A stretch of 64,000 nucleotides of DNA. Source: a virus. Made by a program: the position numbers and the translations under genes. A model generated the notes under the pieces. That model worked only from the letters and a program-made list of their open reading frames with translations. It ran no database searches and had not been told where the DNA came from. The DNA is taken from positions 1-64,000 of the IMG/VR virus record IMGVR_UViG_3300017774_003070, one strand, 5' to 3'. This document shows, one piece after another, positions 1 through 64,000 of this stretch. The stretch's first letter is position 1. Every line of letters starts with the position of its first letter.

Positions 1-100
1 CATAGCACTGGCAGCCTCCATCCCAAAACAATTGAACTTGTTTTCTAGTAACTCCATTGTCAAGAGTTACTATTTCAAGAGTTTTTCTGTTAGTGTACAT
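1..100 (-). CDS. Hypothetical protein, 5' part only (runs off the window): MYTNRKTLEIVTLDNGVTRKQVQLFWDGGCQCY...
   Basis: Manual translation from ATG at 100 is open to base 1; AT-rich leader; same orientation as neighbours. Confidence 0.55.
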   Translation of the reverse strand, partial: MYTNRKTLEIVTLDNGVTRKQVQLFWDGGCQCY

Positions 101-118
101 GATTAGTGATTTGAAAGT

Positions 119-153
119 TAAAAAAGGCAACTACAGAAGCATAACTGTAGTTG
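119..153 (-). terminator. Intrinsic terminator-like hairpin
   Basis: 9-bp perfect stem CAACTACAG(128-136)/CTGTAGTTG(145-153), followed on the minus strand by a T-run (A-run 119-125). Confidence 0.55.
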
Positions 154-374
154 ATTAAATCAGTTCAATGAAAAACGCCCATTAATGAAAGATAAGATTG
201 CTTTTTAATTCACCCCATCATCTACCCATAATAATTAACACCTAGACTGAGTTTCATCTAGTTAGCTACACAAACGTCATTTCCTTGCGGATCAGTTCTT
301 CCTCTATTAAAGTGTAGTTATGTTAAAAACTCATAATCACCAAAACCTAATTTGATTGAATAGTTTCAGTCAGA

Positions 375-698
375 TTAAGCTGTAGTTCCGTCCCAAGTCT
401 TCCATTCTTTTGGTACTGCTTTCTCATCAAATGACCAAGTGTTATGGTAGTTTGGTTTTGATAACGCACGGTATAACTCAGGCGTCATTACAAGAATCAC
501 TTGACAATGACCTAATGCTCTCAATACCCTGAATTGACCTGAGTTTTGAGCACGAATCTCTTGCACCTCAGACTCTTGTGTGGTCTTGTACAATGTGCCT
601 AGATTACCAGCACCTGGATACGATACTTGCTTCTTGGTTATCATAGTTTGGAAGATTAAGATTTGAGAACAGTGTACAACGGATTGCAAACTTGTCAC
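375..698 (-). CDS. Hypothetical protein (start may be ATG at 644)
   Basis: ORF in the minus-strand small-gene cluster; overlap with 604..879 suggests the later start. Confidence 0.55.
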   Translation of the reverse strand: MTSLQSVVHCSQILIFQTMITKKQVSYPGAGNLGTLYKTTQESEVQEIRAQNSGQFRVLRALGHCQVILVMTPELYRALSKPNYHNTWSFDEKAVPKEWKTWDGTTA

Positions 699-879
699 CA
701 GCTTGGAATAGACAGTTCATACCAAATTGGTAAGCTGACTTAATTCCTTCAGGTGTGCCAAAGTCCTCAACTTTACAGCCAGTGACTCGTTTAAAGTCTT
801 GGTCGTCAGGAAGACTATTTGCTATTTGAGCTTCTTGTAACTTACGTTGAAACTCTTGTTTGGTTGTGTATTTGCACAT
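604..879 (-). CDS. Hypothetical protein
   Basis: ORF tightly packed with 882..1160. Confidence 0.6.
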   Translation of the reverse strand: MCKYTTKQEFQRKLQEAQIANSLPDDQDFKRVTGCKVEDFGTPEGIKSAYQFGMNCLFQAGDKFAIRCTLFSNLNLPNYDNQEASIVSRCW

Positions 880-881
880 GG

Positions 882-1160
882 TTATGCTGTTAAATATGCG
901 TCCTTACCTATGTTAAGTAAACTATTTTCATCTTGATCAGCTTTCTTGTCATGGATTGTTAGCATTGCTTTTTGTGCAGCTTTCAATTTTGTTGTTTCAG
1001 AAGGATGAAATTTTATTTGATCTGCATAACAAGCAGCTGCTGCTAAGATTCCTGCTTCTGTCCCATTTTGACCTTTACTAAGAGCATTATGGTAAGCAGC
1101 AGCAAAATCAGCAGCTGCATATTGCCAAGGAGAAACACCCCAATTGTTATATGTTTGCAT
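882..1160 (-). CDS. Hypothetical Ala-rich helical protein
   Basis: ORF with AT-rich leader, in an operon-like arrangement. Confidence 0.7.
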   Translation of the reverse strand: MQTYNNWGVSPWQYAAADFAAAYHNALSKGQNGTEAGILAAAACYADQIKFHPSETTKLKAAQKAMLTIHDKKADQDENSLLNIGKDAYLTA

Positions 1161-1219
1161 TTGTATTAGGTTTTGACTGGTGAATGAAGGTTATTTGAGA
1201 TACCTACAAACTCTTATTC

Positions 1220-1819
1220 TTACTTTTTTTCAAAATAGGTTTGATTACCATATTTTGATTCATTACTCCACCAGTTTGCGCCTATGGATAATGCAACTCT
1301 ATCACAAGCTTTACTTAGGCTTTCGCCATCAAGGAGCTGTACATCAAGTTGGATTGACTCTCCTTTTAAAAGTTTACCATCCAACCAAGTATTCCAACGT
1401 TTAACATCAGCTTCTTCAATCTCTGCCCATTTCTGAGCGAAGTTAGGAGCTTTGTAGAGCGTCCAAGTAAATGAATCATAATCACGTCCATTACCAGAAG
1501 TAAAGTCTTCATTCACTAGGAAGAATACAAACTCTTCTACACCTGGAATGTGCATTAACTGTGTACCTTCATCCCCATAGTTTTCACCAGAAGTTGAATT
1601 ACGGCTACAGCCAACGTACTGGTTCAGGTCTACAAATCCTTTTACAGGACTGAACCCCCACAGTTTAAAACTGTAAGTATTTGACTGAGAAGACCAGCAA
1701 TCGTGACCAGTAAATGAACGTGTCGGTTCAAGCTCACCAGATAAGATCACTGATTCAGGTCTAATCTTGAATACTGATGCAACTACATTGCGTAGAATGC
1801 TTGCGGACATGTTTGCCAT
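1220..1819 (-). CDS. Hypothetical protein
   Basis: 199-aa ORF with phage-typical codon usage. Confidence 0.75.
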   Translation of the reverse strand: MANMSASILRNVVASVFKIRPESVILSGELEPTRSFTGHDCWSSQSNTYSFKLWGFSPVKGFVDLNQYVGCSRNSTSGENYGDEGTQLMHIPGVEEFVFFLVNEDFTSGNGRDYDSFTWTLYKAPNFAQKWAEIEEADVKRWNTWLDGKLLKGESIQLDVQLLDGESLSKACDRVALSIGANWWSNESKYGNQTYFEKK

Positions 1820-1947
1820 GACAATAGAATTAAAACCTTAATCATTTTACTCATAATGTAAGCCCAAGGTAAGCTGTACATCACAGTGCATGTTTAGTGT
1901 AGCTTGCACTTGCTACTTAGAACTCATTTGTAATCAAATACCACAGT

Positions 1948-1998
1948 CTGTTTATCCTGAAGGAATAAACTGGCAATTCATTTTTTCAAGATGAATAG
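1948..1998 (-). repeat. Double-hairpin intergenic element, copy 1 (near-symmetric, readable on both strands)
   Basis: Minus strand CT-ATTCAT-CTTGAAAAA-ATGAAT-TGCCAG-T...ACAG aligns with copies at 4659 and 7880. Confidence 0.8.
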
Positions 1999-2020
1999 CT
2001 AAGCTGATGAGTTAAAAGAT

Positions 2021-2070
2021 AAAGTAGTTACCCAACTCATACATTACTGTACAGGTCAGATAACTACTTT
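2021..2070 (-). terminator. Hairpin or terminator downstream of 2078..2512
   Basis: 10-bp inverted repeat AAAGTAGTTA/TAACTACTTT 7 nt after the stop codon, with a T-rich tail on the minus strand. Confidence 0.5.
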
Positions 2071-2077
2071 ATTAAGA

Positions 2078-2512
2078 CTAGAACGCTTCCTTACCGTCTG
2101 GTGGTACTAGCTTCCCATTCTCATCAACCAGCTCTTCCTCTTTGTGTTCAGGCTGTTTGTTGTCGTTGGTATCATCAGCAGCTTCTACTTTACCATTACC
2201 GTAAGCATTCTGAAAGGCTTTACCGTTGATGGCAAGTTCAATTGCACTGATAGCACCATCACCCAAACGAGTGACTTGAGGCTGAAGAGATACCCGACCA
2301 GTCTTAGGATTAACGTTGTCAACCATGACGATCTTGACCATGTAGGTTTTACCCACTTCAAAACCAGCACGTTGAGCAATGGTACCATTGACGATACGAC
2401 GGAAAGGTACAATACCAAAGATCGGGTCAAGAATCAGAGGCTTGTTACCATTGGTGTCTTCATCACCAGATACGAAAACAGAAGGATTGACAATTGCGAA
2501 ATAAGTTGTCAT
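2078..2512 (-). CDS. Hypothetical protein with acidic C-terminal tail (possibly SSB-like)
   Basis: Biased codon usage; beta-rich core; acidic tail ending in ...DGKEAF. Confidence 0.7.
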   Translation of the reverse strand: MTTYFAIVNPSVFVSGDEDTNGNKPLILDPIFGIVPFRRIVNGTIAQRAGFEVGKTYMVKIVMVDNVNPKTGRVSLQPQVTRLGDGAISAIELAINGKAFQNAYGNGKVEAADDTNDNKQPEHKEEELVDENGKLVPPDGKEAF

Positions 2513-2765
2513 TGTTTAGTTGTTTAATTGATTAACAATTGGTTCGTTGACACTCAACTTCTGAGGTTGATTTACCGTAATGTCACGGTGTCATTAATGT
2601 GCTTACAGTATCACCAAAACAGTGACAGTATAAAGTTTAGCAAGATTGTGGGGAAAATGGGAGAATGTGAAAGAAAGAGAAAGAGTGGAAAGGAGTTGCT
2701 CCCAACCTCTACACCAGTAAACACTAGCATTTTCAACCCTTTCACACCCTCAATTGTGAAAAAAA

Positions 2766-3014
2766 CTAGACACTAAAAGGTACATAAGCCTCACTAATAT
2801 CTACCCCATTCACAAACTTGTATATTCCTTTCCATTCATCAGCGAGAATGAGTTTATTACCTGAAAAGATAGAACCGTCTGAATTAACTCCAGTGATAGC
2901 TCTATACTTATCCTTCACTTCAGGAAACAACGAAGGAGTTTTTACAATCTTACACCATAGATAAGGTGCTTGATTTAACATACGCTGATCTACCTCAGCC
3001 ATTAACTTTTCCAT
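2766..3014 (-). CDS. Hypothetical protein
   Basis: First ORF of the leftward unit. Confidence 0.65.
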   Translation of the reverse strand: MEKLMAEVDQRMLNQAPYLWCKIVKTPSLFPEVKDKYRAITGVNSDGSIFSGNKLILADEWKGIYKFVNGVDISEAYVPFSV

Positions 3015-3047
3015 GTCACTATATATTAAGGTGAAACAATCAAATGT

Positions 3048-3120
3048 GAGAGCTATCCTCGCGCTGCCATCATAACTGGTTTCGACGCAACGTGAATTTC
3101 TACCCTATTGGATAGCTCTC
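3048..3120. other. Structured leader or stem-loop upstream of the leftward unit
   Basis: 11-bp perfect inverted repeat GAGAGCTATCC/GGATAGCTCTC enclosing further pairings (TCGCG/CGTGA, CCA/TGG). Confidence 0.55.
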
Positions 3121-3625
3121 TATAACCCAACCTACTAGCCTAAGGATGTGCATATAAGTAAAGTATTTTGACAAACGTCATTACACCTTAATATATACAC
3201 AGAATAAGGACACAATCCATCATACTCTCGTACGTCATAGATCATGTCCTAGTGAAGGTTTATAGCAATACCTACAACTCTTGCTGACCAAGCTTGATTT
3301 CATTTTAACGAGTAGTCTTCTCGTGTCAGTCTAAGATTACACCTGACAAGGATGTAAAATGTCAATCTTTATCTTGACAAACGATTATCCTCAGAACAGT
3401 CCGGGGATGCTCGAACGCTAGAAAGGGTGACGGGGATAAAGGTTGGGAAGCATTACGTTTATCACTAATATATTAATTTCACCAGGGGCTACTTTTTATC
3501 TGACAATAAGGTCGGGGGTAGTTGAATAAATTAGACTAAGTAGGGGCTATGTTTATACTTTCCTTAAATATGCCATTCTGTCAGATATTTTTACAATCAA
3601 ATGACACATTGTCAGTTCAGACGAA

Positions 3626-3656
3626 TTGACTTGTATCTAACTTCTCCTTATATTTG
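3626..3656 (+). promoter_or_regulatory. Bacteroidota sigma70-type promoter
   Basis: TTG(3626)-20 nt-TATATTTG(3649-3656) matches the -33 TTG / -7 TAnnTTTG consensus. Confidence 0.7.
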
Positions 3657-3662
3657 CCCCTG

Positions 3663-4125
3663 TACTAAAAGCTAGTAACTTTTTTACCCTGACTAACAAA
3701 CACACGGGAGTGGAAGAAAGGAGTCAGGAGAAGCAGCGTGGATACTCTAAATAGGAGGAAGGATAGCTGTAAGTACAAAAATGGTTAAACTTTGAAATGA
3801 TTAGTGAGTTGAATCTTCCAGTCTTATGAGATAACTTCAACGTAAGATGGTCAAAATAACTAGGGTAGAAGATTCTTAATGGTAGGTTTGCGGTGTTACA
3901 TCTCACTTTACTACCAACGAGGCACTCAACTGAGAACACTGCTAATCAATAAGAATTTAACTGATACTGAGAAATCACACAATGAGAATTAATTTTCTAA
4001 GGGGTTTCCCATGTGACGAAGTTACTACTTCTAAGTTATTTACTTAGTTCGATTCTTCATGGGAAACACATCAAGTAACTGAGTCAATCACGAGGTTACG
4101 TTAGCTACAATAGCATACCTTACTT
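3663..4125 (+). ncRNA. Candidate structured ncRNA or long 5' leader
   Basis: No + strand ORF of 60 aa or more between the promoter and 4159; several nested inverted repeats (see findings); boundaries approximate. Confidence 0.4.
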
Positions 4126-4158
4126 AATACAATTCAATAACAGTACAAGTCTATCAAA

Positions 4159-4395
4159 ATGACACTTACAGAGCTAATCAGAACTGGTTTTAATTACAAG
4201 CAATACAAGGTTATCCTTTACTGTATTCTTAAAAGAGATACTGACGGGGTGTTCACTTTTGGTAAAGCTCAAGTAGCCGAGCTACAAGAGATGACCAATC
4301 TTACACCTAGAGTGATAAGGAGAGCGTTCAATAGTATGGCTGACACTTTCTTTTTTAAGCTGAGTAAGAACACGTATCAATTTACAGAAGAATGA
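4159..4395 (+). CDS. Small protein, possible winged HTH
   Basis: Helix-turn-helix-like segment ELQEMTNLTPRVIRRAFNSM followed by a beta hairpin; ATGA coupling to the next gene. Confidence 0.6.
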   Translation: MTLTELIRTGFNYKQYKVILYCILKRDTDGVFTFGKAQVAELQEMTNLTPRVIRRAFNSMADTFFFKLSKNTYQFTEE

Positions 4396-4658
4396 CACTA
4401 TATCTTGATTCTACAGTTACATTTGGTAAGTACGCTGGGACAAAGATAAAGGATATTCCTAGTGCTTATATCAATTGGCTACGAGAGAACACACAGTACA
4501 AGATCAAGTGGACTAAGAAGCCGCAAGAAGAAGAGTTTAACTATGACAACTTCAAACTCACTTTCTTACAGATTATCCAACTTGAGTACAATCATAGAAA
4601 GCTGTGTACTGACCTTGGAAGACAACTAATTTATTCAAACGTTCAAATACCTTTCTAG
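4392..4658 (+). CDS. DUF3820/ExoX C-terminal-like domain protein
   Basis: Motif TFGKYAGTKIKDIPSAYINWL matches the FGKYxG...P..YL.W signature. Confidence 0.7.
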   Translation: MTLYLDSTVTFGKYAGTKIKDIPSAYINWLRENTQYKIKWTKKPQEEEFNYDNFKLTFLQIIQLEYNHRKLCTDLGRQLIYSNVQIPF

Positions 4659-4708
4659 CTGTTTATCTTGAAAGAATAAACTGTCAGTAAAAATTAAAAT
4701 TTTAACAG
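4659..4708 (+). repeat. Double-hairpin intergenic element, copy 2
   Basis: CT-GTTTAT-CTTGAAAGA-ATAAAC-TGTCAG-T-AAAAATTAAAATTTTA-ACAG fills the whole gap between the TAG and the next ATG. Confidence 0.8.
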
Positions 4709-5056
4709 ATGAACAACCTAATTATTGACGAAGAATTTGAGAAGCTTCCAGACCATGTTAGAAATAGGATGATACGTGAAGCAGATTCTGTTTCTTACTC
4801 TGCTTCTTTCATTCCTGGTGATAGTTACTCTCTTCCTAAAATGAATTCACCTCTTACATCTACTGGAGAAAGATACAGTAAGATTGCAGTATACTCTGGT
4901 GGTAATTTAAGACATCTCCAAGAATTACTTTACCACAGAATGCATACAGCTAGGAAGATACTAGAACACAACACTGACAATCCTGTGAAAGACATGTTGG
5001 TAAAGTACCTGGAGATGATTGAGAATGGGATTAAGAAAGCTTTAATTTTAGAATGA
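4709..5056 (+). CDS. Hypothetical protein
   Basis: ORF with ATGA coupling. Confidence 0.7.
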   Translation: MNNLIIDEEFEKLPDHVRNRMIREADSVSYSASFIPGDSYSLPKMNSPLTSTGERYSKIAVYSGGNLRHLQELLYHRMHTARKILEHNTDNPVKDMLVKYLEMIENGIKKALILE

Positions 5057-5370
5057 TGGGCTGGTTAAAACTGATTGAAGAAATTACCCCTGACACTATA
5101 ACAGTCAATGACAGAGAAGAGTTACTATCATTGATCAGGAATGTTGTTGAATTACATGGTGTACCTAGACGAGCACCGTACAATCCTATTACTCCTGAGA
5201 TGGATAGTATCATGCTTAGGATGATTGACGAATTACCCAATGGTGGTTATGTGATTAAAACTAAGAAACTCATTAAGACAGAAAAGTTCAATAACCTACT
5301 TAAAGAGGAAGTTGACAAATTACTACTGGAAATTATGGAAAGAGATACACTTAACTTAGAAATAGAATGA
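5053..5370 (+). CDS. Hypothetical protein
   Basis: ORF with ATGA coupling. Confidence 0.7.
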   Translation: MMGWLKLIEEITPDTITVNDREELLSLIRNVVELHGVPRRAPYNPITPEMDSIMLRMIDELPNGGYVIKTKKLIKTEKFNNLLKEEVDKLLLEIMERDTLNLEIE

Positions 5371-5762
5371 TGGAAGTAAAAGACTTTATAGGTAAGACAA
5401 TTCCTCTAAGAAACAACCTCTACAATGAGAATGAAGTAGTAGATCACGTAATAAAGGATATTGTCTTCAGAGGTGATAAGCTGTTTATAATCTTTGAAGA
5501 TGACATAGAAATGGAGTTTCTTCACAACACACTAGAATCCTTACACGCTTACATTGAATCCTTTACTACAACTACTAAGATAAGTCATATCTTAGATGAA
5601 GAGTTAAAGAAGTCTAGCATTATAGGTAGAGAAGTCTTCTTCAAAGAGGGTATTAGCACGATCAAAGCTATTGAGGTTAATTATTACGGTATTAAAGTCA
5701 CCCTCACAGATGACAGTGAGTTCTTTGTAGAAGAAGGATTTTGGAATTTAAAAGTAAGGTGA
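5367..5762 (+). CDS. Hypothetical protein with a possible internal two-fold repeat
   Basis: Halves resemble each other (FIGKTI...IKDIVF...FEDD vs IIGREV...IKAIEV...LTDD). Confidence 0.7.
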   Translation: MMEVKDFIGKTIPLRNNLYNENEVVDHVIKDIVFRGDKLFIIFEDDIEMEFLHNTLESLHAYIESFTTTTKISHILDEELKKSSIIGREVFFKEGISTIKAIEVNYYGIKVTLTDDSEFFVEEGFWNLKVR

Positions 5763-5763
5763 C

Positions 5764-5794
5764 TTGCACAATTCAAAATCTTAGTTTAGCTTTG
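5764..5794 (+). promoter_or_regulatory. Bacteroidota sigma70-type promoter
   Basis: TTG(5764)-20 nt-TAGCTTTG(5787-5794). Confidence 0.7.
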
Positions 5795-5810
5795 CACGAA
5801 ACAACTAACT

Positions 5811-5954
5811 ATGAATTTCCTAAAAACAAAAGTATTTCCAAACGACGAGACTTCTGTAACTTGGGGTAAGTTATTCTTGATTGTAGGAGGACTTCTTGCT
5901 GGTGGTGTAGTACTTACACTGCTTGTAATGAAGGTTCTTGGTTCACTTAACTAA
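5811..5954 (+). CDS. 47-aa single-pass membrane protein (not in the ORF track)
   Basis: MNFLKTKVFPNDETSVTWGKLFLIVGGLLAGGVVLTLLVMKVLGSLN; directly after the promoter, AT-rich leader. Confidence 0.7.
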   Translation: MNFLKTKVFPNDETSVTWGKLFLIVGGLLAGGVVLTLLVMKVLGSLN

Positions 5955-5958
5955 AACA

Positions 5959-5996
5959 TGAGGAGGCAACTAAACACTGTCTCCTTCACTATTTAA
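5959..5996 (+). terminator. Terminator-like hairpin
   Basis: GGAGGCA/TGTCTCC stem followed by CACTATTTAA, the same tail as the post-capsid hairpin. Confidence 0.45.
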
Positions 5997-5999
5997 CGA

Positions 6000-6245
6000 A
6001 TGATGTACTTAGTAACTGAAGAAGAGTTTGAAGACTTAATCACTTCTTATGACTTTATTACCAAGATGAACTTTACAAATAAAGAGCAGGTGAAGTTAGC
6101 TATGGATTATTGTCAGAGTAGAGATAGGTTAACTACAGACATTGCAGATTACTTACTTGATCTATTAAACACACTACCTGAGTATGAACTGGAAACTGAC
6201 AAAAGCTACGAAGATTGGAAAACTGCTGGAATTAGTGCTAACTAA
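6000..6245 (+). CDS. Hypothetical acidic protein
   Basis: ORF. Confidence 0.65.
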   Translation: MMYLVTEEEFEDLITSYDFITKMNFTNKEQVKLAMDYCQSRDRLTTDIADYLLDLLNTLPEYELETDKSYEDWKTAGISAN

Positions 6246-6378
6246 CGAGGAAAGAATTCTAAACAACTTTCATCTTCCACTTAGCACTAACCACGATCAC
6301 TTGATCAATGTAGTTGGAATACTGGCTACAAAAGATGAATACATTAATCAAATCACTTTAATAGTTGAAAAACGATGA
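6184..6378 (+). CDS. Hypothetical protein
   Basis: ORF coupled by ATGA to 6375; start uncertain. Confidence 0.5.
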   Translation: MNWKLTKATKIGKLLELVLTNEERILNNFHLPLSTNHDHLINVVGILATKDEYINQITLIVEKR

Positions 6379-6584
6379 ACACACAATATGGAGTACTTGC
6401 TAAGAATGGTATTAACTACACAGTCTTAGAAGAAGGAGACAAAATGTATCTTCGGATATGTGAGGGTAAAGTGGTACTTAAATTTCCAATTACTAAAGAA
6501 GTCATTTCTACCCTAAATTGGCTCGTTAACAAAGATACAGTGGGCAGTATAGACATACCTAAAAACTCTGTAATCAAATACTAA
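6375..6584 (+). CDS. Hypothetical protein
   Basis: ORF. Confidence 0.6.
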   Translation: MNTQYGVLAKNGINYTVLEEGDKMYLRICEGKVVLKFPITKEVISTLNWLVNKDTVGSIDIPKNSVIKY

Positions 6585-6585
6585 C

Positions 6586-6771
6586 ATGATACTTCAATTC
6601 TTTACTTACAAACACTTACCAGAGCATCTTCAAGAGGTTAGTAAACCTTTCTGTGAGTTAGCTAACTGGATCAGTGAGAACTTGGAACCTAATTCAGAAA
6701 CATCTACTGTACTTAGAAAGCTGTTAGAAGCTAAAGATGCAGCAGTCAGAGCAAAACTATACAAACCATGA
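6586..6771 (+). CDS. Small helical-hairpin phage protein (HLP..LQEVSKPF...LRKLLEAKDAAVRA family)
   Basis: Motif recalled as widespread in phages; two predicted helices. Confidence 0.7.
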   Translation: MILQFFTYKHLPEHLQEVSKPFCELANWISENLEPNSETSTVLRKLLEAKDAAVRAKLYKP

Positions 6772-7325
6772 AAATAGGATTTGGTGCAATCATAGGAGCA
6801 TTATTAATGTTCTTTGGATTCAAGCAATGTGAACAACCACAAGAAGTACGTACAATAACTAAAAAGATCAGTGTACCTACTTACATTGAGAAGGTAACTA
6901 CAGTCAAAGTACCAGTTACTAAGATCAAGTACATTAGATTGTATGATACAACTACAAGTTATGTGCATGATACGCTAAATCAGCTTGTAGAAGTTGTTTC
7001 TTACGACACTACAAAGTCTCTTGCTGTTATACCTTATAGTGACAGTCTGGTTAACATCTCAGACTCAATCACTCTTACAGGTACAATCTTAGATTTCAAG
7101 CGTAAGGTCATAGTAAAGGAAAGACAACCTGATACTATCACTGTGACTAATCAAGTGACTAAGTATTTCAGAGGAATCAAAGGTTACATAGGAGCAGATT
7201 CTGATTTATTGCAACCTATATTTGGACTTTCCTATGATTCTAAAAAGTTTCAAGTATCTTTGGGCTACAGACCTGTTACTAAGGTTGTAGAAGCAAGACT
7301 TTTCTTACCACTTATCAAACTATAA
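6768..7325 (+). CDS. Membrane-anchored exported protein (possible spanin-like or lipoprotein)
   Basis: N-terminal hydrophobic segment then QC; Thr/Val-rich body with six D(S/T)(L/I/T) motifs; C-terminal amphipathic beta-strands. Confidence 0.6.
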   Translation: MKIGFGAIIGALLMFFGFKQCEQPQEVRTITKKISVPTYIEKVTTVKVPVTKIKYIRLYDTTTSYVHDTLNQLVEVVSYDTTKSLAVIPYSDSLVNISDSITLTGTILDFKRKVIVKERQPDTITVTNQVTKYFRGIKGYIGADSDLLQPIFGLSYDSKKFQVSLGYRPVTKVVEARLFLPLIKL

Positions 7326-7329
7326 CAAA

Positions 7330-7875
7330 ATGGTACAAGCAGAGCCAGATTTTGAAATGGAACTTCCAACAGAAACATTGATTAACCCTGAGTTTGAACA
7401 GGTAAAGCAACCTACACCTCCGTTAGGGGGAGAGATTGCTACACTTCTCAACCTTGCAGACCTCATCTCTACTCGTATTGATGTAGCGAAGTCTCTCAAG
7501 ACAGATACAAGTAAGCTGATCAGTGCTAGAGGTTGGACACTAGACTTGGCTAAAGCACTTGGTAATACTGATCCTTATCAGTTCATTCCAGAGAAACAAC
7601 CACGTCAATTGATTGGTCTGGTTATCAATAACGAGATTAGAATCCTTGATGAGATTGTAGACTTTATTGAACAAGCAGCAGGAAGTTTCCAAGAAGCACT
7701 GAATAAGTTCAATCAACCTTTCGTTGACAAGATCAAGTCATTACAGCCACTTGGGGAAAAGACGAAGGAAGACCAGGAAGAAGCTTACAAGCAGATTATC
7801 TCTCTTATCTATCCTTACTTCCAGATGATTTGTCAGAACTTGAAAGAAGCTAAATTTCAATACGAATCAAAGTAG
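7330..7875 (+). CDS. Hypothetical helical protein
   Basis: ORF. Confidence 0.7.
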   Translation: MVQAEPDFEMELPTETLINPEFEQVKQPTPPLGGEIATLLNLADLISTRIDVAKSLKTDTSKLISARGWTLDLAKALGNTDPYQFIPEKQPRQLIGLVINNEIRILDEIVDFIEQAAGSFQEALNKFNQPFVDKIKSLQPLGEKTKEDQEEAYKQIISLIYPYFQMICQNLKEAKFQYESK

Positions 7876-7879
7876 TCTC

Positions 7880-7929
7880 CTATTCATCTCGAAGAAATGA
7901 ATTGGCAGTAAAATCTAAAGATTTAACAG
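7880..7929 (+). repeat. Double-hairpin intergenic element, copy 3
   Basis: CT-ATTCAT-CTCGAAGAA-ATGAAT-TGGCAG-T-AAAATCTAAAGATTTA-ACAG, 1 nt before the ATG. Confidence 0.8.
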
Positions 7930-7930
7930 T

Positions 7931-8458
7931 ATGATAATTAACTTACTAAGTGACGAACCATACGAGATTGACGAGGAAGGATTCTGGATTCAATTCTTTG
8001 AGGTATTAGTTGCGAAGGGAAGATACACCATGAGTCCTAAGTTAATTGCACTTATGTCATGGATTCTCAAGCAACCAGAACCTAACAAGTGTTGGGTATC
8101 TAATCCTCATGTACTAGAACTAGCTAAAGGTTTCAAGATTCAACGTCCAGAGATTTCTGTATTCAAAGATCATCTACTTGAACTTGGCTTACTGGTGTCA
8201 ATCAAGGAGCCAGGAAAGAGATTGAATACAAGACCTTCTCCCAAGCTACTGAAGATTAAAGAGAAGTACTTAGCTGGAGAGGTAATTGATTTACGATTTG
8301 TAATGGTTAAGAAAAGTGAAGCTACCAAAAACATTCGACGAAGTACTAAGCCAGACAGCCAAGGATTGTCAGACTTCCAAAGTGAAAGTAGAGGAAGCAG
8401 CGAACCTTCTGTTTCAGACAATGAGGTATTACATCAACAGCCCTCATATAGCGAGTAG
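7931..8458 (+). CDS. Putative winged-HTH DNA-binding protein
   Basis: ELAKGFKIQRPEISVFKDHLLELGLL resembles an HTH plus wing. Confidence 0.55.
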   Translation: MIINLLSDEPYEIDEEGFWIQFFEVLVAKGRYTMSPKLIALMSWILKQPEPNKCWVSNPHVLELAKGFKIQRPEISVFKDHLLELGLLVSIKEPGKRLNTRPSPKLLKIKEKYLAGEVIDLRFVMVKKSEATKNIRRSTKPDSQGLSDFQSESRGSSEPSVSDNEVLHQQPSYSE

Positions 8459-8588
8459 AATAGTAGTGACTTACTTTGGAGTCTTTGATCTAAGTTATAA
8501 AATCGGAGTCAAGATTCTACAAGTTACTCCTAAGATTACTCCTGCAATTGAATACATTTATTCATGGTACATTAGGTACTGGAAATGA
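8316..8588 (+). CDS. HU/IHF-like DNA-binding protein
   Basis: Two helices then IVVTYFGVFDL (HU-type FGxF); IHF-like genes are typical of crAss-like phages. Confidence 0.6.
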   Translation: MKLPKTFDEVLSQTAKDCQTSKVKVEEAANLLFQTMRYYINSPHIASRIVVTYFGVFDLSYKIGVKILQVTPKITPAIEYIYSWYIRYWK

Positions 8589-9241
8589 AAACAAACATGA
8601 ATTTTATAAAGTCTCAACAATCAATGCGAGATTTCGCTGAGAATAATTTTAAAGACCCTGATGCTAAAACTAGCTTCTACTTTCAGAAAGAAGGTGAGCG
8701 TATGACATCAGAAGAACGAGCTAAGTTTAATGCTGATTTACTAAAGTCTTCTATTGCTCCTGATTCTTATTGGCAAGATCGTGATAAGGACATTAGTGAT
8801 TACAACGAGAACTTGGTAAACATTGATCCAAACTACCAAAATATTATCCCTTTTAACCGAATCTTAGTCAGAATGTTTCACATAGTAGCTGAGCGTACTG
8901 AATCAGGTATCATTATTGAACCTAAGATTCCAATGAAAGAGATTACGCAGAATGGTATTGGGATTAGACAGACAATGAATTCTCCTTGGCCTTATATGCG
9001 TAAAGGCATTGTAGTGGCTACTCCTGAGAATGATCCTTGGTTGAAACCTGGGGACATTGTAGAAGTGGACAAACATGCAGTACTTGCACTGAAACCTGCT
9101 GTAGATCATCCACCTGTACTTGAGCATGGATTTACAAGTTCTACTTGGACGGATACAGAACCGCCTACTGACTTGAAGAATCCTCACTATGGATACTTGC
9201 TGCTTGATTATCGTTTAATTCTTGGAAAGATTAAGAAATGA
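8585..9241 (+). CDS. GroES-like co-chaperonin with N-terminal extension
   Basis: IPFNRILVR...RTESGIII...KGIVVA...LKPGDIV matches Cpn10 motifs. Confidence 0.7.
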   Translation: MKTNMNFIKSQQSMRDFAENNFKDPDAKTSFYFQKEGERMTSEERAKFNADLLKSSIAPDSYWQDRDKDISDYNENLVNIDPNYQNIIPFNRILVRMFHIVAERTESGIIIEPKIPMKEITQNGIGIRQTMNSPWPYMRKGIVVATPENDPWLKPGDIVEVDKHAVLALKPAVDHPPVLEHGFTSSTWTDTEPPTDLKNPHYGYLLLDYRLILGKIKK

Positions 9242-9720
9242 ACATAGACATTCAAATGACTCATTTCAAGGGTACGCTGTACGAGATGGAAAACTCTGGT
9301 AGAACCTTTGATTATACTTTTGATCAAGCTTCCCTTGGATTTACTAAATGCATACTTGTTTCTACACTTAGAGATTTTCCAATCAAGGAAGGAGATTACA
9401 TTTGCAACATTGGAGGTGGAGATTTTGTACTCAGTCCTACTATCGCAAAGGAATTTCTAAAAGCTAAACTAATGGATGAATCTGCAAGTATTTGTCGTAA
9501 TCCCACTTCTGTAGTGGATAAGATTACTGAAAACATGGAGAAGCTTTATCCTGAAAATGTGTACGCTACTGGACATCCAGAAAACTCAATCTCTACGAGT
9601 GAGAATCTTTGGGAAGTTTATTCTGCGCTCAAATCTTACACTGCATTTCAAGAAGGAACTGTCGAGTTTAATAAAGAGGGTGACATTGAAAAATTAACTG
9701 TTAATTTTAAAAAACAATAG
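9238..9720 (+). CDS. Hypothetical protein
   Basis: ORF, coupled to neighbours. Confidence 0.7.
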   Translation: MNIDIQMTHFKGTLYEMENSGRTFDYTFDQASLGFTKCILVSTLRDFPIKEGDYICNIGGGDFVLSPTIAKEFLKAKLMDESASICRNPTSVVDKITENMEKLYPENVYATGHPENSISTSENLWEVYSALKSYTAFQEGTVEFNKEGDIEKLTVNFKKQ

Positions 9721-9722
9721 TA

Positions 9723-10028
9723 ATGGCTAACGAAACTTTGAAAGACCTGGGTTGCTACACGCAGAACCTTGGCGAATTGTTGACAGATCTTTCTGTATCT
9801 GCTGCACTGGAAGGAGATAAAGTAGTTATTGACTACACTAATGTTCTCCAGATTATTCAGCTTCTTCACGACAATGTAGCTGAAACGTTGCAAGAATGTG
9901 AAGGTAAGCAGTTGATTTTCCGTATTCCTAATACGTTTATTGCAAAGACACTTGTGACAACGTTGAAGGAGATTACTAAACTGAAGTTTGAATACGTAGT
10001 AGAAGGTGAAGAAACTCCTGCAAACTAA
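9723..10028 (+). CDS. Hypothetical protein
   Basis: ORF. Confidence 0.7.
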   Translation: MANETLKDLGCYTQNLGELLTDLSVSAALEGDKVVIDYTNVLQIIQLLHDNVAETLQECEGKQLIFRIPNTFIAKTLVTTLKEITKLKFEYVVEGEETPAN

Positions 10029-10221
10029 AGTAGGTTATTTCCTTAAGTGGCTGGTTGTAAAGTTCCTAGATATGGACATGCAACTAGCTACTTCTAAGGA
10101 AGCACTGGACAGAGCTAGAACTTGCACAGAATGCTTTGAGAAAGGTAAATGTGTAGAGTGTGGTTGTCCATTTGATAAAGTTGTAATAACTAGAAAGCCA
10201 TGCAGCAAATTCAGAACTTAA
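10006..10221 (+). CDS. Small Cys-rich Zn-binding protein
   Basis: RARTCTEC...CVECGC...C. Confidence 0.65.
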   Translation: MKKLLQTKVGYFLKWLVVKFLDMDMQLATSKEALDRARTCTECFEKGKCVECGCPFDKVVITRKPCSKFRT

Positions 10222-10439
10222 TTAAAATGCCTTACGGTGCAGTTGGTACAGAAGTTACCACTGAGTTTGAATCAGATGTTAAGATTACAGACTTTCAAAT
10301 AACTAAAGGTCAAGTAGAGAAGCTTGATAATAACACACTGCAAATTAAAACTATTGTAGAGACTAAGAACTATACAGCAGACTTAGCAGTTAGAACTACA
10401 AGAGGATTACAATTTTATAAAGTAGAAGTACGTAAGTAA
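10200..10439 (+). CDS. Hypothetical beta-rich protein (start may be ATG 10227)
   Basis: ORF. Confidence 0.6.
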   Translation: MQQIQNLIKMPYGAVGTEVTTEFESDVKITDFQITKGQVEKLDNNTLQIKTIVETKNYTADLAVRTTRGLQFYKVEVRK

Positions 10440-11011
10440 TGATAGCTATTAATACAGATAAGATTAATCACCTTCTTAACTTTTGGAAACTAAACCCCCA
10501 GTTTCAAATCTATTCTCCTTTTTCTAAGTTGTACAAGTCAGATACAGAAGAAGCCACGTCTAAGTTGATGTGGTTTATTGTTTTTATGCAGCATCCAGAT
10601 GAAGAGTTCAATATCTTTTTCAGGATACCAACTCAAGAGAGGCAGGAGATGTTGGAACGTGAGCTGATCCAACCCAATTGGGATGAAGTTTTTACTGAGT
10701 GTTTTGATGCTTTCCCGTTTCAATGTCTAACTGCTGTACAACGAGCACTTAAAGAGGAGATAGAAGTACTGGTGAAAAGGTCTAAGCTGATCAAGATAAC
10801 TGATCTTACACTTGACTCTAATGATGAGAATGGTAAACCAGTGAAAGGTACAGCTACACAGATCAATACGTTACAGAAAGATGCACCTAAAGTATATCAG
10901 CAGTATGAGGAATTGTACAACAAGTTCATAGCTGAGAAGCAGATGGTGAAAGCTAAAGGAGGTAACAAGATTACTAAAGCAGAAGATGACAACTTCTGGA
11001 ATGTCAACTAG
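10439..11011 (+). CDS. Conserved crAss-like protein upstream of terminase (possible terminase small subunit)
   Basis: Helical/coiled-coil with basic GG tail; position just upstream of TerL. Confidence 0.5.
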   Translation: MIAINTDKINHLLNFWKLNPQFQIYSPFSKLYKSDTEEATSKLMWFIVFMQHPDEEFNIFFRIPTQERQEMLERELIQPNWDEVFTECFDAFPFQCLTAVQRALKEEIEVLVKRSKLIKITDLTLDSNDENGKPVKGTATQINTLQKDAPKVYQQYEELYNKFIAEKQMVKAKGGNKITKAEDDNFWNVN

Positions 11012-11041
11012 CTTTACTTTTCTCATAATCGAAAACGAAAG

Positions 11042-11686
11042 ATGATTACTCAAAAACTAATAACTAAGAATAGACCTTTCAAGAAGCTTAAAGAACTACG
11101 AGGTATTGTAATTCACTGGACAGCTAATACACGTAAAGGTGCTAATTCTCAAGCTCACTATCTGTACTTTAATGCAGCTAACAGATCGTCCTCTGCTCAC
11201 TATTTTGTAGATGATAAGTCTGTACTACAGTTGATCCCAGATGATGAAGTAGCATGGCATGTAGGTGATAGCATTAAGTTAGCTAGTCTACCACTACGAG
11301 CTAAATATGTACCTAAAGGTGATAATCCTAACAACTACTTTATTGGTATTGAGATGTGCATGAATGAGGATTCTAATCAGCAAAAAGTACTTGACAATAC
11401 TGTGCAGTTGGTTACTGAACTCATGCTCAAATACAAGCTTACTAAAGATCAAGTTGTACGTCACTATGACATTACAGGTAAAGATTGTCCTAAAATGTTT
11501 GTACCACTTGTTGTTAATGGTGTCAAGTTAGAACATGCTTGGTTAGCTTTTAAAGATAAGTTACCGATAACACCAGAAGTACCACAAGCATACAGTATCA
11601 CGCAAGAACAAGAAACTAAATTAACTACATGGGAACTGTTATCACTGAGTCTACACCAAATCTTAGCCTTTATTCGCAAGATGTAG
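11042..11686 (+). CDS. N-acetylmuramoyl-L-alanine amidase (Amidase_2 endolysin)
   Basis: IVIHWTA, SAHYFVD, AWHVG, IGIEMC, RHYD..GKDCP Zn-amidase motifs. Confidence 0.9.
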   Translation: MITQKLITKNRPFKKLKELRGIVIHWTANTRKGANSQAHYLYFNAANRSSSAHYFVDDKSVLQLIPDDEVAWHVGDSIKLASLPLRAKYVPKGDNPNNYFIGIEMCMNEDSNQQKVLDNTVQLVTELMLKYKLTKDQVVRHYDITGKDCPKMFVPLVVNGVKLEHAWLAFKDKLPITPEVPQAYSITQEQETKLTTWELLSLSLHQILAFIRKM

Positions 11687-14600
11687 ACTGGATAAAAATT
11701 GAGAATTTGAAAAGTATTTTGTCACAGTTTGAACCTGTACACTTACATCCTGATGATCCTCAATATAAAGTTCAGTGGAATGGTCTACGCACTAAACTAG
11801 TTGATGGAATCTTCTTTCCTCAGTTTGGTAAAGTAAGGTATGTTCCTGGTAGACTAGGTTTCTATGCTAAGTTCTCAACTATTGTAGATACAAAGGACAA
11901 GGTACGTTATGAGATTACTCCTGATATTAGAGACTTAGAGTTTCATTTTGCATACTATCTTACTGAAGCTCTTGGATTTTCAGGTTTCTCTAATGATGAC
12001 CGATATACTTGTGACAGACGTATTCATAAGTTCAATAAGCTCAAGATAGACCAGCAATCAGAACTCATTACTAGCAATGGTAAGCTTAAGGAATTTAGAG
12101 AGCCAAGAGAATACCTATTCAGCCTTCACGATGATGATTTAGGACAACCATTATACAAGAATGATGCCTCTAATTTACTAGTTCTAGGTGCAAGAGGAGG
12201 TGGGAAGGCTACACGTTGTTATGAAACGGTATACAAATCTACAGGAAAGTCTACAATAGGAGAGCTTGTTGCAGGAGATCAAATTTATGGATCAGAAGGA
12301 GAATTAATAAACGTACTTGATGTCCACCCTCAAGGTGTTACAGATGTATATAAAGTTGAATTCTCAGATGGGCGAAGCCTAGTTACTCATCCAGATCATT
12401 TATGGAAACTTAGAAAGAAAAAGAATCCTGTGAGTACCATTGAAATGCTGGAAAAAGGATTATTCTATGAACACAAGAAATCTGGTAAATCTTACAAGTT
12501 TCAAGTTGAGCAATGTAAAGAAGTACAGTATCCAGAAAAAGAGTTGCCTATACATCCTTACATTCTAGGAGCTTTACTTGGAGATGGTACAATGACTACC
12601 AAAACTCCTAAGTTAGCGAGTAGCGATGTAGAAATACTCGACAGGTTTAAAGAGTTACTTCCTGAGTATGAGTTTAAGTATGACGAGTCTACTACTAACA
12701 ATTATACCATTAAGTATCTAGGAGATGAGAGGATATTTGTAAAAAGAAAAGTTAAAGGTGATTTCTGGACACATCACAACCCTTTACATACAGAGATAAA
12801 GAAGCTTGAACTAAACGTAACTTGCAAAAACAAATTTATACCTGATATTTACAAGTATGGTTCTGTTGAACAACGTTACGAGCTTGTACGTGGATTAATG
12901 GATACTGATGGTTCTATCAATAAGGAAGGATCAATTGAGTTTACAAATACTTGTGGTACATTACTTCAAGATTTGAAAGAAGTACTACAAAGTCTGGGAA
13001 TTAGATGTTCAGTAGGTGAAGATGATAGATCTGATCAATCTCATTTTATAAAAGGTAAGGAGTATCAAAGAGGTAAATACTCAAGACTGTATATCAATAC
13101 TTCTAAAGATATATTCTTCTTACCTAGGAAAAAAGAAAGACTCAGATCTAGACAGAAAGAAGGATTTGTATCTATTGTAAACATTGAAAAACTACCTGAG
13201 CAAGAAGAGACTACTTGTATCACAGTAGATGCTCCAGATCATTGCTATCTTACCACTGATTATCTTGTTACTCATAACTCGTATACGTTCTCATTAATGG
13301 CTGTAAAGTACGAGTTAGCATTTCATGGTGCTAGGAATTCAGACAAACCTATCGGTAAGACTTCTGTAGAAATTGGTTCTGGACAAGTATCTAAGTCTTC
13401 TGAATTAATTGACAAGATTGTACTTTCTAACGAGTGTTTGAAGAAGGAGAAGTTTGGAGCATATGGAGAAGAAGGTGATGACGACTTTGAACCTTGTCCT
13501 TTCTACATGTGGATGGATGGATCTTTTCGGGTCAACAATCAGCAAAATCCTTGGATACAGCAAAAGACAGTTAAGAAAGGTAAGTCTTGGAAAAAGATTG
13601 GCAGAAAGTCTACTCTTTATCACTCCTCTTACTCTACTAATAAAAAAGAAGGTGCTGAAGCCTCTGCTGGTGGTCGTAGAAACATGATTGTTTACGAGGA
13701 GATTGGTCTTACTGCTTTGATCAAAGAGGTGTGGGGGTCAAACAATGCTGTTGTACGTACAGACTCTGAACAGTATGGTTCTCAAATTGGTATTGGAACG
13801 TCTGGTAACATTGAATTGATTCAGTCAACTAAGCACATCTTTACTCATCCAAAAGATTACAACTGTCTGATCTTTGGAAAAGGTAATGGATTCTTTCTTC
13901 CTGCCCCACTGACTAACAAGGACTTTAAGGATGAAAATGGAAATACTGATCTTGATGAAGCTTACGACTACTACATAAAGAGACGTGAAGAGGCTAAGAT
14001 GGCTTCTGATCCACAAGTACTCATTGCAGAAAGGATGAACTATCCACTGTCTATTGAAGATATGTGGTTAGGAGGTTCATCAGGTTATCTTCCTGACAAA
14101 GAAGCTGAATTACGTGAGAAGGAATTGATAGCAGGAAACCTTTACGAAAATATTGGACAAGCTGTAGAATTAGTCTGGGATAGCAAAGTAGCATCAGGAG
14201 TAACTTACAGAATCAAACCTAAGTCAGAAGCTAAACCTATCTACAATTGGCCTCTTAGTCCTAATGATCCTACTCATGGTGAGATAATGATTTACATTCA
14301 TCCTGAGAAACTAAAGGTTAATGGTATACTTCCTAACGATGCTATTATCTTTTTACATGACCCTTACGTATCTGATGAATTAGACAAAGGAGGATCACTT
14401 GGAGCTTCTTACGCAATTGTGAATCCTAAATATGAAAGCTTTGGTTTACCTTCGTATCAGATAGCAGCAACTTGGATTAGCAGACACCCACATGGAGTAG
14501 ACGCTTACAATGAAGAGTTTGAGAAGCTGATACAGTTCTATGGTAATCCAGTAAGAAATGTATGGTATGAAGCCAACCGAGGTGATAGATTTAAAGGACA

Positions 14601-14985
14601 TATTACCAAGAAGAAAAAGAACTTCCTGTTATGTCTTAGACCTCAGTTTGAACAAGGCCAGTACATCTACACACGTAATGCTACACAGACAGGTTATGTA
14701 GTATCTAATCAGATTGCTAAAGTGACACTGCTTGATGGTTTACGTGATCTACTGCTCATGGACGTTGGTGGTAAACTACTTATAGAAACTATACCTTGCT
14801 TGTTTACAATAAAGCAAATACGACAATTTAAAATGGATGGAAACTTTGACGGCGTATCAGCTCTTCAGGGACTTCCACTAGCAATAAAAGAAATAGAGCA
14901 TTATACAAGTAATCGGCAGCAGACTGGAGTACTTCATTCAATTTCAAAAAACTTGGTAAAAAGGCTGCGACCTAATTACACATAA
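11629..14985 (+). CDS. terL: Terminase large subunit containing an intein
   Basis: Walker A GARGGGK/S split by an intein; Walker B IVYEEIG; GTSG coupling motif; RNase H-like C-terminal domain (HDPY, YEANRG, NFDGVSA); followed by portal. Confidence 0.92.
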   Translation: MGTVITESTPNLSLYSQDVDWIKIENLKSILSQFEPVHLHPDDPQYKVQWNGLRTKLVDGIFFPQFGKVRYVPGRLGFYAKFSTIVDTKDKVRYEITPDIRDLEFHFAYYLTEALGFSGFSNDDRYTCDRRIHKFNKLKIDQQSELITSNGKLKEFREPREYLFSLHDDDLGQPLYKNDASNLLVLGARGGGKATRCYETVYKSTGKSTIGELVAGDQIYGSEGELINVLDVHPQGVTDVYKVEFSDGRSLVTHPDHLWKLRKKKNPVSTIEMLEKGLFYEHKKSGKSYKFQVEQCKEVQYPEKELPIHPYILGALLGDGTMTTKTPKLASSDVEILDRFKELLPEYEFKYDESTTNNYTIKYLGDERIFVKRKVKGDFWTHHNPLHTEIKKLELNVTCKNKFIPDIYKYGSVEQRYELVRGLMDTDGSINKEGSIEFTNTCGTLLQDLKEVLQSLGIRCSVGEDDRSDQSHFIKGKEYQRGKYSRLYINTSKDIFFLPRKKERLRSRQKEGFVSIVNIEKLPEQEETTCITVDAPDHCYLTTDYLVTHNSYTFSLMAVKYELAFHGARNSDKPIGKTSVEIGSGQVSKSSELIDKIVLSNECLKKEKFGAYGEEGDDDFEPCPFYMWMDGSFRVNNQQNPWIQQKTVKKGKSWKKIGRKSTLYHSSYSTNKKEGAEASAGGRRNMIVYEEIGLTALIKEVWGSNNAVVRTDSEQYGSQIGIGTSGNIELIQSTKHIFTHPKDYNCLIFGKGNGFFLPAPLTNKDFKDENGNTDLDEAYDYYIKRREEAKMASDPQVLIAERMNYPLSIEDMWLGGSSGYLPDKEAELREKELIAGNLYENIGQAVELVWDSKVASGVTYRIKPKSEAKPIYNWPLSPNDPTHGEIMIYIHPEKLKVNGILPNDAIIFLHDPYVSDELDKGGSLGASYAIVNPKYESFGLPSYQIAATWISRHPHGVDAYNEEFEKLIQFYGNPVRNVWYEANRGDRFKGHITKKKKNFLLCLRPQFEQGQYIYTRNATQTGYVVSNQIAKVTLLDGLRDLLLMDVGGKLLIETIPCLFTIKQIRQFKMDGNFDGVSALQGLPLAIKEIEHYTSNRQQTGVLHSISKNLVKRLRPNYT
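12208..13278 (+). mobile_element. Class 3 intein (357 aa) with LAGLIDADG homing endonuclease
   Basis: Starts at Ala after GK, ends THN|S; W in block B (THPDHLW), C in block F (TTCITVD), T in block G; LAGLIDADG helices LGALLGDG and VRGLMDTDG. Confidence 0.9.
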
Positions 14986-14995
14986 CGATTAAGAA

Positions 14996-17464
14996 ATGCT
15001 ATTACTAGAAAAAAACAAGGATAAGAAGTGGTTTGAGTCAGTGATGAGTTCTATTATACCTTATCATGCTACTTACACAGATAGCTATGAGAAGTATAGA
15101 ATGATCTACGCGATCGTGAACAATGACATATCCTACATTCAAAAGAACCTCAAAGAGCTGTGTAAGCCTGAGAATGAATTGTTCCAACTACCTTTTGCAC
15201 AAGATCGTGAGATGGTGGTATTCAATCCAATTTTCAAGTACTACATGTTTTTGATTGGTGAACTTCTCAAGAGAGGAGACAACTTTGATATTCTACTTCT
15301 TGGAGATCGTGACAATAAAGCTAAAGACCAAGAGTTAACAGAAGCATTGTCTGAAGTAATGGATCAGCGTATTCAGCAAATGATGACTGATGTGCCTGAA
15401 GAACAGCGAGTAAAGCCTGAAGAAGTTGATGTACAGTCTTTCAAGTCTCAACTAGAGATGTTCTATTCTCAGGTCATTGAATTTTTCAAAGCTAAGTACG
15501 AGTTCAAGACAATCAAGAGACTCACCTTCCAACATGCCATTTGTACAGACATGTGTTTTGCTGGTATTATGGAGCGCAATGGTATTCCAGAACCAGTAGT
15601 ATTCAATAATCTTCACCTTGGTTACCACAAGTCTCCTGACATTGATAAGATTGAGAAAGGTGATTATTGGTGGTACAGAACTCCTATCACTATTGGTCAA
15701 GCTATTGAAGAGTTGAAGGGTAAGATTCCTGATGAAAGACTGAATCGTATTGCCAGCTTTGGAGCATCTACACACCTTACTCCTAATCAAGGTTGGGATG
15801 TAACTTCTGGTAAAGCAACTAGTCAATTCAATTACCTTGGTGTAGAAGAGTTGTACGAGAAAAGAGACTTTGACAATAGATACATTGGTCAGAGTACTGG
15901 TCAGATGAATAACCACAGAGTCAATTCCAATAGACTGATCTGGAAGACCATTATGGAATTCAAAGCTTTCAAGTCTGTAATCATCTTGTCTACTATTAAT
16001 GAGTTTGGAGAAGAGACGCTTGAGATTGTATCAGAGAATTATCCAATGCCAAAATCTGCTACTAAGGTCTTCTTCACTAACAAGTGGGGGAAAGATTCAA
16101 GCAGATACGAGTGGGTAGATGATTTTGGTAATATGGTCTATGCTGAAGAGATCTTTATTCCAAGACGTTATGAGTGTACTAGATATGGTACTGATGAATT
16201 TGTAGACTGTAGAGAAGTCCCTAACCAACCTCTCAATCTCGACAATCCATTTGACTTTGAACTAAGCTTAAAGGGTAGAATCTTCTCTGGACTTAATGCA
16301 GAACCAATCTCTATCATTGAACGAGGCTTATCAGGTTTCACTGAATACTTGTACATCAAAGACCTTGAACTACGAGAACTCTCCAAGTACGAAGGTTTCA
16401 TTAAGAACATTGATGCAAGCAAGATTCCTGACTACTTAGCTACTAATCCAGATGGGACTCCGCTATATGAAGGTGCTGACAAGTTGGCTATCTGGAAACA
16501 CATACGGAGAACTACTGGTGATTCTTACTATGAGTCTGCCAACCTTATGTCTGGTGTAATTGACCACCAGAAGACTATTCCTGTAAGAGCAGAAGTGTCT
16601 GGTAGTATGAATGAGATTCTAATCATGCAGAATCTACTTGAACTAATTGACAGACAGATAGGTTTGAACATGCTCATTCCTCAGCAAGCTACAGGACAGT
16701 ATTCAGCCTCCTCTAATGTAACTGACAATCAAGCAGCAGTTAACTCAAGCTACACCATGACTGAGATGTACTATCACGTACACAATGACATGATGAAGAG
16801 TCTCTTGAATGAGTACTTGATTCAGTTTACCAACTATTACAAGAATTACTTTGAAGAGAATCCTCAAGTAACTGAGACATATCTTAACTACATCCTTCCT
16901 GACAGTACTAGAAAGCTCATTACAATTAAACCTGAACTTCTAGATCACGAAGGACTTGGAGTATTCTTACAAGACACTACATACAATGAAGCATACAGAC
17001 GCAATGTAGCTCAGTATGCACTACAAGCAATATCTCAGAATAGAGGTGAAGGAGCTGAAGTTATTTCTGATCTTGTAATGGCAGTCAGTCGTGGTGAGTC
17101 ACCTGAGAAGATTCACAAGATGATTCAGATTGCAACTAAGAAGCAACAAGAGTTTGCAATGAAGATGCAAGAACAACAGTCTAATGCTGCTGCTCAACTG
17201 GAACAATTTAGAGCTACACAGGATGACAAGAAACATGCTCAGAAACTGGAAGAGATTCAACTTACAAAAGATCTTGATGCACAGATTAAAGCTCTTGACA
17301 TTTACAAGTTCAACGAGGATAAGAATACTGATAAAGATGGTATTGAAGATCCTATTGAAACTATGCTTAAAGTGAAAGAGAGTCAGCAACGAGATCGTGA
17401 GCTTGACATAAAGCAAGAAGAGGTTAAAGTTAAGGCGAAAGCTAAAACATTAAGTACAAAATAA
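14996..17464 (+). CDS. Portal protein
   Basis: 822 aa directly after TerL; C-terminal Gln-rich coiled coil; crAss-like synteny. Confidence 0.85.
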   Translation: MLLLEKNKDKKWFESVMSSIIPYHATYTDSYEKYRMIYAIVNNDISYIQKNLKELCKPENELFQLPFAQDREMVVFNPIFKYYMFLIGELLKRGDNFDILLLGDRDNKAKDQELTEALSEVMDQRIQQMMTDVPEEQRVKPEEVDVQSFKSQLEMFYSQVIEFFKAKYEFKTIKRLTFQHAICTDMCFAGIMERNGIPEPVVFNNLHLGYHKSPDIDKIEKGDYWWYRTPITIGQAIEELKGKIPDERLNRIASFGASTHLTPNQGWDVTSGKATSQFNYLGVEELYEKRDFDNRYIGQSTGQMNNHRVNSNRLIWKTIMEFKAFKSVIILSTINEFGEETLEIVSENYPMPKSATKVFFTNKWGKDSSRYEWVDDFGNMVYAEEIFIPRRYECTRYGTDEFVDCREVPNQPLNLDNPFDFELSLKGRIFSGLNAEPISIIERGLSGFTEYLYIKDLELRELSKYEGFIKNIDASKIPDYLATNPDGTPLYEGADKLAIWKHIRRTTGDSYYESANLMSGVIDHQKTIPVRAEVSGSMNEILIMQNLLELIDRQIGLNMLIPQQATGQYSASSNVTDNQAAVNSSYTMTEMYYHVHNDMMKSLLNEYLIQFTNYYKNYFEENPQVTETYLNYILPDSTRKLITIKPELLDHEGLGVFLQDTTYNEAYRRNVAQYALQAISQNRGEGAEVISDLVMAVSRGESPEKIHKMIQIATKKQQEFAMKMQEQQSNAAAQLEQFRATQDDKKHAQKLEEIQLTKDLDAQIKALDIYKFNEDKNTDKDGIEDPIETMLKVKESQQRDRELDIKQEEVKVKAKAKTLSTK

Positions 17465-17515
17465 TTTACAACGTATCTTACACCTAAATAATGTGTAGGA
17501 GATAAACTCAGACAG

Positions 17516-18406
17516 ATGGATTTTCTACCAGAATTTGATTTAGATGAACCTGAGATCATTGAACAAGAGGATGAGCAGGTTGATTTACCAGAAAACGCAG
17601 ACCCTAATGTGGTAGCTGCTTTTGAGTACTATCGAGATAATAACTTTTTTTCGATTAGTACTGAGGACTTTGATGGAACCCCTGAAGGACTACAATCCCT
17701 TCTGACTAATCAGTGGCAACACTCTCAGCAGAGCTTGATTAATAATGCTCCTGACTTTGCCAAACCTCTCATTGAGCTTGTACAGCTTAAAGGCCAGAAC
17801 TTCACAGAAGATGAACTAGTAGAGGCTTTGAATATTATCAAGCCACCTGTACTAGATCTTACCAATGAAGATCAAGCTGAATCCTACCTTAGAAGTTCTT
17901 ATGCTAAAGAAGGTATGACGCAAGAGGAAATTGATGAAGAGATTGAAGAGTTGAAGTACAAAGACAAGTTGACTAAAGCTGCTGAACGTGTATTACGAGT
18001 AGAACAGAAGCTGAACAAAACAAGCTTAGTTGACAAAGTTGAGCAAGTTAAAGCACAGCAAGCTAACGAGATGAAAGATGCTCAAGAGTTTGTAGCTAAG
18101 TTTCAACAGACTATCAATGAACTTCCTTGGCAAGCTGAAACTAAAGCAGCTATTCAAGAAGAGTTCCAGACAGGTAAGTTTAAGACAAAGCTAGAGACAA
18201 TCTTCCAGAGTCCTAAAGACTTAGCTGATCTAGTAGCTTTTGTTCAACATTATGGTTCCAATGGATTTAATTTAACTGCTTATCAGAAAGCAGCATTTAG
18301 CCCTACAGTAAAGAAGGTGAGAGATACTTACAAGAACTACTGGGGGAATACAGCAATTACAAGTAACAAAAAACAATCTAGTCAAGAGTTTGATTTTGAC
18401 TTTTAA
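17516..18406 (+). CDS. Putative capsid scaffolding protein
   Basis: Acidic helical protein between portal and major capsid protein. Confidence 0.65.
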   Translation: MDFLPEFDLDEPEIIEQEDEQVDLPENADPNVVAAFEYYRDNNFFSISTEDFDGTPEGLQSLLTNQWQHSQQSLINNAPDFAKPLIELVQLKGQNFTEDELVEALNIIKPPVLDLTNEDQAESYLRSSYAKEGMTQEEIDEEIEELKYKDKLTKAAERVLRVEQKLNKTSLVDKVEQVKAQQANEMKDAQEFVAKFQQTINELPWQAETKAAIQEEFQTGKFKTKLETIFQSPKDLADLVAFVQHYGSNGFNLTAYQKAAFSPTVKKVRDTYKNYWGNTAITSNKKQSSQEFDFDF

Positions 18407-18418
18407 ACAAAACAATTA

Positions 18419-20014
18419 ATGGATCGCAAATCAGCACTTCAGGTTACAGAGTATAAGGCGTTCGGTGGTACGTTCTTTGACTCTATCTCACACGCGGCTA
18501 TGTTCCGTGATGAGAAAGCTTATGACTTTGGTGTTATGACAGCAGGTTTGTTCAGCTCAACTAAAATGATGGGTTTGACAAATAAGCGTTGGTCGTATCT
18601 TACCATTGCTCAAGGCAACGTTTATGTACTACCAGCAGGTACTAATGATTACCAATGGTCAGTAGCAGGAGATAGCGAAATTGACTTCCGCTTTACTGAA
18701 CTGTTAGTAAGTACTTCTGCACAAGTAGGTAAAGGCAACACTACATTTGACATTGCAATTGACCGTAACTGGTTGAAAGCACCAGCAGTTCTTAAGTTGG
18801 GAGCTTCTGACAATGCACCTAGTATTGAAATCCTTAGCAACCAAGCAGAGCCTTTGAATGCTCACTCTTGGAAGTACACTTGTCAATTACAAGACGGTAA
18901 TCCTAACTCTTGGATTCCAGCTTTTTACTTGGCTCCTGGTCAATTGGCTAACCGTATTTCTACTCGTGTATCTAACGAAGAGAACTACAAAGGTGCTGGT
19001 GACTATTACCAATCATTTACCAAGTTGCGTTCTGTAGTAGGTCAGTACTCTAACGAGATTGGCTTTACTGACAAATTCATCAAGCGTGAAATTGCAGCAG
19101 CTAAAGGTAATGGTCAAGGTATGACTTACGAAGACACTGACGGCAAACAATACCGTGATGCATTCTCTCGTGGTTACATCTACCAGACAAGCTTGAAAGA
19201 CAAGAATACCAATGAAATTGTACAGAAAGGTGTGTTTATCACTAAAGCTGAACAACGTTTGTTGGAACGTACTGAGCTTGACCGCGAACGTGCAATGGAA
19301 TTCGGAAGACTTCAGATTGACAATGACTTGGATTCAGGTCGTGCGAAGAAAACTGCTCCAGGTTGGAGACAGATCGTAATGGATGGTCAAATCATGCCTC
19401 ACAATGGCAACTTTACCTTGAACGATCTGTATGACTTTTTGCACCAAGTATTCTTCCGTCGTCGTGGCTTTATGAATCGTAAAGCGTTACTCGTAGGTGG
19501 TACAGGTGCAATCAGCTACTTGTCCAACTTGATTGCTCAGAATGCTTCTGTATTCCAGACACTTGAGCCAGGGTTTGCTGTACGTGACAATGCTGAACCA
19601 GTAGGTGTTCACAAGTATGAGAAAGAGTTTGGTTTCCAGTTCACGAAGATTCGTTTGCCTATGGGTATTGACGTGTCTATCATGTACGATCCAAGCAAAG
19701 ATGATGACACTCTGTTCAAAGAAAAGATGCCTGGAAGTTATTTGCCAAAAGAGTCTTTCAACATTGACGTTCTGGACTTCGGTCAGACTGAAAATGCTGC
19801 TGAGAATTCAAGTGGTGAAAACATCTGTATGGTAATGGAAGATCAGTCTGATTACTACTACAGCGTTGCCAACGCAATTGACTTTAAGAATGGTATTGTT
19901 CGTGATGGTTCTAACGTATACAAGAACGGTAAGACGTTGGAGATCAAGCGTGAATTGTCTGGGTCATTGTGCATTTGGGACGCAACTGCCGTCGGAAGGA
20001 TCGTTTACATTTGA
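18419..20014 (+). CDS. Major capsid protein (crAss-like HK97 fold)
   Basis: 531 aa, strongly optimised codons, synteny, followed by a terminator. Confidence 0.85.
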   Translation: MDRKSALQVTEYKAFGGTFFDSISHAAMFRDEKAYDFGVMTAGLFSSTKMMGLTNKRWSYLTIAQGNVYVLPAGTNDYQWSVAGDSEIDFRFTELLVSTSAQVGKGNTTFDIAIDRNWLKAPAVLKLGASDNAPSIEILSNQAEPLNAHSWKYTCQLQDGNPNSWIPAFYLAPGQLANRISTRVSNEENYKGAGDYYQSFTKLRSVVGQYSNEIGFTDKFIKREIAAAKGNGQGMTYEDTDGKQYRDAFSRGYIYQTSLKDKNTNEIVQKGVFITKAEQRLLERTELDRERAMEFGRLQIDNDLDSGRAKKTAPGWRQIVMDGQIMPHNGNFTLNDLYDFLHQVFFRRRGFMNRKALLVGGTGAISYLSNLIAQNASVFQTLEPGFAVRDNAEPVGVHKYEKEFGFQFTKIRLPMGIDVSIMYDPSKDDDTLFKEKMPGSYLPKESFNIDVLDFGQTENAAENSSGENICMVMEDQSDYYYSVANAIDFKNGIVRDGSNVYKNGKTLEIKRELSGSLCIWDATAVGRIVYI

Positions 20015-20030
20015 TATAAGTTAATAATAC

Positions 20031-20060
20031 GAGAGGGTGAGATTCCCTCTCACTATTTAA
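20031..20060 (+). terminator. Intrinsic terminator after the major capsid gene
   Basis: GAGAGGG/CCCTCTC stem followed by ACTATTTAA. Confidence 0.6.
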
Positions 20061-20081
20061 TTCAAAATCATTAAAAGACGT

Positions 20082-21170
20082 GTGATGAGCGTAGATAAGA
20101 TTTATGTAATGTCTGTACCTAGAGTATCGGTACAAGGACGAAGCCACTACGAATATCGTAGTTCTGAAGGTAATTCTCAATCTATTGGTCGTTCTAAAGT
20201 TAGAGGTGCTATAACTCCTCTTCAGTTTCATAGGACTGACAATAGACTGGTTACAGGACTTGATGAGAATATTACTAATCCATACAAAGGTTTGGAATGT
20301 AAAGCTTCTCATTGGTTAGAAAGCTGGGATAAGATTGAGAAAGCTGATGAGTTGAGTTTGCAGCAAGTGTACGAAATTAAAGACAATGTACCTGCTGGTA
20401 CTTATACGTCTGTAGTTACTACACCTACTATGACAACTGCAATGAACTCTCCTAAGCAAGCTGAAAGAATAGAAGCTGAACGTACTTTCTTGGAAGGATT
20501 CAAATGCTACTTAGAAGAAGGTACTAATGTATTCTCTGCGGATACTGATCGTGGACGTTGGTGCATTCACATTTGTAAGAGTCACCCACTTGTAGCTAAG
20601 AATGCTCAAGAAGTAAACCACGACATTCACGAGTTCTACATTGGTGAAGAAGAAGAAGCATTGAAGCAGAAAGTAGAGAAGAGAAATGTACTGATGGAAG
20701 GTTTAAGCAATCTAGGAAATCTAGTGAAGTCTTATCCTCACTTCTCTCAGCAGCAAATCTCAACTATCCTCAAGCTGAACTACTCTGATACTTCTGAAAC
20801 TACAACTAAGTCAAGTCTTCAGGAATATGTATTTGAAGATCGTAAGACAGCTAATGGTACTCAACTAGAACGTATTGATACCTTTAATAAGATTTACGAA
20901 CTCTTAGAAAAAGAGCCTGATAGAGTTTACATTAAATACTTGGTAGAACAGGCAGTTAAGAATTATGTAATCTTAATGGATGGAGGGAAGTATATCTGGA
21001 GATCACAGAAAGGAATTGATAACCTTTATTCTCTAGGCATCAAAGGGCACACAGTTGAAAATCTCTTCTTGCAAGAGTATGAGCAGTATGATCCTAAAGC
21101 CCCTAATCCAGATAATGCTTACGTCAAATTAATTAACGAGCTGAAAGGCTTCGGAGTTAAAATACAGTAA
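20082..21170 (+). CDS. Conserved crAss-like structural-module protein
   Basis: Synteny directly after the capsid gene. Confidence 0.6.
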   Translation: MMSVDKIYVMSVPRVSVQGRSHYEYRSSEGNSQSIGRSKVRGAITPLQFHRTDNRLVTGLDENITNPYKGLECKASHWLESWDKIEKADELSLQQVYEIKDNVPAGTYTSVVTTPTMTTAMNSPKQAERIEAERTFLEGFKCYLEEGTNVFSADTDRGRWCIHICKSHPLVAKNAQEVNHDIHEFYIGEEEEALKQKVEKRNVLMEGLSNLGNLVKSYPHFSQQQISTILKLNYSDTSETTTKSSLQEYVFEDRKTANGTQLERIDTFNKIYELLEKEPDRVYIKYLVEQAVKNYVILMDGGKYIWRSQKGIDNLYSLGIKGHTVENLFLQEYEQYDPKAPNPDNAYVKLINELKGFGVKIQ

Positions 21171-21901
21171 TGATTAAAGTAGAAGAGTTACACAGCAAGT
21201 TTGAAATGGCATACAATCGACAAGCTAATAATCAACGTAGGTATTTAAACGACGTTGAGAAAGACGAGCTTTTGAACTATGCTGTATTTGAGTATGTGGA
21301 ACTCTTTACTACTGGAGTAAATAAGAACAATTGGAATATAGGCTTTGAGGTTACTCAGCAACGAATTGACATGCTGGAACCTCTTGTTAAATCCTACCCT
21401 GAAGAGCCAAGTCTCAAGCTGTCAGTCAATGACGGAATCTACATTGCAGACTTAACCAAGACGGCTTTTCCTCTCAAGTCATTTCACGGAGCCTATATTT
21501 CAATTTCTGAATGTAGTGATAGAATTAACATAGACATAGATCAGCATCAAGACTTGAATACTGCTAGACAGAATCAACACAGAAAGTCTAGTAGAGCTTG
21601 GAAAAGATGTATAGGTACAATTAGGAATAAGAAACTCTTCTTGTATCCTGATGGATCAATGACTCCACTTAATGTCTATCTCACTTACATTAAACAACCA
21701 GATAAGATTGCACTAGGGACATATCCAGCGTTACAAGACAAGGATATTCCTAATGCAATTAACTTAACTAAAACAGACAGTGATTTACCAGCACAGTACA
21801 TTGACATTGTAGTTTCAATTGCAGTTCAAGAAGCTCACAGAAGATTCAGCAATTACAATGACTTGCAGGTTAACTCACAAAAGATTAATACAATCGTATA
21901 A
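21170..21901 (+). CDS. Head-tail adaptor (ring) protein
   Basis: Helical N-terminus, YLTYIKQP motif, C-terminal IVVSIAV typical of podophage tubular/ring proteins; synteny. Confidence 0.65.
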   Translation: MIKVEELHSKFEMAYNRQANNQRRYLNDVEKDELLNYAVFEYVELFTTGVNKNNWNIGFEVTQQRIDMLEPLVKSYPEEPSLKLSVNDGIYIADLTKTAFPLKSFHGAYISISECSDRINIDIDQHQDLNTARQNQHRKSSRAWKRCIGTIRNKKLFLYPDGSMTPLNVYLTYIKQPDKIALGTYPALQDKDIPNAINLTKTDSDLPAQYIDIVVSIAVQEAHRRFSNYNDLQVNSQKINTIV

Positions 21902-21931
21902 CATTCGGGAAACTGAATTAAAAAGAAAAAC

Positions 21932-23293
21932 ATGTTACGTAAAACACAGAAACCGATGCAAGAGTATTTTTTGGTTGCCACTGGTAATCAAGCTATGCGC
22001 ACATCTGGTTCATTCTTTGGTTCTGGTAATGCACTCAACCTCACTAACGGTCAGCTTGGTGTAATTCGTCCAGAACTTCGCACTTACATTGACGGTACTT
22101 CTGATGCAGTATCTAACGGTGTATTGCAAATTCAAATCCTCCAAGGTACTAGCAAGTCAGCTAACACGACTTCAGTAATTGGCTGGTCAGGTCTTGAAAC
22201 CCCTGCTTACAATTCTTCTCCAGTAATTCCAGCTAACAGTATCTTGCAGGTAACTACTAATCTTCCTGTAGTTGGTACTCTTTCTAGCTTGCTTTACAGC
22301 TCTTTGTCTGCCCCTACTGCTGACACTAAGTATGCATTGAATGTTAAGATGCGTTCAGTTCGTAAGGACAAGAAGTTTGGTGGAAACATTGATCAATTCT
22401 CGTCTGTCTACACTTCTGGTGCAACTGCTCCAACTCAAGCTGTAGTTCTGAGTAACTTGATCGCTGGTTTGAACAAGTACAGCAAAGCCAATAACTTGAT
22501 TCCTCCTTTTCAATCCCTGGGTAACATCAAAAATGTAGTTGCAATTGGTATTGACACTGACGGTTCTGGTTCTGGTCAAGCAATTGGTACTCTGGTAACT
22601 GGAAACACAATCAACGTAATGACTGACGGCACTAGCAACATGTCTATTACCTTGACTAAGGAAATGATCCAGACCATCAAAGGTTGGATTGATTCTACTC
22701 CACTGACTGCAACTTCCGAGATTGTAAACGTTACTACTGCAAGCACTGGTTCTGCTGATGTTGATTCTGTAATTGTAATGGGACTTGATCACGATCTGTC
22801 TCTTGCTTATGACGACATCCAACAAGTTCGTGTAGATGTAACTGGTACTACAATCACTTGGCCTGATGGTACTTACACTGAAACTACTTTGACTAACGCA
22901 ATCGAGAGCACTGGTTCTGGTCGTTACTTCAAAATCTGGTTTGACGAACGTGCATTTGGTCAGCATGGTAACGAGCAACTTGCTGGTTTCACTGATACAA
23001 TTATCCGTCCATACAGTGCCATTGACGAGACTCTGAGCTACACTGCAACTGCTATTGATTTCTTGCAAGAAGAATTCATCAACAACGATCTTTCTCACCA
23101 GAATAACCGTGTTTGGATTTTGCTTCCTGCTACTGATGACAGTGCAACTGCAACTGGTGCTGATGGGATTACTACTTCGACTTCTGCTTCAACGACTGTA
23201 ACTGCCTTGAATACAATTCTTGGTGCATGGTTGTTGAGCAACGATAAATTCACCATTAACGGTGATGGCTCAAGTTCTGCTCTGTTTGTTTGA
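21932..23293 (+). CDS. Auxiliary capsid (decoration) protein
   Basis: 453 aa, Thr/Ser-rich, highly expressed codon bias, followed by a terminator; crAss-like synteny. Confidence 0.6.
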   Translation: MLRKTQKPMQEYFLVATGNQAMRTSGSFFGSGNALNLTNGQLGVIRPELRTYIDGTSDAVSNGVLQIQILQGTSKSANTTSVIGWSGLETPAYNSSPVIPANSILQVTTNLPVVGTLSSLLYSSLSAPTADTKYALNVKMRSVRKDKKFGGNIDQFSSVYTSGATAPTQAVVLSNLIAGLNKYSKANNLIPPFQSLGNIKNVVAIGIDTDGSGSGQAIGTLVTGNTINVMTDGTSNMSITLTKEMIQTIKGWIDSTPLTATSEIVNVTTASTGSADVDSVIVMGLDHDLSLAYDDIQQVRVDVTGTTITWPDGTYTETTLTNAIESTGSGRYFKIWFDERAFGQHGNEQLAGFTDTIIRPYSAIDETLSYTATAIDFLQEEFINNDLSHQNNRVWILLPATDDSATATGADGITTSTSASTTVTALNTILGAWLLSNDKFTINGDGSSSALFV

Positions 23294-23299
23294 TAAATT

Positions 23300-23330
23300 A
23301 GGGAGTGCTTAGAAATAGGCACTTCCCTTT
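23300..23330 (+). terminator. Intrinsic terminator
   Basis: AGGGAGTGC/GCACTTCCCT stem followed by TT. Confidence 0.55.
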
Positions 23331-23350
23331 CACTCTCTAAATTCACGACA

Positions 23351-23929
23351 ATGGATATGTTTTTTGGAAAAGGACAATTCAACGGACGCAGACGTAAGAA
23401 CCTATTTATGGGTGATGGTGGCTCTAGTAATTTCGATTACGGTAAAGGAGTTCGTCAACTACTTGCTGAAGCAACTGCAATTTCCTTTGGTTCTACTCTT
23501 TCTGTAACTGGTGCTGTAACGGCTGCTAGTTCAATTACTGCTACTGGACAGATCATTGGTACTGGTGTAGATCAACTATTGGGTAAACTTATTGGTGCTA
23601 ACATGAACGTTCTCACTGACCAAGCTATTCCGATTACTCGAATTGGTACTCAGAAATACATCATTACGAAGATCGTAGTTACCAACGCATCTACAAGCTT
23701 AACTGCTGCCGATGGTGGTATCTATACTGCTGTTTCTAAAGGTGGTACTGCAATTGTAGCTGCTGCTCAAGTGTATACTGCTCTTACTTCTGCAACTGTA
23801 GCTCTGGATCTTACTTTGGCTGTAAATAACACTTACACCTTAGATAACTTGTACTTGTCTCTGACTGGTACTCAAGGTGGTGCGGCTACTGCTGACATTT
23901 ATGTATTTGGAATTGTTCTTCCAGCGTAA
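23351..23929 (+). CDS. Putative head fibre or virion protein
   Basis: Thr/Ala/Gly-rich beta protein in the structural module. Confidence 0.6.
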   Translation: MDMFFGKGQFNGRRRKNLFMGDGGSSNFDYGKGVRQLLAEATAISFGSTLSVTGAVTAASSITATGQIIGTGVDQLLGKLIGANMNVLTDQAIPITRIGTQKYIITKIVVTNASTSLTAADGGIYTAVSKGGTAIVAAAQVYTALTSATVALDLTLAVNNTYTLDNLYLSLTGTQGGAATADIYVFGIVLPA

Positions 23930-23943
23930 TAAATTAGAAGACT

Positions 23944-24663
23944 GTGAGTAAAGACGTAAGATTACTTAAAAGCCTTAAGAGGGACAAAAGCATTCAAGGG
24001 ATGTCCTATGGTGGGGCTAACTCTGATTATGACTTTACTTTCAGTCTTACTGATTGGATTAATGAAGGTATTGCAGATGGTGACATCAACGCTTCTGGTG
24101 CTGGTGTAACTGATGGAAACAAAGGTGACATTACTGTATCTGCTTCTGGTACTAACTGGAGGTTGAATAACATTGTCACTGCTGGAACTAAGATCAATCC
24201 TACAATTACTGTAGATGCTAAAGGCAGAATTACAGCTATTGTAGAACCTTCATTTTACCAAGCTGGTACTGGATGTTATGTCTATGCAAGTAATACAGGA
24301 GTTACATTCAGTCAATCTGCTGGTGTAGCTACAATTACAGTTCCTTCTGGAGTTAAGTTGTACTACTTTGTTATTCAAGGTACTACTGCAAACTTAGAGT
24401 CAGGAACTAATTACACTGTTAATATCTTAACTGCAAGCACGACTGAGAATGTAAGTCTTGCTACTCTTATGCCTCCTTTTACTGACGTTATAAATACTAC
24501 AGCACAATTAGGAGGAGCATTATCTACTTCACTTCCTTTCATCTATACTCAGAATACTTCTCCTCAAAAGCAACTTGTTTCAGTAGGAACTGGTGACATA
24601 GGTGTGAGATACATAGGAATGGAAGTGTACTCAAACTGGGCAATTATAGGCTACAAACCGTAA
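23944..24663 (+). CDS. Putative fibre protein
   Basis: ITVDAKGRIT fibre motif; DGNKGDITV module shared with 24667..27792. Confidence 0.6.
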   Translation: MSKDVRLLKSLKRDKSIQGMSYGGANSDYDFTFSLTDWINEGIADGDINASGAGVTDGNKGDITVSASGTNWRLNNIVTAGTKINPTITVDAKGRITAIVEPSFYQAGTGCYVYASNTGVTFSQSAGVATITVPSGVKLYYFVIQGTTANLESGTNYTVNILTASTTENVSLATLMPPFTDVINTTAQLGGALSTSLPFIYTQNTSPQKQLVSVGTGDIGVRYIGMEVYSNWAIIGYKP

Positions 24664-24666
24664 ACA

Positions 24667-27600
24667 ATGAATAAGCTATTATTTCTTTTACTATTGCTGC
24701 TTCCACTATCCTTAATTGGACAAGTGGAATCTCAGTTTAATGGGACACTGAATGTATTCTCTGGTTCACGAATTGGATCTACAAATACATTCACTATCTC
24801 TGGTATTTATTCAAATACTACAAGTCAGTATACATCAGCTAATTCAGCTACAGGTGACATTGTACAAGTGCAGTCAGGCTCAAGGTTCTACTGGTTACAC
24901 ATTTACTCAATAGCGTCTAATGCAGGAGGTGTAATTACTTGTAATGTACGAGACAGCTCTAGTACACTGACTACATTTCCATTAGGGAACTGGAACATCT
25001 TCAGACCTACTGTGAACAGACGATTACCTCTTACTGCTGATGGTATCTCTAATGCAGCTAGAGCTTCTGCATTTAATACACTAGCTTTACGTGTAGATCA
25101 GATTGCTAGTTCTGGTTCTAGTTCAACTAACTGTGAGCAGACTATAACTAAGACAGCTCATGGATTTAGAAAATGGACACCAATCTTCTGGAATGGTTCT
25201 ACTTATATTAGACCTACAGCAGACAGTTTAGTACCTGACTACATTGTAATAGACAGCTTGACCGCTAATACATTTAAGGTTGCTAGTTGTGGAACTTATA
25301 CAACTACTCTGAGTAATGGACTTTACTGGTTTACATCAGCTAACCCTGGTTACAGTTTGACTGCGGATACTACTAAGGTTCCTCTTTTTCAAGTACTTAA
25401 TACTAAACTGATTCTTGATCCTATTGTAGGGTTTAACTTGATGTCTGGTAGTGGTTCAGGTACAGGAATTACAAATGGAGACAAAGGAGAAATTACAGTT
25501 ACAGATGATGGAGCAACCTGGACTATTGACAATGGAGTAATAAGCAATGCTAAACTAGCTACCAACGCAGTTGACTCTACAAAAGCAGCTAATCTATCTC
25601 CTAATGATTTAGCACAGACCGGGGCAAACACAAATGATGTGCTTACGTGGACAGGTAGCAAGTATGCACCAAGACCTTCGATCGGTGGAGGTTCTGGGAT
25701 TACCGCTTTAACGGGAGATGTAACAGCATCGGGCACAGGAAGCGTTGCGGCTACGATTGCTAATAACTCTGTGACCTCTGCTAAAATAGCAAGTCAAACA
25801 CTTGATTCAACTGATTTAAAAAACAGAGGGACTACTCTTTTGAAATTGGCTCAAAGTGGAGCTACAAATGGGCAAGTCCCAGTTTATAATTCTACGTCCG
25901 GTAATTGGGAAGCTGGGACTGTATCAGGCGGTAGTGGAAGCCCAGGTGGTTCAACTACTCAGATTCAGTATAATAATGCAGGAAGTTTTGCTGGAGAATC
26001 TGGGATTGTTCGTTCTGGCACTGGATCAATAACTTTATCCGGCAAGTTAGTTTCTGGAGACACAGTAAGAGCAAAGACTTTATTGGCTAGAGGATTGTTG
26101 ACAGTTGGAGACAATTTTACCAGTACGCTCGACACTATTACTTTTTTTGGGAATAGTATCACAGAAGGGTATTGGGCTTTCCCTACGGTTCCTACTGCTA
26201 GGTGGACAACCCAAACTAGCTATTATTATGGTTCTTTCGAGGACAATAAAGGTATATCAAATACTAGAATGTCTGGTGGAACCAATGCTATGGAGGGCCG
26301 TACTGCTGAAATTCCAACCTATACAGCTACTCGTAGATATTTGGTTTTTGACTACGGTGTGAATGATGCGAATAACGCAGTGGACACTACTACATTTAAG
26401 ACGGCTTTTGCAGGGGTTATTGACGCAGCCACCGCAAAAGGATGGCCTACTACAAGAATAGTAATTGCATCCCCTACGCTCACTGGTATTGTATCAGGTT
26501 GTGTTAGATGTAGGGATTTTGTATCTGCTTCAAAAAATGTAGCCCTTGCGAAGTCTACAAAGTATGTAGATATGTTCAATGGAATGCTTACTGAAGGCGG
26601 TAGAGCTACTATACATCCTGATAGCGTTCACCCTACAGTGTTTGGGCATAAAGTTGCGGCTGAGGTATTTGTAAACAGTTTGAATGATACAGACTTGAAA
26701 GGAACAATTCGATCCAACCAAAGCATAATTGAAAGAAAATTAACAGTAAGAGGAGTTTCTGATTTTGCAGCAAGAACAAACTTTGCATCTGATGTATATT
26801 TTACTGGTGAAGTGAAATCCTCAATGAATTTAAGTGCAGGAGGGTTATCGAATATATTTGGAGAAGCTACAGTATCCCAGCAAAAATGGGGGTTATTTCG
26901 ATCTGGTAATTCTCGATATGGGATGGGTATAAGCACCAGCGGCGGCATCTTTTCTGATCATTACTTTTCATCTGCTGCGACAGCTTATCGAATAGGAACG
27001 ATGAGTAGCAGCGATGGCACTACATACACTCCATTATTCAGAGTCCTAGCAAATGGTAACGGTGATTTAACAGGTACATTATCGGTGGGGGGGTTATCTG
27101 TAACTAATGCTACAACTTTTTCAGGAGGGGTTACAATAACAGGCGATGCAGTAGTTACTCAACAAAGGTTAGCTATTTTTCGATCTGGTAATTTTCGCTA
27201 TGGCATAGGCATGGGTAGCCCTGATGGTTCTAATTTCTTTACTGACGTATACGGTTCTTCAACTGGCTCAGTTCGATTAGGGTTCATCTCTACAGGTGAC
27301 GGAGCTACTTATAATCCTGTTATTTCTGTTTGGTCTAATGGTAGAACGTATATTGGCACATCTCCAATTGCGCCTACAGCAATATTACATTTAAAAGCAG
27401 GAACTGCCACAGCATCCACAGCTAGTTTGAAAATTGATGAAGGAACGCTTTTGACAACGGCTGAAAAAGGTGCGGAAGAATTTGCAAGTGGTAAAAGGTA
27501 TTTTTCCCCTGCAAATTCGACTAGATACGAATATGCTTTAACGCTTAGAGGCTCCGCAACACTAGACTTCGGAAGCACAGCAGCAAATGGTGAAAGCGAT

Positions 27601-27792
27601 CTAACCATTACGGTTACGGGCGCTGCTGATGGAGACGTTGTAAGTCTAGGTGTTCCAAATGCTAGTGCAACGACAGGAGTATTTTTTGCCTGGGTGAGCG
27701 CAACCAATACGGTAACAGTTCGTTTTCACAATACAAGCGGAGGATCAACTGACCCTGCATCAGGAACATTTAAAGTAACTGTAACTAAATAA
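24667..27792 (+). CDS. Fibre/spike-like protein with Sec signal peptide and SGNH esterase domain
   Basis: MNKLLFLLLLLLPLSLIG|Q; SGNH blocks FFGNSIT, KG, GVND, DSVHP (about 26137-26685); fibre repeats. Confidence 0.75.
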   Translation: MNKLLFLLLLLLPLSLIGQVESQFNGTLNVFSGSRIGSTNTFTISGIYSNTTSQYTSANSATGDIVQVQSGSRFYWLHIYSIASNAGGVITCNVRDSSSTLTTFPLGNWNIFRPTVNRRLPLTADGISNAARASAFNTLALRVDQIASSGSSSTNCEQTITKTAHGFRKWTPIFWNGSTYIRPTADSLVPDYIVIDSLTANTFKVASCGTYTTTLSNGLYWFTSANPGYSLTADTTKVPLFQVLNTKLILDPIVGFNLMSGSGSGTGITNGDKGEITVTDDGATWTIDNGVISNAKLATNAVDSTKAANLSPNDLAQTGANTNDVLTWTGSKYAPRPSIGGGSGITALTGDVTASGTGSVAATIANNSVTSAKIASQTLDSTDLKNRGTTLLKLAQSGATNGQVPVYNSTSGNWEAGTVSGGSGSPGGSTTQIQYNNAGSFAGESGIVRSGTGSITLSGKLVSGDTVRAKTLLARGLLTVGDNFTSTLDTITFFGNSITEGYWAFPTVPTARWTTQTSYYYGSFEDNKGISNTRMSGGTNAMEGRTAEIPTYTATRRYLVFDYGVNDANNAVDTTTFKTAFAGVIDAATAKGWPTTRIVIASPTLTGIVSGCVRCRDFVSASKNVALAKSTKYVDMFNGMLTEGGRATIHPDSVHPTVFGHKVAAEVFVNSLNDTDLKGTIRSNQSIIERKLTVRGVSDFAARTNFASDVYFTGEVKSSMNLSAGGLSNIFGEATVSQQKWGLFRSGNSRYGMGISTSGGIFSDHYFSSAATAYRIGTMSSSDGTTYTPLFRVLANGNGDLTGTLSVGGLSVTNATTFSGGVTITGDAVVTQQRLAIFRSGNFRYGIGMGSPDGSNFFTDVYGSSTGSVRLGFISTGDGATYNPVISVWSNGRTYIGTSPIAPTAILHLKAGTATASTASLKIDEGTLLTTAEKGAEEFASGKRYFSPANSTRYEYALTLRGSATLDFGSTAANGESDLTITVTGAADGDVVSLGVPNASATTGVFFAWVSATNTVTVRFHNTSGGSTDPASGTFKVTVTK

Positions 27793-27793
27793 C

Positions 27794-29557
27794 ATGAAGT
27801 ACATACTCATATTTTTACTTGGATTGATTACATTTCAAGTAAATGCACAAGGTAGCAAAATAATAGGTTCTACAAGTACAGCTAGTGGTGATGTACAAGG
27901 TACTTACCCTACTATCTACGTAAAACCTAATGTCATCAATCGTGCTAACTTAACTCAAACATTACGAGACAGTCTTACACGATTTAGAAAAGACACTTCT
28001 ATCACTATAGGTTCTGGTACAACTAACTATGGTTCCTTAGCGAATACATTTGGTAAGTACAGTAGAGTTAGAATTACTTGCTTGTTACCTACTGCTGGCA
28101 CTGCATCTGTAATTCTACCAAGTCTTGCTGACACACTCAAGAATACTGAGATTAAAGTAACCCTTTACGCACAGGACTCCTCTGGTTCTGTAATGAATGT
28201 AGTAGGATTTGATGGATTTGCATTTTGGTTTAATGGAACTAATTTACAAGAACTTGATCCTGTCATCTACATTTCCAATAGAAAGACCATTACACTAAAA
28301 GGAATTTACCAAGCCTCTGATTGGATGTGGTTATCTGAAGTATCACGAGATTGGTTAGGTACTGAGTTGTATGACATTGCAGCTACAGGTATAACAGCAC
28401 TTACAGGTGACGTTACAGCATCAGGTACAGGATCAGTTACTGCTACAATTGCTACGTCAGCAGTTACATCTTCTAAGATTCTTGATGGGACTATTGTATC
28501 AGCAGACGTTGCTAGTCAAACTGTAGATTCACTTGACATTAAGAATAGATCAGTCACTACAGTCAAGTTACTAGATGGTGCAGTTACATCACTCAAAGTA
28601 CTAGACAACTCACTTACTGGCTCTGATCTTACATTCTTAACTCTTCGTGCAGGAACTACTTCTGATGCAAGCTTACAGTTAACTTCAGGATCAGATAAAA
28701 CTACACTGACTGGTGGAGAAGTGCTCTACAATGGTTCACGATTTGCAGTTGGTATTGGATCTTCCAAGAGACGTATAGCTGTAATGAATGATGTTACGCC
28801 AAGCAACGGGCAACTACCAATTGGTAATGGAACTGACTTTACAGTAGCAAACATTACTGCTGGATATGCTCAGACTGTAACTAATGGTTCTGGTAGCATT
28901 ACAATCTTACCTGACACTACACTTGTCATTCCTTACATTCCTTCTGCTGAGATAAGCAATGGAACTAGAGATGGTTACTTTAGAACACAGACCTCATTTG
29001 GTCATCAGTACTACAATGGTGGATTTAGAATCTTTAATGCTAGTGTAGCTTCTACATCTGGATCTACTGGACTTAGTGTATCTGATCTTGCCAATACTTA
29101 CAGATCATCTATTCAAGCTAGTCTTACTTCTGCTAATGTACCTACATTCTCAATCTTTGCAGTAGGAGCCGAACGTGGAGATAAGAGTGCTACATTTGAA
29201 GAAAAAGGAGCTACTATTCCAGTACTCTACAATTCAATTGGAGCTAATTCACAAGCTGTAACTACTTATCAAATAGATGGAGAAACTTCTATTGAGTACA
29301 TTACTAACTCTACACCAACTAACGTAACTTTACCTGAGATTGTAGGAACAAGCATTACTGCCAATAAAGTAGGAATAGGTTATACAATGTGGGTTGCAGT
29401 TAACTCATCTGTAGGTAAGAACATCAATGCAGCAGGATCAGATGTAATTATCAGACATGGTTCTACAAGTACTGTAACTACATTTACAACTACAGGTGGA
29501 ACTTACTACTTGAAGAAGTTTGTAGCATTAGGATTAGATGTTTGGGGAGAATTCTAA
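27794..29557 (+). CDS. Fibre-like protein with Sec signal peptide
   Basis: MKYILIFLLGLITFQVNA|Q; ALTGDVTASG and VTxxKxxD repeats. Confidence 0.7.
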   Translation: MKYILIFLLGLITFQVNAQGSKIIGSTSTASGDVQGTYPTIYVKPNVINRANLTQTLRDSLTRFRKDTSITIGSGTTNYGSLANTFGKYSRVRITCLLPTAGTASVILPSLADTLKNTEIKVTLYAQDSSGSVMNVVGFDGFAFWFNGTNLQELDPVIYISNRKTITLKGIYQASDWMWLSEVSRDWLGTELYDIAATGITALTGDVTASGTGSVTATIATSAVTSSKILDGTIVSADVASQTVDSLDIKNRSVTTVKLLDGAVTSLKVLDNSLTGSDLTFLTLRAGTTSDASLQLTSGSDKTTLTGGEVLYNGSRFAVGIGSSKRRIAVMNDVTPSNGQLPIGNGTDFTVANITAGYAQTVTNGSGSITILPDTTLVIPYIPSAEISNGTRDGYFRTQTSFGHQYYNGGFRIFNASVASTSGSTGLSVSDLANTYRSSIQASLTSANVPTFSIFAVGAERGDKSATFEEKGATIPVLYNSIGANSQAVTTYQIDGETSIEYITNSTPTNVTLPEIVGTSITANKVGIGYTMWVAVNSSVGKNINAAGSDVIIRHGSTSTVTTFTTTGGTYYLKKFVALGLDVWGEF

Positions 29558-29603
29558 AAACCATTGAATCCTTTGGACTTTCATAATTTTCAATTCTTAA
29601 AGC

Positions 29604-29777
29604 ATGATAGGAACAATATTTGGAACCAATAGATCAGGTGGGTTAACTATTCCAGGAGCTTACAGTAATGATGCTGAGGCTGCTAGTAATGGTGTACAAG
29701 TAGGGCAACCTTACTATGTGCTTGTATCTATGGACTATGGTATTCCTACTGGATTTGTCAGAATTAGAGAATCATAA
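29604..29777 (+). CDS. 57-aa small fibre-associated protein (not in the ORF track)
   Basis: MIGTIFGTNRSGGLTIPGAYSNDAEAASNGVQVGQPYYVLVSMDYGIPTGFVRIRES; the YxxDAxAxxxGVxVGxxY motif recalls fibre-terminal modules. Confidence 0.65.
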   Translation: MIGTIFGTNRSGGLTIPGAYSNDAEAASNGVQVGQPYYVLVSMDYGIPTGFVRIRES

Positions 29778-29786
29778 AACAGAGCA

Positions 29787-32700
29787 ATGAAAAACATACT
29801 TATTATACTAGCTCTTCTTTTGCCTATCACTGTATCTGCACAGTTGCTTAACTCATACGGTGTAGTAGAGATAGGAAGTTCATTCCCGATGTCCTCTACT
29901 AGAGGAGCTAAGTTTGCATACAGAACTACAGATTCGTCATTCTACAGATGGATTGTAGGTAATACTTGGGTAAAGGTTGTGGAACCTAGTATTGAACCAG
30001 ACACACTCTACCTAAAACAGCTCTCTGGTACGACAGCCTTAGTTGACGGTGACACAATTGACATCTCAACTTATCTTCTAAAGGCAGATACAACATCCTT
30101 CCTAGCCCCTTATATTAGACTAGCTGGATATGGATTACTTAAATCAACTAATACACTTCGAGTAGATACAAGTCTTATTGCAACACGCTTCTATACAAAC
30201 TCTACATTCCTTCCCATCCTCGGCGGCACCCTTACCGGAACCACTGGGAACGGCTTTTTAGGACTATTGCCACAAAGTTCAACTCCAAGCACACCAGCGT
30301 CAGGGTTTCGATTCTTTGCAAACGGTGCGCATAATTTAGCACTTCGAGATCGAAACGGGTGGATTACGACGTTCGATATTTCCGCAACTGGTAATCGTGA
30401 TTTTGCGTATCCGTCTATTGGTGGCACCTTTGCACTAGGCACGGGGACGGCTACACGAATACCGATTTGGACAAATGCCAACACGCTCGGAGATTCACCG
30501 ATTCTTTACAACAGCACCACTAAACGGACAACATGGGATAGCCCAGGCGTGATCGACATCCCAATGGGAACAGATGCAGAACGACCTAGTCCTGCGGTTA
30601 CGTCGGATTTCTGGTACAACACAACCGGAAATGGTATTGAATGGTACAACGGTAGTAGGTGGGCTAAGGGGTTGGAAAGTACAGCAAATAGGTTTGCAAC
30701 AGGTAGTTTGATTTTTGTAGATGCAAATGGGCAAGCGACGCAAAATAACACGAAACTATTTTGGGACAATACAAACAACAGACTTGGAATTGGAACAGGA
30801 TCACCTACAGCCCCCCTTTCCATTTTTTCCACTGGTGCAATTGGGTTTCGGATTTTTCCAAGTCCCACAGATATTAACTGGTGGCGATTGGGGTTGACAT
30901 CAGGCGGGGGTTTTTTGGAGTTCAATCCCTCTGATGTTAATATTTCTAACCGATTATCACTGCCCGAAACGGGGGTAGCTCGATTTAGGAGTGGTAACCA
31001 AAATCCACAATCTTCGCATTTTTTTAACACAAATTACAGGATGTATTTTAGTGGCGGGGTTGGAAATGCAAACGGAGGCGGTGGTGATGATGGAGGTGAT
31101 TTATATTTTATGGGTGGCGATTCCCCCAACTCGGATGCAGGAGTAACAGGGGGTGATATATATATTCAAGGTGGGCAGGCATACACTAGAGGCGCTGCCT
31201 TTGCTGGAAATGTTATATTGAATTGGAGTAGCTGGGGCAATGTAGGAGTCGGGACAAGAACCCCAGGACAAGAAATGGATATAAATGGTGATCTCTACGT
31301 AAGGGACAGTATTCGATTAGGCACTGTTCCGCTTATGTCGTCAGCTACAAAAATAGCTGTGCTGGACGCAAACAATTGGATAGGGTATCGAAACTCAAAC
31401 ACAATCGGAGGGGTGTCAGACTCGCTTTATAAAGCTGGATTTAGTCTTGTATATCGAAATAACGCAGGAACAAGACGAGACACAATACAGGAATCGTTTT
31501 TCAATCGATACGGCTCGATGATTGCTATTCCATTCACAAGCGATGTCACAAACTATAATACAAACAGCAGCGCGAACGTATTTGTTGGAACTATTTTTAG
31601 CTCAGATACAAGCGCGACAGACTTAACTTTATTAGATTCGGATGTATCAATCGGAGGAGGGTCTTACATAGAAAACAAAGCTGGCAATTTCGGTGTCACT
31701 CAAGTTGGTCATGCTGCGTCCGTTAACGGTATATCAACTAGGGCAACAGTCGTCGGGTTTACTTCTTCTGCCTCAAATGCAATTAACTCCACATCGATAG
31801 GCGTAAACAATACGATGTCTGCTGGTGGTGCACTTGCTTTTGGGAATTTTAACACGATAAGCGGGGGTGGTTCTGGTGCATTTGGATCGGTTCATAATAT
31901 CACACAAGCAAATAGATACCAGTACGGGAATGGATCAAGTGAAAACTCAATAAGGCATTTCTTTTACGGAAACCTGAATGTGGGTTCTGACTCTTCCTTT
32001 TCCTACAATAACACCACGGATGTTTTCAGGCTTTCAACCTATGGCACAGGCACAAAAGAAGCCGCCGACCTTTCCAAAACCCAATCCAACTACATCGCAG
32101 GATTTGCCACAGATGGTACAGTTACAGAGATGGAAGGCGTACAAGTATCCTCTAATAAAAATCTCTTACTAGGCACAACCACCGACGTGCCCACATCAAT
32201 TCTTACAGCACGTTCAACCACAAAGAGTTCATCACCTTTCCCTTTTCACACTACAGCAGAATCAAATGCTATTACAGGAGTAGGCGGTAACTTTGAATGG
32301 GTAACAGATGGTATCGGGCCAGGATTTAGATGGCATAACGGAACGAGGGGTGCTTATGGGCTGGAATCTACCTTTGCACGGGGGACGGCTACACGGGTTC
32401 CGTTTTTTGATGCCAATGGGCAAATTACAGACAACAGCGGAATTACTTTCCAAAACCCTGGAACAATAGTAGGGACTGCTCATAGCTCATTGCGTGTCAC
32501 AACCTCAGCAACCGCTACCGCAAATAATCAATTCATAACAGGGACAATCTTTACCACTACGAACAGCCCTGGCGCTTTCACGGGTGTTAGAAATCACGTT
32601 GCTGCATTCTTAACAGACGACGCAACAGGCAGTACAATTGCAATAGGAAGGCCGTACAGCAATAACTTTTTTGCCACAATTACTTCTGATTTTAGCACAC

Positions 32701-34586
32701 GAAATTTCATTTTCGATTCTGGAAACAGTGGCGGCAACTTGATTTTCAGGAAAGCAGGAACGCAGGTGCTTTCAGTTGGCTCACCTCGTTTAGCTTATGC
32801 AGGTTCTTTTTTTAGTTCCGCAACCGAATCGTTGTACGGGTTAAATACTTCGTTTGCACAAGAGACGGCTTCATCCGCTTATTTTTTAATGCGCGAAGGT
32901 ACGGCGGGTTATAAGGCCGCGTTTGGTCACGATGGAAACGGAAGCGCTACAATTTATGCTCAACGAGCAAATACAAACTTCGTGGCAGCGGATATGAAAC
33001 TTCGTTTATCTGGTGCGACGGGATATGCAGAGTTTCTAAACAACACAGCAGGGGTTTTACTTGGAGGTGGCACCACTGCACAAACGCCAACAGAGGCAAA
33101 CGGGTTGATTCGCTACAATTCAGATAGCACATTATACCAAATCTACCAAGGCGGAGCAAGGGCATTTATCGCAACTCGTGCCTACGTTCGTTCTTCGGCA
33201 TTAAATATAGGAAACTCTAACTTAACATTAACAGGAAATCGAACCCTTTCAAGCGGTGGATTCAGTTTAACCTTATCTCCAAAAACAACAGTTTCAGATA
33301 CTTTTTTACTTCCGCTTGGAAAGGTAAAAACAAATACCTATGCTCCGATTATGGGTAAAAATGTGAATTGGGCTGAGAATGGAAGTATAATGTATGGGGA
33401 GAACATACGTAGCGATTCAACTGGATTTGGGGCAGGGCAGAATGTATTGTTCGGATTAAACCTAATGCAAAAAGCAAGGGCATCAGGTGGTAGATTTATG
33501 CTTTTTGGTGACAACATTCTAAATGGAATCACTTCTGCATTTAATGTGGTGGGGATTGGCATTCAAGTTGCTGACCAATCTACAACAGCAGGGAGCGACT
33601 TTTTTGTTGGCGGTTCCGTTGTGGCTCGGTATGCAACAAGCCTAGATCGTGCGGTTATACTTGCGTCACGAAGCTTCAATAGGGTTGCCGGAGTGAACTT
33701 AACCCAAACCGTTGCATTTGGGTACGGGGCAGGCTCGACAAGCACAGAAAGATCAGCAGGAGGAACTCACTACGGGTACCTACAATTACAATCGCTAGTA
33801 TCAGGGGATCAAATTTCCACATACGGGTATTTAGCAGGGCGAGTAATTAAACGCGGCACAAACCTTTCTTTCATAGGCAACTACACGGGCGCAACTGATA
33901 CCATGTTTTCCGATGCTTCCGCAATTGGGAACTATGCCGCAATTGGGCAAAATCAAGCAATCACAATCGGTGCAATCAATGGGGTAAACAGTGCGACGTA
34001 CGATGCTAAAATAGGTATAGGCACAACAACCCCGTCTGAAAAATTGCACGTCGTAGGTAATATTAGATTTGGAAGTTATGGCACAGGAATAAAAGAAGCC
34101 ACCGACCTTTCCCTCAGCACCCCCACGTACATTGCTGCATTCGCACCTTCCGGCACAGGGCAAGGAACAATATTAGACTACAGAATAGCTCGTGACACCT
34201 TCATTGAAGACGTTACTTTATTCTCAGTAGGAACATTATTAAACACCTGTCAAGAATTAACTATAGTTTCTTCAATGACAGTACTTGCGAGTTCGGATCA
34301 AGAGATCAGATTCCCGGACGCTTCAGATGTATTCCGTGGAAGAAAGATTATCGTATACAGTAAGAAGAAAGACGCTGGACTATATCTACCTAAAATCAAA
34401 GTAGCAGGTGGTGTTTCAAGATTGTACTTTACAACCAACCCCGCAGTAGGAGGAACTGATCCATCTGATCAATCTACATTAACTATTGATGACAGTACAT
34501 GGTCAGATCATGGAACTACATTTGAATTCACTTGCTTGAAGATTGACAATACCCCAGCATATCGTTGGGTACTGAAGCAAAGGTGA
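29787..34586 (+). CDS. Long fibre/adhesin-like protein with Sec signal peptide
   Basis: MKNILIILALLLPITVSA|Q; G(I/V)GTxxP repeats, YadA-head-like xxIG/xxFG repeats, internal duplications. Confidence 0.75.
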   Translation: MKNILIILALLLPITVSAQLLNSYGVVEIGSSFPMSSTRGAKFAYRTTDSSFYRWIVGNTWVKVVEPSIEPDTLYLKQLSGTTALVDGDTIDISTYLLKADTTSFLAPYIRLAGYGLLKSTNTLRVDTSLIATRFYTNSTFLPILGGTLTGTTGNGFLGLLPQSSTPSTPASGFRFFANGAHNLALRDRNGWITTFDISATGNRDFAYPSIGGTFALGTGTATRIPIWTNANTLGDSPILYNSTTKRTTWDSPGVIDIPMGTDAERPSPAVTSDFWYNTTGNGIEWYNGSRWAKGLESTANRFATGSLIFVDANGQATQNNTKLFWDNTNNRLGIGTGSPTAPLSIFSTGAIGFRIFPSPTDINWWRLGLTSGGGFLEFNPSDVNISNRLSLPETGVARFRSGNQNPQSSHFFNTNYRMYFSGGVGNANGGGGDDGGDLYFMGGDSPNSDAGVTGGDIYIQGGQAYTRGAAFAGNVILNWSSWGNVGVGTRTPGQEMDINGDLYVRDSIRLGTVPLMSSATKIAVLDANNWIGYRNSNTIGGVSDSLYKAGFSLVYRNNAGTRRDTIQESFFNRYGSMIAIPFTSDVTNYNTNSSANVFVGTIFSSDTSATDLTLLDSDVSIGGGSYIENKAGNFGVTQVGHAASVNGISTRATVVGFTSSASNAINSTSIGVNNTMSAGGALAFGNFNTISGGGSGAFGSVHNITQANRYQYGNGSSENSIRHFFYGNLNVGSDSSFSYNNTTDVFRLSTYGTGTKEAADLSKTQSNYIAGFATDGTVTEMEGVQVSSNKNLLLGTTTDVPTSILTARSTTKSSSPFPFHTTAESNAITGVGGNFEWVTDGIGPGFRWHNGTRGAYGLESTFARGTATRVPFFDANGQITDNSGITFQNPGTIVGTAHSSLRVTTSATATANNQFITGTIFTTTNSPGAFTGVRNHVAAFLTDDATGSTIAIGRPYSNNFFATITSDFSTRNFIFDSGNSGGNLIFRKAGTQVLSVGSPRLAYAGSFFSSATESLYGLNTSFAQETASSAYFLMREGTAGYKAAFGHDGNGSATIYAQRANTNFVAADMKLRLSGATGYAEFLNNTAGVLLGGGTTAQTPTEANGLIRYNSDSTLYQIYQGGARAFIATRAYVRSSALNIGNSNLTLTGNRTLSSGGFSLTLSPKTTVSDTFLLPLGKVKTNTYAPIMGKNVNWAENGSIMYGENIRSDSTGFGAGQNVLFGLNLMQKARASGGRFMLFGDNILNGITSAFNVVGIGIQVADQSTTAGSDFFVGGSVVARYATSLDRAVILASRSFNRVAGVNLTQTVAFGYGAGSTSTERSAGGTHYGYLQLQSLVSGDQISTYGYLAGRVIKRGTNLSFIGNYTGATDTMFSDASAIGNYAAIGQNQAITIGAINGVNSATYDAKIGIGTTTPSEKLHVVGNIRFGSYGTGIKEATDLSLSTPTYIAAFAPSGTGQGTILDYRIARDTFIEDVTLFSVGTLLNTCQELTIVSSMTVLASSDQEIRFPDASDVFRGRKIIVYSKKKDAGLYLPKIKVAGGVSRLYFTTNPAVGGTDPSDQSTLTIDDSTWSDHGTTFEFTCLKIDNTPAYRWVLKQR

Positions 34587-34729
34587 GTCGGGGGCAATGC
34601 TGAAAAGCAGACCTCTGTACCTCAATGGATGCTTAACTACAAAGGAACTGCAAAGTGGAAATATTGGATACAAACAGGCATAATTGAAGAATCAAACGGA
34701 ACTTTCAAACTAGGAAAACTTAAACAATT

Positions 34730-35269
34730 ATGAAGTATTTACTACTGGTACTTTTACCAATCTTCTCCTACGCTCAACAAGACTCTATAGTGTATGAGAA
34801 ACGTGACACTCAATGGTACAAAATTACTGTACGTATTGAAGGACTTAAAAAGACAACAGTTGAAGAACCCTATACTACAGTTGACAGTCTTATTAAAAGT
34901 ACTCTACTAAACAATTTAGTAGATGCTGGTAGACAATACCGTGCTTTTAAATTAGCAACTGAGGAACAAGAGAAAGACTATCTTCTCAAGTTACGTCAAG
35001 CTGATAGACAGTACAGAACGCTCTACACTACACGTCCTAATCTCGACTCTCTCAGCAACGCTAAACAGTTAGTTGGTACTTGGTTATTAAATGGTGTAGA
35101 AATAAGCATAACTAAACAACTTAGATTGTTAACAGCAAGTATTAACTTTGTCTCTGAGGATGTATTCTGGGTTACTAATAACGGACGTGAATACTTCTTT
35201 AAACGAGGTAGAAGCTGGGTATCAGATAAACGTAAACTAGAACCTGAAACTACAAGATCAATTCGATGA
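34730..35269 (+). CDS. Exported protein with Sec signal peptide (possible fibre chaperone)
   Basis: MKYLLLVLLPIFSYA|QQ; directly after the fibre gene. Confidence 0.7.
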   Translation: MKYLLLVLLPIFSYAQQDSIVYEKRDTQWYKITVRIEGLKKTTVEEPYTTVDSLIKSTLLNNLVDAGRQYRAFKLATEEQEKDYLLKLRQADRQYRTLYTTRPNLDSLSNAKQLVGTWLLNGVEISITKQLRLLTASINFVSEDVFWVTNNGREYFFKRGRSWVSDKRKLEPETTRSIR

Positions 35270-35679
35270 CTATATCTGTAGTAGCACAATATTCAGACAG
35301 TTCAGGATTCTTGAATTCACTTACTCCAACTGTCTCTGTGATCTTACCTGATGGAACTTCTGTCTCGTCAGGATCTGCTACGTTTATAGCTAATGGTCTT
35401 TATCAGTATACGTTTACTGTCAACTATGACACACAATACATCTGGCAGTTTGAAGAAGCTACACTAGGATTTGATGAGAAGTACGTGACAGGTTCATTTA
35501 TGATTCCAAGTTCAGGTTCTAGCTCAGGTACACTTACACCACAAGCTATTCGTAACGCAATGTTACTTAGTCCTAAAGGTGTAGCACAGAATGGATCAGT
35601 AGATGAACAGTTGACTTTCTTGAAAAAAGCATTGTACATTATTGATCGTATTGCAAAGAAACTAGGAATAATAAACTAA
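35266..35679 (+). CDS. Hypothetical virion-associated protein
   Basis: Ig-like beta N-terminus (GLYQYTF), helical C-terminus. Confidence 0.6.
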   Translation: MTISVVAQYSDSSGFLNSLTPTVSVILPDGTSVSSGSATFIANGLYQYTFTVNYDTQYIWQFEEATLGFDEKYVTGSFMIPSSGSSSGTLTPQAIRNAMLLSPKGVAQNGSVDEQLTFLKKALYIIDRIAKKLGIIN

Positions 35680-36203
35680 TGAGTATACTAACTGTAAAGC
35701 AAGGACAACACGATTTCAAACCAAGTATGATACCTTGGCCTAGAATGCTGACGAACAAGGTACTGTACTTTGAATACACACTGACAGAAAGCTGTTGGTA
35801 TGATTCATTAGGAAATGATAACTATGACTTTAATAAAGGTGTAGGCCTATTCCAGTTCCTTGACTTTGCTAAGAATTTCAATGCTTTCATGCTTGCTTGG
35901 CGACCTAAACTTGACCAAGTTAATTACTTTGAGTTTGTACCTTATGAGAATAGAGATAAAGCAATATTAGCAAATGAAGATAAGATTAGAGTATACAAAG
36001 CTGGTGATACAATTAAAGGATACTTCAAGCCGTCCAGCACAGGAATGGAACTGTATCTTATATTAGAGACTTCCATTATACTTTGGCACAAATCAAATTT
36101 AAATACTTGGTTATATGGTATTGTAGATTCGTGGTTTGGAGGAAATAATGTATCACCACAAGACATGGAAGCTAATCTAATTATAAGATTCACTAAATTG
36201 TAG
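35679..36203 (+). CDS. Hypothetical protein
   Basis: ORF, coupled to neighbours. Confidence 0.65.
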   Translation: MSILTVKQGQHDFKPSMIPWPRMLTNKVLYFEYTLTESCWYDSLGNDNYDFNKGVGLFQFLDFAKNFNAFMLAWRPKLDQVNYFEFVPYENRDKAILANEDKIRVYKAGDTIKGYFKPSSTGMELYLILETSIILWHKSNLNTWLYGIVDSWFGGNNVSPQDMEANLIIRFTKL

Positions 36204-36207
36204 CACC

Positions 36208-36612
36208 ATGTCGTTTAAAACAGTCATAATGAACGAATATTTTAAGCTCTTAGTACAAGTTCTTACACCACTTATTTCTGCTGCTTTGACTGCTGTAGTC
36301 GCATGGATACTCAGAGGTAAATGGGAGAATAAGAAGAGAGACATTGAATTACAGCGTCTCGCTATGGATCTTCGCAAAGAGGAACTTGACTTCAGAAACG
36401 AATTAATGGTAGAAGTTCACAAGCTTCAAAAACAAGTCTTTGTCCTTGAGCAGACTGTACACCAACAATCACTTGAGATGGAAGTGTTACGTCAAGCTGT
36501 GCAAGAAAAAGATTCTCAGATTGCTATACTTACAAAAGATAAAGCTTTTGATAAGACTGCAATCGCAGAAAAGAATAACATTATCAGTAACTACATTAAA
36601 ACTGAAAAATGA
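36208..36612 (+). CDS. Membrane-anchored coiled-coil protein (holin- or spanin-like)
   Basis: One N-terminal TM segment followed by a long coiled coil. Confidence 0.55.
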   Translation: MSFKTVIMNEYFKLLVQVLTPLISAALTAVVAWILRGKWENKKRDIELQRLAMDLRKEELDFRNELMVEVHKLQKQVFVLEQTVHQQSLEMEVLRQAVQEKDSQIAILTKDKAFDKTAIAEKNNIISNYIKTEK

Positions 36613-36926
36613 TCAAGCTAATTAAACTGTTAGATGGTTTTAAAATCAATGATCCTAAAGTATTCATGCTTGTAACTCTTATTGCTAACATAGTGATAGG
36701 AGTTCTTGACTATTTTGGTACTTATGGATCAGAGGATATTAAGCCTCTTATTATGACTGTAACGTCAGTAGTAACTCTTATCTTGTCTTATCTTGGTGTA
36801 AGAACTACTAGATTTCTACAGAATAATCCTGAGCCAATTACAGAGACAACTGAGTTGATTAAAGACATTCACGTTGACACTGTAATAGCAGATAAATTAA
36901 ACACTGATGACAATATCACTAAGTAA
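36609..36926 (+). CDS. Putative holin (two TM segments)
   Basis: Two hydrophobic helices and a charged C-terminal tail. Confidence 0.55.
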   Translation: MIKLIKLLDGFKINDPKVFMLVTLIANIVIGVLDYFGTYGSEDIKPLIMTVTSVVTLILSYLGVRTTRFLQNNPEPITETTELIKDIHVDTVIADKLNTDDNITK

Positions 36927-37305
36927 TGGAGTCTGGACAGTTACATCTACACTGATTAACTGGTCTACAATGGACTCTGCTAAACTATACATTGATACAG
37001 AAGATTACGACTTGGTTAATCCTGCTACTTCATTTGTAGTAGATACTGACCCTGTAGATGGAGTGTATCAATTCATACTAGAAGTAACTACAGATGGTAC
37101 TACAGTACGTGAGAAGTCTTGCTACTTTGTTGACGCTACATTCAATTGTAAAGTTGTAGATGCAGTGTATTCAACTAAGAGTGACAGAACAGCTTTGTAC
37201 TACTACCTTCTCAAGAATGCTGGAGCATGTACAGATTGTGACAAGTTGAAAGAACTATTTACTATCGCTAATAATGCAGTGACAGATGATTGCGGATGTA
37301 ATTGA
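36907..37305 (+). CDS. Putative tail hub/collar protein, Cys-rich C-terminus
   Basis: DGVYQF motif, C-terminal CGC; position resembles crAss-like tail-hub genes. Confidence 0.5.
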   Translation: MTISLSNGVWTVTSTLINWSTMDSAKLYIDTEDYDLVNPATSFVVDTDPVDGVYQFILEVTTDGTTVREKSCYFVDATFNCKVVDAVYSTKSDRTALYYYLLKNAGACTDCDKLKELFTIANNAVTDDCGCN

Positions 37306-37516
37306 AAACATAGTCAATGAACGTCTGTATGGACTTCCTTGTACAACTTGTAAGATTAGTGAACACTTCATTAGTCTCTATCCTGATTGCAACAAGGTTT
37401 CATCTTGGGTAGAACCAATTTGTACAGAGGATACATTGACAGAAACACTTACTTGTACTAGTTCAATTGCTCCAGTTGCAGATGCTTCTTGTTCACCTAC
37501 AATAACGATACTTTAA
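37286..37516 (+). CDS. Small Cys-rich protein
   Basis: Six Cys in 76 aa; overlaps the previous gene. Confidence 0.55.
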   Translation: MIADVIENIVNERLYGLPCTTCKISEHFISLYPDCNKVSSWVEPICTEDTLTETLTCTSSIAPVADASCSPTITIL

Positions 37517-37564
37517 TCCTACTACATAGGACTTTATGAATTTCATAGATTCAATTAATAAAGC

Positions 37565-39424
37565 ATGATACGTTTACCTAAAACAATTGCATTCAACTTT
37601 CCTTCTGCTTCTTATGTAGACTGGACAATAACGAGTAGTACTACTTGTGTCACTCTGGATAAGACATCAGGACGATCTAATGTTGGAGTGTTCAATATAA
37701 CTGTAGATGCTCAATTTACAGATTCAGCTTGTATTAGCTCAACTGTACTTACAGCAAGAGGTGTAGATAATAATGGTTGTATTCAATCAACTGCTATTAC
37801 CTTCACTAATCCTTGCTCAAGTCTAGCAGCTACGATTAATCCTTCAGGTGATCTCAAGGTTACTGCTACTATAACTGGTGGTGTTGCTCCCTACACTCTC
37901 CAGTGGGATTATGATACAAGTAAGTTTACAGGTACAAATGGAGCTACTCTTACACTTACTCCAATTGATCCAAAGAATTTAGATATTGTAACTACTCCAG
38001 TATATTTTCAAGTAACAGACTCTAACGGGTGTTCTACAGTAGAAGCATATTCTGTCGAAATACCTCAAGTAAGCTTACAGAATAATTTTACAGCAGTAGC
38101 AACGTGCTATGAAGGTATAATTACATGGACAGTATACATTGAAAATGCTTATGCCTTTGATCAAACTTACGTTGAAGTATTAGATTCAGACATTACTGCT
38201 ACTTGGGAACCTAGTGGATTTATAAAATTTACTCAAAAAGATCCTGGTAAAGATTTTAGAAACGATCTTCAACTTAAGACTTTAGCTGGAAGGTTTACTC
38301 AGTTTGCTCAAGTAAGTGTATCAGTAAATTCTTGTACAGGACTTACTATTCCACCTATTCGTGTAGAGCAAAAGATTGGAGCATCAGGTGTAGGCAACAT
38401 AAAGGCTTACAAGCTGTCTGACGATGGGAACATTGATTATTCTACTTTCGAGTTTGTACCGTCGAGTGGTCAGTCTGTAGCTGGTGGAGTTCTTACTACT
38501 GCTATAGGTGTAGCTGAACTTTTACCAAGCAAGGAGATTGAGTACACAGTTGGTACAGTTGGATTTGATAGAGTAAGATTTAAAGCAGAAGATGTGAATG
38601 GTAATCCTACTGAGCACATTGACCTGTTTATTGATCCTTACAACTATCCGACTCCAACAGCAAGCAACTTTAGTCTGAATGGCTCTGTAGGCTCTCTCAC
38701 TGAAGACGCTCTTTCTGTACGATTCTCAACTAGTATCAGATCATTTGAGATTGTCACTGCCCCTACAAAGGGTTCATTGAGCTTTGATGGAACTACATTA
38801 AAATACTTGGCTATTTCTTCTGGAACTGATACACTTGTATTCAAAGGAGTAGGTTTGAATGACATTTCTTCTGCAAACGTTACAGTCACTTTCAATAACG
38901 TATCTTCTGGTACAGCAATAGCAGGGGCAGTGTGTACGAATGGAAACATCAACTTGACTAGCTTGCTTGTAGGTTACGATGCTGGTGGAACTTGGACTCA
39001 AACTTCTGGAACTACTGTCAGTTTAGTCGATCCAACGATTGTACCTTTCTCTGGTAAACCTTCTGGGTTCTATACCTTTAAATATACAGTTGGTTCTAGT
39101 TCTACAGATGTTACAGTTGAGCACAGAATATATACCATTGGCTCTCCAAGTAATACATTCTCTGGAAACTACATTCTCAACATTCCTGGATGTTCAGCAG
39201 ATATTACACTGGATAAACTGTCAGTGAAGGTGTACAGATTAGTTGGTGGAGTTCCTACAATTCCAGGTGATTACTACGAAACTAAACCAATGACTTCACT
39301 TGCAGCAGGCACAGCACAATGGGTTTATACACCTTCTTGTCCTGCTGGTCATAGAGCTGAGGTGTATGTAAATGGTATCTGTGGAGAGACGTTGTTGTAC
39401 ACAACTGGTACTTTTGCTTGCTAA
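37565..39424 (+). CDS. Ig-like repeat virion protein (SprB/PKD/Big-like domains)
   Basis: ITGGVAPYTLQW, VTDSNGC, VDNNGC, APTKGSL, GFYTFKYTV motifs; no signal peptide. Confidence 0.65.
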   Translation: MIRLPKTIAFNFPSASYVDWTITSSTTCVTLDKTSGRSNVGVFNITVDAQFTDSACISSTVLTARGVDNNGCIQSTAITFTNPCSSLAATINPSGDLKVTATITGGVAPYTLQWDYDTSKFTGTNGATLTLTPIDPKNLDIVTTPVYFQVTDSNGCSTVEAYSVEIPQVSLQNNFTAVATCYEGIITWTVYIENAYAFDQTYVEVLDSDITATWEPSGFIKFTQKDPGKDFRNDLQLKTLAGRFTQFAQVSVSVNSCTGLTIPPIRVEQKIGASGVGNIKAYKLSDDGNIDYSTFEFVPSSGQSVAGGVLTTAIGVAELLPSKEIEYTVGTVGFDRVRFKAEDVNGNPTEHIDLFIDPYNYPTPTASNFSLNGSVGSLTEDALSVRFSTSIRSFEIVTAPTKGSLSFDGTTLKYLAISSGTDTLVFKGVGLNDISSANVTVTFNNVSSGTAIAGAVCTNGNINLTSLLVGYDAGGTWTQTSGTTVSLVDPTIVPFSGKPSGFYTFKYTVGSSSTDVTVEHRIYTIGSPSNTFSGNYILNIPGCSADITLDKLSVKVYRLVGGVPTIPGDYYETKPMTSLAAGTAQWVYTPSCPAGHRAEVYVNGICGETLLYTTGTFAC

Positions 39425-39447
39425 ATTAAATAATAGTACTACCTTTG
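39418..39447 (+). promoter_or_regulatory. Bacteroidota sigma70-type promoter
   Basis: TTG(39418)-19 nt-TACCTTTG(39440-39447), 20 nt before ATG 39468. Confidence 0.65.
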
Positions 39448-39467
39448 TTGAAATTAACTTACAACAC

Positions 39468-40199
39468 ATGAGTAGTTTAAACTTTAAGAATGGGTACTAT
39501 CTAATACTAGGTTGTGCTCATTTTCCTTATCACAACGTTGATATGTTTGATCTCTTCTTGGAAGTACAATCTGACATTCAACCAGTGAAAACAATTCTCA
39601 ACGGAGATGCGATTGATTTAGCTTCACTCAGCGGTCATCAGAAAGGACAGAAAGTATTCTGCACTCTTGACGAAGAACTAGAGCAAACCAATAGAATGCT
39701 CAGTCAGATCAAAGGTGACGTAGAATTCACTTACGGAAACCATGAGATGAGATACAGTAAGTTCTTTCAAGACATTGAGACTGCTAAGGTTGGAGCTAAA
39801 TCACTAGCTGAAGAACTACGGTTAAAGTATCGTGGCTGGAAAGTGCAGGAAGATTGGAAAACTGCTAAAGTACAGATTGGTGAGTTCTCAGTAATTCATG
39901 GATTGTACTGTGGTCAGAATCCAGCTAAGAAGCATGTAACCAACATGAACGAATCTGTGATCTTCAACCACACACACTGCATTGATCATTACTACGAAAA
40001 TAAGTTCTCTGGTCACAATCTAGGTTGGGGAGGAAACAGTAAGCTACGAGCTTTCAATTATGTTGCAGACAGTCAGAAAGCACAGTGGAGAAACGGATTT
40101 GGTGTAATCTACTTGGACAATGGTACTGCTCACTTTCAACAAATAGAATTCAAGAATGGTAAATTCTTCTTCAATGGTAAGTTATACAGCGTCAAGTGA
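39468..40199 (+). CDS. Calcineurin-like metallophosphoesterase
   Basis: xAHFPYH, GDAID, GNHE, HG, HTH motifs; start moved to ATG 39468, downstream of the promoter. Confidence 0.8.
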   Translation: MSSLNFKNGYYLILGCAHFPYHNVDMFDLFLEVQSDIQPVKTILNGDAIDLASLSGHQKGQKVFCTLDEELEQTNRMLSQIKGDVEFTYGNHEMRYSKFFQDIETAKVGAKSLAEELRLKYRGWKVQEDWKTAKVQIGEFSVIHGLYCGQNPAKKHVTNMNESVIFNHTHCIDHYYENKFSGHNLGWGGNSKLRAFNYVADSQKAQWRNGFGVIYLDNGTAHFQQIEFKNGKFFFNGKLYSVK

Positions 40200-40200
40200 T

Positions 40201-40977
40201 ATGTTTAAACAGCTTGACAGATTCAGAGACATTAAGTTCATTGAGGAAACACATGAGTATTACCATCAGGTTCCTAATACTGACTACGTTGTTGCTCCTA
40301 TAAAGCAGTACAAGTTCAAGTCTGTAACTCAATGGGTTAAGAAGATCGTTCCTGAGTTCAATGAGGAGTACTGGTTGAAGTACAAGACACTACAAGAGAT
40401 GGGTTTGAAAGTACAAAAGCTTCCAGACAATCATCTTAGAGTTAATGGTGAAGTACAGCACTACACTGAGATTAAGATTGATACTTCTAAGTTGAAAAGT
40501 GACTGGTCGAATAAATCTAAGACTGCACTTAATAAAGGTACAAGTATTCACAGAGACTTTGAATTAGGCTTTCAAGGTAAGTACACTTCTGATTTAGTTT
40601 GGAACTATGTACAGAGTCGTAAAGAGCTTATTCCAATTAGATCTGAATACATTGTAGCTGATTACGAAAATAAGATTGCAGGACAGATGGATGGTCTGTT
40701 CCTTAACACTGATACAGGACTATTAGAAATACATGACTACAAGACAGATAAAGAGATCAAGTACAGCAACAGGTACGAATCATTCTTACCCCCACTTGAT
40801 TTCATGTCTAACTGTAACTTTAATAAGTACACTATTCAACTGAACATGTACAAGCATTGTATTGAGAAGTATACTGATTTAAAGATTGATAAGATGTATG
40901 TGCAACATGTACTTGATAAAGTTGAGTCAATTGAAATTCCTGATTGTCCTGATATTATAAAAATGCTACTACGATGA
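40201..40977 (+). CDS. PD-(D/E)XK nuclease (Cas4/RecB-like exonuclease)
   Basis: GTSIH, IAGQMD, IHDYKT, QLNMY motifs; start placed at the ATG after the preceding stop. Confidence 0.8.
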   Translation: MFKQLDRFRDIKFIEETHEYYHQVPNTDYVVAPIKQYKFKSVTQWVKKIVPEFNEEYWLKYKTLQEMGLKVQKLPDNHLRVNGEVQHYTEIKIDTSKLKSDWSNKSKTALNKGTSIHRDFELGFQGKYTSDLVWNYVQSRKELIPIRSEYIVADYENKIAGQMDGLFLNTDTGLLEIHDYKTDKEIKYSNRYESFLPPLDFMSNCNFNKYTIQLNMYKHCIEKYTDLKIDKMYVQHVLDKVESIEIPDCPDIIKMLLR

Positions 40978-41582
40978 AAATAGGGGAGTTGATCAGTACA
41001 CTACGACAACTGATTAAAGAGGTACAAGATGATTCTAAGTACACTGATTCATTCTTGTGGTCTATCATTAATACTTGTCGTAAAGAAAGAATAAACCAGC
41101 ACAATAAGACTAGATTCTGTATTGAACTAGAACGTGTAAAGCACCATGACTGTTCATGTGTAGCTGTAGGTTGCGATGTGCTGAAAACTAAGAGTAAGAT
41201 TCCTGTACCAGTTAAGATGACTATCTACGACTTAGGTGGTTCAACAGTAGGACACAGTTCTGATCAAGAATTGAAGTTTAGTGTGTATGATCCTATCAAG
41301 TCAAAGTCCATTAGATACAATACTCACAATCAATACCTCTACTTGTATGGTACACTCGATCGTAAGTATGTACAGCTAGAAGGTATCTGGGAGAATATTG
41401 TAGACTGGATTGACATACAGTACTGTGGATCAGATGTAGAGTGTATAGACATTTACGGACTAGAATCTGGAATCTCAGTACTTGATAGCAAAGATGTATA
41501 CACAGAATGTCTTCGTCTTCTTCAAATCTCTTTAACTAGACCTGATGACCACAACCCAGACAGAAACTCAGAAAGCCGTTAG
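40974..41582 (+). CDS. Tail ring/adaptor protein
   Basis: Synteny before the IHF-like, tubular and muzzle genes as in crAss-like phages. Confidence 0.55.
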   Translation: MKIGELISTLRQLIKEVQDDSKYTDSFLWSIINTCRKERINQHNKTRFCIELERVKHHDCSCVAVGCDVLKTKSKIPVPVKMTIYDLGGSTVGHSSDQELKFSVYDPIKSKSIRYNTHNQYLYLYGTLDRKYVQLEGIWENIVDWIDIQYCGSDVECIDIYGLESGISVLDSKDVYTECLRLLQISLTRPDDHNPDRNSESR

Positions 41583-42111
41583 TCTTGAAGAAGTTAATGC
41601 TGCTCAGTATCCTTCTACTAAGAAATGGTTTGATCAGAAGATTGGAGTCAGCAATAAAGAGTTCTACAAGTTTTATCTTGAGCGTTCTGAGTACAAGATG
41701 ACTAAGCAAGAGTGGATGCAGTTTATGAAAAGCTTCTCCACTAACTTCTTCAACTATCTCTGCTCTGGTGTTAATCATGTACTTCCATACAACATGGGAG
41801 AAATGAGAATGACTAAGATCAAAGTAAATGGTAAGCAGATCAACTGGAATGCGTCTAAGTTAAAGTTTGCTGAGTTACACGGTAGACCTTGGATTAAAGG
41901 TGATCCATTGAAAGATTGCTACGTTTATCATCCAGGAGCTACTAAAAAAGAAACCTTTCACCTTGATTGGGATGATCGTGTAGGTAAAGTAGCATACAAA
42001 AGGTATTGGAAGTTTCACATTTCCAGCAGATACCAATGGAAGCGAATACTTAAGATGTTTACTGAATATCCCTCAATGCTAAATAAACTACGAGATGCTA
42101 CCTATAGATAA
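41545..42111 (+). CDS. IHF/HU-like protein (crAss-like)
   Basis: Basic; LPYNMGEMRMTKIK...INW pattern typical of crAss IHF-like genes. Confidence 0.6.
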   Translation: MTTTQTETQKAVSLEEVNAAQYPSTKKWFDQKIGVSNKEFYKFYLERSEYKMTKQEWMQFMKSFSTNFFNYLCSGVNHVLPYNMGEMRMTKIKVNGKQINWNASKLKFAELHGRPWIKGDPLKDCYVYHPGATKKETFHLDWDDRVGKVAYKRYWKFHISSRYQWKRILKMFTEYPSMLNKLRDATYR

Positions 42112-43168
42112 TGTACTGAACTATATAAACAGAGCTGTCATTCGAGAGTTTGGTGACAATGATCAACTGAAGTCCTGGGCTATTCAAGCTTATAAGAAGT
42201 TGCACATTCCTGGTACTCAGACTGTCAAGGACTCAGAAGTGATGCAGGTGAGTAACCACAAGATTCAGCTACCAAGTAATGTGAAAGCAATCACTAAGCT
42301 TAAGTTGTACAAACAACCACTTACGGATCTTGCTTACTACCTTACTCGTGCTGATTACTTCTCAGGAGATAACTTGTTACAGAAAGAGCAGACTACCAAT
42401 TACGTTACATACTATAATCAGATAGGTGATAGTCTTCTCTGGACTGAAGGTATTCTTGATCCTACTACTATCCTTCTGTTTACCAATGGGAACTACGACG
42501 AAGAGTATACTGTCAATGGTAACTATATTACTGTAACCAATCACGTTGATGGTAATAACTATGTAGTTGTCAATACAGCAATAGTCTATACCAATCCAAC
42601 AAATGACACTAGAGCTTATCAAGCTGCGGTAGTTGGAGTGAATAACTTACTTACTGACATTCCTGAAACACACGAAATTAGATTGATCAATGGCAAGACT
42701 TCAAGGAATGCACTGTGTGAAACTTGTCCTCCTGCTGCTGTACGTAATGGTAATACATTAGAGTTCAGCTTTGAATCAGGTAGCGTCTTTATTGAATACA
42801 CTATTCCATTTGAATCTGTAGACGGTGACATTCTTATTCCTGAAGAACCTCAAATACTGTGGGAGTACATGGCTAAGTATGCGGAAGAACAGTACTTGAA
42901 TGAGCTGGCTATGGAAAGTCCTATGGGACAAGAAGGTTATTACAAGCAACGTATGCTGGTTCAAAAAGCAATGGACACTAAGATGACTAGAGTAGCACTG
43001 TATCAAGCTGCTAGAGATCAGACAACTCACATGAGTATTGATCTTGGTACTCACTACGAACTACAGTTTAGTAGAGCTAGAATAATGAAAGCTGCTGGTT
43101 ATCTGCACAGAACTTGGTCACACAGGTACGACAACTCTGATTACTTTAATAGGACTAGAAATCACTAA
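42095..43168 (+). CDS. Tail tubular/ring protein with inserted beta domain
   Basis: FSFESGSVFIEY...DGDILIP motif; precedes the muzzle gene. Confidence 0.6.
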   Translation: MLPIDNVLNYINRAVIREFGDNDQLKSWAIQAYKKLHIPGTQTVKDSEVMQVSNHKIQLPSNVKAITKLKLYKQPLTDLAYYLTRADYFSGDNLLQKEQTTNYVTYYNQIGDSLLWTEGILDPTTILLFTNGNYDEEYTVNGNYITVTNHVDGNNYVVVNTAIVYTNPTNDTRAYQAAVVGVNNLLTDIPETHEIRLINGKTSRNALCETCPPAAVRNGNTLEFSFESGSVFIEYTIPFESVDGDILIPEEPQILWEYMAKYAEEQYLNELAMESPMGQEGYYKQRMLVQKAMDTKMTRVALYQAARDQTTHMSIDLGTHYELQFSRARIMKAAGYLHRTWSHRYDNSDYFNRTRNH

Positions 43169-43171
43169 CCG

Positions 43172-46100
43172 ATGAAACCAATTAAACTAGTTCTTGACCC
43201 TTATCATACTGACGCTGAGAATGTAGCAACCTTTGTACTCAATGGTCAACTTGAGAACTTGACTGGGCAGCAGATGCATTACCAGAACGAAGTAGGAACT
43301 ACATACCTAGATAAAGTTACAGGTAAGATATGGGGAACTGTAAATATGGAACGTGGAGAGATATGTGTCTTTTCAGGTGATGGTGAGATTGGTGTACTGA
43401 CTAATGATGTCTATAAGAAGTTGTACGATAATTCCGAACTAACGTTTAATTCGTACATCAGAGGAGAATACAGACTGCTAAATGGTTGTGACAGAATAAT
43501 TTACTGGAACGATGGAACTAATCCTGATCGAGTAATTAACCTTGACAAGATTAGTCTCATACAGAGTATTGATGAATTACGTCAACAGTCACTTGTTCAA
43601 CAACCAGTAGTATCTAATCTACAGTTAGTCAACTCTGGTGGCATTCTCAAGTTAGGCGCATACTCATTTGCAGTACAACTACTGGACGAGAACTTGAATG
43701 TAGTATCGACCAGTGAAGTCAGTACTCAGATCAATACAGATGAACCAGGGTTTAATCTAGCTACTTTCATTGAAGGTTACTCAGCAGAAGAAGGTGGTAA
43801 GAATCCACTAGCTAAATCTATTCGAGTAACTATTGAGAATGTAGATACCAACTATCCATACCTGAGATTGTTTGCTATTGCTTCTGTAGAAACTGTAGGA
43901 ACTTCTGTGTATGAAGTAAGTAACTTGATACCTACTCAAAGCACTGTCAACTTCACTTTCACTGGAATCAATGGAACTACTCGTACAGACATAGAGAAGC
44001 TGCTGGTTGATCCAGTTATTTACGAGACCAGTCAAGCTATGCAAATTGTAGATAAACGTCTTGTAAAGGCTAATCTTACTTCTAAGTTCTACGACTACTC
44101 TCCCCTACAACGATATGTCAATGACAATGTTACACTTAATTGGGCAGCGGAGGAAGTGACAGAAACTACTAGATCATTTCAGTCTGATGAAATCTATGCT
44201 TTTGGTATTCAATTTCAATATGCTGACTTTGCATGGAGTCCTGTCTTCCACATTCCCAATAGAGAACCTGACGCTGTAGATCTATTCCAGAGAACTTACA
44301 CAATTGATGAAGTAGGTACAGGTAATAGTCTTACTCAACCATCGTGGAAGATGTACAGTACTGCAAGGAACTTGACTTCTTCTACTGGACTCTTTGGTTA
44401 CTATCAAACTGATCAAGTCTATCCAAGTATCAAGGATTGCAATGATGAGCTAGTTTACGGTGATCTTGCTGGAAAGAATGTACGTTATCATAGATTCCCT
44501 TCTAAGGCACTTCTCAGTCCCTCTACACGTCTTGGAGTAAAGGTTAATGTAGGTACTCTTCCTACAGGTGCTATCGGCTACAGGCTTGTATTCACTCCTA
44601 GAGATGATTTCAATAGGACAGTAAACGAGTCTGGTGTAGCATTTACCAGAGATAGAATTAATGATGGAAATTATGAATACAATACTTACAGTAACAATCT
44701 TGTATCTAGTCCTTACCTAGCCTGCCTTACTCCAAAAGAATTATCTGGAGAAGGTGTTAGAGCTGACTATATAAGTAGAGTAAAAGGCATAAGTCTGGGT
44801 ACTCCAGAAGTTACTTCTAAAGTGTATGACATTAAAGACAGCAACAGATATGATTTAAAAGTGCAAGTCAATGACTATCCTATTAATTACGTTAATGTTG
44901 CTGAACGATACTTTAATGTAGAAGAGTCTTTTTACATAGATAGTAAAACAACTTTTGAGAATAACTTTAACAAGTCTGTCAACACTGATTCTCTTAATAT
45001 TCTCAAGTGTAATTATCAATCTACTGTAGGCAAGTTTAACTACATCCTTAAGAAGCAAAGAGTTAATCCTTATCAAGACCTCTTCAGCTTACGCTATAAG
45101 CTACTTAACTCTCTGGTACAATACAGTCAGTCAGCTACTTACTTTGAAGGTGATGTGTACAGCACAAGATTCAATCTTTTTAATTGCGAAGAAGTAACTG
45201 TAGGATCTACAGGAGGAAACAATAGTGATCTTGACATTCTCTTTAATCATCATTACTTTGACTTTTGGATAGAGTCAGAGATTAACTATAGTTTAAGAGT
45301 AAGTGGATTAGATCAAAGAGCTGTATATCAGTATGGTGAACTTGTAGATTATTGTACAGATAGAATTACAAACATTGAAGGTGGAGAAGCTGTATGGGAA
45401 GCACAAAGTACTGCAATAGGATTCTCTCCTTTCACTGCTTTTGTAATTGCATTTGTTCCTTTACTTGTACTTGAAGATGCAACATCAATTAAAAGAACTA
45501 GAGAACAAGCAAAAGACATAAGCATTCCTGATTACTACAACTTTAATGTGGACTATCAGTTAACGTACTTGAGTAAGTGGTTTACAGCACTACCTATCAC
45601 TTACAACTATTGTAACCGATGTGGTAATAAGTTTCCCAATAGAATCATCTGGTCTAATGTATCTTTCACAGAAGAATTAAGTGACAACTGGAGAGTGTAC
45701 TTGAGTGAGAACTTTACATCTGTAGGTACAAGCCCCATTACTGCACTACACTATGACAGAAACAGATTGATTGTAAGAAGCACTAAGACACTTCACTCTC
45801 TTACTCCTAATCCACAGCAAGTTAATTCTGATGCAGGTACAATCTATCTTGGTACTGGTGACTTCCTCAGTATCCCTCCTAGTCAAATGATTAATGTAGA
45901 CTATGGCTTTGGTGGAGGTTCTGGTAGAATGGATCATGTAAAGACTGAATATGGGTGGTGTACTGTAGATCAGCAGACTGGCCAAGTATTCCTCTTCTCA
46001 GATGGGTTCAAAGAGTTGACTGATTTAGATGTACAACAGTGGTTTAAAACGCGGCTACCCCTTGGCGCTTTAGGTGAGATACATTGTGGGTATGATCCAA

Positions 46101-46837
46101 GGTTTAAACGACTGATGATCTGGAAGAAAGACTATGAAAAGATTACTGATACAAGCTCTACAGATGTCGCAAATAAAGACAATTTTCGCGACAAAAGCTT
46201 TCTAATATCTTACTCGTTACAGTACCAGAATTGGATCAGTCTACACTCATGGAAGCCTACTACATTCTTTGCAGACTACAATGGACTTTACAGCACTGAC
46301 AATAATAAAATATACAGGCATGACTCTAATCAATATGGTAATTTCTATGGCACTATTCATCAGTGGGTTATTGAGTTTAAGGCATTCAGCTACGATAATA
46401 AAGACTTGGAAGTAATTGAGTACTACGCTAACTCTTACAAAGACAATGTATTACTCGATTACCCAACATTTAGTAAGTTCTGGGTGTACACTAATCAGCA
46501 GTCTACAGGTATCCAAAACTTGATTCCTAAACCACTTTACCCAAGTACTTGGGACAGTTCAACTAAGACTGTAGTGAAGTACAATAACTTGTACAGGATA
46601 GCTGCAATACGTGATTTAAGTACAAGTAATAACGTATTCTCAGAAGAATGGGGTATAGTTAAGAATGACTATTACACAGATAAGTTGCCAGTTAATATCA
46701 ATTATAAACTTAGTCAGTATGATCAAATTCCAATCAACGATACATACTTTTACGTCAGATTGTTTTTCAATAACTCTGATAATGTAAAGCTGATATTCGA
46801 TCTGTACGAGACTATCACTAGAACCAAAAATAGGTGA
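43172..46837 (+). CDS. Tail stabilisation/muzzle protein (P22 gp10-like)
   Basis: 1221 aa; IYWNDGTNPDRVINLD, DEIYAFGI, RIIWS, WISLHSW motifs typical of the crAss tail stabiliser. Confidence 0.75.
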   Translation: MKPIKLVLDPYHTDAENVATFVLNGQLENLTGQQMHYQNEVGTTYLDKVTGKIWGTVNMERGEICVFSGDGEIGVLTNDVYKKLYDNSELTFNSYIRGEYRLLNGCDRIIYWNDGTNPDRVINLDKISLIQSIDELRQQSLVQQPVVSNLQLVNSGGILKLGAYSFAVQLLDENLNVVSTSEVSTQINTDEPGFNLATFIEGYSAEEGGKNPLAKSIRVTIENVDTNYPYLRLFAIASVETVGTSVYEVSNLIPTQSTVNFTFTGINGTTRTDIEKLLVDPVIYETSQAMQIVDKRLVKANLTSKFYDYSPLQRYVNDNVTLNWAAEEVTETTRSFQSDEIYAFGIQFQYADFAWSPVFHIPNREPDAVDLFQRTYTIDEVGTGNSLTQPSWKMYSTARNLTSSTGLFGYYQTDQVYPSIKDCNDELVYGDLAGKNVRYHRFPSKALLSPSTRLGVKVNVGTLPTGAIGYRLVFTPRDDFNRTVNESGVAFTRDRINDGNYEYNTYSNNLVSSPYLACLTPKELSGEGVRADYISRVKGISLGTPEVTSKVYDIKDSNRYDLKVQVNDYPINYVNVAERYFNVEESFYIDSKTTFENNFNKSVNTDSLNILKCNYQSTVGKFNYILKKQRVNPYQDLFSLRYKLLNSLVQYSQSATYFEGDVYSTRFNLFNCEEVTVGSTGGNNSDLDILFNHHYFDFWIESEINYSLRVSGLDQRAVYQYGELVDYCTDRITNIEGGEAVWEAQSTAIGFSPFTAFVIAFVPLLVLEDATSIKRTREQAKDISIPDYYNFNVDYQLTYLSKWFTALPITYNYCNRCGNKFPNRIIWSNVSFTEELSDNWRVYLSENFTSVGTSPITALHYDRNRLIVRSTKTLHSLTPNPQQVNSDAGTIYLGTGDFLSIPPSQMINVDYGFGGGSGRMDHVKTEYGWCTVDQQTGQVFLFSDGFKELTDLDVQQWFKTRLPLGALGEIHCGYDPRFKRLMIWKKDYEKITDTSSTDVANKDNFRDKSFLISYSLQYQNWISLHSWKPTTFFADYNGLYSTDNNKIYRHDSNQYGNFYGTIHQWVIEFKAFSYDNKDLEVIEYYANSYKDNVLLDYPTFSKFWVYTNQQSTGIQNLIPKPLYPSTWDSSTKTVVKYNNLYRIAAIRDLSTSNNVFSEEWGIVKNDYYTDKLPVNINYKLSQYDQIPINDTYFYVRLFFNNSDNVKLIFDLYETITRTKNR

Positions 46838-49158
46838 TGAAGAAAAAGTATAACTTAGGGGGAGAGATTAGTAGTCTACTCCCTCTTTTAGATTTAGCTA
46901 TACCAGGATTAGGAACTTCCTTATCTGCTGTAGTTGGTATGATTCCAGGTAAGCAACCTACTAAGAAGTTAGAGACTCCTACTAATCCATTTAGGACGTT
47001 TCGTAAAGGTGGTAAACTTGATCCAGGAAATCCAAAAACAGTAAAGGTTGGTAATATTGAGTTTGACAAATCTAAGATGAAGCCTTCTAAGAATGGTTAT
47101 GATGATCATTTTGTAGTAACAGACATAAAAACAGGTAAAGATTTTGGAGTAGTACTAGAGGATAACAAGTTTAGATTTAGGAATGATTATGAAGTAGGGG
47201 AGATAGAGCCTAATACAAAAGAAGAAGATTTGAAATTAATCTCAGACAATACTGCCAAGTATTACAAAGAACTTTACAACTCTCCTTTCTACAAGAGGAA
47301 TCAGCCATCGTCTGTCATAGCTGAGAAAAAGAAGGAAGTCAATAAGTATGATAAAGGTGAAATGTTTAATTTAGGATTATCGCCTTCAGGTAGTTATACT
47401 TCTTTACCAAAGAAAGGAGAAGGTAGACCAGCAGTAGTCATAGACCCCAAAGACATTTATAAATATCCTGGCAGTACTTTGCGTGGTGTAATGACACATG
47501 AGTTTGCACATACATTACCCGACAATCCTAATGATACTAAACTCATTAAGAGTAAGTTGAATAAGAAAAATGTAGAGAATTACCATGACGAATTTCCATT
47601 TGAAATGCAAGCAGATATAAATGCTTTACGTAGATCAATGAAGGATAATGGAGTATGGGACATGAAAAGCAATTTCAATCAGAAGCATCTTGATGATTAC
47701 AGAAAAGTAAAGTCAGATAATTTCTTTCACAATAGAGTTAAAAAACTTACTAACTCTGATGACAATATGTTACAGCTTTTAAACTCTGTTTCATATGTAG
47801 ATAGTAAACCAGAATTACCTATAGTTAGAAAAGGAGGTATGCTTCCACAACTTAAGTTTGGAGGTAAAGTTAAGTCTTATGATCTTCCTACTCACGAGCA
47901 AGGTGGGGGTATGGTTGACAAGATGGGTAATCCTGCAAGTACAGGTGTAGCTGAAATAGAAAAGAAAGAAGTTGTGTATACAGATAAACGAGGTACTAAT
48001 CCTTATGTCTTTTCAGATACGTTGACAGACTCTGACGGTAAAACATTTGCAATGAAAGCTAAAGAGTATCAGAAGTTTGATAAGAAAGATCAAGTAAGTC
48101 AAGCTACTTACAAGAAGCTGATGAGTGAGTTGCAGATGAAGAATGATCTTGCACGTGAATCAGAGGAGCAAGTTGTTAATCCTACACAGATGCCTAACGG
48201 TGGATATATCATTCAAACTCAATATGATTCAAAAGGTAGAAAGATTCGTGATACAGCAGTTCCTCAGCAAACTACTGCAATTGATAAAACAATTAGCAAT
48301 GTCACGGGAGTTAATGCTTACAAAGACTTACTTGGTAATCTTCAATCAGGAGCATTTCCTAGAATAGGACGAGTAGAAGCTGTAGTTCCTGGTTCAATGA
48401 ATATACTAGACAACGCAAGAGGAGGTATACAATCTCAAACTCCAATAGATACAAGCTTACCTAGTGTACCTACTAGCTCAACTACATCTCAAGCAACTCC
48501 TAATCCTCTTGGCTCACTTGACTTAGGTAAGGTTGGTGGTATAATGAAAGGAGCTGCGTTAGTTGGTTCTGCTATTGATGCATTCCAGAAACCTGAGCAA
48601 GAACAGCTTCGTGTACCTGATTTCAGTAAAGGAGATAAAGCTTACACTGGACTTGGTGGCTCATTTGATCCTATTCGTAACGACATTGTACAGCAAGCTA
48701 AGTCTGGTGAGAATCAGATCATGCAAAGTGCTGGTAACTTCGGACAAGTAATGTCACGTCTTAACTCACTACAATCAGGTGTAGGACGTAACCTTGCTCA
48801 AGTTGGTCTACAAGAGAAGCAGTACAACGATCAGATTGGTATGGCTAAAGGTCAACGTGAAGATCAGAAAGCAGGCATTAAAGCTAACGAACAGATACGT
48901 AAACAAACAGCAGATAGTCAGAATAAAGCAATGGGTCAAGACTTAGTTGCAAACTTACTCCAGAACGTAAACAATTATGGTACTGAGTTTATGAAGCAAG
49001 ATGTAATGACTAAAGAGCTTGCTAATCTGGACAAAGAGAAGCAACGTGCATTCCTGACTCAGCTTAGTTTGATGAACATAAAGAATCCTAACTTCCAGAT
49101 AAATAAGGACTTGATCAATTCTGACAATCCCTTATCAGCACTAACTTTCAAGCAATGA
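46834..49158 (+). CDS. Internal virion cargo protein with a zincin-like domain
   Basis: THEFAH...EMQA; THEQGG...AEIE...VFSDTL module; hydrophobic segments; Gln-rich coiled coil. Confidence 0.7.
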   Translation: MMKKKYNLGGEISSLLPLLDLAIPGLGTSLSAVVGMIPGKQPTKKLETPTNPFRTFRKGGKLDPGNPKTVKVGNIEFDKSKMKPSKNGYDDHFVVTDIKTGKDFGVVLEDNKFRFRNDYEVGEIEPNTKEEDLKLISDNTAKYYKELYNSPFYKRNQPSSVIAEKKKEVNKYDKGEMFNLGLSPSGSYTSLPKKGEGRPAVVIDPKDIYKYPGSTLRGVMTHEFAHTLPDNPNDTKLIKSKLNKKNVENYHDEFPFEMQADINALRRSMKDNGVWDMKSNFNQKHLDDYRKVKSDNFFHNRVKKLTNSDDNMLQLLNSVSYVDSKPELPIVRKGGMLPQLKFGGKVKSYDLPTHEQGGGMVDKMGNPASTGVAEIEKKEVVYTDKRGTNPYVFSDTLTDSDGKTFAMKAKEYQKFDKKDQVSQATYKKLMSELQMKNDLARESEEQVVNPTQMPNGGYIIQTQYDSKGRKIRDTAVPQQTTAIDKTISNVTGVNAYKDLLGNLQSGAFPRIGRVEAVVPGSMNILDNARGGIQSQTPIDTSLPSVPTSSTTSQATPNPLGSLDLGKVGGIMKGAALVGSAIDAFQKPEQEQLRVPDFSKGDKAYTGLGGSFDPIRNDIVQQAKSGENQIMQSAGNFGQVMSRLNSLQSGVGRNLAQVGLQEKQYNDQIGMAKGQREDQKAGIKANEQIRKQTADSQNKAMGQDLVANLLQNVNNYGTEFMKQDVMTKELANLDKEKQRAFLTQLSLMNIKNPNFQINKDLINSDNPLSALTFKQ

Positions 49159-50942
49159 GCGTCAATAGATTTAGAAGAATAGCACCAGTACTTGATCCTA
49201 CAATGCACATGTATCGTAAGGAAACAGTACTTCCTGATCTCAGTCAGATTGGAGCCTTAGCATCTGGTCTACAAGCTTCATACGATACCAAGATACCACG
49301 CCCTCAACATATTCAAGGTGATGCTCCGTTGGTTGATCAGATGTTTGTAAAGCCTGTAGAAGACATGAAAGGTAGAGCTGTAGAAGCATTCAAGAAAGGG
49401 GATACTTCTCAAGGAGTTAATTACATGAAACAGATGGAGCAATTCATCTACAACTCTAAACAGCCTGGAGGAGCTTACAATGCGTTTGAAGATACATACA
49501 GTAAAGCATCTGCATACAGAAAGTCAATCGTTGATAATAAAGACATTGCAAAAGATACCAAAGACTTTAGTGTTAATAAGTCTCTATCTACTTTTACTAC
49601 TTTTGATCCTGAAGGTAATCGTAATGAGTTCTCCGGTTATACTCCTGCCAAGGATGTCGATCTGAATGATTACTTTACTAAGTTGACTAAAGATTGGGCT
49701 GAAACTGAATGGGTTAAAGGCTACTCGAAGACGTTAGGTGGTCAATACTTTGATCAACGTACTGGTAAGAAAGTCAGTAAAGCTGAGATAGTTAATAGTC
49801 TTCGTGACTCTTGGATGAATAATCCTGACATTAGACCTTACGTTCAGCAATTGACTGAGATGTATGGGGAAGAAGAAGCTTTAAAGAGAGTAACTAGTTC
49901 AATCAACTTAGCTGCTGAGAAAGAAGCATTTGAATCAGAGTCAAGTAAGTTGGTTGGTAATAAAGAGTATGACATTTCTGGACAAATACGTGTAGCTAGA
50001 GAGAAAAAGAATATGGAAAAAGAAGGACAGACAACTACAATTGATCTTGCTCCTTTCCAATACAACCCTATTCCTAAAGGAAAGATTACAGTTAAGGATG
50101 GGGATATAATCAGAACCAATGATTCTTACTTAGCAGGTACAGATATAGGTACTAGTGCAGTTGAGATTAGGGAGAAAAGAGGATTCAATCAACTTCTTAC
50201 TGATCCTAAGTACAAGAGTTACTTTAATGAACGTCCTGGTCTTGAGACTATTGTAAAGATGACTCCTTCTACTGGTATGAATCAGAAAGATTACAATACC
50301 AAAGTTGCTAAGATGTATGAGTCACTTGTAAAGAATGGTGGTAATACACTTCAGTTAGAAACTGTTACTCCTTCTGATCAGAAACAACTTAAGTCTGTAA
50401 TGCTAGGTGACGGTAAAGAAGGAGTAGGAGCAATCATTAATAATACAGTTTGGGCATTGTCCAAAGATGCACCTCCACACAGATTAACACTTAGTGAGAT
50501 TGAAGCTGCCAAAGACAACATTAGCTTCTACGGTAAATCTAAAGGTGGTAATGGATACTATCCAGGTTCTTTATTTGGAACTTACAAGGATAAGAAAGGT
50601 AAGATTTATTCTCTTGCTGTAGAACCTATTAATAGAGAGTCAGCTATTCACTACGAAGGTCTTAAGACTCTTATGCAACCAGCTAGTACTCACATAGAAA
50701 CTGGTTGGAGAAAAGTTCTTATTCCAGGTCAAGGATATAAGACTATAAAAGTAAAACCAAATCTTATCTTTGACGAGAAAGGTAACTACATTGACACTCA
50801 GTTAGATTTCTACAACTCAGAAGATGGAGGTAAAACTGGTGAGAAACTTAACTGGACTAAGGAAACACTTCACAATTACTTTGATCAATCGGCTTCACAG
50901 TTAGGGATTGACCAGATAAGAACTGCATCTGCTATAAAGTAG
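49155..50942 (+). CDS. Internal virion cargo protein
   Basis: 595 aa between the first cargo gene and the RNAP gene. Confidence 0.6.
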   Translation: MSVNRFRRIAPVLDPTMHMYRKETVLPDLSQIGALASGLQASYDTKIPRPQHIQGDAPLVDQMFVKPVEDMKGRAVEAFKKGDTSQGVNYMKQMEQFIYNSKQPGGAYNAFEDTYSKASAYRKSIVDNKDIAKDTKDFSVNKSLSTFTTFDPEGNRNEFSGYTPAKDVDLNDYFTKLTKDWAETEWVKGYSKTLGGQYFDQRTGKKVSKAEIVNSLRDSWMNNPDIRPYVQQLTEMYGEEEALKRVTSSINLAAEKEAFESESSKLVGNKEYDISGQIRVAREKKNMEKEGQTTTIDLAPFQYNPIPKGKITVKDGDIIRTNDSYLAGTDIGTSAVEIREKRGFNQLLTDPKYKSYFNERPGLETIVKMTPSTGMNQKDYNTKVAKMYESLVKNGGNTLQLETVTPSDQKQLKSVMLGDGKEGVGAIINNTVWALSKDAPPHRLTLSEIEAAKDNISFYGKSKGGNGYYPGSLFGTYKDKKGKIYSLAVEPINRESAIHYEGLKTLMQPASTHIETGWRKVLIPGQGYKTIKVKPNLIFDEKGNYIDTQLDFYNSEDGGKTGEKLNWTKETLHNYFDQSASQLGIDQIRTASAIK

Positions 50943-51004
50943 TAGATAATTAAAAGGACTATTTAGTAGTTCAAAGACATTGTTGTTCATTTAATAATAA
51001 CCAA

Positions 51005-54000
51005 ATGGCTAAGTTTAAAAGCACTGACGATTTAAATAATCTAATCCAATCTGCTCCTCAACCTATATATGGCACATCTGTACGCTCTGTAGCTAAACCA
51101 GGAATGGATCTAGGTAAGTATGATGAGGGGCTTACAATGTATGATACTCCTGAAAGTAGACGTGAATTAAATTATCAGAATCAGACAGGTTGGCAAGCAT
51201 GGGGAAATGCTCTTGGTCAATCACTAGCTGAAGTAACTGCTGGAACTGCTGAAGGTTTTGGTTACTTACTTGATTTAGAACAACATGTCAAGGCACTAGC
51301 TGGTACTGAGAAAGAATTCGACAACGAGTTCTCTAAAGCCATGCGTCAATTCAAGGAATCAGTTAGAGAAGATATGCCTGTCTTCACTGATCCCAATAAA
51401 CCTTTCGACCCACTCAATTCAAGATGGTGGGCTTCTAATCTCCCTTCAATTACATCTACTCTTACGTTAATGATTCCTACTGGTGCTGCTGTTGGTGTAG
51501 CGTCCAAAGTGGGTAGAGGTCTTGGTAAACTTGCTGGTGCAGGTGCAAAAGCTGCTAGAGTAGAATCTGGATTAGCTAGAGGACTTTCTGCTGCTAGTGA
51601 CTTTCTAAGTGCAGATACAAGAATGCTTGGAGGACTTACTTCCACTAGAGCTATTGGTTCTGGTGCAATCTCTCGTGTACTAGAAAGCACAATGGAAGCT
51701 GCTGGTAATGCAGATCAAGTTTACAAAGAACTAATCAGTCAAGGTAAGTCTGAAGAAGAAGCTAGAACTGAAGCTGGTAAAGTAGCAAGTAATACGTACT
51801 ACGCTAACTTACCTCTTATGCTCAGTGACATGTTTGAGTATTCAGTACTGTTTAGAAACAAGGGAGTAGACAATGCTGTAGATGCTCTGAACAAGCAAAC
51901 TAAGAAATCACTACTCAAGAACTCACTAGCTGTAGCAGGATCGTTTGTATCTGAAGGTCTTGAAGAAGGTTATCAATATGGTGTAGGTCAGGAAGCTAAG
52001 AAGTCAAAGAATGCTGGAGAAACAATGTCGAATGTAGTCAATAACTTTGGTGAATACTTTGACGATCCTGAGTTCCTATCTTCTGTAGTTGTAGGTGGTA
52101 TGTCTGGAGCTGGTTTTCAGGCTCTTGGTAACGTTATTGAGAGTAGATCAGCTAAGTTAGCTAATATATTTCCAGAGTTCGATGACACTGCTCTACAAGG
52201 GTTAGCTGCTAGTACTGGTAAATCTGCTACTGCTCTCAAGACCTCTGCTCAAGCTGCATTTACTAAGTTCAAAGGTAATCTGTCTGAATCACTTGCTGAC
52301 ATTGAATCTACCATTGCTAATCTACCAGCAGATATAAAAGATACAACTAGAGAAGCTTATAGACTTGGACTACAGACCTTGAAGGAAGCAGGTAAGATTA
52401 CTGATGAGTCATTGCAACAGATTCAACCAGAGACTTACTCAGACAAACTGTGGAAAGGAGCTAAGGAAAAGATCAATACTGCATTAACTAGAATCAAGAA
52501 GTGGTCGGGATTCAATGAGGAGATTCAACAACTAGAAGCAACTGGTAAAGATGCAGAAGCTGAAATACTTAGAAAAGACAAGTTTGTAGAGCTGGTAGAA
52601 GTTAATACTCCTGATGTTGAGAAGTATATGAATCAAGCTAAGGAATCTGGAATTGATATAACTGAATATGAAGACATACTTGATACTTACAAACAGGGAC
52701 TCATTCAACATCAAGGTAATCCTGATGCTGCTAAAGTTGAAGTACAGGCTGAGATAAGAAGACAAGCCTACAAAAATCAATACGATACTATTGTAGAACT
52801 TGGTACTAAGTTTCAAGACTTTGACTTCAATAGCTTACGTGAAGAGTATCTTAACAACTACAACAACCCATTAGCTAAGAATCTTAAGTCTGGTATTGAA
52901 CCTGATAAGACTAAGAATAGAACGATTAGCAATGAACTGAAAAGAAAGGTTAAGAAGTTAGTTGACTTAGAAGTACAGCAACTAGAGCTAACCAAAGAAG
53001 CTGATAGATTAGATACGGCTACTGGTCAAGAAGAGTTAGCTGAGAAGAAACGTCAGAATAAGATTGAAGAATTAAAGCAGTCTAATGATCCTGAAGTACT
53101 ATTCGATAAGTATGAAGATGAAGAGTTAGCTAAGATTGCTAAGACTCGTATTGACAAGTTAATCAAAGATGAGTTTCAGAACTTACCTGATCCTAATTTG
53201 TTCCCTGACTACAACGACTTTAAAGAATCAATTAGTTCTCCTGCTCTTGGTACAGTTAAGAATGATCCTGCTATTGACAAGGCACTCATTCAGTACTATA
53301 ATGACAACACACTATCAGATGAGAAGCCTACAATTGAGACGTTTGAAGATTCTGAGTTTGAGAAAGTAGCAAAACAAGTCAGTAAGTCAATTGAAGAAGG
53401 TGTAGAATCTATTCCTGAATTTGAATCTGAACTGTCTGACTATACCTCTTGGAACGAAAAGATACAAGAAGAGTTTGAGAATAAAGGTGACTTTATGCTT
53501 CACTCTCAGTTGTGGAGTATGAGTAGAGATAAGACTGGTGATTGGTCTTTACGTAAGTTCAACAAGGTAACTCAAGATGATATTGATTCAGGTAAGTACC
53601 GTCAAGATCAGTTAGGAGACAATAAGTACAACAGCACTAGTTATAATGACTGGGCTGATGATCCTTACGCTACTGAAGAACTGTTTAACAACTTTGGTGA
53701 TCCTAGTCAATATGAAGTGTTTTTTGAGACTACACCTAAAGAATGGGTTAATCGAAAGACTGGTAAGAAAGAAACTACTACGATAGATAATCACTGGATT
53801 AGATTGTTTGTAGTTAAAGATGGTAAGAAAGTTTACATTGGTCAATTACAAGACACGGTTGTTACTGCAACTAAAGAGAAGACAAATACTCCTGCTCTTG
53901 CTGCACTTAGACAAGTTGCTGACGATGCTCTTAAGACACTCAAACCAGGAGAAAGTAAAGTAATTGGTCAGACTCGAATTGTAAACTACAGCCCTGGTCT

Positions 54001-57000
54001 GTACAACAACTTAGCTAAACCAAGAGATGTACGTGCAGCTTTAACTGAAGAGGAACTAGAGAATGTAGGTGTTGGTGTGTACATGGGAGAGCATGATGAG
54101 CTTGGGCTGATGCGTACTAATAGGTATGACATTAAAGACATTAAACCAGTCAATGCTAAACCTGGTTCTGTCTACATAGCTAAGAAAACTCCTACTGGTA
54201 ACTATCAATGGTTTGCTTGTATTACTAAGTCTCTACGTGAGATGCCTGATCTTGTAGCTAAAGTTAAAGAGATACTTGCTCCACTTGAATCTACTGATCA
54301 GTTTGTAATTGAACGTTTGAAGAATGACAAAGAGCTTGTACGATCTATGCTTGCTCAACTACGTAGCATTGTCAGATACAAAGTGAATGGTAAACTAGAA
54401 CCTGATTTTAATTCCAAGATTGTAAACGTCAAAGCATATCAGGTCGATGGAAGATTCAGTATTGATAAGTTTATAGAAGTACATGGGTTGCTAGATCGTA
54501 AAGTACAGATTGATCCTAAACAGTTGACTGATACTGAGTACGTACAAAGTATTCTTGACAGGTTGATTACTGACATTGATCGTATTCCTTTTGTCAATCC
54601 ATTCATTACTGTAGCTGCACCTGATAGTAAGGTTCTCAGTACTCCTAAAGTGCAAGAAACTACTGAGCAACCTGTAAAGATTAAAGTAACTCAATCAAGA
54701 AAGAAGTTCTTACGTACAGATCAGAAACCCAATCTCTATAAAGGCCAGATTGACATTGAGAAAGCTGTTAAAGAACTAAAGAGAATAGTTCCTAATGGTT
54801 ATACTGTCAATGTACTTAAAGGTCTAATCGAATCAGAAGGTATCAGTGCTTATGGTATGGTACATGATGCTGCTATTACGCTAAGTGAGAAAGCACCTTA
54901 TGGAACTGAATACCATGAAGCTTGGCATGCTATTGAACAAGTACTTCCTAAGTTCCAGTACGACAGAATCAAGAACTACTTAACTGAAGAAGAACGAGCA
55001 GATCTTTTTGCTGAATATGAAATGACTAATCAAGCTCCTAGTCTACTCAAACGTGTTTTTCAGTTAGTTAAAGCATTCTTACAAGACCTTATCAACTACC
55101 ATCCAAGTCTTCTTGATCTGTTTGAGAGAGCTAATGCTGGTTATTATAAAGGTAAAAAGCTGAGTCGTTACGGTACATTCTACATGGTGGATGGAATGAC
55201 TGAACGTAACAAGCAGGATTTTGTCAATGTCTACTTAGCCGAAGTAGGTGAGTTTTTTGATCTAAGTAAAAAAGAAACAGTAGAGAATTTAATTGATTCT
55301 GATCCTACTAAGAACAATTTGACACTTGCTAAATCGGATACTCTTGTAGATGAGAATGGAGAAGAGTACACAGATAACTCCCCACTGGTAAACTTCTTTA
55401 GTAAAGTAGAAAAGGTACAAGGATTAGACGAAGCCAATAAACTACTTGCTTATGTTAGACCTGATCTTACAATAGGTGAGGATGGTGTGTTTGTATCAGA
55501 CGGTAATCCTAGAATGGGGGCACTGTATCCTGAACTACTAAAAGCGTTAGGTAAGAGAGGATACAAGATTGTATTAGGTCGTCAGGAGTTAAATACTACA
55601 CTGACAACTGAACGTGAGGTTGAAGAAGGAGATTCTATTGAAGAACCAGAAACTGACACACTAGAAGGTTGGCAAGAATCAGCTTCACTTAGATCACCTA
55701 TTGAAAAGTTGAGTAAGAGAATGAAACAGTTGATCTATTCAGTTAGATCAGATAAGAAAGACTCTTTAGGACTTGGATTAGACCTTACTTACAATGGTTA
55801 CGAAGCATATTCGAGATTAGCCGCGGTAATTGTAGATTCGATTGACGTAGCTGACATGATGGAAAGACTATCTGAGAAGGCTGCTAGAAAAGATACCTTC
55901 TACGTCAACTTGCTTAAATACATTGACGAGAAGTTTGAATCACCTATTAACATCTACACTGAACTGTACAAAGCTCTTGGTGATAAAACTCAACCTGAAT
56001 TCTGGGTTACACAAGAATACTATGATAAGACTGGTGAACTAGACCTTCGTGTATTTGAAGCCAACAGAGCATCAATAAAGCAGCGAGTAAAAAATATACT
56101 TGGTGATTACACTGGAACTAGTCCTGAAGAGTTCAAGGCTCTACTTGACATGGAAGATGTGTTTATTGACTATGCTAAGTTGAAGACTGCTCTTGAACAC
56201 CAAGATGAAAGTAAAAGGTTCTTAGCTGTGTGGGATGCAGTTGGTTCTAAAGTGTATTCCAAGTTTATTGCCAGTCACTTGAATGTAGAAGGTAAGAAAC
56301 AGTATGAAATTATCAATGGTGGTTACTTCAGCAAGTTAACTCAAAGGTTACAACGACAGTTTAGTGACCTTAAAGCTGAGTTGTTTGATAAAGATCCATT
56401 TCTGAAGGAGTTACCAATCTTAAATCGTAATCCTAAAGCTGGTGATTTTCAGTTTGTAGTCTATGCTGGATTCAAGGACAAGGATGGAAATGGATTAATG
56501 TACAATAACTACACTGAGAAGCATTTTGTGGAATCAACCTATCAGTTATGGTTATCTGCTAACATTCACATGATGCCCATCTTATCTGACTCACCTAACT
56601 TAATTGGTATCAAGTACAGAGTACCAAAGGAGTTAGACAAGGAAGCAGAGATTGCTAAGATTATTCAACTAGAACACAATAGAAGTAAGGATACTCACGG
56701 GATTAAGAACTACAATCCTGATGTAAAGATCTTTGCTGAAATACCTTACAAAGAGAACATCAACGAGCAGATACTTGAAGTACAGAAATACTTTGAGAAA
56801 GCTGAGGAAGAGTTCAAAGCTTATGCCAAGGAAGTAAAGGCAAGAGTACAGTTGAAGTCTGGACAACGTGATAACTTAGTTCGTGAGTATTTACTTGAAC
56901 ATGCGCTTGTACATAGCCAGATGAGCATGATCTCTGTAGGTCACTTAAGCTTTTACAAGAACCTTGAAGATTACTACAAGAGAGCTAAAGAGATATGGAG

Positions 57001-60000
57001 TCCTGTAATCAAAGGTAATGTTGATAACTGGTTCATGGACGGTGACACTAAGATTGAAGTGTTCAGTAAGAGGCAACGAATCAATGTACTTCCTACTGTA
57101 GAATCACCATCTAGTCAAGTAGAAGAATTGGAATCCATTGGTTTTACTGGATTTAGAAAAGTAGATAAGACTGATGCTCAGACAGAGATAGATTTGATTG
57201 CGTATCGTGATAGAATGATTACACTGAATGACTGGACTGACAGACATCAACGTGCATTTGTACAGTTGGCTAAAGGTGAGATGCCTAGTGAAGATATTGT
57301 AGGATTATTTAACGTACTCAAACCATTTTACTTTAATCAGCATGTAGTAACTACAGTAAATCCTGTAACTAAGGTTGAAAGCACTATTGTCAGTCCTGTA
57401 CAGAAGAAAGACTCAGAGCTACTTATACTTCCTATTTACGGACTTGAGACAATCAACGGGCAGCCTAATAGACTGTACAATCCACTTTGGAAGTCTCATC
57501 TTGAGATGATGGGTTACAACTTTGACACCATGTCTTATGATGAGCAAGGTAGAAAAGATGGTAAGTACTTTGACATTATTACCTACGACACTACAATGAA
57601 AGTAGGTAAGCGTAACGAGATGACTATTGACTTAGCTAAGTGGGGTAAGCAGCAAGAAACGCCTGAACACCACTACATGTCTGATGCTATCTTTGGTACT
57701 CAGATAATGAAGTTGATCACTGGTAACTTAGAAGGTAACTATAATGTAGATGGTCAGACGATGTCTGCTAAGGAGTTGTGGAAAGAATACAATGACCTTA
57801 TCTCAGAGTGGACTGTAGAACGATTTGATGATGTAATTCGTGAGTATGGTTCTGAAGATAAGCTAAGACGAATGATTATTGAAGAGATGATTAATAAAGG
57901 TATGCGAGATGATTACATTAAGTCAATTCAGCAACTACCTCTTACTCATCCTATTCACTTCAATAAGGTTATTCAGATTATAAACTCGTTTGCCAAGAAT
58001 AACATTACTGATCTTACTTTTGATAAAGGATACACGTTTGCTAACGCTTCTTCTGAAGGTTTTAGTAACGAGCTGAAGATTAAGTGGGTGAACAACGATC
58101 CTGCTCAAGGTATAGATCATTTTGAAACTTATGCTCCTGTACATGATCCACGTATCAAGAATTACATGGTTGACGGGATAGTGGATATGGATGCTTTACG
58201 AGCTGATATTAAGTCAGGTAAGATTCCTGATCTACTCACTGGACTTGTGTATCGTATTCCTACTGAAGGAAAGTATTCAATGTTCAAGATTAAAATTGTA
58301 GGATTCTTACCTATAGATAATGGTGTAATCTTCATGCCTGACATGGTGACTAAGATTGCTGGTCTTGACTTTGATATTGACAAGGTTAGAGGATTCTTCT
58401 TTGGTGGTAACAAACTTCAGGATAGAATACTACAGTTAATGACTGCTGTATTGTCTTCTCCTCAATCACTTAAGGAACAATTAACTCCTGGTGGCTTTGA
58501 TAACTTGAAGAGTAACAACTTGCAGATTAGAGCTTACAAATCAGGTATCAATCCAGAAGGTAAGACAGACAAGGAACTTGAAGGGTTGTTAAAAGACAAG
58601 ATGCCATTCTTTAGTCCTATAACGCTTAGTAAGATTGCTAAGAGGATGAATACTGGTAAGGCATTGATTGGTACTGCTGCCAATGTAAACGCTGTACACA
58701 GCCTTATGGAAGCTTACAGTACGTTTGGTGAATCTACTTACGATGATGGAGTTGAGATTATCTACAATGGGGAGTCATTGTCAGATATGTCAAGGAAGTT
58801 TGATACGGATGGTAATCTGATCTCTAGTAACATAGCTGAATTGCTTGCTGCATTTGTAGACAATGGTAAAGATCCACAAGCTGAGTACTCAAACATCACT
58901 AGTGATACTATTGGAGTTGCATTGTACTTACTCAAGAAAGGTGTACCTCTCAAAGCTGTACAGTTCTTTACTACTCAAATTACTGATGTTTACTACAGTT
59001 CAGAAAAGCTAGTCTTGAATAAGAGTATACTCAACTTTGATGAATTTGTGAACGATTTAAAAGGTGTAGGAGACGATGAAAGGTACAATGCTTCATTTGA
59101 ATACTTCAAATCTTATGCTCGTGCATTTGAAGCTTACGTTGCAGGTATTAAAGTAGCCAATGCAGGTGCTGGTGCTACAATGGTTGACAATTACTTGAAG
59201 ATTAAGAAGTACAAAAAAGCTGTAGGTATTAATCCTTCTGTAATTGATGATGCTGGTCTAACTAAGACTTTAACTCAGAAAGGTTTACTTGACTGGAATG
59301 ACTTCTTGGTTAATACATTTAAGATTCCTGATGTAAACAAGGGAACTATTGTAACTGCACTTGATCTGATGACTGAACGTGTGCTTGAGTATGTAACTGA
59401 TAAGAACGTTAAAGACTTGTACAACTCATTCATCTCTTTCGTAGCTTCTGGTTACTTTAAGTGGAATCAATCTACAGTTAACTTACTTAATGATCCAAAT
59501 AAGATTCTTGAATACAAACTAAAGTATCCTACTAATAAGTTTCTCAATAGACTTGAAGTACAAAAAGGTTACTTACAGTTCATAGGAGCTAATACAAATG
59601 ACGAGTTAGAGATTCAATCTATTATTGATAACTGGCAAGAGTTGCTTAACTCAGAAGATGAGAAGACCAAGAGGTTTGCTGAAGGTTTAGTTAATTACTC
59701 ATTTTATCAGAAAGGATTTGACTTTGGTGTAGGTTCATTTGGGCATTTGATTCCTGTCTCTTACTTCATTAAGAATAAGGAGTTTACAAAGTACTACACG
59801 GATACAATGAGAGCTTTAGATCAGTCTAATCAGGAAAAGGCTAATCTCTTTGTAGAACAGTTCATAGCTAACAACTATGTAGACATTAACATTCCTGTAG
59901 TCACTGGTGAGTTTGACGGTCAAGTACTTAAAGTGAAAATACCTCCTAGCATTGGAGATTACGACGCTAGATACGTTAAGTTTTTAGTACCAGGAGCTGA

Positions 60001-60505
60001 GACACCTCGGCCGTTTAAGTATGTAGGTGATGGAGTGTACAAACAATTACCTGTGGAGGCTAAGTATGTAGGAACAACTAAGTACTTACAGAACTACAAT
60101 TACAATGGTAAGGTGATAGAGTTTAATAACGAGAAGAGTGAGAAGAAATATCAGGAACCTGTAGTTAAAGCTGTACCTTTGAATGAAGTTGTATTCACTC
60201 AACAGATGGCAGACCAGATTAACGAAACTTTAAAAGCAGCTAATGTCAATAAGGTCTACACAGTTGAAGAGTTGAATAATCTTCCACAAGAGAAGAAAGA
60301 AAGAGCAATCTATTGTTACACAACTGGTAAGATCGCACCTAAAGCTGAAGACGGTATGAAAACTTCAGTTGTGTTAGGTAAAGAATGGACTGTAGTTAAA
60401 GACTTAAAAGGATACAAGTCTCATAAAGATGGAGGTGTAGATTTACAGATAGGTAATGGTAATGTCAACCTTATTGCTAAACATGGTTTAATAATCTTGA
60501 AATGA
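51005..60505 (+). CDS. Giant virion DNA-dependent RNA polymerase polyprotein with zincin domain
   Basis: Catalytic loop GLDFDIDK (58367-58381) preceded by YRIP; TDAQ motif; YHEAWH...EEERAD zincin (54914-54928); N-terminal Gly/Ala-rich hydrophobic helices. Confidence 0.88.
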   Translation: MAKFKSTDDLNNLIQSAPQPIYGTSVRSVAKPGMDLGKYDEGLTMYDTPESRRELNYQNQTGWQAWGNALGQSLAEVTAGTAEGFGYLLDLEQHVKALAGTEKEFDNEFSKAMRQFKESVREDMPVFTDPNKPFDPLNSRWWASNLPSITSTLTLMIPTGAAVGVASKVGRGLGKLAGAGAKAARVESGLARGLSAASDFLSADTRMLGGLTSTRAIGSGAISRVLESTMEAAGNADQVYKELISQGKSEEEARTEAGKVASNTYYANLPLMLSDMFEYSVLFRNKGVDNAVDALNKQTKKSLLKNSLAVAGSFVSEGLEEGYQYGVGQEAKKSKNAGETMSNVVNNFGEYFDDPEFLSSVVVGGMSGAGFQALGNVIESRSAKLANIFPEFDDTALQGLAASTGKSATALKTSAQAAFTKFKGNLSESLADIESTIANLPADIKDTTREAYRLGLQTLKEAGKITDESLQQIQPETYSDKLWKGAKEKINTALTRIKKWSGFNEEIQQLEATGKDAEAEILRKDKFVELVEVNTPDVEKYMNQAKESGIDITEYEDILDTYKQGLIQHQGNPDAAKVEVQAEIRRQAYKNQYDTIVELGTKFQDFDFNSLREEYLNNYNNPLAKNLKSGIEPDKTKNRTISNELKRKVKKLVDLEVQQLELTKEADRLDTATGQEELAEKKRQNKIEELKQSNDPEVLFDKYEDEELAKIAKTRIDKLIKDEFQNLPDPNLFPDYNDFKESISSPALGTVKNDPAIDKALIQYYNDNTLSDEKPTIETFEDSEFEKVAKQVSKSIEEGVESIPEFESELSDYTSWNEKIQEEFENKGDFMLHSQLWSMSRDKTGDWSLRKFNKVTQDDIDSGKYRQDQLGDNKYNSTSYNDWADDPYATEELFNNFGDPSQYEVFFETTPKEWVNRKTGKKETTTIDNHWIRLFVVKDGKKVYIGQLQDTVVTATKEKTNTPALAALRQVADDALKTLKPGESKVIGQTRIVNYSPGLYNNLAKPRDVRAALTEEELENVGVGVYMGEHDELGLMRTNRYDIKDIKPVNAKPGSVYIAKKTPTGNYQWFACITKSLREMPDLVAKVKEILAPLESTDQFVIERLKNDKELVRSMLAQLRSIVRYKVNGKLEPDFNSKIVNVKAYQVDGRFSIDKFIEVHGLLDRKVQIDPKQLTDTEYVQSILDRLITDIDRIPFVNPFITVAAPDSKVLSTPKVQETTEQPVKIKVTQSRKKFLRTDQKPNLYKGQIDIEKAVKELKRIVPNGYTVNVLKGLIESEGISAYGMVHDAAITLSEKAPYGTEYHEAWHAIEQVLPKFQYDRIKNYLTEEERADLFAEYEMTNQAPSLLKRVFQLVKAFLQDLINYHPSLLDLFERANAGYYKGKKLSRYGTFYMVDGMTERNKQDFVNVYLAEVGEFFDLSKKETVENLIDSDPTKNNLTLAKSDTLVDENGEEYTDNSPLVNFFSKVEKVQGLDEANKLLAYVRPDLTIGEDGVFVSDGNPRMGALYPELLKALGKRGYKIVLGRQELNTTLTTEREVEEGDSIEEPETDTLEGWQESASLRSPIEKLSKRMKQLIYSVRSDKKDSLGLGLDLTYNGYEAYSRLAAVIVDSIDVADMMERLSEKAARKDTFYVNLLKYIDEKFESPINIYTELYKALGDKTQPEFWVTQEYYDKTGELDLRVFEANRASIKQRVKNILGDYTGTSPEEFKALLDMEDVFIDYAKLKTALEHQDESKRFLAVWDAVGSKVYSKFIASHLNVEGKKQYEIINGGYFSKLTQRLQRQFSDLKAELFDKDPFLKELPILNRNPKAGDFQFVVYAGFKDKDGNGLMYNNYTEKHFVESTYQLWLSANIHMMPILSDSPNLIGIKYRVPKELDKEAEIAKIIQLEHNRSKDTHGIKNYNPDVKIFAEIPYKENINEQILEVQKYFEKAEEEFKAYAKEVKARVQLKSGQRDNLVREYLLEHALVHSQMSMISVGHLSFYKNLEDYYKRAKEIWSPVIKGNVDNWFMDGDTKIEVFSKRQRINVLPTVESPSSQVEELESIGFTGFRKVDKTDAQTEIDLIAYRDRMITLNDWTDRHQRAFVQLAKGEMPSEDIVGLFNVLKPFYFNQHVVTTVNPVTKVESTIVSPVQKKDSELLILPIYGLETINGQPNRLYNPLWKSHLEMMGYNFDTMSYDEQGRKDGKYFDIITYDTTMKVGKRNEMTIDLAKWGKQQETPEHHYMSDAIFGTQIMKLITGNLEGNYNVDGQTMSAKELWKEYNDLISEWTVERFDDVIREYGSEDKLRRMIIEEMINKGMRDDYIKSIQQLPLTHPIHFNKVIQIINSFAKNNITDLTFDKGYTFANASSEGFSNELKIKWVNNDPAQGIDHFETYAPVHDPRIKNYMVDGIVDMDALRADIKSGKIPDLLTGLVYRIPTEGKYSMFKIKIVGFLPIDNGVIFMPDMVTKIAGLDFDIDKVRGFFFGGNKLQDRILQLMTAVLSSPQSLKEQLTPGGFDNLKSNNLQIRAYKSGINPEGKTDKELEGLLKDKMPFFSPITLSKIAKRMNTGKALIGTAANVNAVHSLMEAYSTFGESTYDDGVEIIYNGESLSDMSRKFDTDGNLISSNIAELLAAFVDNGKDPQAEYSNITSDTIGVALYLLKKGVPLKAVQFFTTQITDVYYSSEKLVLNKSILNFDEFVNDLKGVGDDERYNASFEYFKSYARAFEAYVAGIKVANAGAGATMVDNYLKIKKYKKAVGINPSVIDDAGLTKTLTQKGLLDWNDFLVNTFKIPDVNKGTIVTALDLMTERVLEYVTDKNVKDLYNSFISFVASGYFKWNQSTVNLLNDPNKILEYKLKYPTNKFLNRLEVQKGYLQFIGANTNDELEIQSIIDNWQELLNSEDEKTKRFAEGLVNYSFYQKGFDFGVGSFGHLIPVSYFIKNKEFTKYYTDTMRALDQSNQEKANLFVEQFIANNYVDINIPVVTGEFDGQVLKVKIPPSIGDYDARYVKFLVPGAETPRPFKYVGDGVYKQLPVEAKYVGTTKYLQNYNYNGKVIEFNNEKSEKKYQEPVVKAVPLNEVVFTQQMADQINETLKAANVNKVYTVEELNNLPQEKKERAIYCYTTGKIAPKAEDGMKTSVVLGKEWTVVKDLKGYKSHKDGGVDLQIGNGNVNLIAKHGLIILK

Positions 60506-61503
60506 AAATAAATGCTGAAGGTGGAGAACTTGTATTACAAGATGAACTAGGTAATACTGTAATCATTCCAAAAGATAAAAGGACTGAAGTACTAGATCTT
60601 ATTGACAAGAAACAGTCAATTCAACATGTACTTGAGAAGTTACCTTTGATGGAACAGTATGCTGAAGATGGTTCTATCATTCCTCCTGATAAGAAAGTTA
60701 AAATACAAGGAGCAGATGGTAGAGTAACTGAATACAGTACTAACTCTCCTGAGTATCGGGATCTGTATAAGAAAGGTGTAATTACAAGGTATGACAAAGC
60801 CAATGATACTTATGTAGGACAATCTCTTCCTGAGGTGTCTATAGGTACTTCTAAACCTAATTACATGAAGTATCAAGAAGAGTATGAAATCAATACACCT
60901 AAGTCAGATAAAGTAGCTAAATATCTTAAAAGTCCTTTAGCAGTATCGTTAGGTAATACACCAGAAAGGTATCCTAAACGATTAGACTTTGAATATGAGC
61001 AGGAGAAGAACAAGTACACAGCAGGTAAGATAAAGGATGAAGCTTACAAGAAGACTATGCTACTGAATAAGCTAGAGACATCTGGTAATCTCAGTGCTCC
61101 TTCATTCACAAGTAAGGAAAAGGAATACTTGAAGAAGTACAATCCTGAAGCACTTAGGAAGGATGATTACTTAGCTACCAGACAGCAGACTTCGGTTGAC
61201 AAACTCTATCCTACAGTTAACGATAAAGCACAAGCATTTACTTCTTTCCTTAGTCTTGCACTACCAGCTACTAAACTTGGTCAACTTGCAGGAATAACTA
61301 ATGTAGGACTTGAAGTAGCTAAACCAGACAGGAATGCATCAGAGGCTATCCTTGGTCTACTTCCTTATGGTAAAACTTCAGTAAAAGGAGCTAAGACATT
61401 CTTTCACTATGCAGACAAAGCATTTGATGTAACTGATCTACTCCCTGAAGATGTCAAGAAAGAAATTCAAAAACAACAACAAATAGCTGATAAAAATGAA
61501 TAA
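60502..61503 (+). CDS. Putative cargo protein
   Basis: AEGGE and YAEDG motifs shared with the cargo proteins; ATGA coupling. Confidence 0.55.
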   Translation: MKINAEGGELVLQDELGNTVIIPKDKRTEVLDLIDKKQSIQHVLEKLPLMEQYAEDGSIIPPDKKVKIQGADGRVTEYSTNSPEYRDLYKKGVITRYDKANDTYVGQSLPEVSIGTSKPNYMKYQEEYEINTPKSDKVAKYLKSPLAVSLGNTPERYPKRLDFEYEQEKNKYTAGKIKDEAYKKTMLLNKLETSGNLSAPSFTSKEKEYLKKYNPEALRKDDYLATRQQTSVDKLYPTVNDKAQAFTSFLSLALPATKLGQLAGITNVGLEVAKPDRNASEAILGLLPYGKTSVKGAKTFFHYADKAFDVTDLLPEDVKKEIQKQQQIADKNE

Positions 61504-61840
61504 CGTACAATTTATAAGCTTCCTCTTTGAACTAGAGATGAACCTACATATTGCTCACTTGCAAACTCAATCCTATGCTGAACATATGGCACTAGGTATT
61601 TGGGATGATGTAGCTGACTTTAGAGATTCCTTTACTGAACTTTTGCAGAAGGATAGTATTCTAACTGGATACACGTCTCCCACAGTTCGTGAAGTAAATG
61701 GAACAATCATAGTTAAGAATGCAATCAGTATAGTTCAACGTTACAGAGCTACACTAAATGAAACTAACTTGCAGAATGAAGTAGACAACTTACTGACTAC
61801 TTTAGAGGCAGCATTGTACAAACTTAAATTCTTGAAATGA
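61496..61840 (+). CDS. Ferritin/Dps-like protein (DUF5856-like)
   Basis: HIAHLQTQSYAEHMAL...D.F.E...LQNEVD...YKL four-helix ferritin-like signature. Confidence 0.75.
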   Translation: MNNVQFISFLFELEMNLHIAHLQTQSYAEHMALGIWDDVADFRDSFTELLQKDSILTGYTSPTVREVNGTIIVKNAISIVQRYRATLNETNLQNEVDNLLTTLEAALYKLKFLK

Positions 61841-64000
61841 ATAAGTGTGTCAATATAAACCATCCTGAATTTAAAGAGTTACTGAGTCAGTCAGCGATAG
61901 ATCCAATCAGTCTAGCTGCCGACATTAGTATCTGGCAGGATAAGAATGATACTGATCTATTTCCTACACTTGAACAGTTGGTTCCTCCAGTTGAGAAAGT
62001 AGAATACAGGTTTGCTGCTGTAGATAAGATACTTGCGAAGTTACCTATCTTGAACAAGTGGTGGAAAGATAAAGGAATTAGTAAGGATACTTTCTGGAAG
62101 AAATTCAAGGAACTAGGTATTCCTCAAGAGCAAGTTGAGTTGTACAAGGAATCAGAAGGTGATACTTTTGAAGAAGTTGTCATTGATACTTTAGCAAAAT
62201 ATTCTTTCGATGTAAAGATTGTTAGAGGCAGAAGTTTTGGAGAAGAGGAGTTTGAGTATAGTGATGAGACAGGGCAACTTGTCAGACGTAACTTTACTAG
62301 AATTTTAAAAGACAGTAAAGATTATGAAATGCTTACTGTATCAGGAGGAATTAACTATGAAGAGAATGAAATTAAAACTCCTCAGATAACTCCTAGTATT
62401 AAAGGTCATGCGTCTTTTTCTACGGATCAGGGAATTGGTTGGTTTCGTAGCGACACTTCTGATTCAGATAGTAAAGTTAGACGTGTTTTGGAAACACAAT
62501 CTGACCTCTTTCAAAAAGGTAGAACTGATGAGTTTCTTACCAATGTAGACGACTCAAAGATTGTTAGGTTTTCAACTGATTATGCAGATTACACAGTATA
62601 TGCAGATCATGTTGTAATTAAACACGAAAATGGATTTAGGGAAAGGCTATCTAATCGAGAATTAGTAGGGAGAGATGATGAGCAGTTAATTAGGGATAAG
62701 GTAGAAGAATATAAAAAGAGCACCAACTTTAATAAGAACGAAAGCAAATTCCTACAACTACTCAATAAAGATGGAAACTGGGTTAAGTTCTTTGTACAAT
62801 CTATTGTAGCTGACTCAGTTAAACGTGGCTTTACTAATGTACTGTTTCCTGCTGGTGAGACTGCTGCTAAGATTGAGGGGCATACTTCTTTAGCAAATGA
62901 TATAGAAACAGTAAATTCTGACATTCAGAATAACAAGGAAGTTTATCAGGATTTCAAGGGAAAGTGGAGATTTAATTCAAAGGGTCAAAGTTGGGAAACT
63001 CAAGAAGAAGCAGAACTATATCACGATGTAGTCATTACAGAACTGGAAAAAAAGAAACAAGAACTCAAGTCTCAAGGCATTGAAAAACTAAAACCAATTG
63101 AAGCTTTCTATGAAGTTAGAGTACAAAACACACTTAAGAAACTATATCCTGACAATGTAGTTCGTATTACAGATGAGTTTGGTAACGATTGGTTTTCTAT
63201 CAATCTTAAAGATGAACGTACTAGTCAAGTATTCTTCCAGAAAGATAAAGCTCATGACAATAGCATCTCCCCAGACAAGTTGAAGTCTCTCCTAGAACGC
63301 ACAGGCTTCTCTTTAGTAACACTTTCAGAGTACGAGAAGGTAACTGGTAAGGCATTCGATGTTAATGCACTGGTAGACATGTCAGCTAGGTTAGTTGCTA
63401 TGTCAGATGGTGCTTCTACTGATGCTTTAACTGAAGAGATAGCTCACATGGCTGTAGCTCAAAGTCGTGGTACTAAAGAGTACAACTTTGCAATGGGACT
63501 GATTGAGCAGACTGAAGAGTTTGAACAGTACTATGATGAATACATGCAAGTGTATGGAGATGACTTACACACTCGTGAAGAAATACTAGGTAAGATACTG
63601 AAGAAAGATCTGGAAGCTAAGTTGGGAACTTCAATTGGAATGTGGTTACGAAGACTGTGGAATAAGTTCCTAAGTATGTTCAGGAATAAGGAGTTAAGTG
63701 ATTATGTAGCTCATATTACTGATCAGTTTGTAGCTAATCCAGATGTTAAAGGTGATGGTATATTCTTCCAAATGGCTAACGAAGAGAAGACTTTACAGTA
63801 TCAAGTCAATAAACTGAATCGTCGTTACAAAGACTTAGCTAAGAGAAAGAAAAGTAATCCTAGTCTACTTCCACAGATCAAAGCACTTGAGGAAGAACTA
63901 GAAGGAACTAAGAATGGTGTAGGTATCTACAAGTTCTTACAACTACTCAATGAAGATACTAAGAATGCTACTGAGTTCTTAAAGACTTACTTTACTGTGA
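61837..64000 (+). CDS. Large cargo/polyvalent protein, 3' truncated by the window end (not in the ORF track)
   Basis: ATG 61837 (ATGA overlap), frame open to the end: MNKCVNINHPEFKELL...; IGWFRSD...ETQSDLFQ motif; degenerate zincin EEIAH...EEILG. Confidence 0.8.
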   Translation, partial: MNKCVNINHPEFKELLSQSAIDPISLAADISIWQDKNDTDLFPTLEQLVPPVEKVEYRFAAVDKILAKLPILNKWWKDKGISKDTFWKKFKELGIPQEQVELYKESEGDTFEEVVIDTLAKYSFDVKIVRGRSFGEEEFEYSDETGQLVRRNFTRILKDSKDYEMLTVSGGINYEENEIKTPQITPSIKGHASFSTDQGIGWFRSDTSDSDSKVRRVLETQSDLFQKGRTDEFLTNVDDSKIVRFSTDYADYTVYADHVVIKHENGFRERLSNRELVGRDDEQLIRDKVEEYKKSTNFNKNESKFLQLLNKDGNWVKFFVQSIVADSVKRGFTNVLFPAGETAAKIEGHTSLANDIETVNSDIQNNKEVYQDFKGKWRFNSKGQSWETQEEAELYHDVVITELEKKKQELKSQGIEKLKPIEAFYEVRVQNTLKKLYPDNVVRITDEFGNDWFSINLKDERTSQVFFQKDKAHDNSISPDKLKSLLERTGFSLVTLSEYEKVTGKAFDVNALVDMSARLVAMSDGASTDALTEEIAHMAVAQSRGTKEYNFAMGLIEQTEEFEQYYDEYMQVYGDDLHTREEILGKILKKDLEAKLGTSIGMWLRRLWNKFLSMFRNKELSDYVAHITDQFVANPDVKGDGIFFQMANEEKTLQYQVNKLNRRYKDLAKRKKSNPSLLPQIKALEEELEGTKNGVGIYKFLQLLNEDTKNATEFLKTYFTV

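Follow-up and report, generated by a model that had tools for sequence, protein, structure and literature searches.

A repeated double-hairpin element with compensatory base changes flanks the early control region of a freshwater crAss-like phage

Results

A deep-branching, crAss-like freshwater phage with a genome of 103,829 bp (103.8 kb) carries four copies of an element of ~50 bases that flank its early control region on both sides. The element is real, and its hairpins are maintained by selection for pairing together with a set of fixed bases, namely a C opposite an A, a GAA loop, a CT and a TGNCA. A strict structural scan of the whole genome found six modules, at 1950+, 1996-, 4661+, 7882+, 102621+ and 102667-, the last two falling outside the window (the 64,000-nt stretch of DNA analysed here). 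The three copies described in an earlier note were recovered with their coordinates and layout, and the symmetric site at 102619-102669 was added as a fourth (Table 1).

Table 1 Coordinates of the element and of associated features.
Feature	Position	Strand	Description
Site 1	1948..1998		Inverted doublet, alpha on + and beta on -
Site 1, module alpha	hairpin 1950-1970	+	CT, stem GTTTAT/ATAAAC, TGGCA
Site 1, module beta	hairpin 1996-1976	-	Stem ATTCAT/ATGAAT, TGCCA
Site 2	4659..4708	+	Alpha hairpin 4661-4681, core TGTCAG, shorter type II hairpin
Site 3	7880..7929	+	Beta hairpin 7882-7902, core TGGCAG, type II hairpin
Site 4	genome 102619-102669	modules + and -	Symmetric doublet, 102621+ and 102667-
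Block B, leader of ORF 1220-1819	1846..1918	-	Near-identical to L026 leader, scattered mismatches only
Decayed tRNA-like scaffold enclosing site 1	1921..2013	-	7-bp acceptor-like helix, AACTCAT (2013-2007) with ATGAGTT (1927-1921)
Long hairpin, terminator-like	2019..2072	-	Directly 3' of ORF 2078-2512 stop, then ATCTTTT; conserved in L026
TGWCA box cluster	3014..3615		Several inverted pairs; within 1.1-kb ORF-free divergent zone
Candidate virion RNA polymerase, 3166 aa	51005..60505	+	crAss type, GLDFDIDK at residues 2453-2460

Each module is composed of CT, a 6-bp stem, C, 2 bp, a GAA/AAA loop, 2 bp, A, the returning stem and TGNCA; its head consists of CT plus a variable stem. The C.A opposition, loop bases A17/A18, the CT 5' of the stem and the TG-CA 3' of it are invariant or nearly so, and these asymmetric bases are conserved across modules that have four different stems between them. 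Each of the four sites forms an inverted doublet centred on a palindromic TGNCA core, with a two-fold pseudo-symmetric layout of CT, hairpin, core, inverted second hairpin and AG, in which modules are combined as alpha+beta, alpha+type II or beta+type II. The copy at 1948, previously noted as near-symmetric, is such a doublet, its two modules sharing the TGGCA core at 1971-1975. The type II hairpin of site 2 (5 bp, TAAA loop) reads CT-hairpin-TGACA on the - strand, and the second hairpins of sites 2 and 3 keep their pairing, as had been proposed, through two compensated pairs (AAAAT/ATTTT vs AAATC/GATTT) around the TAAA loop. The beta modules 1996- and 7882+ are inverted repeats of each other (30 nt, 90%), the distance from loop centre to the T of TGNCA is 11 nt, and the end boxes vary among copies (CTGTT, CTATT, CCATT).

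None of 60 dinucleotide-preserving shuffled genomes gave a strict match (mean of 0.18 loose matches), and a covariance model built from the six modules scored them at 44-49.5 bits, the next match in the genome reaching 18 bits. The covariation claimed earlier for stem 1 and the loop-closing pairs was borne out, with 48/48 pair cells pairing, five of the eight pairs changed on both sides and double changes in 12 cells, a score reached in 0/500 shuffles; in slid controls only 31-54% of cells paired. The proposal of a structure-selected signal is thus supported by covariation. Three cells hold G.T pairs and none a mismatch, solely on the GAA-type (sense) strand; the template strand would show A.C mismatches. 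The stems are short, AT-rich and marginally stable, with DNA hairpin energies of -5 to -7.5 kcal/mol (z -1.2 to -2.6), and RNA folds were weak (z -0.65 to -2, reaching -3.55 for the antisense + strand of site 4 only). Because thermodynamic stability is modest, the argument for structure rests on covariation.

Each gene arm has two sites, ~0.5-1 kb and ~4 kb away from the non-coding, divergent zone. Measured from this ORF-free zone the site centres are arranged in mirror fashion, at 1041 and 4199 nt on the left side and at 525 and 3746 nt on the right. All four are within 5 kb of that zone and at gene boundaries only, one on each arm past the first two genes and another ~3 kb beyond, with 7-10 ORFs between sites. 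A + oriented module is present at 4/4 sites, at spacings of 3158, 2711 and 3221 nt. An upstream stop codon adjoins three of the four sites and the next ATG two of them, and spacing from element to next start is 0, 1, about 76 or about 94 nt. Sites 2 and 3 do fill stop-to-ATG gaps, as the earlier note had it: site 2 occupies the gap between a TAG stop (4656-4658) and the ATG at 4709, and site 3 stands 4 nt past the stop at 7875 and 1 nt short of the ATG at 7931. The accompanying claim that every copy points along local transcription rests on sites 2 and 3 only, since sites 1 and 4 are symmetric and bidirectional.

Upstream of site 1 stands the terminator-like hairpin that follows ORF 2078-2512, an ORF with a homologue of 75% identity. 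Block B has a core motif made up of ATG-Y-A-S-TGTG, a covarying hairpin and ATGAGTAAA, which is also found in L021, L022 and L009. The ORF 1220-1819 protein is only 38% identical to its L026 counterpart despite the near-identical leaders. It is the widely conserved block B, and not the element, that has the look of a proper control region for that ORF. Positions 3014..3615 form the genome's densest 600-nt window for TGWCA boxes, weak hairpin+TGNCA look-alikes occur at 3550+ and 3385-, and host-type TAnnTTTG boxes stand at 3649 and 3883, upstream of the sites in the structural arm. Cumulative GC skew has its minimum at ~2-4 kb, and the linear contig showed no end repeats.

On the sequences searched, the element is private to this phage lineage. 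It was absent from the corresponding loci of 13 relatives and from one complete distant relative, and no analogous element was detected in the relatives examined. Nor was it present in IMG/VR or in 185,579 prokaryote species genomes, which held no multi-copy family; a pattern search of both gave 30 matches, all single and non-pairing, 28 of them in the species genomes. Rfam gave no match. The lack of further copies in relatives, which the earlier note would have counted against its reading, was observed for distant relatives.

Among strains the region is mosaic, with breakpoints at 1773, 1830, 1920, 2080 and 3016-3055, beside the elements and none at their cores, and no strand-switching joints were found in four metagenomes. 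In one contig, from run X2, TTAA replaces positions 1948-2003, a precise element-less allele. Site 1 is nested at the anticodon-loop position of the decayed tRNA-like scaffold; ARAGORN at default settings called no tRNA. In L026 the same slot lacks the element and holds a tRNA-like gene that has a T arm, ACCA and an acceptor helix with compensated pairing (CAACACA/TGTGTTG). These observations hint that the element is a discrete unit that can be inserted and deleted. A separate tRNA-like gene at ~99.1 kb holds another 50-nt double-hairpin insertion, unlike the element in sequence.

ORF 51005..60505 is the sole giant ORF, assigned to the crAss-type two-barrel enzymes by a DFDID motif at residue 2455, with a crAss muzzle protein encoded nearby. 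It had no sequence match in PHROG or PDB, the latter searched by phmmer with the N4 mini-vRNAP included. No tyrosine or serine recombinase and no Y1 transposase was found encoded in the phage genome, where PF01797 (Y1/RAYT) and PF00589 (tyrosine recombinase, integron integrase) were absent; control genomes gave matches to both.

Discussion

Our favoured explanation, to which we give a probability of about 0.35, is that the element is a promoter-like DNA signal for the injected polymerase that spread as a cassette. The cassette would mark four transcription-unit boundaries, two per arm, and would tell the injected crAss-type RNA polymerase, at the DNA level, where to enter or start. Negative supercoiling would extrude the two small hairpins and expose the TGNCA linker, a possible single-stranded entry for an enzyme unable to open duplex DNA unaided; direction would be set by which hairpin type occupies which side, and spread would have proceeded via duplication and recombination, like that of the mobile regulatory cassettes of T4-type phages. 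We hold more tentatively the specific proposal that a crAss-type virion RNA polymerase takes the double hairpin as its start signal, with cruciforms exposing a single-stranded TGNCA entry in versions private to each lineage. In the related phage phi14:2, gp66 is an efficient transcriber of single-stranded DNA but a poor one of double-stranded DNA, and the study of that phage reported no common motif upstream of early transcripts; crAss-type promoters are therefore undefined and could be lineage-private. How an injected crAss-like giant polymerase locates its start sites is an open question for which the element is a candidate signal, and a short, bounded, covarying hairpin signal around the early control zone makes a concrete, testable promoter candidate. 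Should the start-signal reading be true, the crAss-type polymerase class would gain its first defined promoter architecture; so far the element is a single-lineage observation from sequence.

The promoter-like reading draws its support from covariation, mirrored placement, gene-boundary positions, the N4-like 11-nt distance, the DFDID ORF and the position of site 1 after the conserved terminator-like hairpin 2019..2072, and cassette behaviour is faintly indicated by the element-less allele of one contig and the different small RNA gene in the L026 slot. Against it, transcription from the + modules of sites 1 and 4 would run antisense into real genes such as ORF 2078-2512. The structural arm, which the host polymerase transcribes in phi14:2, contains two of the sites, and host-type boxes stand upstream at 3649 and 3883. 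For ORF 1220-1819 it is block B that looks like the control region, and a strain has no element at that place. Going by the three G.T pairs, the sense strand is favoured as the one that pairs, whereas the N4 hairpin is on the template strand, and the stems are only marginally stable, with no analogue in the relatives examined.

The early promoters P1-P3 of N4 are read by an injected virion RNA polymerase and, like the present sites, are few and close to one control region in a giant-polymerase phage (PMC4496689), the polymerase here being a sequence-based candidate. Both systems have a small hairpin with a 3-nt purine-centred loop, conserved bases and stems that vary yet pair, a loop centre ~11 nt before a conserved downstream box (here measured to the T of TGNCA) and a polymerase family that prefers single-stranded templates (here by crAss-type kinship to the phi14:2 enzyme). 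In N4 the stem has 5-7 bp and the hairpin stands ~11 nt upstream of the transcription start; the module fits this in shape, with its 6 bp, C.A, 2 bp and GAA/AAA loop. The N4 enzyme is T7-like (gp50 family), in contrast to the crAss-type two-barrel one, and N4 hairpins are GC-rich (with a heptamer at the hairpin centre), single, co-oriented at one genome end, the first to be injected, and on the template strand, whereas ours are AT-rich inverted doublets in both arms, bidirectional at two sites, whose pairing favours the sense strand. The analogy to N4 drawn in the earlier note thus survives for geometry (loop and 11-nt distance) but not for enzyme, stem composition or strand of the G.T pairs; on the crAss-type ORF, the AT-rich stems and loops and these pairs we reject membership in the N4 promoter type and keep the analogy only. 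PeSL (promoter-early stem-loop) cassettes of T4-type phages, which join a sigma-70-like promoter to a terminator stem-loop (PMC2839356), are likewise small repeated cassettes in a plastic region with strain mosaicism and segment gain or loss, and stand between small non-essential early genes. Here too the region is mosaic and site 1 polymorphic, but breakpoints lie beside the elements and not inside them, and, unlike PeSL, the element has no TAnnTTTG box or sigma-70-type match and no U-tract after its hairpins.

Of the alternatives, we regard as doubtful a REPIN/BIME-like non-autonomous palindromic insertion, in which a small hairpin module, moved in trans or through recombination, would settle as inverted doublets where intergenic DNA tolerates it, with only secondary effects on expression (e.g. 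mRNA 3'-end protection). REP/REPIN/BIME elements are bacterial and mobilised by RAYT transposases (PMC3116915, PMC3337134, PMC2817692), and like ours are short, imperfect, extragenic palindromes in inverted doublets, with presence or absence between strains and compensatory change that preserves structure. All four sites have the REPIN layout (PMC3337134), the presence/absence difference in one contig has boundaries at the element ends, the loop of a decayed tRNA-like hairpin encloses site 1, modules mix between sites, stop-to-start gaps are exactly filled, the relatives examined have no element, and the sequence-unrelated insertion at ~99.1 kb would fit. REPs, however, have tens to hundreds of chromosomal copies, a GTAG/CGTC head and a RAYT gene alongside, whereas the element amounts to six modules in a phage, with no such head, no target duplication, no Y1/RAYT-type transposase or other recombinase found there, and no copies or multi-copy family in the prokaryote genomes and IMG/VR searched. 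Its only four sites are mirrored and all <5 kb from the divergent zone, and its stems have diverged with perfect compensation, which argues for long retention under selection. If it were REPIN-like instead, it would be a rare instance of miniature palindromic elements in a virulent phage, and the one-contig evidence of gain or loss within a tRNA-like gene would gain relevance. It seems unlikely that the GAA-loop hairpin, UGNCAG and the second hairpin act in cis as RNA within the sense transcripts of the two arms, whether in processing, in structural protection of 5'/3' ends, in antitermination (nut/put-like) or in translational coupling. The lambda nutL/nutR boxB and HK022 putL/putR are RNA elements in both divergent early operons, put being a double stem-loop; the present sites likewise are structured, lie two per arm beyond the control region and have purine-rich loops (GAA...). 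The sense-strand order of GAA-type hairpin, TGNCAG and second hairpin at 4/4 sites, the G.U-compatible pairs on the GAA-type strand only (three cells, no mismatch) and the adjoining stop codons (3/4) and ATGs (2/4) agree with an RNA role. Yet nut and put act as sense RNA only and are not palindromic doublets, no N-like factor or terminator context emerged for the present sites, and an RNA role leaves unexplained why sites 1 and 4 have, as second hairpin, a complete opposite-strand module (C.A, GAA loop, CT/TGNCA). The conservation of full modules on both strands at these two sites suggests a DNA-level rather than a sense-RNA-only unit; variable start-codon spacing, the position of site 1 downstream of a terminator-like hairpin, the weak RNA folds and the lack of an Rfam match also speak against RNA.

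Three further readings are far less probable. Hairpin I would be an improbable mimic of the tRNA-Phe anticodon arm, presented as decoy or substrate to a tRNA-directed enzyme of the host or phage: the 7-nt inner segment is N-U-GAA/AAA-R-N, with U at '33' in five of six modules and a purine at '37' in all six, module 1996- reads UUGAAAA, and site 1 sits at the anticodon-loop position of the scaffold, but '32' and '38' covary as Watson-Crick pairs and so leave a 3-nt loop instead of a 7-nt anticodon loop, U-NNN-R is expected by chance in ~1 of 5 cases where DNA is AT-rich, '33' is a C in one module, and ARAGORN (default settings) calls no tRNA. Little speaks for site-specific recombination at an attC-, hix- or dif-like site, in which crossover within the TGNCA core would shuffle or invert small-gene segments; dyad symmetry, the palindromic core, modules recombined between sites, regional mosaicism and the inverted beta repeats, whose inversion would preserve the divergent gene layout, suit it, but no tyrosine/serine recombinase or Y1 enzyme was found in the phage genome, no strand-switching joint in four metagenomes, and breakpoints avoid the cores. 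The attC-like version put forward in the earlier note fails likewise, and we reject integron attC: PF00589 is absent, as are attC R/L boxes (R''/L''-L'/R', GTTRRRY), the CWGTT boxes change from copy to copy, and neighbouring sites are separated by 7-10 genes instead of single promoterless cassettes. It is similarly hard to credit the hairpins as replication-linked, single-strand signals flanking an origin in the ORF-free zone, e.g. priming or loading sites, since GC skew also tracks gene orientation, nothing links the hairpins to a primase, and the modules do not face in mirrored directions on the two sides of the zone, which bidirectional priming would call for; on its side are the position of the skew minimum, the iteron-like TGWCA cluster, and the + oriented module at every site, with CTG in the core on one or both strands.

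Copies, structure and covariation of the element

The three copies of the double hairpin described in the earlier note have exactly the coordinates and layout reported there, and a fourth site lies beyond the window. When the whole genome was searched for the strict structure, namely a stem of 6 bp, then C, NN, G/A-A-A, NN, A, the matching stem half and TGNCA, six copies of one module were returned (1950+, 1996-, 4661+, 7882+, 102621+ and 102667-). The same match never occurred in 60 dinucleotide-preserving shuffles of the genome, which rules out chance palindromes. The covariance-model scan that the earlier note had suggested recovered the six modules in the genome at 44-49.5 bits, with the next match at 18 bits; extended to 13 loci of relatives, it gave no match.

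In the six modules, all 48 pair cells hold standard pairs, with changes on both sides in five of the eight pairs (12 double-change cells), a degree of covariation reached by none of 500 shuffles. As a control, sliding the partner lowered pairing to 31-54%. Four distinct stems occur (GTTTAT, ATTCAT, ATTGAT and GTAGAT), together with bases that are invariant or nearly so (C5, T8, A11 T12 C13, A17 A18, A21 A22 T23, A26, T28 G29 and C31 A32), A21 standing opposite C13 in every module. The DNA folds have modest stability (-5 to -7.5 kcal/mol, z -1.2 to -2.6) and the structural case therefore depends on covariation. With pairing kept in every cell and compensatory covariation beyond that of all shuffles, the element is real and selected for structure, as the earlier note had proposed.

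All four sites share a two-fold architecture of CT, hairpin, TGNCA, inverted second hairpin and AG. The second hairpin amounts to a whole module of the opposite strand at sites 1 and 4, and is a shorter hairpin (type II; 5 bp, TAAA loop) at sites 2 and 3. The two type II hairpins differ from each other in two pairs, both compensated; on the opposite strand, type II has CTGTT at its start and AC-TGNCA at its end. Modules combine freely: stem type alpha (+) stands with beta (-) at site 1 and alpha with type II at site 2, beta is joined to type II at site 3, and site 4 carries gamma (+) with delta (-). The GAA-loop strand carries all three G.T pairs; the complementary strand would have A.C mismatches there, has T.G in place of C.A, and folds as a continuous 9-bp stem.

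Coordinates of the element and of the main features around it
Feature	Position	Strand	Description
Element, site 1	1948-1998		
Element, site 2	4659-4708		entire 50 nt from TAG stop to ATG start
Element, site 3	7880-7929		stop 4 nt before, ATG 1 nt after
Element, site 4	genome 102619-102669		first stem includes stop codon of upstream gene
Terminator-like hairpin	2019-2072	-	12 bp, AT-rich, 26-nt loop, then ATCTTTT; directly after stop of ORF 2078-2512
Conserved leader, ORF 1220-1819 family, four phages	1846-1918; L021:5606-5660; L022:745-790; L009:9927-9975	- (window)	L021, L022 and L009, loci or contigs of relatives
Large terminase subunit	11629-14985		1118 aa; LAGLIDADG domain at residues 417-473
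Giant ORF	51005-60505		3166 aa; GLDFDIDK at residues 2453-2460
+ arm	4159-69565	+	small ORFs, endolysin, terminase, portal, on to candidate polymerase
arm	leftward from 3014, across contig start, to 69632	-	

Mirrored placement in a crAss-like phage genome

Judged from its sequence, the genome is that of a crAss-like phage. It is 103,829 bp long, of which the window takes in bases 1-64000, with an estimated completeness of 96% (IMG/VR virus record), shows no end repeats in that record and encodes a Crassvirus muzzle protein (PF25731); its portal is at most 22-23% identical to those of crAss-like and Flavobacterium phages in GenBank. Neither 12 kb of sequence by megablast nor a neighbouring protein by tblastn matched GenBank phages. 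The giant ORF, which had no PHROG or PDB sequence match, contains the DFDID motif, the defining mark of the virion RNA polymerase of crAss-like phages (10.1101/2020.03.07.982082). The LAGLIDADG domain in the terminase suggests an intein or homing-endonuclease insertion. Strains nearly identical to the phage were found in several freshwater metagenomes.

An ORF-free zone of 1.1 kb (3015-4158) separates two divergent gene arms, and all four sites are intergenic. Their layout is mirrored about the zone, each arm having two genes, an element, about 3 kb of small genes and a second element. The first elements are centred 525 nt to the right and 1041 nt to the left of the zone, and the second ones 3746 nt to the right and 4199 nt to the left, assuming that nothing is missing at the contig ends. 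PHROG and Pfam scans of the neighbouring proteins gave nothing beyond a weak SAP/HeH-like motif (residues 7-33, PF12843, 26.8 bits, above cut-off) in the 88-aa protein directly upstream of site 2 (window 4392-4658), which on this motif may bind nucleic acid.

Site 1: a tRNA-like slot and strain variation

Compared with L026, a contig of a relative, the gene upstream of site 1 is 75% identical, whereas identity falls to 38% between the downstream proteins. Two intergenic blocks are common to both: the long terminator-like hairpin after the stop, kept in L026 with a shorter loop, and the leader of ORF 1220-1819 (block B, about 75 nt), which is nearly identical in L026 with only scattered mismatches. 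Between the blocks, L026 has a tRNA-like gene (L026:1441-1532). Its acceptor helix of 7 bp (CAACACA/TGTGTTG) is perfect, its D region is oversized, and it has an anticodon-like arm, ACCA and a T arm reading TTCGATT. In the phage, the same slot (window 1921-2013, -) has a compensated 7-bp acceptor-like helix (AACTCAT/ATGAGTT) and a decayed interior, with the double hairpin inside. Neither slot was called by ARAGORN or Rfam, and ARAGORN reported no tRNA for the window, for L026 or, at default settings, for the genome.

In one contig of a freshwater metagenome run (X2), covered at depth 4.1 and with 30 nt on its shorter side, position 1947 runs directly into 2004 except for TTAA, which replaces 56 nt, and this element-less allele has a small CAGT-TAA-ACTG hairpin at the would-be anticodon arm. 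Given this empty allele, seen on a single low-depth contig, and the nesting in the tRNA-like loop, the element at site 1 appears to be a discrete, present-or-absent unit.

The gene downstream of site 1 has its own leader, more widely conserved than the element. It consists, in order, of ATG-Y-A-S-TGTG, a covarying hairpin and ATGAGTAAA about 35 nt upstream of the main ATG; ATGAGTAAA starts a short upstream ORF (MSK...) of 12 codons in L026, out of frame in the phage. A search of IMG/VR with the block B pattern gave no match.

Elsewhere, strains are identical across the elements and so contribute nothing to covariation. Where strain mosaics break (1773, 1830, 1920, 2080 and 3016-3055), they do so next to the elements and not at them, and the heads of both arms are highly mosaic among strains. 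Contigs of strains, drawn from four freshwater metagenomes, depart into unrelated sequence at window 1773-2080, 3016-3055 and 5954-5980, and in one run 80 other letters take the place of 25 nt at 5955-5979. Beyond the window, at genome 99112-99178 (-), a tRNA-like gene has another double hairpin of about 50 nt, with loops GAGA and AAA, inserted into its T arm; this hairpin pair is unrelated to the element in sequence and lacks TGNCA.

Absence from relatives and databases

The protein of ORF 1220-1819 has many homologues, the closest of which (P0001-P0007, one on a contig of about 100 kb) are 74-87% identical. The relatives compared were 13 loci with homologues 32-58% identical, the contigs of P0001-P0007 being left out, and in these loci a relaxed hairpin+TGNCA search was as empty as the covariance-model scan. 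G001, a complete distant relative of 104.7 kb, had no match to the element, and repeat searches and relaxed hairpin+TGNCA scans revealed no analogous elements in G001 or the relatives' loci. IUPAC patterns returned only single, non-pairing chance matches, both from IMG/VR (generic pattern) and from prokaryotes (one genome per species, 185,579 species). Single-protein locus searches of IMG/VR yielded nothing or one distant contig, and Rfam held no relevant family, whether the gathering or the E-value threshold was applied. Within the range covered (the loci with homologues 32-58% identical, G001, IMG/VR and the prokaryote genomes), the element is private to its lineage. The early arm of G001 (L063-L064, 17663-23747) has five non-coding gaps of 313-1113 nt, rich in tRNA-like fragments, for example GGTTCGAATCC T arms.

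Identity and possible roles of the element

Two identities were abandoned. Membership among the N4 hairpin promoters is contradicted by the different class of the polymerase, by the AT-rich doublets that the hairpins form and by the better pairing of the sense strand; an attC-like site, one of the earlier note's candidates, is contradicted by the absence of an integrase, the lack of conserved boxes and the many genes between sites. The element also differs from the RAYT-type REP family in testable defining features, and is not an intrinsic terminator of the usual kind because it has no U-tract. The GTAGAT...ATCTAC stem is like a Cas12a handle, as a CRISPR-repeat mimic would be, yet the arm order is opposite, the other stems differ and prokaryote genomes have no copies. 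No named family agrees with the element in all the defining features tested, and it is therefore classed with the repeated hairpin cassettes of phage early regions.

Three overlapping readings remain. We place first, with a probability of about 0.35, a promoter-like signal that the injected polymerase would recognise at the DNA level: full modules are kept on both strands, the two arms mirror each other in having elements at unit boundaries, the geometry is N4-like, and polymerases of this class favour single-stranded templates and have no defined promoter (10.1101/2020.03.07.982082). Such a signal would, however, have to fire antisense at sites 1 and 4, host polymerase is expected to transcribe the arm that holds two of the sites, and site 1 is dispensable. 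The doublets, polymorphism, loop nesting, tight fit between ORFs and absence from relatives would all be accounted for by a REPIN-like palindromic insertion, which we consider doubtful and place second, as it leaves unexplained both the mirrored, clustered placement and the lack of any source family or enzyme. An element acting in the sense RNA would explain the common sense-strand order and the G.U pairs but not the conserved antisense modules, and appears unlikely, the least probable of the three. An anticodon-arm mimic, a recombination site and a replication signal are minor readings. The element could be both functional and mobile, and it is regarded here as a putative mobile regulatory cassette of the kind represented by the PeSLs of T4-type phages (PMC2839356).

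Other features of the ORF-free zone

Window 3014-3615 contains 9-10 TGWCA boxes in 600 nt, the densest such window of the genome (average about 3 per kb), partly in inverted pairs such as TGTCAA-N8-TTGACA; the cluster may represent operator, iteron or start sites. Two weak hairpin+TGNCA look-alikes are also found in the zone (3550+ and 3385-). A structured non-coding RNA may be encoded by the G-rich stretch at 3390-3530, where GGGG runs occur and 30 nt recur imperfectly at 3467 and 3525; in position it is comparable to the abundant early non-coding RNAs of phi14:2. Bacteroidota host-type -7 boxes (TAnnTTTG) occur between genes toward the + arm at 3649-3656, 3883-3890 and 5787-5794 (+); there are only nine such intergenic boxes genome-wide, and those at 3649 and 3883 lie inside the ORF-free zone.

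Follow-up and report, generated by a model that had tools for sequence, protein, structure and literature searches.

In the textbook view, tailed phages assemble their particles entirely in the cytoplasm, and to our knowledge Sec-routed virion proteins are known only from filamentous or membrane-containing phages. In the cultured Cellulophaga phage phi14:2 (g080-g086) and Bacteroides phage crAss001 (gp22-gp26), members of the same virus order as the phage analysed here, a comparable slot of the virion block encodes tail fibres and tailspikes, large proteins of modular build with domains that act on sugars (pectate lyase, hyaluronidase-like). These differ from the proteins described below in having hydrophilic N-termini and no leaders. 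The phi14:2 genes in this slot are tail proteins verified by mass spectrometry (MS). In Bacteroidota, substrates of signal peptidase I (SPI) carry a leader followed by Gln (the Q-rule), and a phylum-specific periplasmic cyclase converts this Gln to pyroglutamate, stabilising the exported proteins (PMC5837995, Bochtler 2018; PMC10653852, Szczesniak 2023). Phage Q-rule genes have been noted previously, as five genes of unassigned function in P. gingivalis prophages (PMC10367356). The substrates known so far come from cells or from small accessory genes of prophages; none is the fibre set of a tailed phage of lytic type. Full-text literature searches returned no paper describing leader-bearing tail fibres in Bacteroidota phages, nor any discussing the Cellulophaga phage leaders considered below.

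We analysed a window of 64,000 nucleotides from the 103.8-kb genome of an uncultured freshwater crAss-like phage whose host phylum is Bacteroidota. The Crassvirales context was given by matches to phrog_6547, phrog_11589, phrog_19299 and phrog_15100, and by a 3166-aa ORF assigned by its size, which is that of the giant virion RNA polymerase gene. The crAss-type portal, major capsid protein (MCP), terminase and large virion protein were present in the typical order, the MCP was 26-30% identical to gut crAss MCPs, and the gene order of the window's virion block matched that of Cellulophaga phage phi14:2. Among GenBank phages, no close relative was found by megablast of 20 kb or by tblastn of P0002 and P0003 (proteins named below), and tblastn of P0001 gave two short matches only. 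Scanning the P0003-family alignment against the cellular genomes of 185,579 species revealed no relative; consequently, the host is named to phylum level only. The Bacteroidota -7 promoter motif (TAnnTTTG) was not enriched (63 found vs. 67 expected).

Leaders of the four genes

Four adjacent genes on the plus strand, at 24667-35269, begin with a leader followed by Gln, and their translations gave exactly the N-termini quoted in the preliminary description. P0001 (24667..27792, 1041 aa, fibre-like) starts with MNKLLFLLLLLLPLSLIG (residues 1-18, 24667-24720) and then Q, the mature Gln19 being encoded from 24721. P0002 (27794..29557, 587 aa, fibre-like) starts with MKYILIFLLGLITFQVNA (residues 1-18, 27794-27847), and P0003 (29787..34586, a 1599-aa mosaic fibre) with MKNILIILALLLPITVSA (residues 1-18, 29787-29840), each with Gln19 at +1. 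P0004 (34730..35269), a small protein of 179 aa predicted to be exported, starts with MKYLLLVLLPIFSYA (residues 1-15, 34730-34774) and then QQ, so that its mature end begins QQDS.

All four leaders have the tripartite form of SPI leaders (basic n-region, core of 7-15 residues, small or neutral residues at -3 and -1). Each carries a K/R n-region (K/R at position 2-3) and an uncharged hydrophobic core of 10-14 residues; the cleavage regions often have Pro near -6, with a small residue at -1 (G/A/A/A, with L/V/V/S at -3) and Gln at +1. No longer N-terminal reading is possible, as every ATG is preceded by an in-frame stop at a distance of 2-4 codons. Leaders were detected with our own crude rule-based n-h-c scan of the 318 ORFs of at least 50 aa in the 103.8-kb genome. 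Among the long coding-strand ORFs in the window, it flagged only the four leader genes; it also flagged a membrane-span-like ORF at 2144-2527 and, outside the window, one lipoprotein-like ORF. The N-termini of the portal, the capsid protein, the 1221-aa muzzle-like protein, the 619-aa Ig-like protein and the others were ordinary and hydrophilic. Chance is a poor explanation for four adjacent genes with a leader and Gln: four +1 Gln have p of about 2.5e-6 (Gln frequency in the proteome, 0.040), and a row of four leader genes out of about 125 genes has p <= 2e-4.

A lipoprotein (signal peptidase II) leader would have a lipobox, and none was present, Cys being absent at or near all four cleavage sites. 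Type IX secretion cargo was rejected because none of the four proteins has a C-terminal sorting domain of the TIGR04183/TIGR04131 type (NCBIfam E <= 0.1, Pfam E <= 0.01). An internal start giving a second, leaderless form was ruled out because the candidate start codons were not conserved: TTG of P0003 Leu20 is CTA, ATT or ATA in relatives, and GTG of P0004 Val21 is GTT. In P0002 there is no start-like codon between the leader (Leu TTG, residue 11) and residue 97.

Conservation of the leaders and export

A leader followed by Gln was present in 47 of the 49 relatives of P0003, in 106/119 relatives of P0001 and in all ten relatives of P0004, where Q16 was invariant (alignment A1). Most of the exceptions in the P0001 family were 5'-cut fragments starting inside the mature protein. 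The P0002 orthologues in three related loci (L002, L003 and L011) also retained the leader and Gln. There were 40 distinct leaders in the P0003 family, with Ala at -1 in 44 sequences and Gly in three; M1, P13, A18 and Q19 were invariant (alignment A2). Leader codons varied by synonymous and hydrophobic-for-hydrophobic changes, and the +1 Gln was kept before about seven unrelated mature N-domains (starting QVESQF, QSVTANQ, QCLIPT, QIEDTP, QTIVDP, QYPSSGNK and QLLRSYG). It is the form of the leaders that is conserved, and not their sequence.

Selection on the +1 Gln makes sense only if SPI cleaves there, and it is expected only if cleavage exposes Gln to the periplasmic cyclase of the Q-rule (PMC5837995, PMC10653852). 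Export of the four proteins by Sec and SPI is therefore strongly supported by conservation (leader, Ala/Gly at -1 and +1 Gln, retained in nearly all full-length relatives), and P0001-P0003 and P0004 very probably mature in the periplasm and not in the cytoplasm. The export part of the preliminary description stands on this evidence; its further proposal, a virion module routed through the periplasm, goes beyond it, as sequence proves neither presence in the particle nor the time of joining. The check it had suggested, a search for orthologues without the leader, gave a divided answer. The leader is retained in true sequence relatives, whereas the positional counterparts in phi14:2 and crAss001 are leaderless; consequently, the trait is lineage-specific and not general to crAss-like phages.

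Architecture of the fibre-like proteins and their neighbours

P0001 consists of a conserved N-terminal domain (QVESQFNGTLNVF...), a fibre repeat module (residues 343-404), an SGNH/GDSL esterase domain (residues 491-666, 26137..26664, plus strand) and a beta-rich C-terminal tip. The esterase domain matched Pfam PF13472 (E 2.3e-16; 61.2 bits vs. a cut-off of 32.9) with catalytic blocks I, III and V visible (FGNSIT, GVNDAN, DSVHP), and it is probably a deacetylase of surface polysaccharide. In the relatives of P0001, enzyme domains (GDSL, SASA, BNR, pectate-lyase, GH28, S74) are swapped behind the conserved N-domain; identity of 60-88% among fibre relatives did not extend beyond the first 5-30% of the query. 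The repeat module is common to P0001 and P0002 (57% identical). P0002 matched phrog_892 (tail fibre, E 6e-7), while P0001 and P0003 had no PHROG match.

In P0003, the N-domain (QLL.SYGVVEIG...) and the C-terminal domain are conserved, and the middle between them varies. Residues 258-296 (30558..30674, plus strand) resemble a small trimerisation-type module of the tailspike kind: AF2 modelled them with a pLDDT of about 88, within an N-terminal model that was mostly low-confidence, and VIA-align gave a weak match to residues 583-623 of CBA120 TSP3 (39 residues at rmsd 1.1 A, Z 4.8, 31% identity). The C-terminal domain (residues 1466-1599, 34182..34583, plus strand; alignment A3) was modelled as a beta-sandwich (pLDDT about 80) and holds two conserved Cys (about 1488 and 1583; in the alignment C184 is invariant and C89 nearly invariant). 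Foldseek gave weak matches for it, the top ones being phage spike or baseplate proteins; fold searches with the C-terminal domain and with the N-terminal 312 residues had no match at E <= 0.001. A conserved N-terminal module joined to exchangeable distal or enzymatic modules, within a virion gene block, is the build of a fibre or tailspike. The fibre-like nature of P0001-P0003 is supported by these sequence features, and the preliminary description, which had called the three bodies fibre- or adhesin-like, is backed by phrog_892, the shared module, the domain swapping and the tailspike-type module.

P0004 always lies downstream of a P0003-type fibre, a position kept in two related loci (L011 and L012). 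O-glycosylation sequons were strongly enriched in P0004, and two of them (D18-S19-[IVL] and D52-[ST]-L) were conserved in its family (n=10); in the three fibres they were only weakly above the number expected from the proteins' own composition (23 observed vs. 14.9 expected, p about 0.02). For P0004, the ESM Atlas returned only viral clusters, with scores under 0.9. Complex prediction of P0004 with a trimer of the P0003 N-domain scored 0.00, a value informative neither way. Searches for related loci with P0004 or with a 239-aa upstream protein found nothing, and the P0004 alignment A1 was too divergent to serve as a query.

Between the second and third fibres lies a conserved 57-aa ORF without a leader (29604..29777, plus strand; motif GAYxNDxxAAxxGVxxGxPYY), which is about 90% identical in L003 and shorter in L011. 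Downstream of P0004, a 137-aa protein without a leader (35266..35679, plus strand) accompanies the fibre/P0004 module in relatives and had no family match; its homologues of 138 and 139 aa follow the P0004 homologue in L011 and L012, where the fibre, P0004 and 137-aa genes are close together in the same order, with one gene of 364-366 aa inserted. Two small proteins of 134 and 105 aa with one membrane span each are encoded just downstream of the fibre module (36208..36926, plus strand). They had no PHROG match and are candidate holin or lysis proteins; in crAss001 the gene order is likewise fibres, then lysis.

Proposed presence in the virion and comparison with known systems

The reading we favour, with a probability of roughly 0.55, is that the proteins are exported as pre-proteins, cleaved by SPI before Gln and then docked on particles as receptor-binding appendages. 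The three fibre-like proteins and P0004 would be made as pre-proteins and translocated by the host Sec system, SPI would cut just before Gln, and a periplasmic glutaminyl cyclase would probably cap the mature Gln as pyroglutamate. The fibres would fold and trimerise in the periplasm, where P0004 at least would probably be O-glycosylated. The exported proteins would bind and modify the receptor, P0001 carrying the SGNH esterase. Through their conserved mature N-domains they would attach to particles that are complete except for fibres, either as holin lesions and lysis bring cytoplasm and periplasm together or later in the lysate. The four genes occupy the slot in which phi14:2 and crAss001 carry leaderless fibres, no fibre-like gene was found elsewhere in the genome among the ORFs scanned against profile libraries, and the small partner P0004 bears a leader like the fibres.

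Presence in the virion is also suggested by analogy with the cultured Cellulophaga phages phi18:3 (gp085-087; NC_021794, Pachyviridae) and phi10:1 (gp091-095; NC_021802, Assiduviridae). Each of these proteins has an n-h-c leader followed by Gln; the annotation as a virion or tail protein, 'based on experimental MS/MS', covers all of them but gp095. As in our window, the genes are consecutive and belong to phages of Bacteroidota; they encode fibre, pectate-lyase or 'tail' proteins and adjoin lysis genes. They differ in that the phages are short-tailed and long-tailed, not crAss-like, and infect a marine host; sequon density is low, and the records do not point out the leaders. By blastp, the fibre-region proteins of the window had nothing at E < 0.01 among phi14:2 and phi18:3 proteins. 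The podovirus and the siphovirus have the leader cassette in common (the first 118 aa are 83% identical), and such sharing is as compatible with a self-contained unit for secretion as with a docking fibre. Secreted proteins that co-purify with the particles could account for the MS detection in the Cellulophaga preparations.

Three other explanations were weighed. That nothing is exported, the N-terminus being a buried helix, an uncleaved membrane tether or a mis-called start, would keep to the cytoplasmic assembly that is the rule for tailed phages. We give this very little credence: the ATGs cannot be moved, cores of 10-14 residues are too short for a membrane span, an invariant Ala/Gly at -1 and Gln at +1 before unrelated domains behind a variable leader are inexplicable without cleavage, and the P0004 sequons are conserved as for a periplasmic glycosylation system.

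Every line of evidence for export applies equally to secreted or envelope-bound products that target the infected cell or nearby cells and are not part of the virion; adsorption of the particle would then depend on different components, for example the muzzle or the Ig-like protein. Proposed roles are a receptor-destroying esterase that spares progeny from debris, superinfection exclusion or receptor masking, and free capsule-stripping enzymes at lysis; the SGNH esterase of P0001 and the other sugar-acting enzymes in its relatives agree with them, and the Cellulophaga cassette is common to two tail types. The phage proteins with Sec leaders that we know of (T5 Llp, lambda Bor) are non-virion proteins. 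Particles of crAss001 and phi14:2 are made with leaderless fibres, which shows that cytoplasmic fibres can suffice for a crAss-like particle. A role in modifying the host envelope has been suggested for the Q-rule genes of P. gingivalis phages (PMC10367356). We nevertheless regard the non-virion explanation as unlikely. It would leave the phage without any recognisable fibre or spike, and a conserved N-module followed by exchanged distal domains is how docking fibres are built, not free enzymes. The genes occupy the place of the fibres within the virion module, and leader-bearing counterparts are present in purified Cellulophaga virions. The two roles are compatible, and part of the exported pool could dock at lysis while the remainder works on the envelope as the cell dies. 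The evidence for docking and for non-virion action bears on this dual use alike, with nothing separating them; there was no sign of a division of the pool and no conserved second start for a leaderless form, and we consider it decidedly improbable.

If all fibres of a crAss-like phage mature in the periplasm, the last assembly step would have to fall during or after lysis. The fibres could then bear host-type modifications (pyroglutamate, O-glycans, disulfides) that alter their stability and antigenicity, a leader with +1 Gln on fibres would be a cheap marker of Bacteroidota hosts for uncultured phages, and fibre expression for host-range work would be affected, as leaderless constructs in E. 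coli may misfold. More tentatively, and at a little under even odds, this could extend to a wide range of phages of Bacteroidota, with crAss-like, short-tailed and long-tailed members, whose receptor-binding fibres would obligatorily be made in the periplasm, cleaved, capped and partly glycosylated by the host's enzymes, and added to particles of cytoplasmic origin only at lysis. Tailed phages would then have a second compartment for morphogenesis, and a virus would be using the maturation pathway of its host's envelope proteins to equip itself for adsorption.

Among characterised spikes, P0001 resembles gp63.1 of phage G7C, an SGNH deacetylase tailspike, in having an esterase, which in gp63.1 is part of a trimeric spike that modifies the bound polysaccharide. 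Esterase receptor-binding proteins of the gp63.1 type differ from P0001 in being cytoplasmic and leaderless. The MAT fibres of Bdellovibrio bacteriovorus have a signal peptide, a conserved beta-rich N-domain of ~130 aa and a mosaic, trimeric build like that of phage tail fibres (Caulton 2024, PMC10769870), with variable tips, some of which carry an S74 chaperone (PMC10769870). The P0001 repeat module matched 'beta strand repeat' proteins of Bdellovibrionales (E 7e-18), and likeness in sequence was seen in this module only. The MAT fibres differ in being cellular proteins on the surface or vesicle of a predator and in following no Gln rule. They show that fibres of this kind can fold after Sec export.

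The leader-bearing genes and their products

The IMG/VR record is linear, 103,829 bp long and 96% complete (CheckV); the window is its first 64 kb. Profile matches identified the large terminase (11629-14985, +), a crAss-type portal (14996-17464, phrog_6547), the major capsid protein (18419-20014, phrog_11589) and a 1221-aa virion protein (43172-46837, phrog_15100); a further ORF of 3166 aa has the size of a virion RNA polymerase. The terminase ORF was unusually long (1118 aa, with the terminase match spanning residues about 180-554 only), and it shares 58 nt with the end of the endolysin gene. Identity of the major capsid protein to its counterparts in human-gut crAss-like phages was only 26-30%, the genes are ordered as in the cultured Cellulophaga phage phi14:2, also crAss-like, and near-identical DNA was present in freshwater metagenomes of several studies, indicating that this is a divergent freshwater crAss-like phage.

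The preliminary description had reported four genes starting with a signal peptide followed by Gln, and the translations agreed with it exactly. These genes encode the fibre-like proteins P0001 (1041 aa, 24667-27792, +) and P0002 (587 aa, 27794-29557, +), the mosaic fibre P0003 (1599 aa, 29787-34586, +) and the small protein P0004 (179 aa, 34730-35269, +). All four leaders carry Lys/Arg at position 2-3 and a hydrophobic core 10-14 residues long without charges; the residue at -1 is small, and that at +1 is Gln. Each ATG has an in-frame stop 2-4 codons upstream, and P0001 and P0002 start 4 nt past the preceding gene and 2 nt past P0001 respectively. In a rule-based scan of all 318 ORFs of at least 50 aa, these four were flagged and no other long ORF on the coding strand of the window was; the portal, capsid, muzzle-like, Ig-like and other proteins had hydrophilic N-termini. 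The chance of +1 Gln in all four is about 2.5e-6 (Gln makes up 4.0% of residues), and that of four leader genes being adjacent among about 125 genes is at most 2e-4. None of the four proteins contained a lipobox Cys or, in Pfam and NCBIfam profile searches, a type IX sorting domain.

An SGNH/GDSL esterase (PF13472, E 2.3e-16) is embedded in P0001. Relatives of P0001 kept the N-terminal domain but had, in place of the esterase, a sialate-O-acetylesterase, BNR sialidase-like, pectate-lyase, GH28 or S74 chaperone domain, an exchange of modules of the kind typical of tailspikes. P0001 and P0002 have a common fibre module (57% identical) that matched PHROG tail-fibre family 892 and "beta strand repeat" proteins of Bdellovibrionales. 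P0003 is a mosaic in which the N-domain and the C-terminal beta-sandwich (34182-34583, +) are conserved and the middle varies. The beta-sandwich has two conserved Cys, at about residues 1488 and 1583, that might pair as a disulfide in the periplasm. A small module of P0003 (residues 258-296) gave a weak match to the terminal part of TSP3, a tailspike of CBA120 (Z 4.8, rmsd 1.1 A, 31% identity). P0004 matched no known family in Pfam, PHROG, NCBIfam or the ESM Atlas. Between P0002 and P0003 lies a 57-aa ORF (29604-29777, +) with the motif GAYxNDxxAAxxGVxxGxPYY; it was about 90% conserved in the related locus L003, and its version in another, L011, was shorter, with no visible ATG in the gap.

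The Bacteroidota O-glycosylation sequon is D-(S/T)-(A/I/L/V/M/T). Sequons were denser in the three fibres than in the remaining proteome (7.1 vs. 2.3 per 1000 residues); the composition of the fibres is high in Asp, Ser and Thr, however, and after shuffling of each protein 14.9 sequons were expected where 23 were observed (p about 0.02). Glycosylation of the fibres is considered possible. Enrichment was clear in two proteins only, namely P0004 (3 sequons at conserved positions vs. 0.6 expected) and a signal-anchored 185-aa protein (6768-7325, +; 6 vs. 0.8 expected by shuffling). The latter had no family match; this phage protein probably faces the periplasm and is glycosylated by the host.

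Conservation of the leaders

A leader followed by Gln was present in 47 of the 49 database relatives of P0003, in 40 different leader sequences, with Ala (44) or Gly (3) at -1; in an alignment of 16 of these sequences (26-62% identity) M1, P13, A18 and Q19 were invariant. The leader was found in 106/119 relatives of P0001, and most of the 13 exceptions plainly start within the mature protein and are therefore contig-end fragments. All ten members of the P0004 family have a leader and an invariant Gln16, and the P0002 leader was kept by orthologues in three related contigs. Orthologues without the peptide had been named in the preliminary description as evidence against export: sequence relatives keep it, whereas the fibres of phi14:2 and crAss001 have none.

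Codon alignments of the leaders revealed synonymous changes and Leu/Ile/Phe swaps, indicating that the leaders are translated and selected for hydrophobicity rather than sequence. A leaderless form made from an internal start was rejected, candidate start codons varying between relatives. Gln immediately followed the leader ahead of about seven mature N-terminal domains that are unrelated to one another. In Bacteroidota, +1 Gln is exposed by signal peptidase I (PMC5837995, PMC10653852), and selection for this residue would be hard to explain without cleavage. Export of the four proteins is thus predicted, and we consider it very likely.

Possible virion attachment or action at the cell envelope

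The best reading, to which we give a probability of roughly 0.55, is that the proteins are virion parts that dock at or after lysis. The genes fill the slot that holds tail proteins verified by mass spectrometry (MS) in phi14:2, and profile searches covering part of the ORFs found no other fibre-like gene in the genome. The proteins are built like docking fibres, with a conserved N-module and distal parts that vary. Moreover, leader-plus-Gln proteins occur in the cultured Cellulophaga phages phi18:3 (gp085-087) and phi10:1 (gp091-094), where the records list them as virion, tail-fibre or pectate-lyase proteins "based on experimental MS/MS proteomics". Against this, the leaderless fibres of phi14:2 and crAss001 count, and blastp against phi14:2 and phi18:3 proteins found no MS-verified sequence relatives of the window's proteins. 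The Cellulophaga cassette is also common to a short-tailed (phi18:3) and a long-tailed (phi10:1) phage, which would fit secreted proteins co-purifying with particles as well. The main rival, that the exported proteins act on the cell envelope and are no part of the particle, seems to us rather unlikely.

In two more distant phages (L011 and L012) the fibre module lies upstream of the terminase, not after the head genes; there too a P0004 homologue directly follows the P0003-type fibre, with a homologue of the leaderless 137-aa gene (35266-35679, +) downstream, so the set behaves as one module. Between phi18:3 (L009:9545-13584) and phi10:1 (L015:14101-17392), the leader and first 118 aa of the pectate-lyase-type protein were 83% identical, and the first 70 aa of the tail-fibre protein 59%; a cassette with leaders has passed between phages of different tail type. 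Two small single-span membrane proteins, candidate holins, are encoded just downstream of the fibre module (36208-36926, +), and crAss001 likewise orders fibres then lysis genes. The leaderless amidase endolysin (11042-11686) is far from them. Outside the window (G000:C1:72291-72819 of the whole record, -), a 73-aa single-span ORF overlaps a 107-aa lipoprotein-like ORF (..HFTSC|T), which looks like an i-spanin/o-spanin pair.

Proposed route and known systems

Tailed-phage fibres attach last and can be added in vitro, as established for T4 fibres and P22 tailspikes, and are therefore the sole class of virion part that could travel by a separate route. We propose that the fibres would be exported by Sec, cleaved before Gln and capped, and would fold and trimerise in the periplasm, P0004 being exported alongside as a partner; they would dock onto finished particles when cytoplasm and periplasm have been joined through holin lesions and lysis.

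Q-rule leaders, modular fibres and SGNH esterases are each of a known kind; a full-text literature search found no paper describing the three in combination. A scan of 185,579 cellular genomes with the P0003-family alignment found no fibre relatives. Nearest in print is the mention of five P. gingivalis prophage genes that follow the Q-rule and have no known function (PMC10367356). In the MAT fibres of Bdellovibrio, a signal peptide precedes a conserved N-domain, which is continued by a mosaic trimer; the layout is the same as in the fibres described here, and the MAT fibres show that phage-type fibres are able to fold after export (PMC10769870).

Follow-up and report, generated by a model that had tools for sequence, protein, structure and literature searches.

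Genome context and the predicted exported proteins

The window analysed here, a stretch of 64,000 nucleotides (positions 1 to 64,000 of IMG/VR record IMGVR_UViG_3300017774_003070), constitutes the structural arm of a freshwater phage that is uncultured and has a distant relationship to the crAss-like phages. Positions 24667-35269 hold four consecutive genes for exported proteins, three of them large and fibre- or spike-like and the fourth a small partner, and a fifth exported-protein gene lies at 6768. The fibre block occupies approximately 10 kb, one tenth of the genome. Matches to PHROG families identified the crAss-like core genes TerL (2e-35), portal (8e-39) and MCP (7e-25), and downstream ORFs of 3166 and 1681 aa form a block of giant virion-type proteins. 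This combination of homologous TerL, portal and MCP with a giant virion-type block is that of a Crassvirales-like phage; the relationship is distant, the MCP sharing ~28% identity with those of gut crAss-like phages over one third of its length. No tRNAs were identified in the window, and searches of the region and the three fibre proteins against cultured phages using megablast and tblastn yielded no useful match.

The first gene of the block (24667..27792, + strand) encodes a 1041-aa fibre/spike-like protein with a predicted signal peptide ending ..LIG/QVESQ (the slash marks the predicted cleavage site) and a GDSL/SGNH esterase domain at aa 493-663 (Pfam PF13472, 2.3e-16); the signal peptide is retained in the homologues L003, L054 and P0061. 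The second (27794..29557, +) encodes a 587-aa fibre protein, its predicted signal peptide ending ..VNA/QGSK, with a central AVT..K-type fibre repeat at aa ~195-375, a match to the tail-fibre family PHROG 892 (6e-7) and 1723 homologues. A small conserved ORF of 57 aa without a signal peptide (29604..29777, +) separates it from the next fibre gene; L003 has this ORF in the corresponding place (11739-11915), and L002 contains a similar one. The third fibre protein (29787..34586, +; 1599 aa, predicted signal peptide ending ..VSA/QLL) has 58 homologues and consists of a conserved N-terminal domain followed by a variable distal part, the first ~140 aa of the family being 60-74% identical and the remainder variable. 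An AF2 model of this N-terminal domain (pLDDT 52) was too poor for comparison with the ΦcrAss001 structure. The block thus displays the architecture of tail-fibre and receptor-binding proteins, namely a conserved N-terminal anchor, variable distal parts, a PHROG 892 match and a GDSL esterase, and fibre modules have been swapped among homologues, as in P0061.

Directly downstream of the fibre genes, 34730..35269 (+) encodes a 179-aa protein with a predicted signal peptide ending ..FSYA/QQDS and 46 homologues at 55-93% identity. Its fold found no match in Foldseek or Atlas, and a role as a fibre chaperone is speculative. The gene at 6768..7325 (+) encodes a protein of 185 aa which, on account of its N-terminal hydrophobic stretch and a Cys21 that is invariant in its family of 54 homologues, resembles a lipoprotein.

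All five proteins carry predicted Sec-type export signals. Signal peptides were called by a heuristic for n/h/c layout together with conservation among homologues rather than by a dedicated predictor; on these calls the layout is conserved, although the sequence varies, and a small residue followed by Gln marks the cleavage site in essentially all homologues (45/45 for the 1599-aa protein, 14/14 close homologues of the 587-aa protein with full N-termini, and 38/45 in a further set). In the four proteins of the fibre block the predicted sites (LIG/Q, NA/Q, SA/Q and YA/Q) make Gln the first mature residue. This Q-rule is confined to Bacteroidetes (PMC5837995, PMC10653852), and the same crude Gln pattern was found in 50/86 signal-peptide proteins of Niabella and 10/31 of Treponema. 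A type IX secretion C-terminal sorting domain (Por_Secre_tail or type B CTD) was absent from all exported proteins in searches of Pfam and NCBIfam, and Cys counts of 5, 1, 2 and 0 gave no periplasmic disulfide signature.

The closest diderm relatives of the phage endolysin belong to Chitinophagales, Niabella and Saprospiraceae, and the phage was found in freshwater metagenomes. Activated-sludge runs shared a small proportion of words (0.05); these were matches of words only and were left out of the evidence. The Q-rule signal peptides, the crAss-like core genes, the endolysin relatives and the freshwater habitat suggest an uncultured host in the Bacteroidota. The Bacteroidota -7 promoter element was not enriched (63 observed, 67 expected).

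Distribution of the O-glycosylation sequon

The strict sequon D-[ST]-[AILVMT] was scored as observed counts against a composition-corrected expectation. Counts of 9, 4, 10, 3, 6 and 4 given in the preliminary description for the proteins at 24667, 27794, 29787, 34730, 6768 and 21932 were reproduced exactly, the expectations being 5.0, 3.3, 6.5, 0.56, 0.76 and 2.8; the contexts AVDSTK, TLDSTD and TVDSLD are likewise present as quoted. The fibre-block four and the 6768 protein together hold 32 motifs. In the 1041-aa protein all nine lie within aa 186-652, so that residues 23-660 contain 9 against 3.26 expected and residues 661-1041 none against 1.79. The six of the 6768 protein are confined to aa 60-124, and 0/2000 shuffles reached that number. 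The caution had also been raised that Ser/Thr-rich cytoplasmic proteins carry sequons; the 453-aa Ser/Thr-rich protein without a signal peptide at 21932..23293 (+), which served as an internal control, does so with no excess (4 against 2.83, p 0.31).

Across the whole genome, the five signal-peptide proteins contained 26 sequons against 15.6 expected, and all others 64 against 81.4. The resulting exported/other rate ratio was 2.12 (conditional binomial p 0.0016), or 2.47 (p 6e-5) with the 6768 protein included, and the suspected enrichment of signal-peptide over other proteins therefore survives composition correction at 2.1-2.5-fold. The residue after D[ST] was A, I, L, V, M or T in 32/50 cases in exported proteins and 64/210 in the others (Fisher p 1.7e-5).

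Scans of viral and metagenome sequences gave 3 and 6 loci. Outside the window, the contrast between exported and other proteins rests on seven related loci. Their 17 exported proteins contained 110 sequons against 53.3 expected, a ratio of 2.06, with D in first place among the 20 residues possible at the first position; scores were 0.86 for the reversed motif and 0.55 for D[ST][other]. The 54 non-exported proteins of these loci scored 1.07, and the Ser/Thr-rich ones among the non-exported 1.03 (17 against 16.6). The family of the 1599-aa protein gave 405 D[ST]X against 211 expected (ratio 1.92, rank 1), all 47 members exceeding 1, and close homologues of the 587-aa protein 82 against 42.2 (ratio 1.94, rank 1). 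In the de-replicated variable parts of the 1599-aa family the sequon was again in excess (137 against 95.5), with the reversed motif raised too (1.43; Markov 1.19). D[ST] followed by any other residue was depleted to 0.37-0.61 in the variable parts, related loci and 587-aa homologues. Since the homologue sets are phylogenetically related, p-values derived from them are inflated.

The sequons are also conserved, with substitutions remaining within the motif class in the 179-aa and 185-aa families and in the N-terminal domain of the 1599-aa family. Sequons 186, 196, 234 and 303 of the 1041-aa protein are retained in 3/3 homologues, and the four of the 587-aa protein (59, 113, 245 and 374) in 10/10, 9/10, 4/8 and 3/10. 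Three of the ten sequons of the 1599-aa protein (72, 89 and 101) fall in its conserved N-terminal domain and are kept in 41/47, 33/47 and 29/47 family members; in this family Asp is conserved 0.94 of the time within a sequon as opposed to 0.34 elsewhere. Sequon 18 of the 179-aa protein is present in 25/25 family members, its third residue being only I, V, T or M, while sequons 52 and 106 are present in 21/25 and 24/25. An AF2 model of this protein (pLDDT 80.7) places the three sites at the free N-terminus, at a helix N-cap and in a loop, all exposed. The six sequons of the 6768 family are conserved in 36, 52, 51, 48, 54 and 52 of its 54 members. It had been observed that some sequons stand where a generic fibre repeat would have VT, and this is borne out at aa 245 of the 587-aa protein, a column at which distant homologues carry TTA, TSA or TTS: the sequon occurs there in 12/451 distant aligned segments as against 9/16 homologues of the phage clade.

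The same signature was measured in bacterial genomes. Exported or anchored proteins of Niabella (Chitinophagaceae), with lipoproteins and signal-anchored proteins kept out of the cytoplasmic class, scored 1.65 at rank 1, with the reversed motif at 1.15 and D[ST][other] at 0.62. It was absent from the exported proteins of Treponema (1.11), Pelobacter (0.73) and Firmicutes (0.86). Exported proteins of Saprospiraceae, a candidate host group represented by one genome, lacked raw enrichment (0.83-0.84). A review that used the same observed/expected measure found the motif raised mainly in Bacteroidota (PMC12871550).

Two explanations of the excess that do not involve glycosylation were considered. 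That it is an artefact of chance or composition in Ser/Thr-rich proteins chosen post hoc is very improbable and has largely been refuted. It draws on the window taken alone, where the excess is not specific to the motif (P[ST]X 1.89, G[ST]X 1.51 and reversed motif 1.49 against 1.62 for D[ST]X) and the Markov-corrected p is 0.07, and on the prospect that the 6768 protein was chosen for its many sequons. Specificity emerges only once homologues are added; independent loci and families then give an approximately two-fold excess at rank 1 of 20 with Ser/Thr-rich non-exported controls at unity, and not one member of the 1599-aa family falls below expectation. A structural habit of this protein clade, by which Asp-Ser/Thr-hydrophobic turns or helix caps in fibre shafts accumulate independently of glycosylation, is improbable, if less so. 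The near invariance of the three N-domain sites is what structural residues would show. In the 179-aa protein, two sequons out of three coincide with a helix start or precede one, a place that favours Asp-Ser for structural reasons too. The Saprospiraceae result also speaks for this reading, as does the reversed motif, which is raised in the window and, within the 1599-aa family, in the variable parts. The reading fits poorly with an excess found in five or more exported proteins that are unrelated to one another, a small globular and a lipoprotein-like one among them. Non-exported proteins of these phages lack the excess, and exported proteins of Niabella share it. I, V, T and M, dissimilar in chemistry yet all permitted by the motif, replace one another at the third position; other residues after D[ST] are depleted. 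Moreover, scores among distant homologues of the fibre repeat are only 0.53-0.80, with or without a signal peptide, and the fold is therefore not the cause.

Proposed modification by the host and comparison with known systems

Taken together, these data suggest that the exported phage proteins are probably glycosylation substrates in a Bacteroidota host, with less assurance as to a role as fibres. The exported fibre-like proteins are most likely genuine substrates bearing a glycan that would be entirely host-derived, because the motif occurs at about twice its chance frequency and is conserved, as in exported proteins of the host group. No glycosyltransferase was found among the phage proteins scanned, in agreement with the preliminary description. 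That description had proposed host-glycosylated phage fibres: the enrichment on which it was built is real, orientation-specific, confined to exported proteins and Bacteroidota-like in signature, which makes export and glycosylation by such a host likely, while incorporation into the virion is the more tentative part. In the terms used here, we infer translocation and glycan attachment and, more weakly, that the exported proteins are receptor-binding fibres of the virion. Camouflage, stability or host-range tuning as the purpose of a fibre glycan is speculation.

The closest known system is the general O-glycosylation of Bacteroidota, which uses the same motif, requires Sec export and modifies almost any accessible motif on exported proteins, at near full occupancy and including engineered, foreign and cross-species motifs (PMC12871550). 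Its signature in exported proteins, as measured in Niabella, is common to the phage proteins: a ratio of observed to expected above 1, first rank for D and depletion of D[ST][other]. The putative substrates here differ in being phage-encoded and in resembling receptor-binding fibres; phages are unmentioned in that review. Phages of Porphyromonas gingivalis likewise encode proteins with Gln-exposing Sec signal peptides, read as an adaptation to the Bacteroidota export pathway (Matrishin et al. 2023, PMC10367356). The genes in question are small and belong to prophages, and 'glycosyl' appears nowhere in that text, whereas the proteins described here are large and fibre-like, belong to the structural arm of a crAss-like phage and carry a measured sequon excess. 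Phages have been described as not typically glycosylated (PMC11256854). An exception is provided by mycobacteriophages such as Che8, tailed phages whose structural proteins bear glycans; these are added by phage-encoded glycosyltransferases in the actinobacterial cytoplasm (Freeman et al. 2023, cited in PMC11256854), while the modification proposed here would be host-made and periplasmic.

The large fibre, spike and hydrolase block of the crAss-like Bacteroides phage ΦcrAss001 (NC_049977, gp21-gp26), likewise with small membrane and lysis genes after it, offers a positional counterpart. No sequence similarity of the exported proteins to gp21-gp26 was detectable and, unlike them, gp21-26 lack signal peptides and show no enrichment of sequons (16 against 13.4, ratio 1.19, rank 7). 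With 4 sequons where 0.3 are expected, the membrane-anchored gp27 parallels the 6768..7325 protein.

Assembly and implications

Tailed-phage particles assemble in the cytoplasm, and we know of no mechanism for adding periplasmic fibres to them. In the proposed sequence of events, Sec would export the fibre-block proteins to the periplasm with Gln becoming the first mature residue; there they would meet the general O-glycosylation machinery of the phylum and be modified at the Ser/Thr of D-(S/T)-(A/I/L/V/M/T). As receptor-binding fibres they would join the cytoplasmic particles at or after lysis. In its full form, with fibres maturing outside the cytoplasm through Sec export, a pyroglutamate cap and host O-glycosylation and meeting cytoplasmically assembled particles only at the lysis breach, this account is possible but doubtful.

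Alternatively, the proteins may be exported and probably glycosylated, as is the normal fate of exported proteins, and yet act outside the virion, in the periplasm or at the surface of the infected cell, in receptor destruction or masking (the GDSL esterase), superinfection exclusion or lysis control. We consider this unlikely. Cytoplasmic assembly of virions speaks for it, as do the proven virion fibres of ΦcrAss001, which lack signal peptides. The exported proteins possess no lipobox, T9SS C-terminal domain or barrel and would therefore be soluble in the periplasm; the fibre repeat is common to many large bacterial signal-peptide proteins, and the Q-rule proteins of P. gingivalis phages are thought to modify the host envelope (PMC10367356). 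Such a role is hard to reconcile with the receptor-binding architecture, in which a conserved N-terminal domain precedes variable, recombining distal parts and an esterase domain is present, and with a position in the structural arm where, as in ΦcrAss001, small membrane proteins come next. The genome showed no further fibre-like gene that lacks a signal peptide, and a tenth of the genome would be a large outlay for accessory factors.

If the proteins are indeed host-glycosylated fibres, they would represent the first virion component of a tailed phage made in the periplasm and the first case of a phage coated with host-made protein glycans, the known exception relying on phage-encoded enzymes. 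Part of the virion would be assembled from a periplasmic pool, changing the picture of tailed-phage morphogenesis, and each propagation host would stamp a species-specific outer glycan on the particle. Adsorption, protease resistance and the way in which other bacteria and animal immune systems recognise the particle might all be affected, and with them the behaviour of Bacteroidota phages in the gut and in water. On a more modest reading, the motif excess is a marker, obtainable from sequence, of the export of phage proteins in a Bacteroidota host, and could therefore aid host-phylum prediction and the annotation of uncultured phages.

The phage and its export signals

The 64-kb window forms the start of a 103.8-kb IMG/VR virus record with an estimated completeness of 96%, in which the large terminase, portal and major head protein (starting at 11629, 14996 and 18419, respectively) were recognised by PHROG profiles. 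The head protein shares approximately 28% identity with its counterparts in gut crAss-like phages across one third of its length. A DNA-level search of the window yielded no cultured relative, and the stretch was present in freshwater metagenomes of at least two studies on top of the likely source sample. The terminase large subunit ORF (11629-14985) encodes 1118 aa, of which terminase profiles cover only residues ~180-554, leaving ~560 extra C-terminal residues; at its 5' end the ORF shares 58 bases with the endolysin gene. L060, a 7-kb contig from a 'Chlamydiae' MAG, carries an endolysin with 86% identity to that of the phage. The contig probably belongs to a phage and was misplaced in binning; it offers no clue to the host.

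Four consecutive plus-strand genes encode proteins of 1041 aa (24667..27792), 587 aa (27794..29557), 1599 aa (29787..34586) and 179 aa (34730..35269), the N-termini of which have a classical signal-peptide layout predicted to expose Gln. Placement of Gln first after the cleavage site (the Q-rule) is a Bacteroidetes-specific trait of SPase I substrates (PMC5837995, PMC10653852), and such signal peptides are known on small P. gingivalis phage genes (PMC10367356). The layout was retained in 45/45, 14/14 and 38/45 homologues despite sequence drift, and the same genes bear signal peptides in the relatives L002-L004, L052-L054 and L056. A domain search of the exported phage proteins found no T9SS C-terminal domain. 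Two of these relatives, L052 (1794-3546) and L056 (1478-3248), represent a second phage lineage with the same three-gene signal-peptide fibre block, upstream of which lie a GroEL-like chaperonin and a small co-chaperonin-like gene; gene order differs. Between two of the fibre genes lies a conserved ORF of 57 aa (29604-29777) that lacks a signal peptide and occupies the equivalent place in L003 and L002.

The 185-aa protein at 6768-7325 has the look of a lipoprotein, in which an invariant Cys21 follows a hydrophobic stretch (FFGFKQC/EQPQE). It is highly conserved, with 52-87% identity across 54 homologues, and its candidate roles include those of a spanin and of an exclusion factor. Beyond the window, the record encodes two further small proteins with export signals: a 113-aa protein with a signal peptide ending SYS/Q (68878-69219) and, on the minus strand, a 105-aa protein with a lipobox-like ..HFTSC (72291-72608).

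Sequon excess in the genome and its relatives

The preliminary description had counted strict Bacteroidota O-glycosylation sequons, D-(S/T)-(A/I/L/V/M/T), hereafter D[ST]X, and a recount reproduced every figure exactly: 9, 4, 10 and 3 in the four consecutive proteins (24667-35269), six in the 185-aa protein and four in a cytoplasmic protein (21932..23293). The nine of the 1041-aa protein are confined to residues 186-652, where 3.26 were expected, and its last 380 residues contain none against an expectation of 1.79. The ~90 C-terminal residues (aa 955-1041) of this esterase fibre protein share 48% identity with a hypothetical protein of an uncultured spring-water phage.

Expectations were derived from the composition of each protein and cross-checked by shuffles. 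The four signal-peptide proteins of the window contained 26 sequons against 15.4 expected (32 against 16.2 with the 185-aa protein), and the remaining window proteins 40 against 48.4. Across the whole genome, the composition-corrected rate ratio of exported to other proteins was 2.12 (p = 0.0016), or 2.47 (p = 6e-5) including the 185-aa protein, which bears out the suspected enrichment. The residue following D[ST] belonged to the motif class in 32/50 cases in exported proteins and 64/210 in others (Fisher p = 1.7e-5; whole genome). When only the four mature proteins of the window were considered, D[ST]X reached 1.62 times expectation, but P[ST]X reached 1.89, G[ST]X 1.51 and the reversed motif 1.49, and a first-order Markov expectation gave p = 0.07. 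By itself, the window does not settle the question.

A family of 47 members was built from the 58 homologues of the 1599-aa protein. D[ST]X occurred 405 times in this family against 211 expected (ratio 1.92), the highest of the 20 classes defined by first residue, and exceeded expectation in all 47 members. In the de-replicated variable regions the ratio was 1.43 (Markov 1.48, p = 1e-5), p-values for sets of homologues or loci being generous because these share descent; the reversed motif likewise reached 1.43 (Markov 1.19). Among 17 exported proteins of seven related phage loci outside the window, 110 sequons were observed against 53.3 expected (ratio 2.06, rank 1), with the reversed motif at 0.86 and D[ST] followed by a residue outside the class at 0.55. 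The 54 non-exported proteins of these loci gave 1.07 (rank 11), the Ser/Thr-rich ones among them 17 against 16.6. Effect size and specificity were consistent from set to set. The enrichment on which host-glycosylated phage fibres had been proposed is thus real, and it is motif-specific once relatives are included, a specificity not seen in the window alone.

Fold and conservation at the sequons

A total of 1723 proteins, including many giant bacterial ones, share the central repeat of the 587-aa protein. Among these distant homologues D[ST]X is rarer than expected (ratios of 0.53 with Q-type signal peptides, 0.80 with other signal peptides, 0.76 with none), and V[ST]X and G[ST]X are preferred. 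Homologues from the phage clade gave 1.94 (rank 1), with 0.64 for the reversed motif and 0.37 for D[ST] followed by other residues. The suggestion that some sequons occupy generic 'VT' positions of fibre repeats was upheld at aa 245, where the protein reads QTV-DSL-DIKN and distant homologues have TTA, TSA or TTS; a sequon occupies this column in 12/451 aligned distant segments versus 9/16 from the phage clade.

Within the 179-aa family (46 homologues), sequon 18 was present in 25/25 aligned members, its third residue being only I, V, T or M, and sequons 52 and 106 in 21/25 and 24/25. Each of the six sequons of the 185-aa protein was retained in 36-54 of 54 members, replacements staying in the motif class. 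Asp conservation in the N-domain of the 1599-aa family was 0.94 in sequons against 0.34 elsewhere; differences were small in the 587-aa (0.68 against 0.53) and 1041-aa (0.58 against 0.43) families. A confident model of the 179-aa protein (pLDDT 80.7) placed its sequons at the free mature N-terminus, a helix N-cap and a loop, all exposed, and two of the three positions are also structurally favourable for Asp-Ser.

Probable glycosylation by the host

In a review that applied the identical observed/expected measure to non-cytoplasmic proteins, over-representation of the motif was largely a feature of Bacteroidota, although some species lacked it (PMC12871550). Calibration genomes were picked via endolysin relatives and split strictly into exported or anchored proteins and the rest, a split meant to keep lipoproteins and anchored proteins out of the latter. 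Niabella (Chitinophagaceae) gave 214 sequons against 129.8 in exported or anchored proteins (1.65, rank 1; reversed 1.15; D[ST] followed by other residues 0.62) and 1.31 in the rest, in which gene fragments were still included. Corresponding ratios were 0.83 and 0.93 for one Saprospiraceae genome, 1.11 and 1.19 for Treponema, and 0.73 and 1.06 for Pelobacter; Firmicutes signal-peptide proteins gave 0.86. The signature was thus missing from the sampled genomes outside Bacteroidota and from the Saprospiraceae genome, and the phage exported proteins bear that of one Bacteroidota exported proteome. An ORF or ORF fragment of the Niabella MAG (L217, 18758; 345 aa) has an extreme density of 16 strict sequons against 1.6 expected.

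The predicted signal peptides and the motif excess, a marker of exported proteins in Bacteroidota, support each other. Motif occupancy is reportedly near full, and engineered and foreign motifs are glycosylated (PMC12871550); glycosylation would therefore be expected if the phage proteins reach a Bacteroidota periplasm, where the host system would modify them. No glycosyltransferase was found among the phage proteins scanned, so the glycan would be supplied by the host. These sequence patterns are best explained if a Bacteroidota host glycosylates the exported phage proteins, which we consider moderately probable.

That the proteins are virion fibres is suggested by their architecture, in which a conserved N-terminal domain is combined with distal parts that recombine and with an esterase domain, by their place in the structural arm and by the lack of other fibre-like genes seen in the genome. 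Attachment of periplasmic fibres to particles would have to wait until lysis at the earliest, and glycosylated virion fibres are an attractive, if doubtful, extension. Glycosylated virions known so far rely on phage-encoded enzymes, according to Freeman et al. 2023 as cited in PMC11256854. Unlike the phage described here, ΦcrAss001 (NC_049977) has a fibre/spike block (gp21-26) without signal peptides or sequon excess (16 against 13.4, rank 7). Its gp27 (25093-25695), a membrane-anchored 'lysis regulatory protein' of this cultured Bacteroides phage, contains four strict sequons against 0.3 expected, and lysis proteins that Bacteroidota phages place outside the cytoplasm may, as a rule, be substrates for glycosylation.
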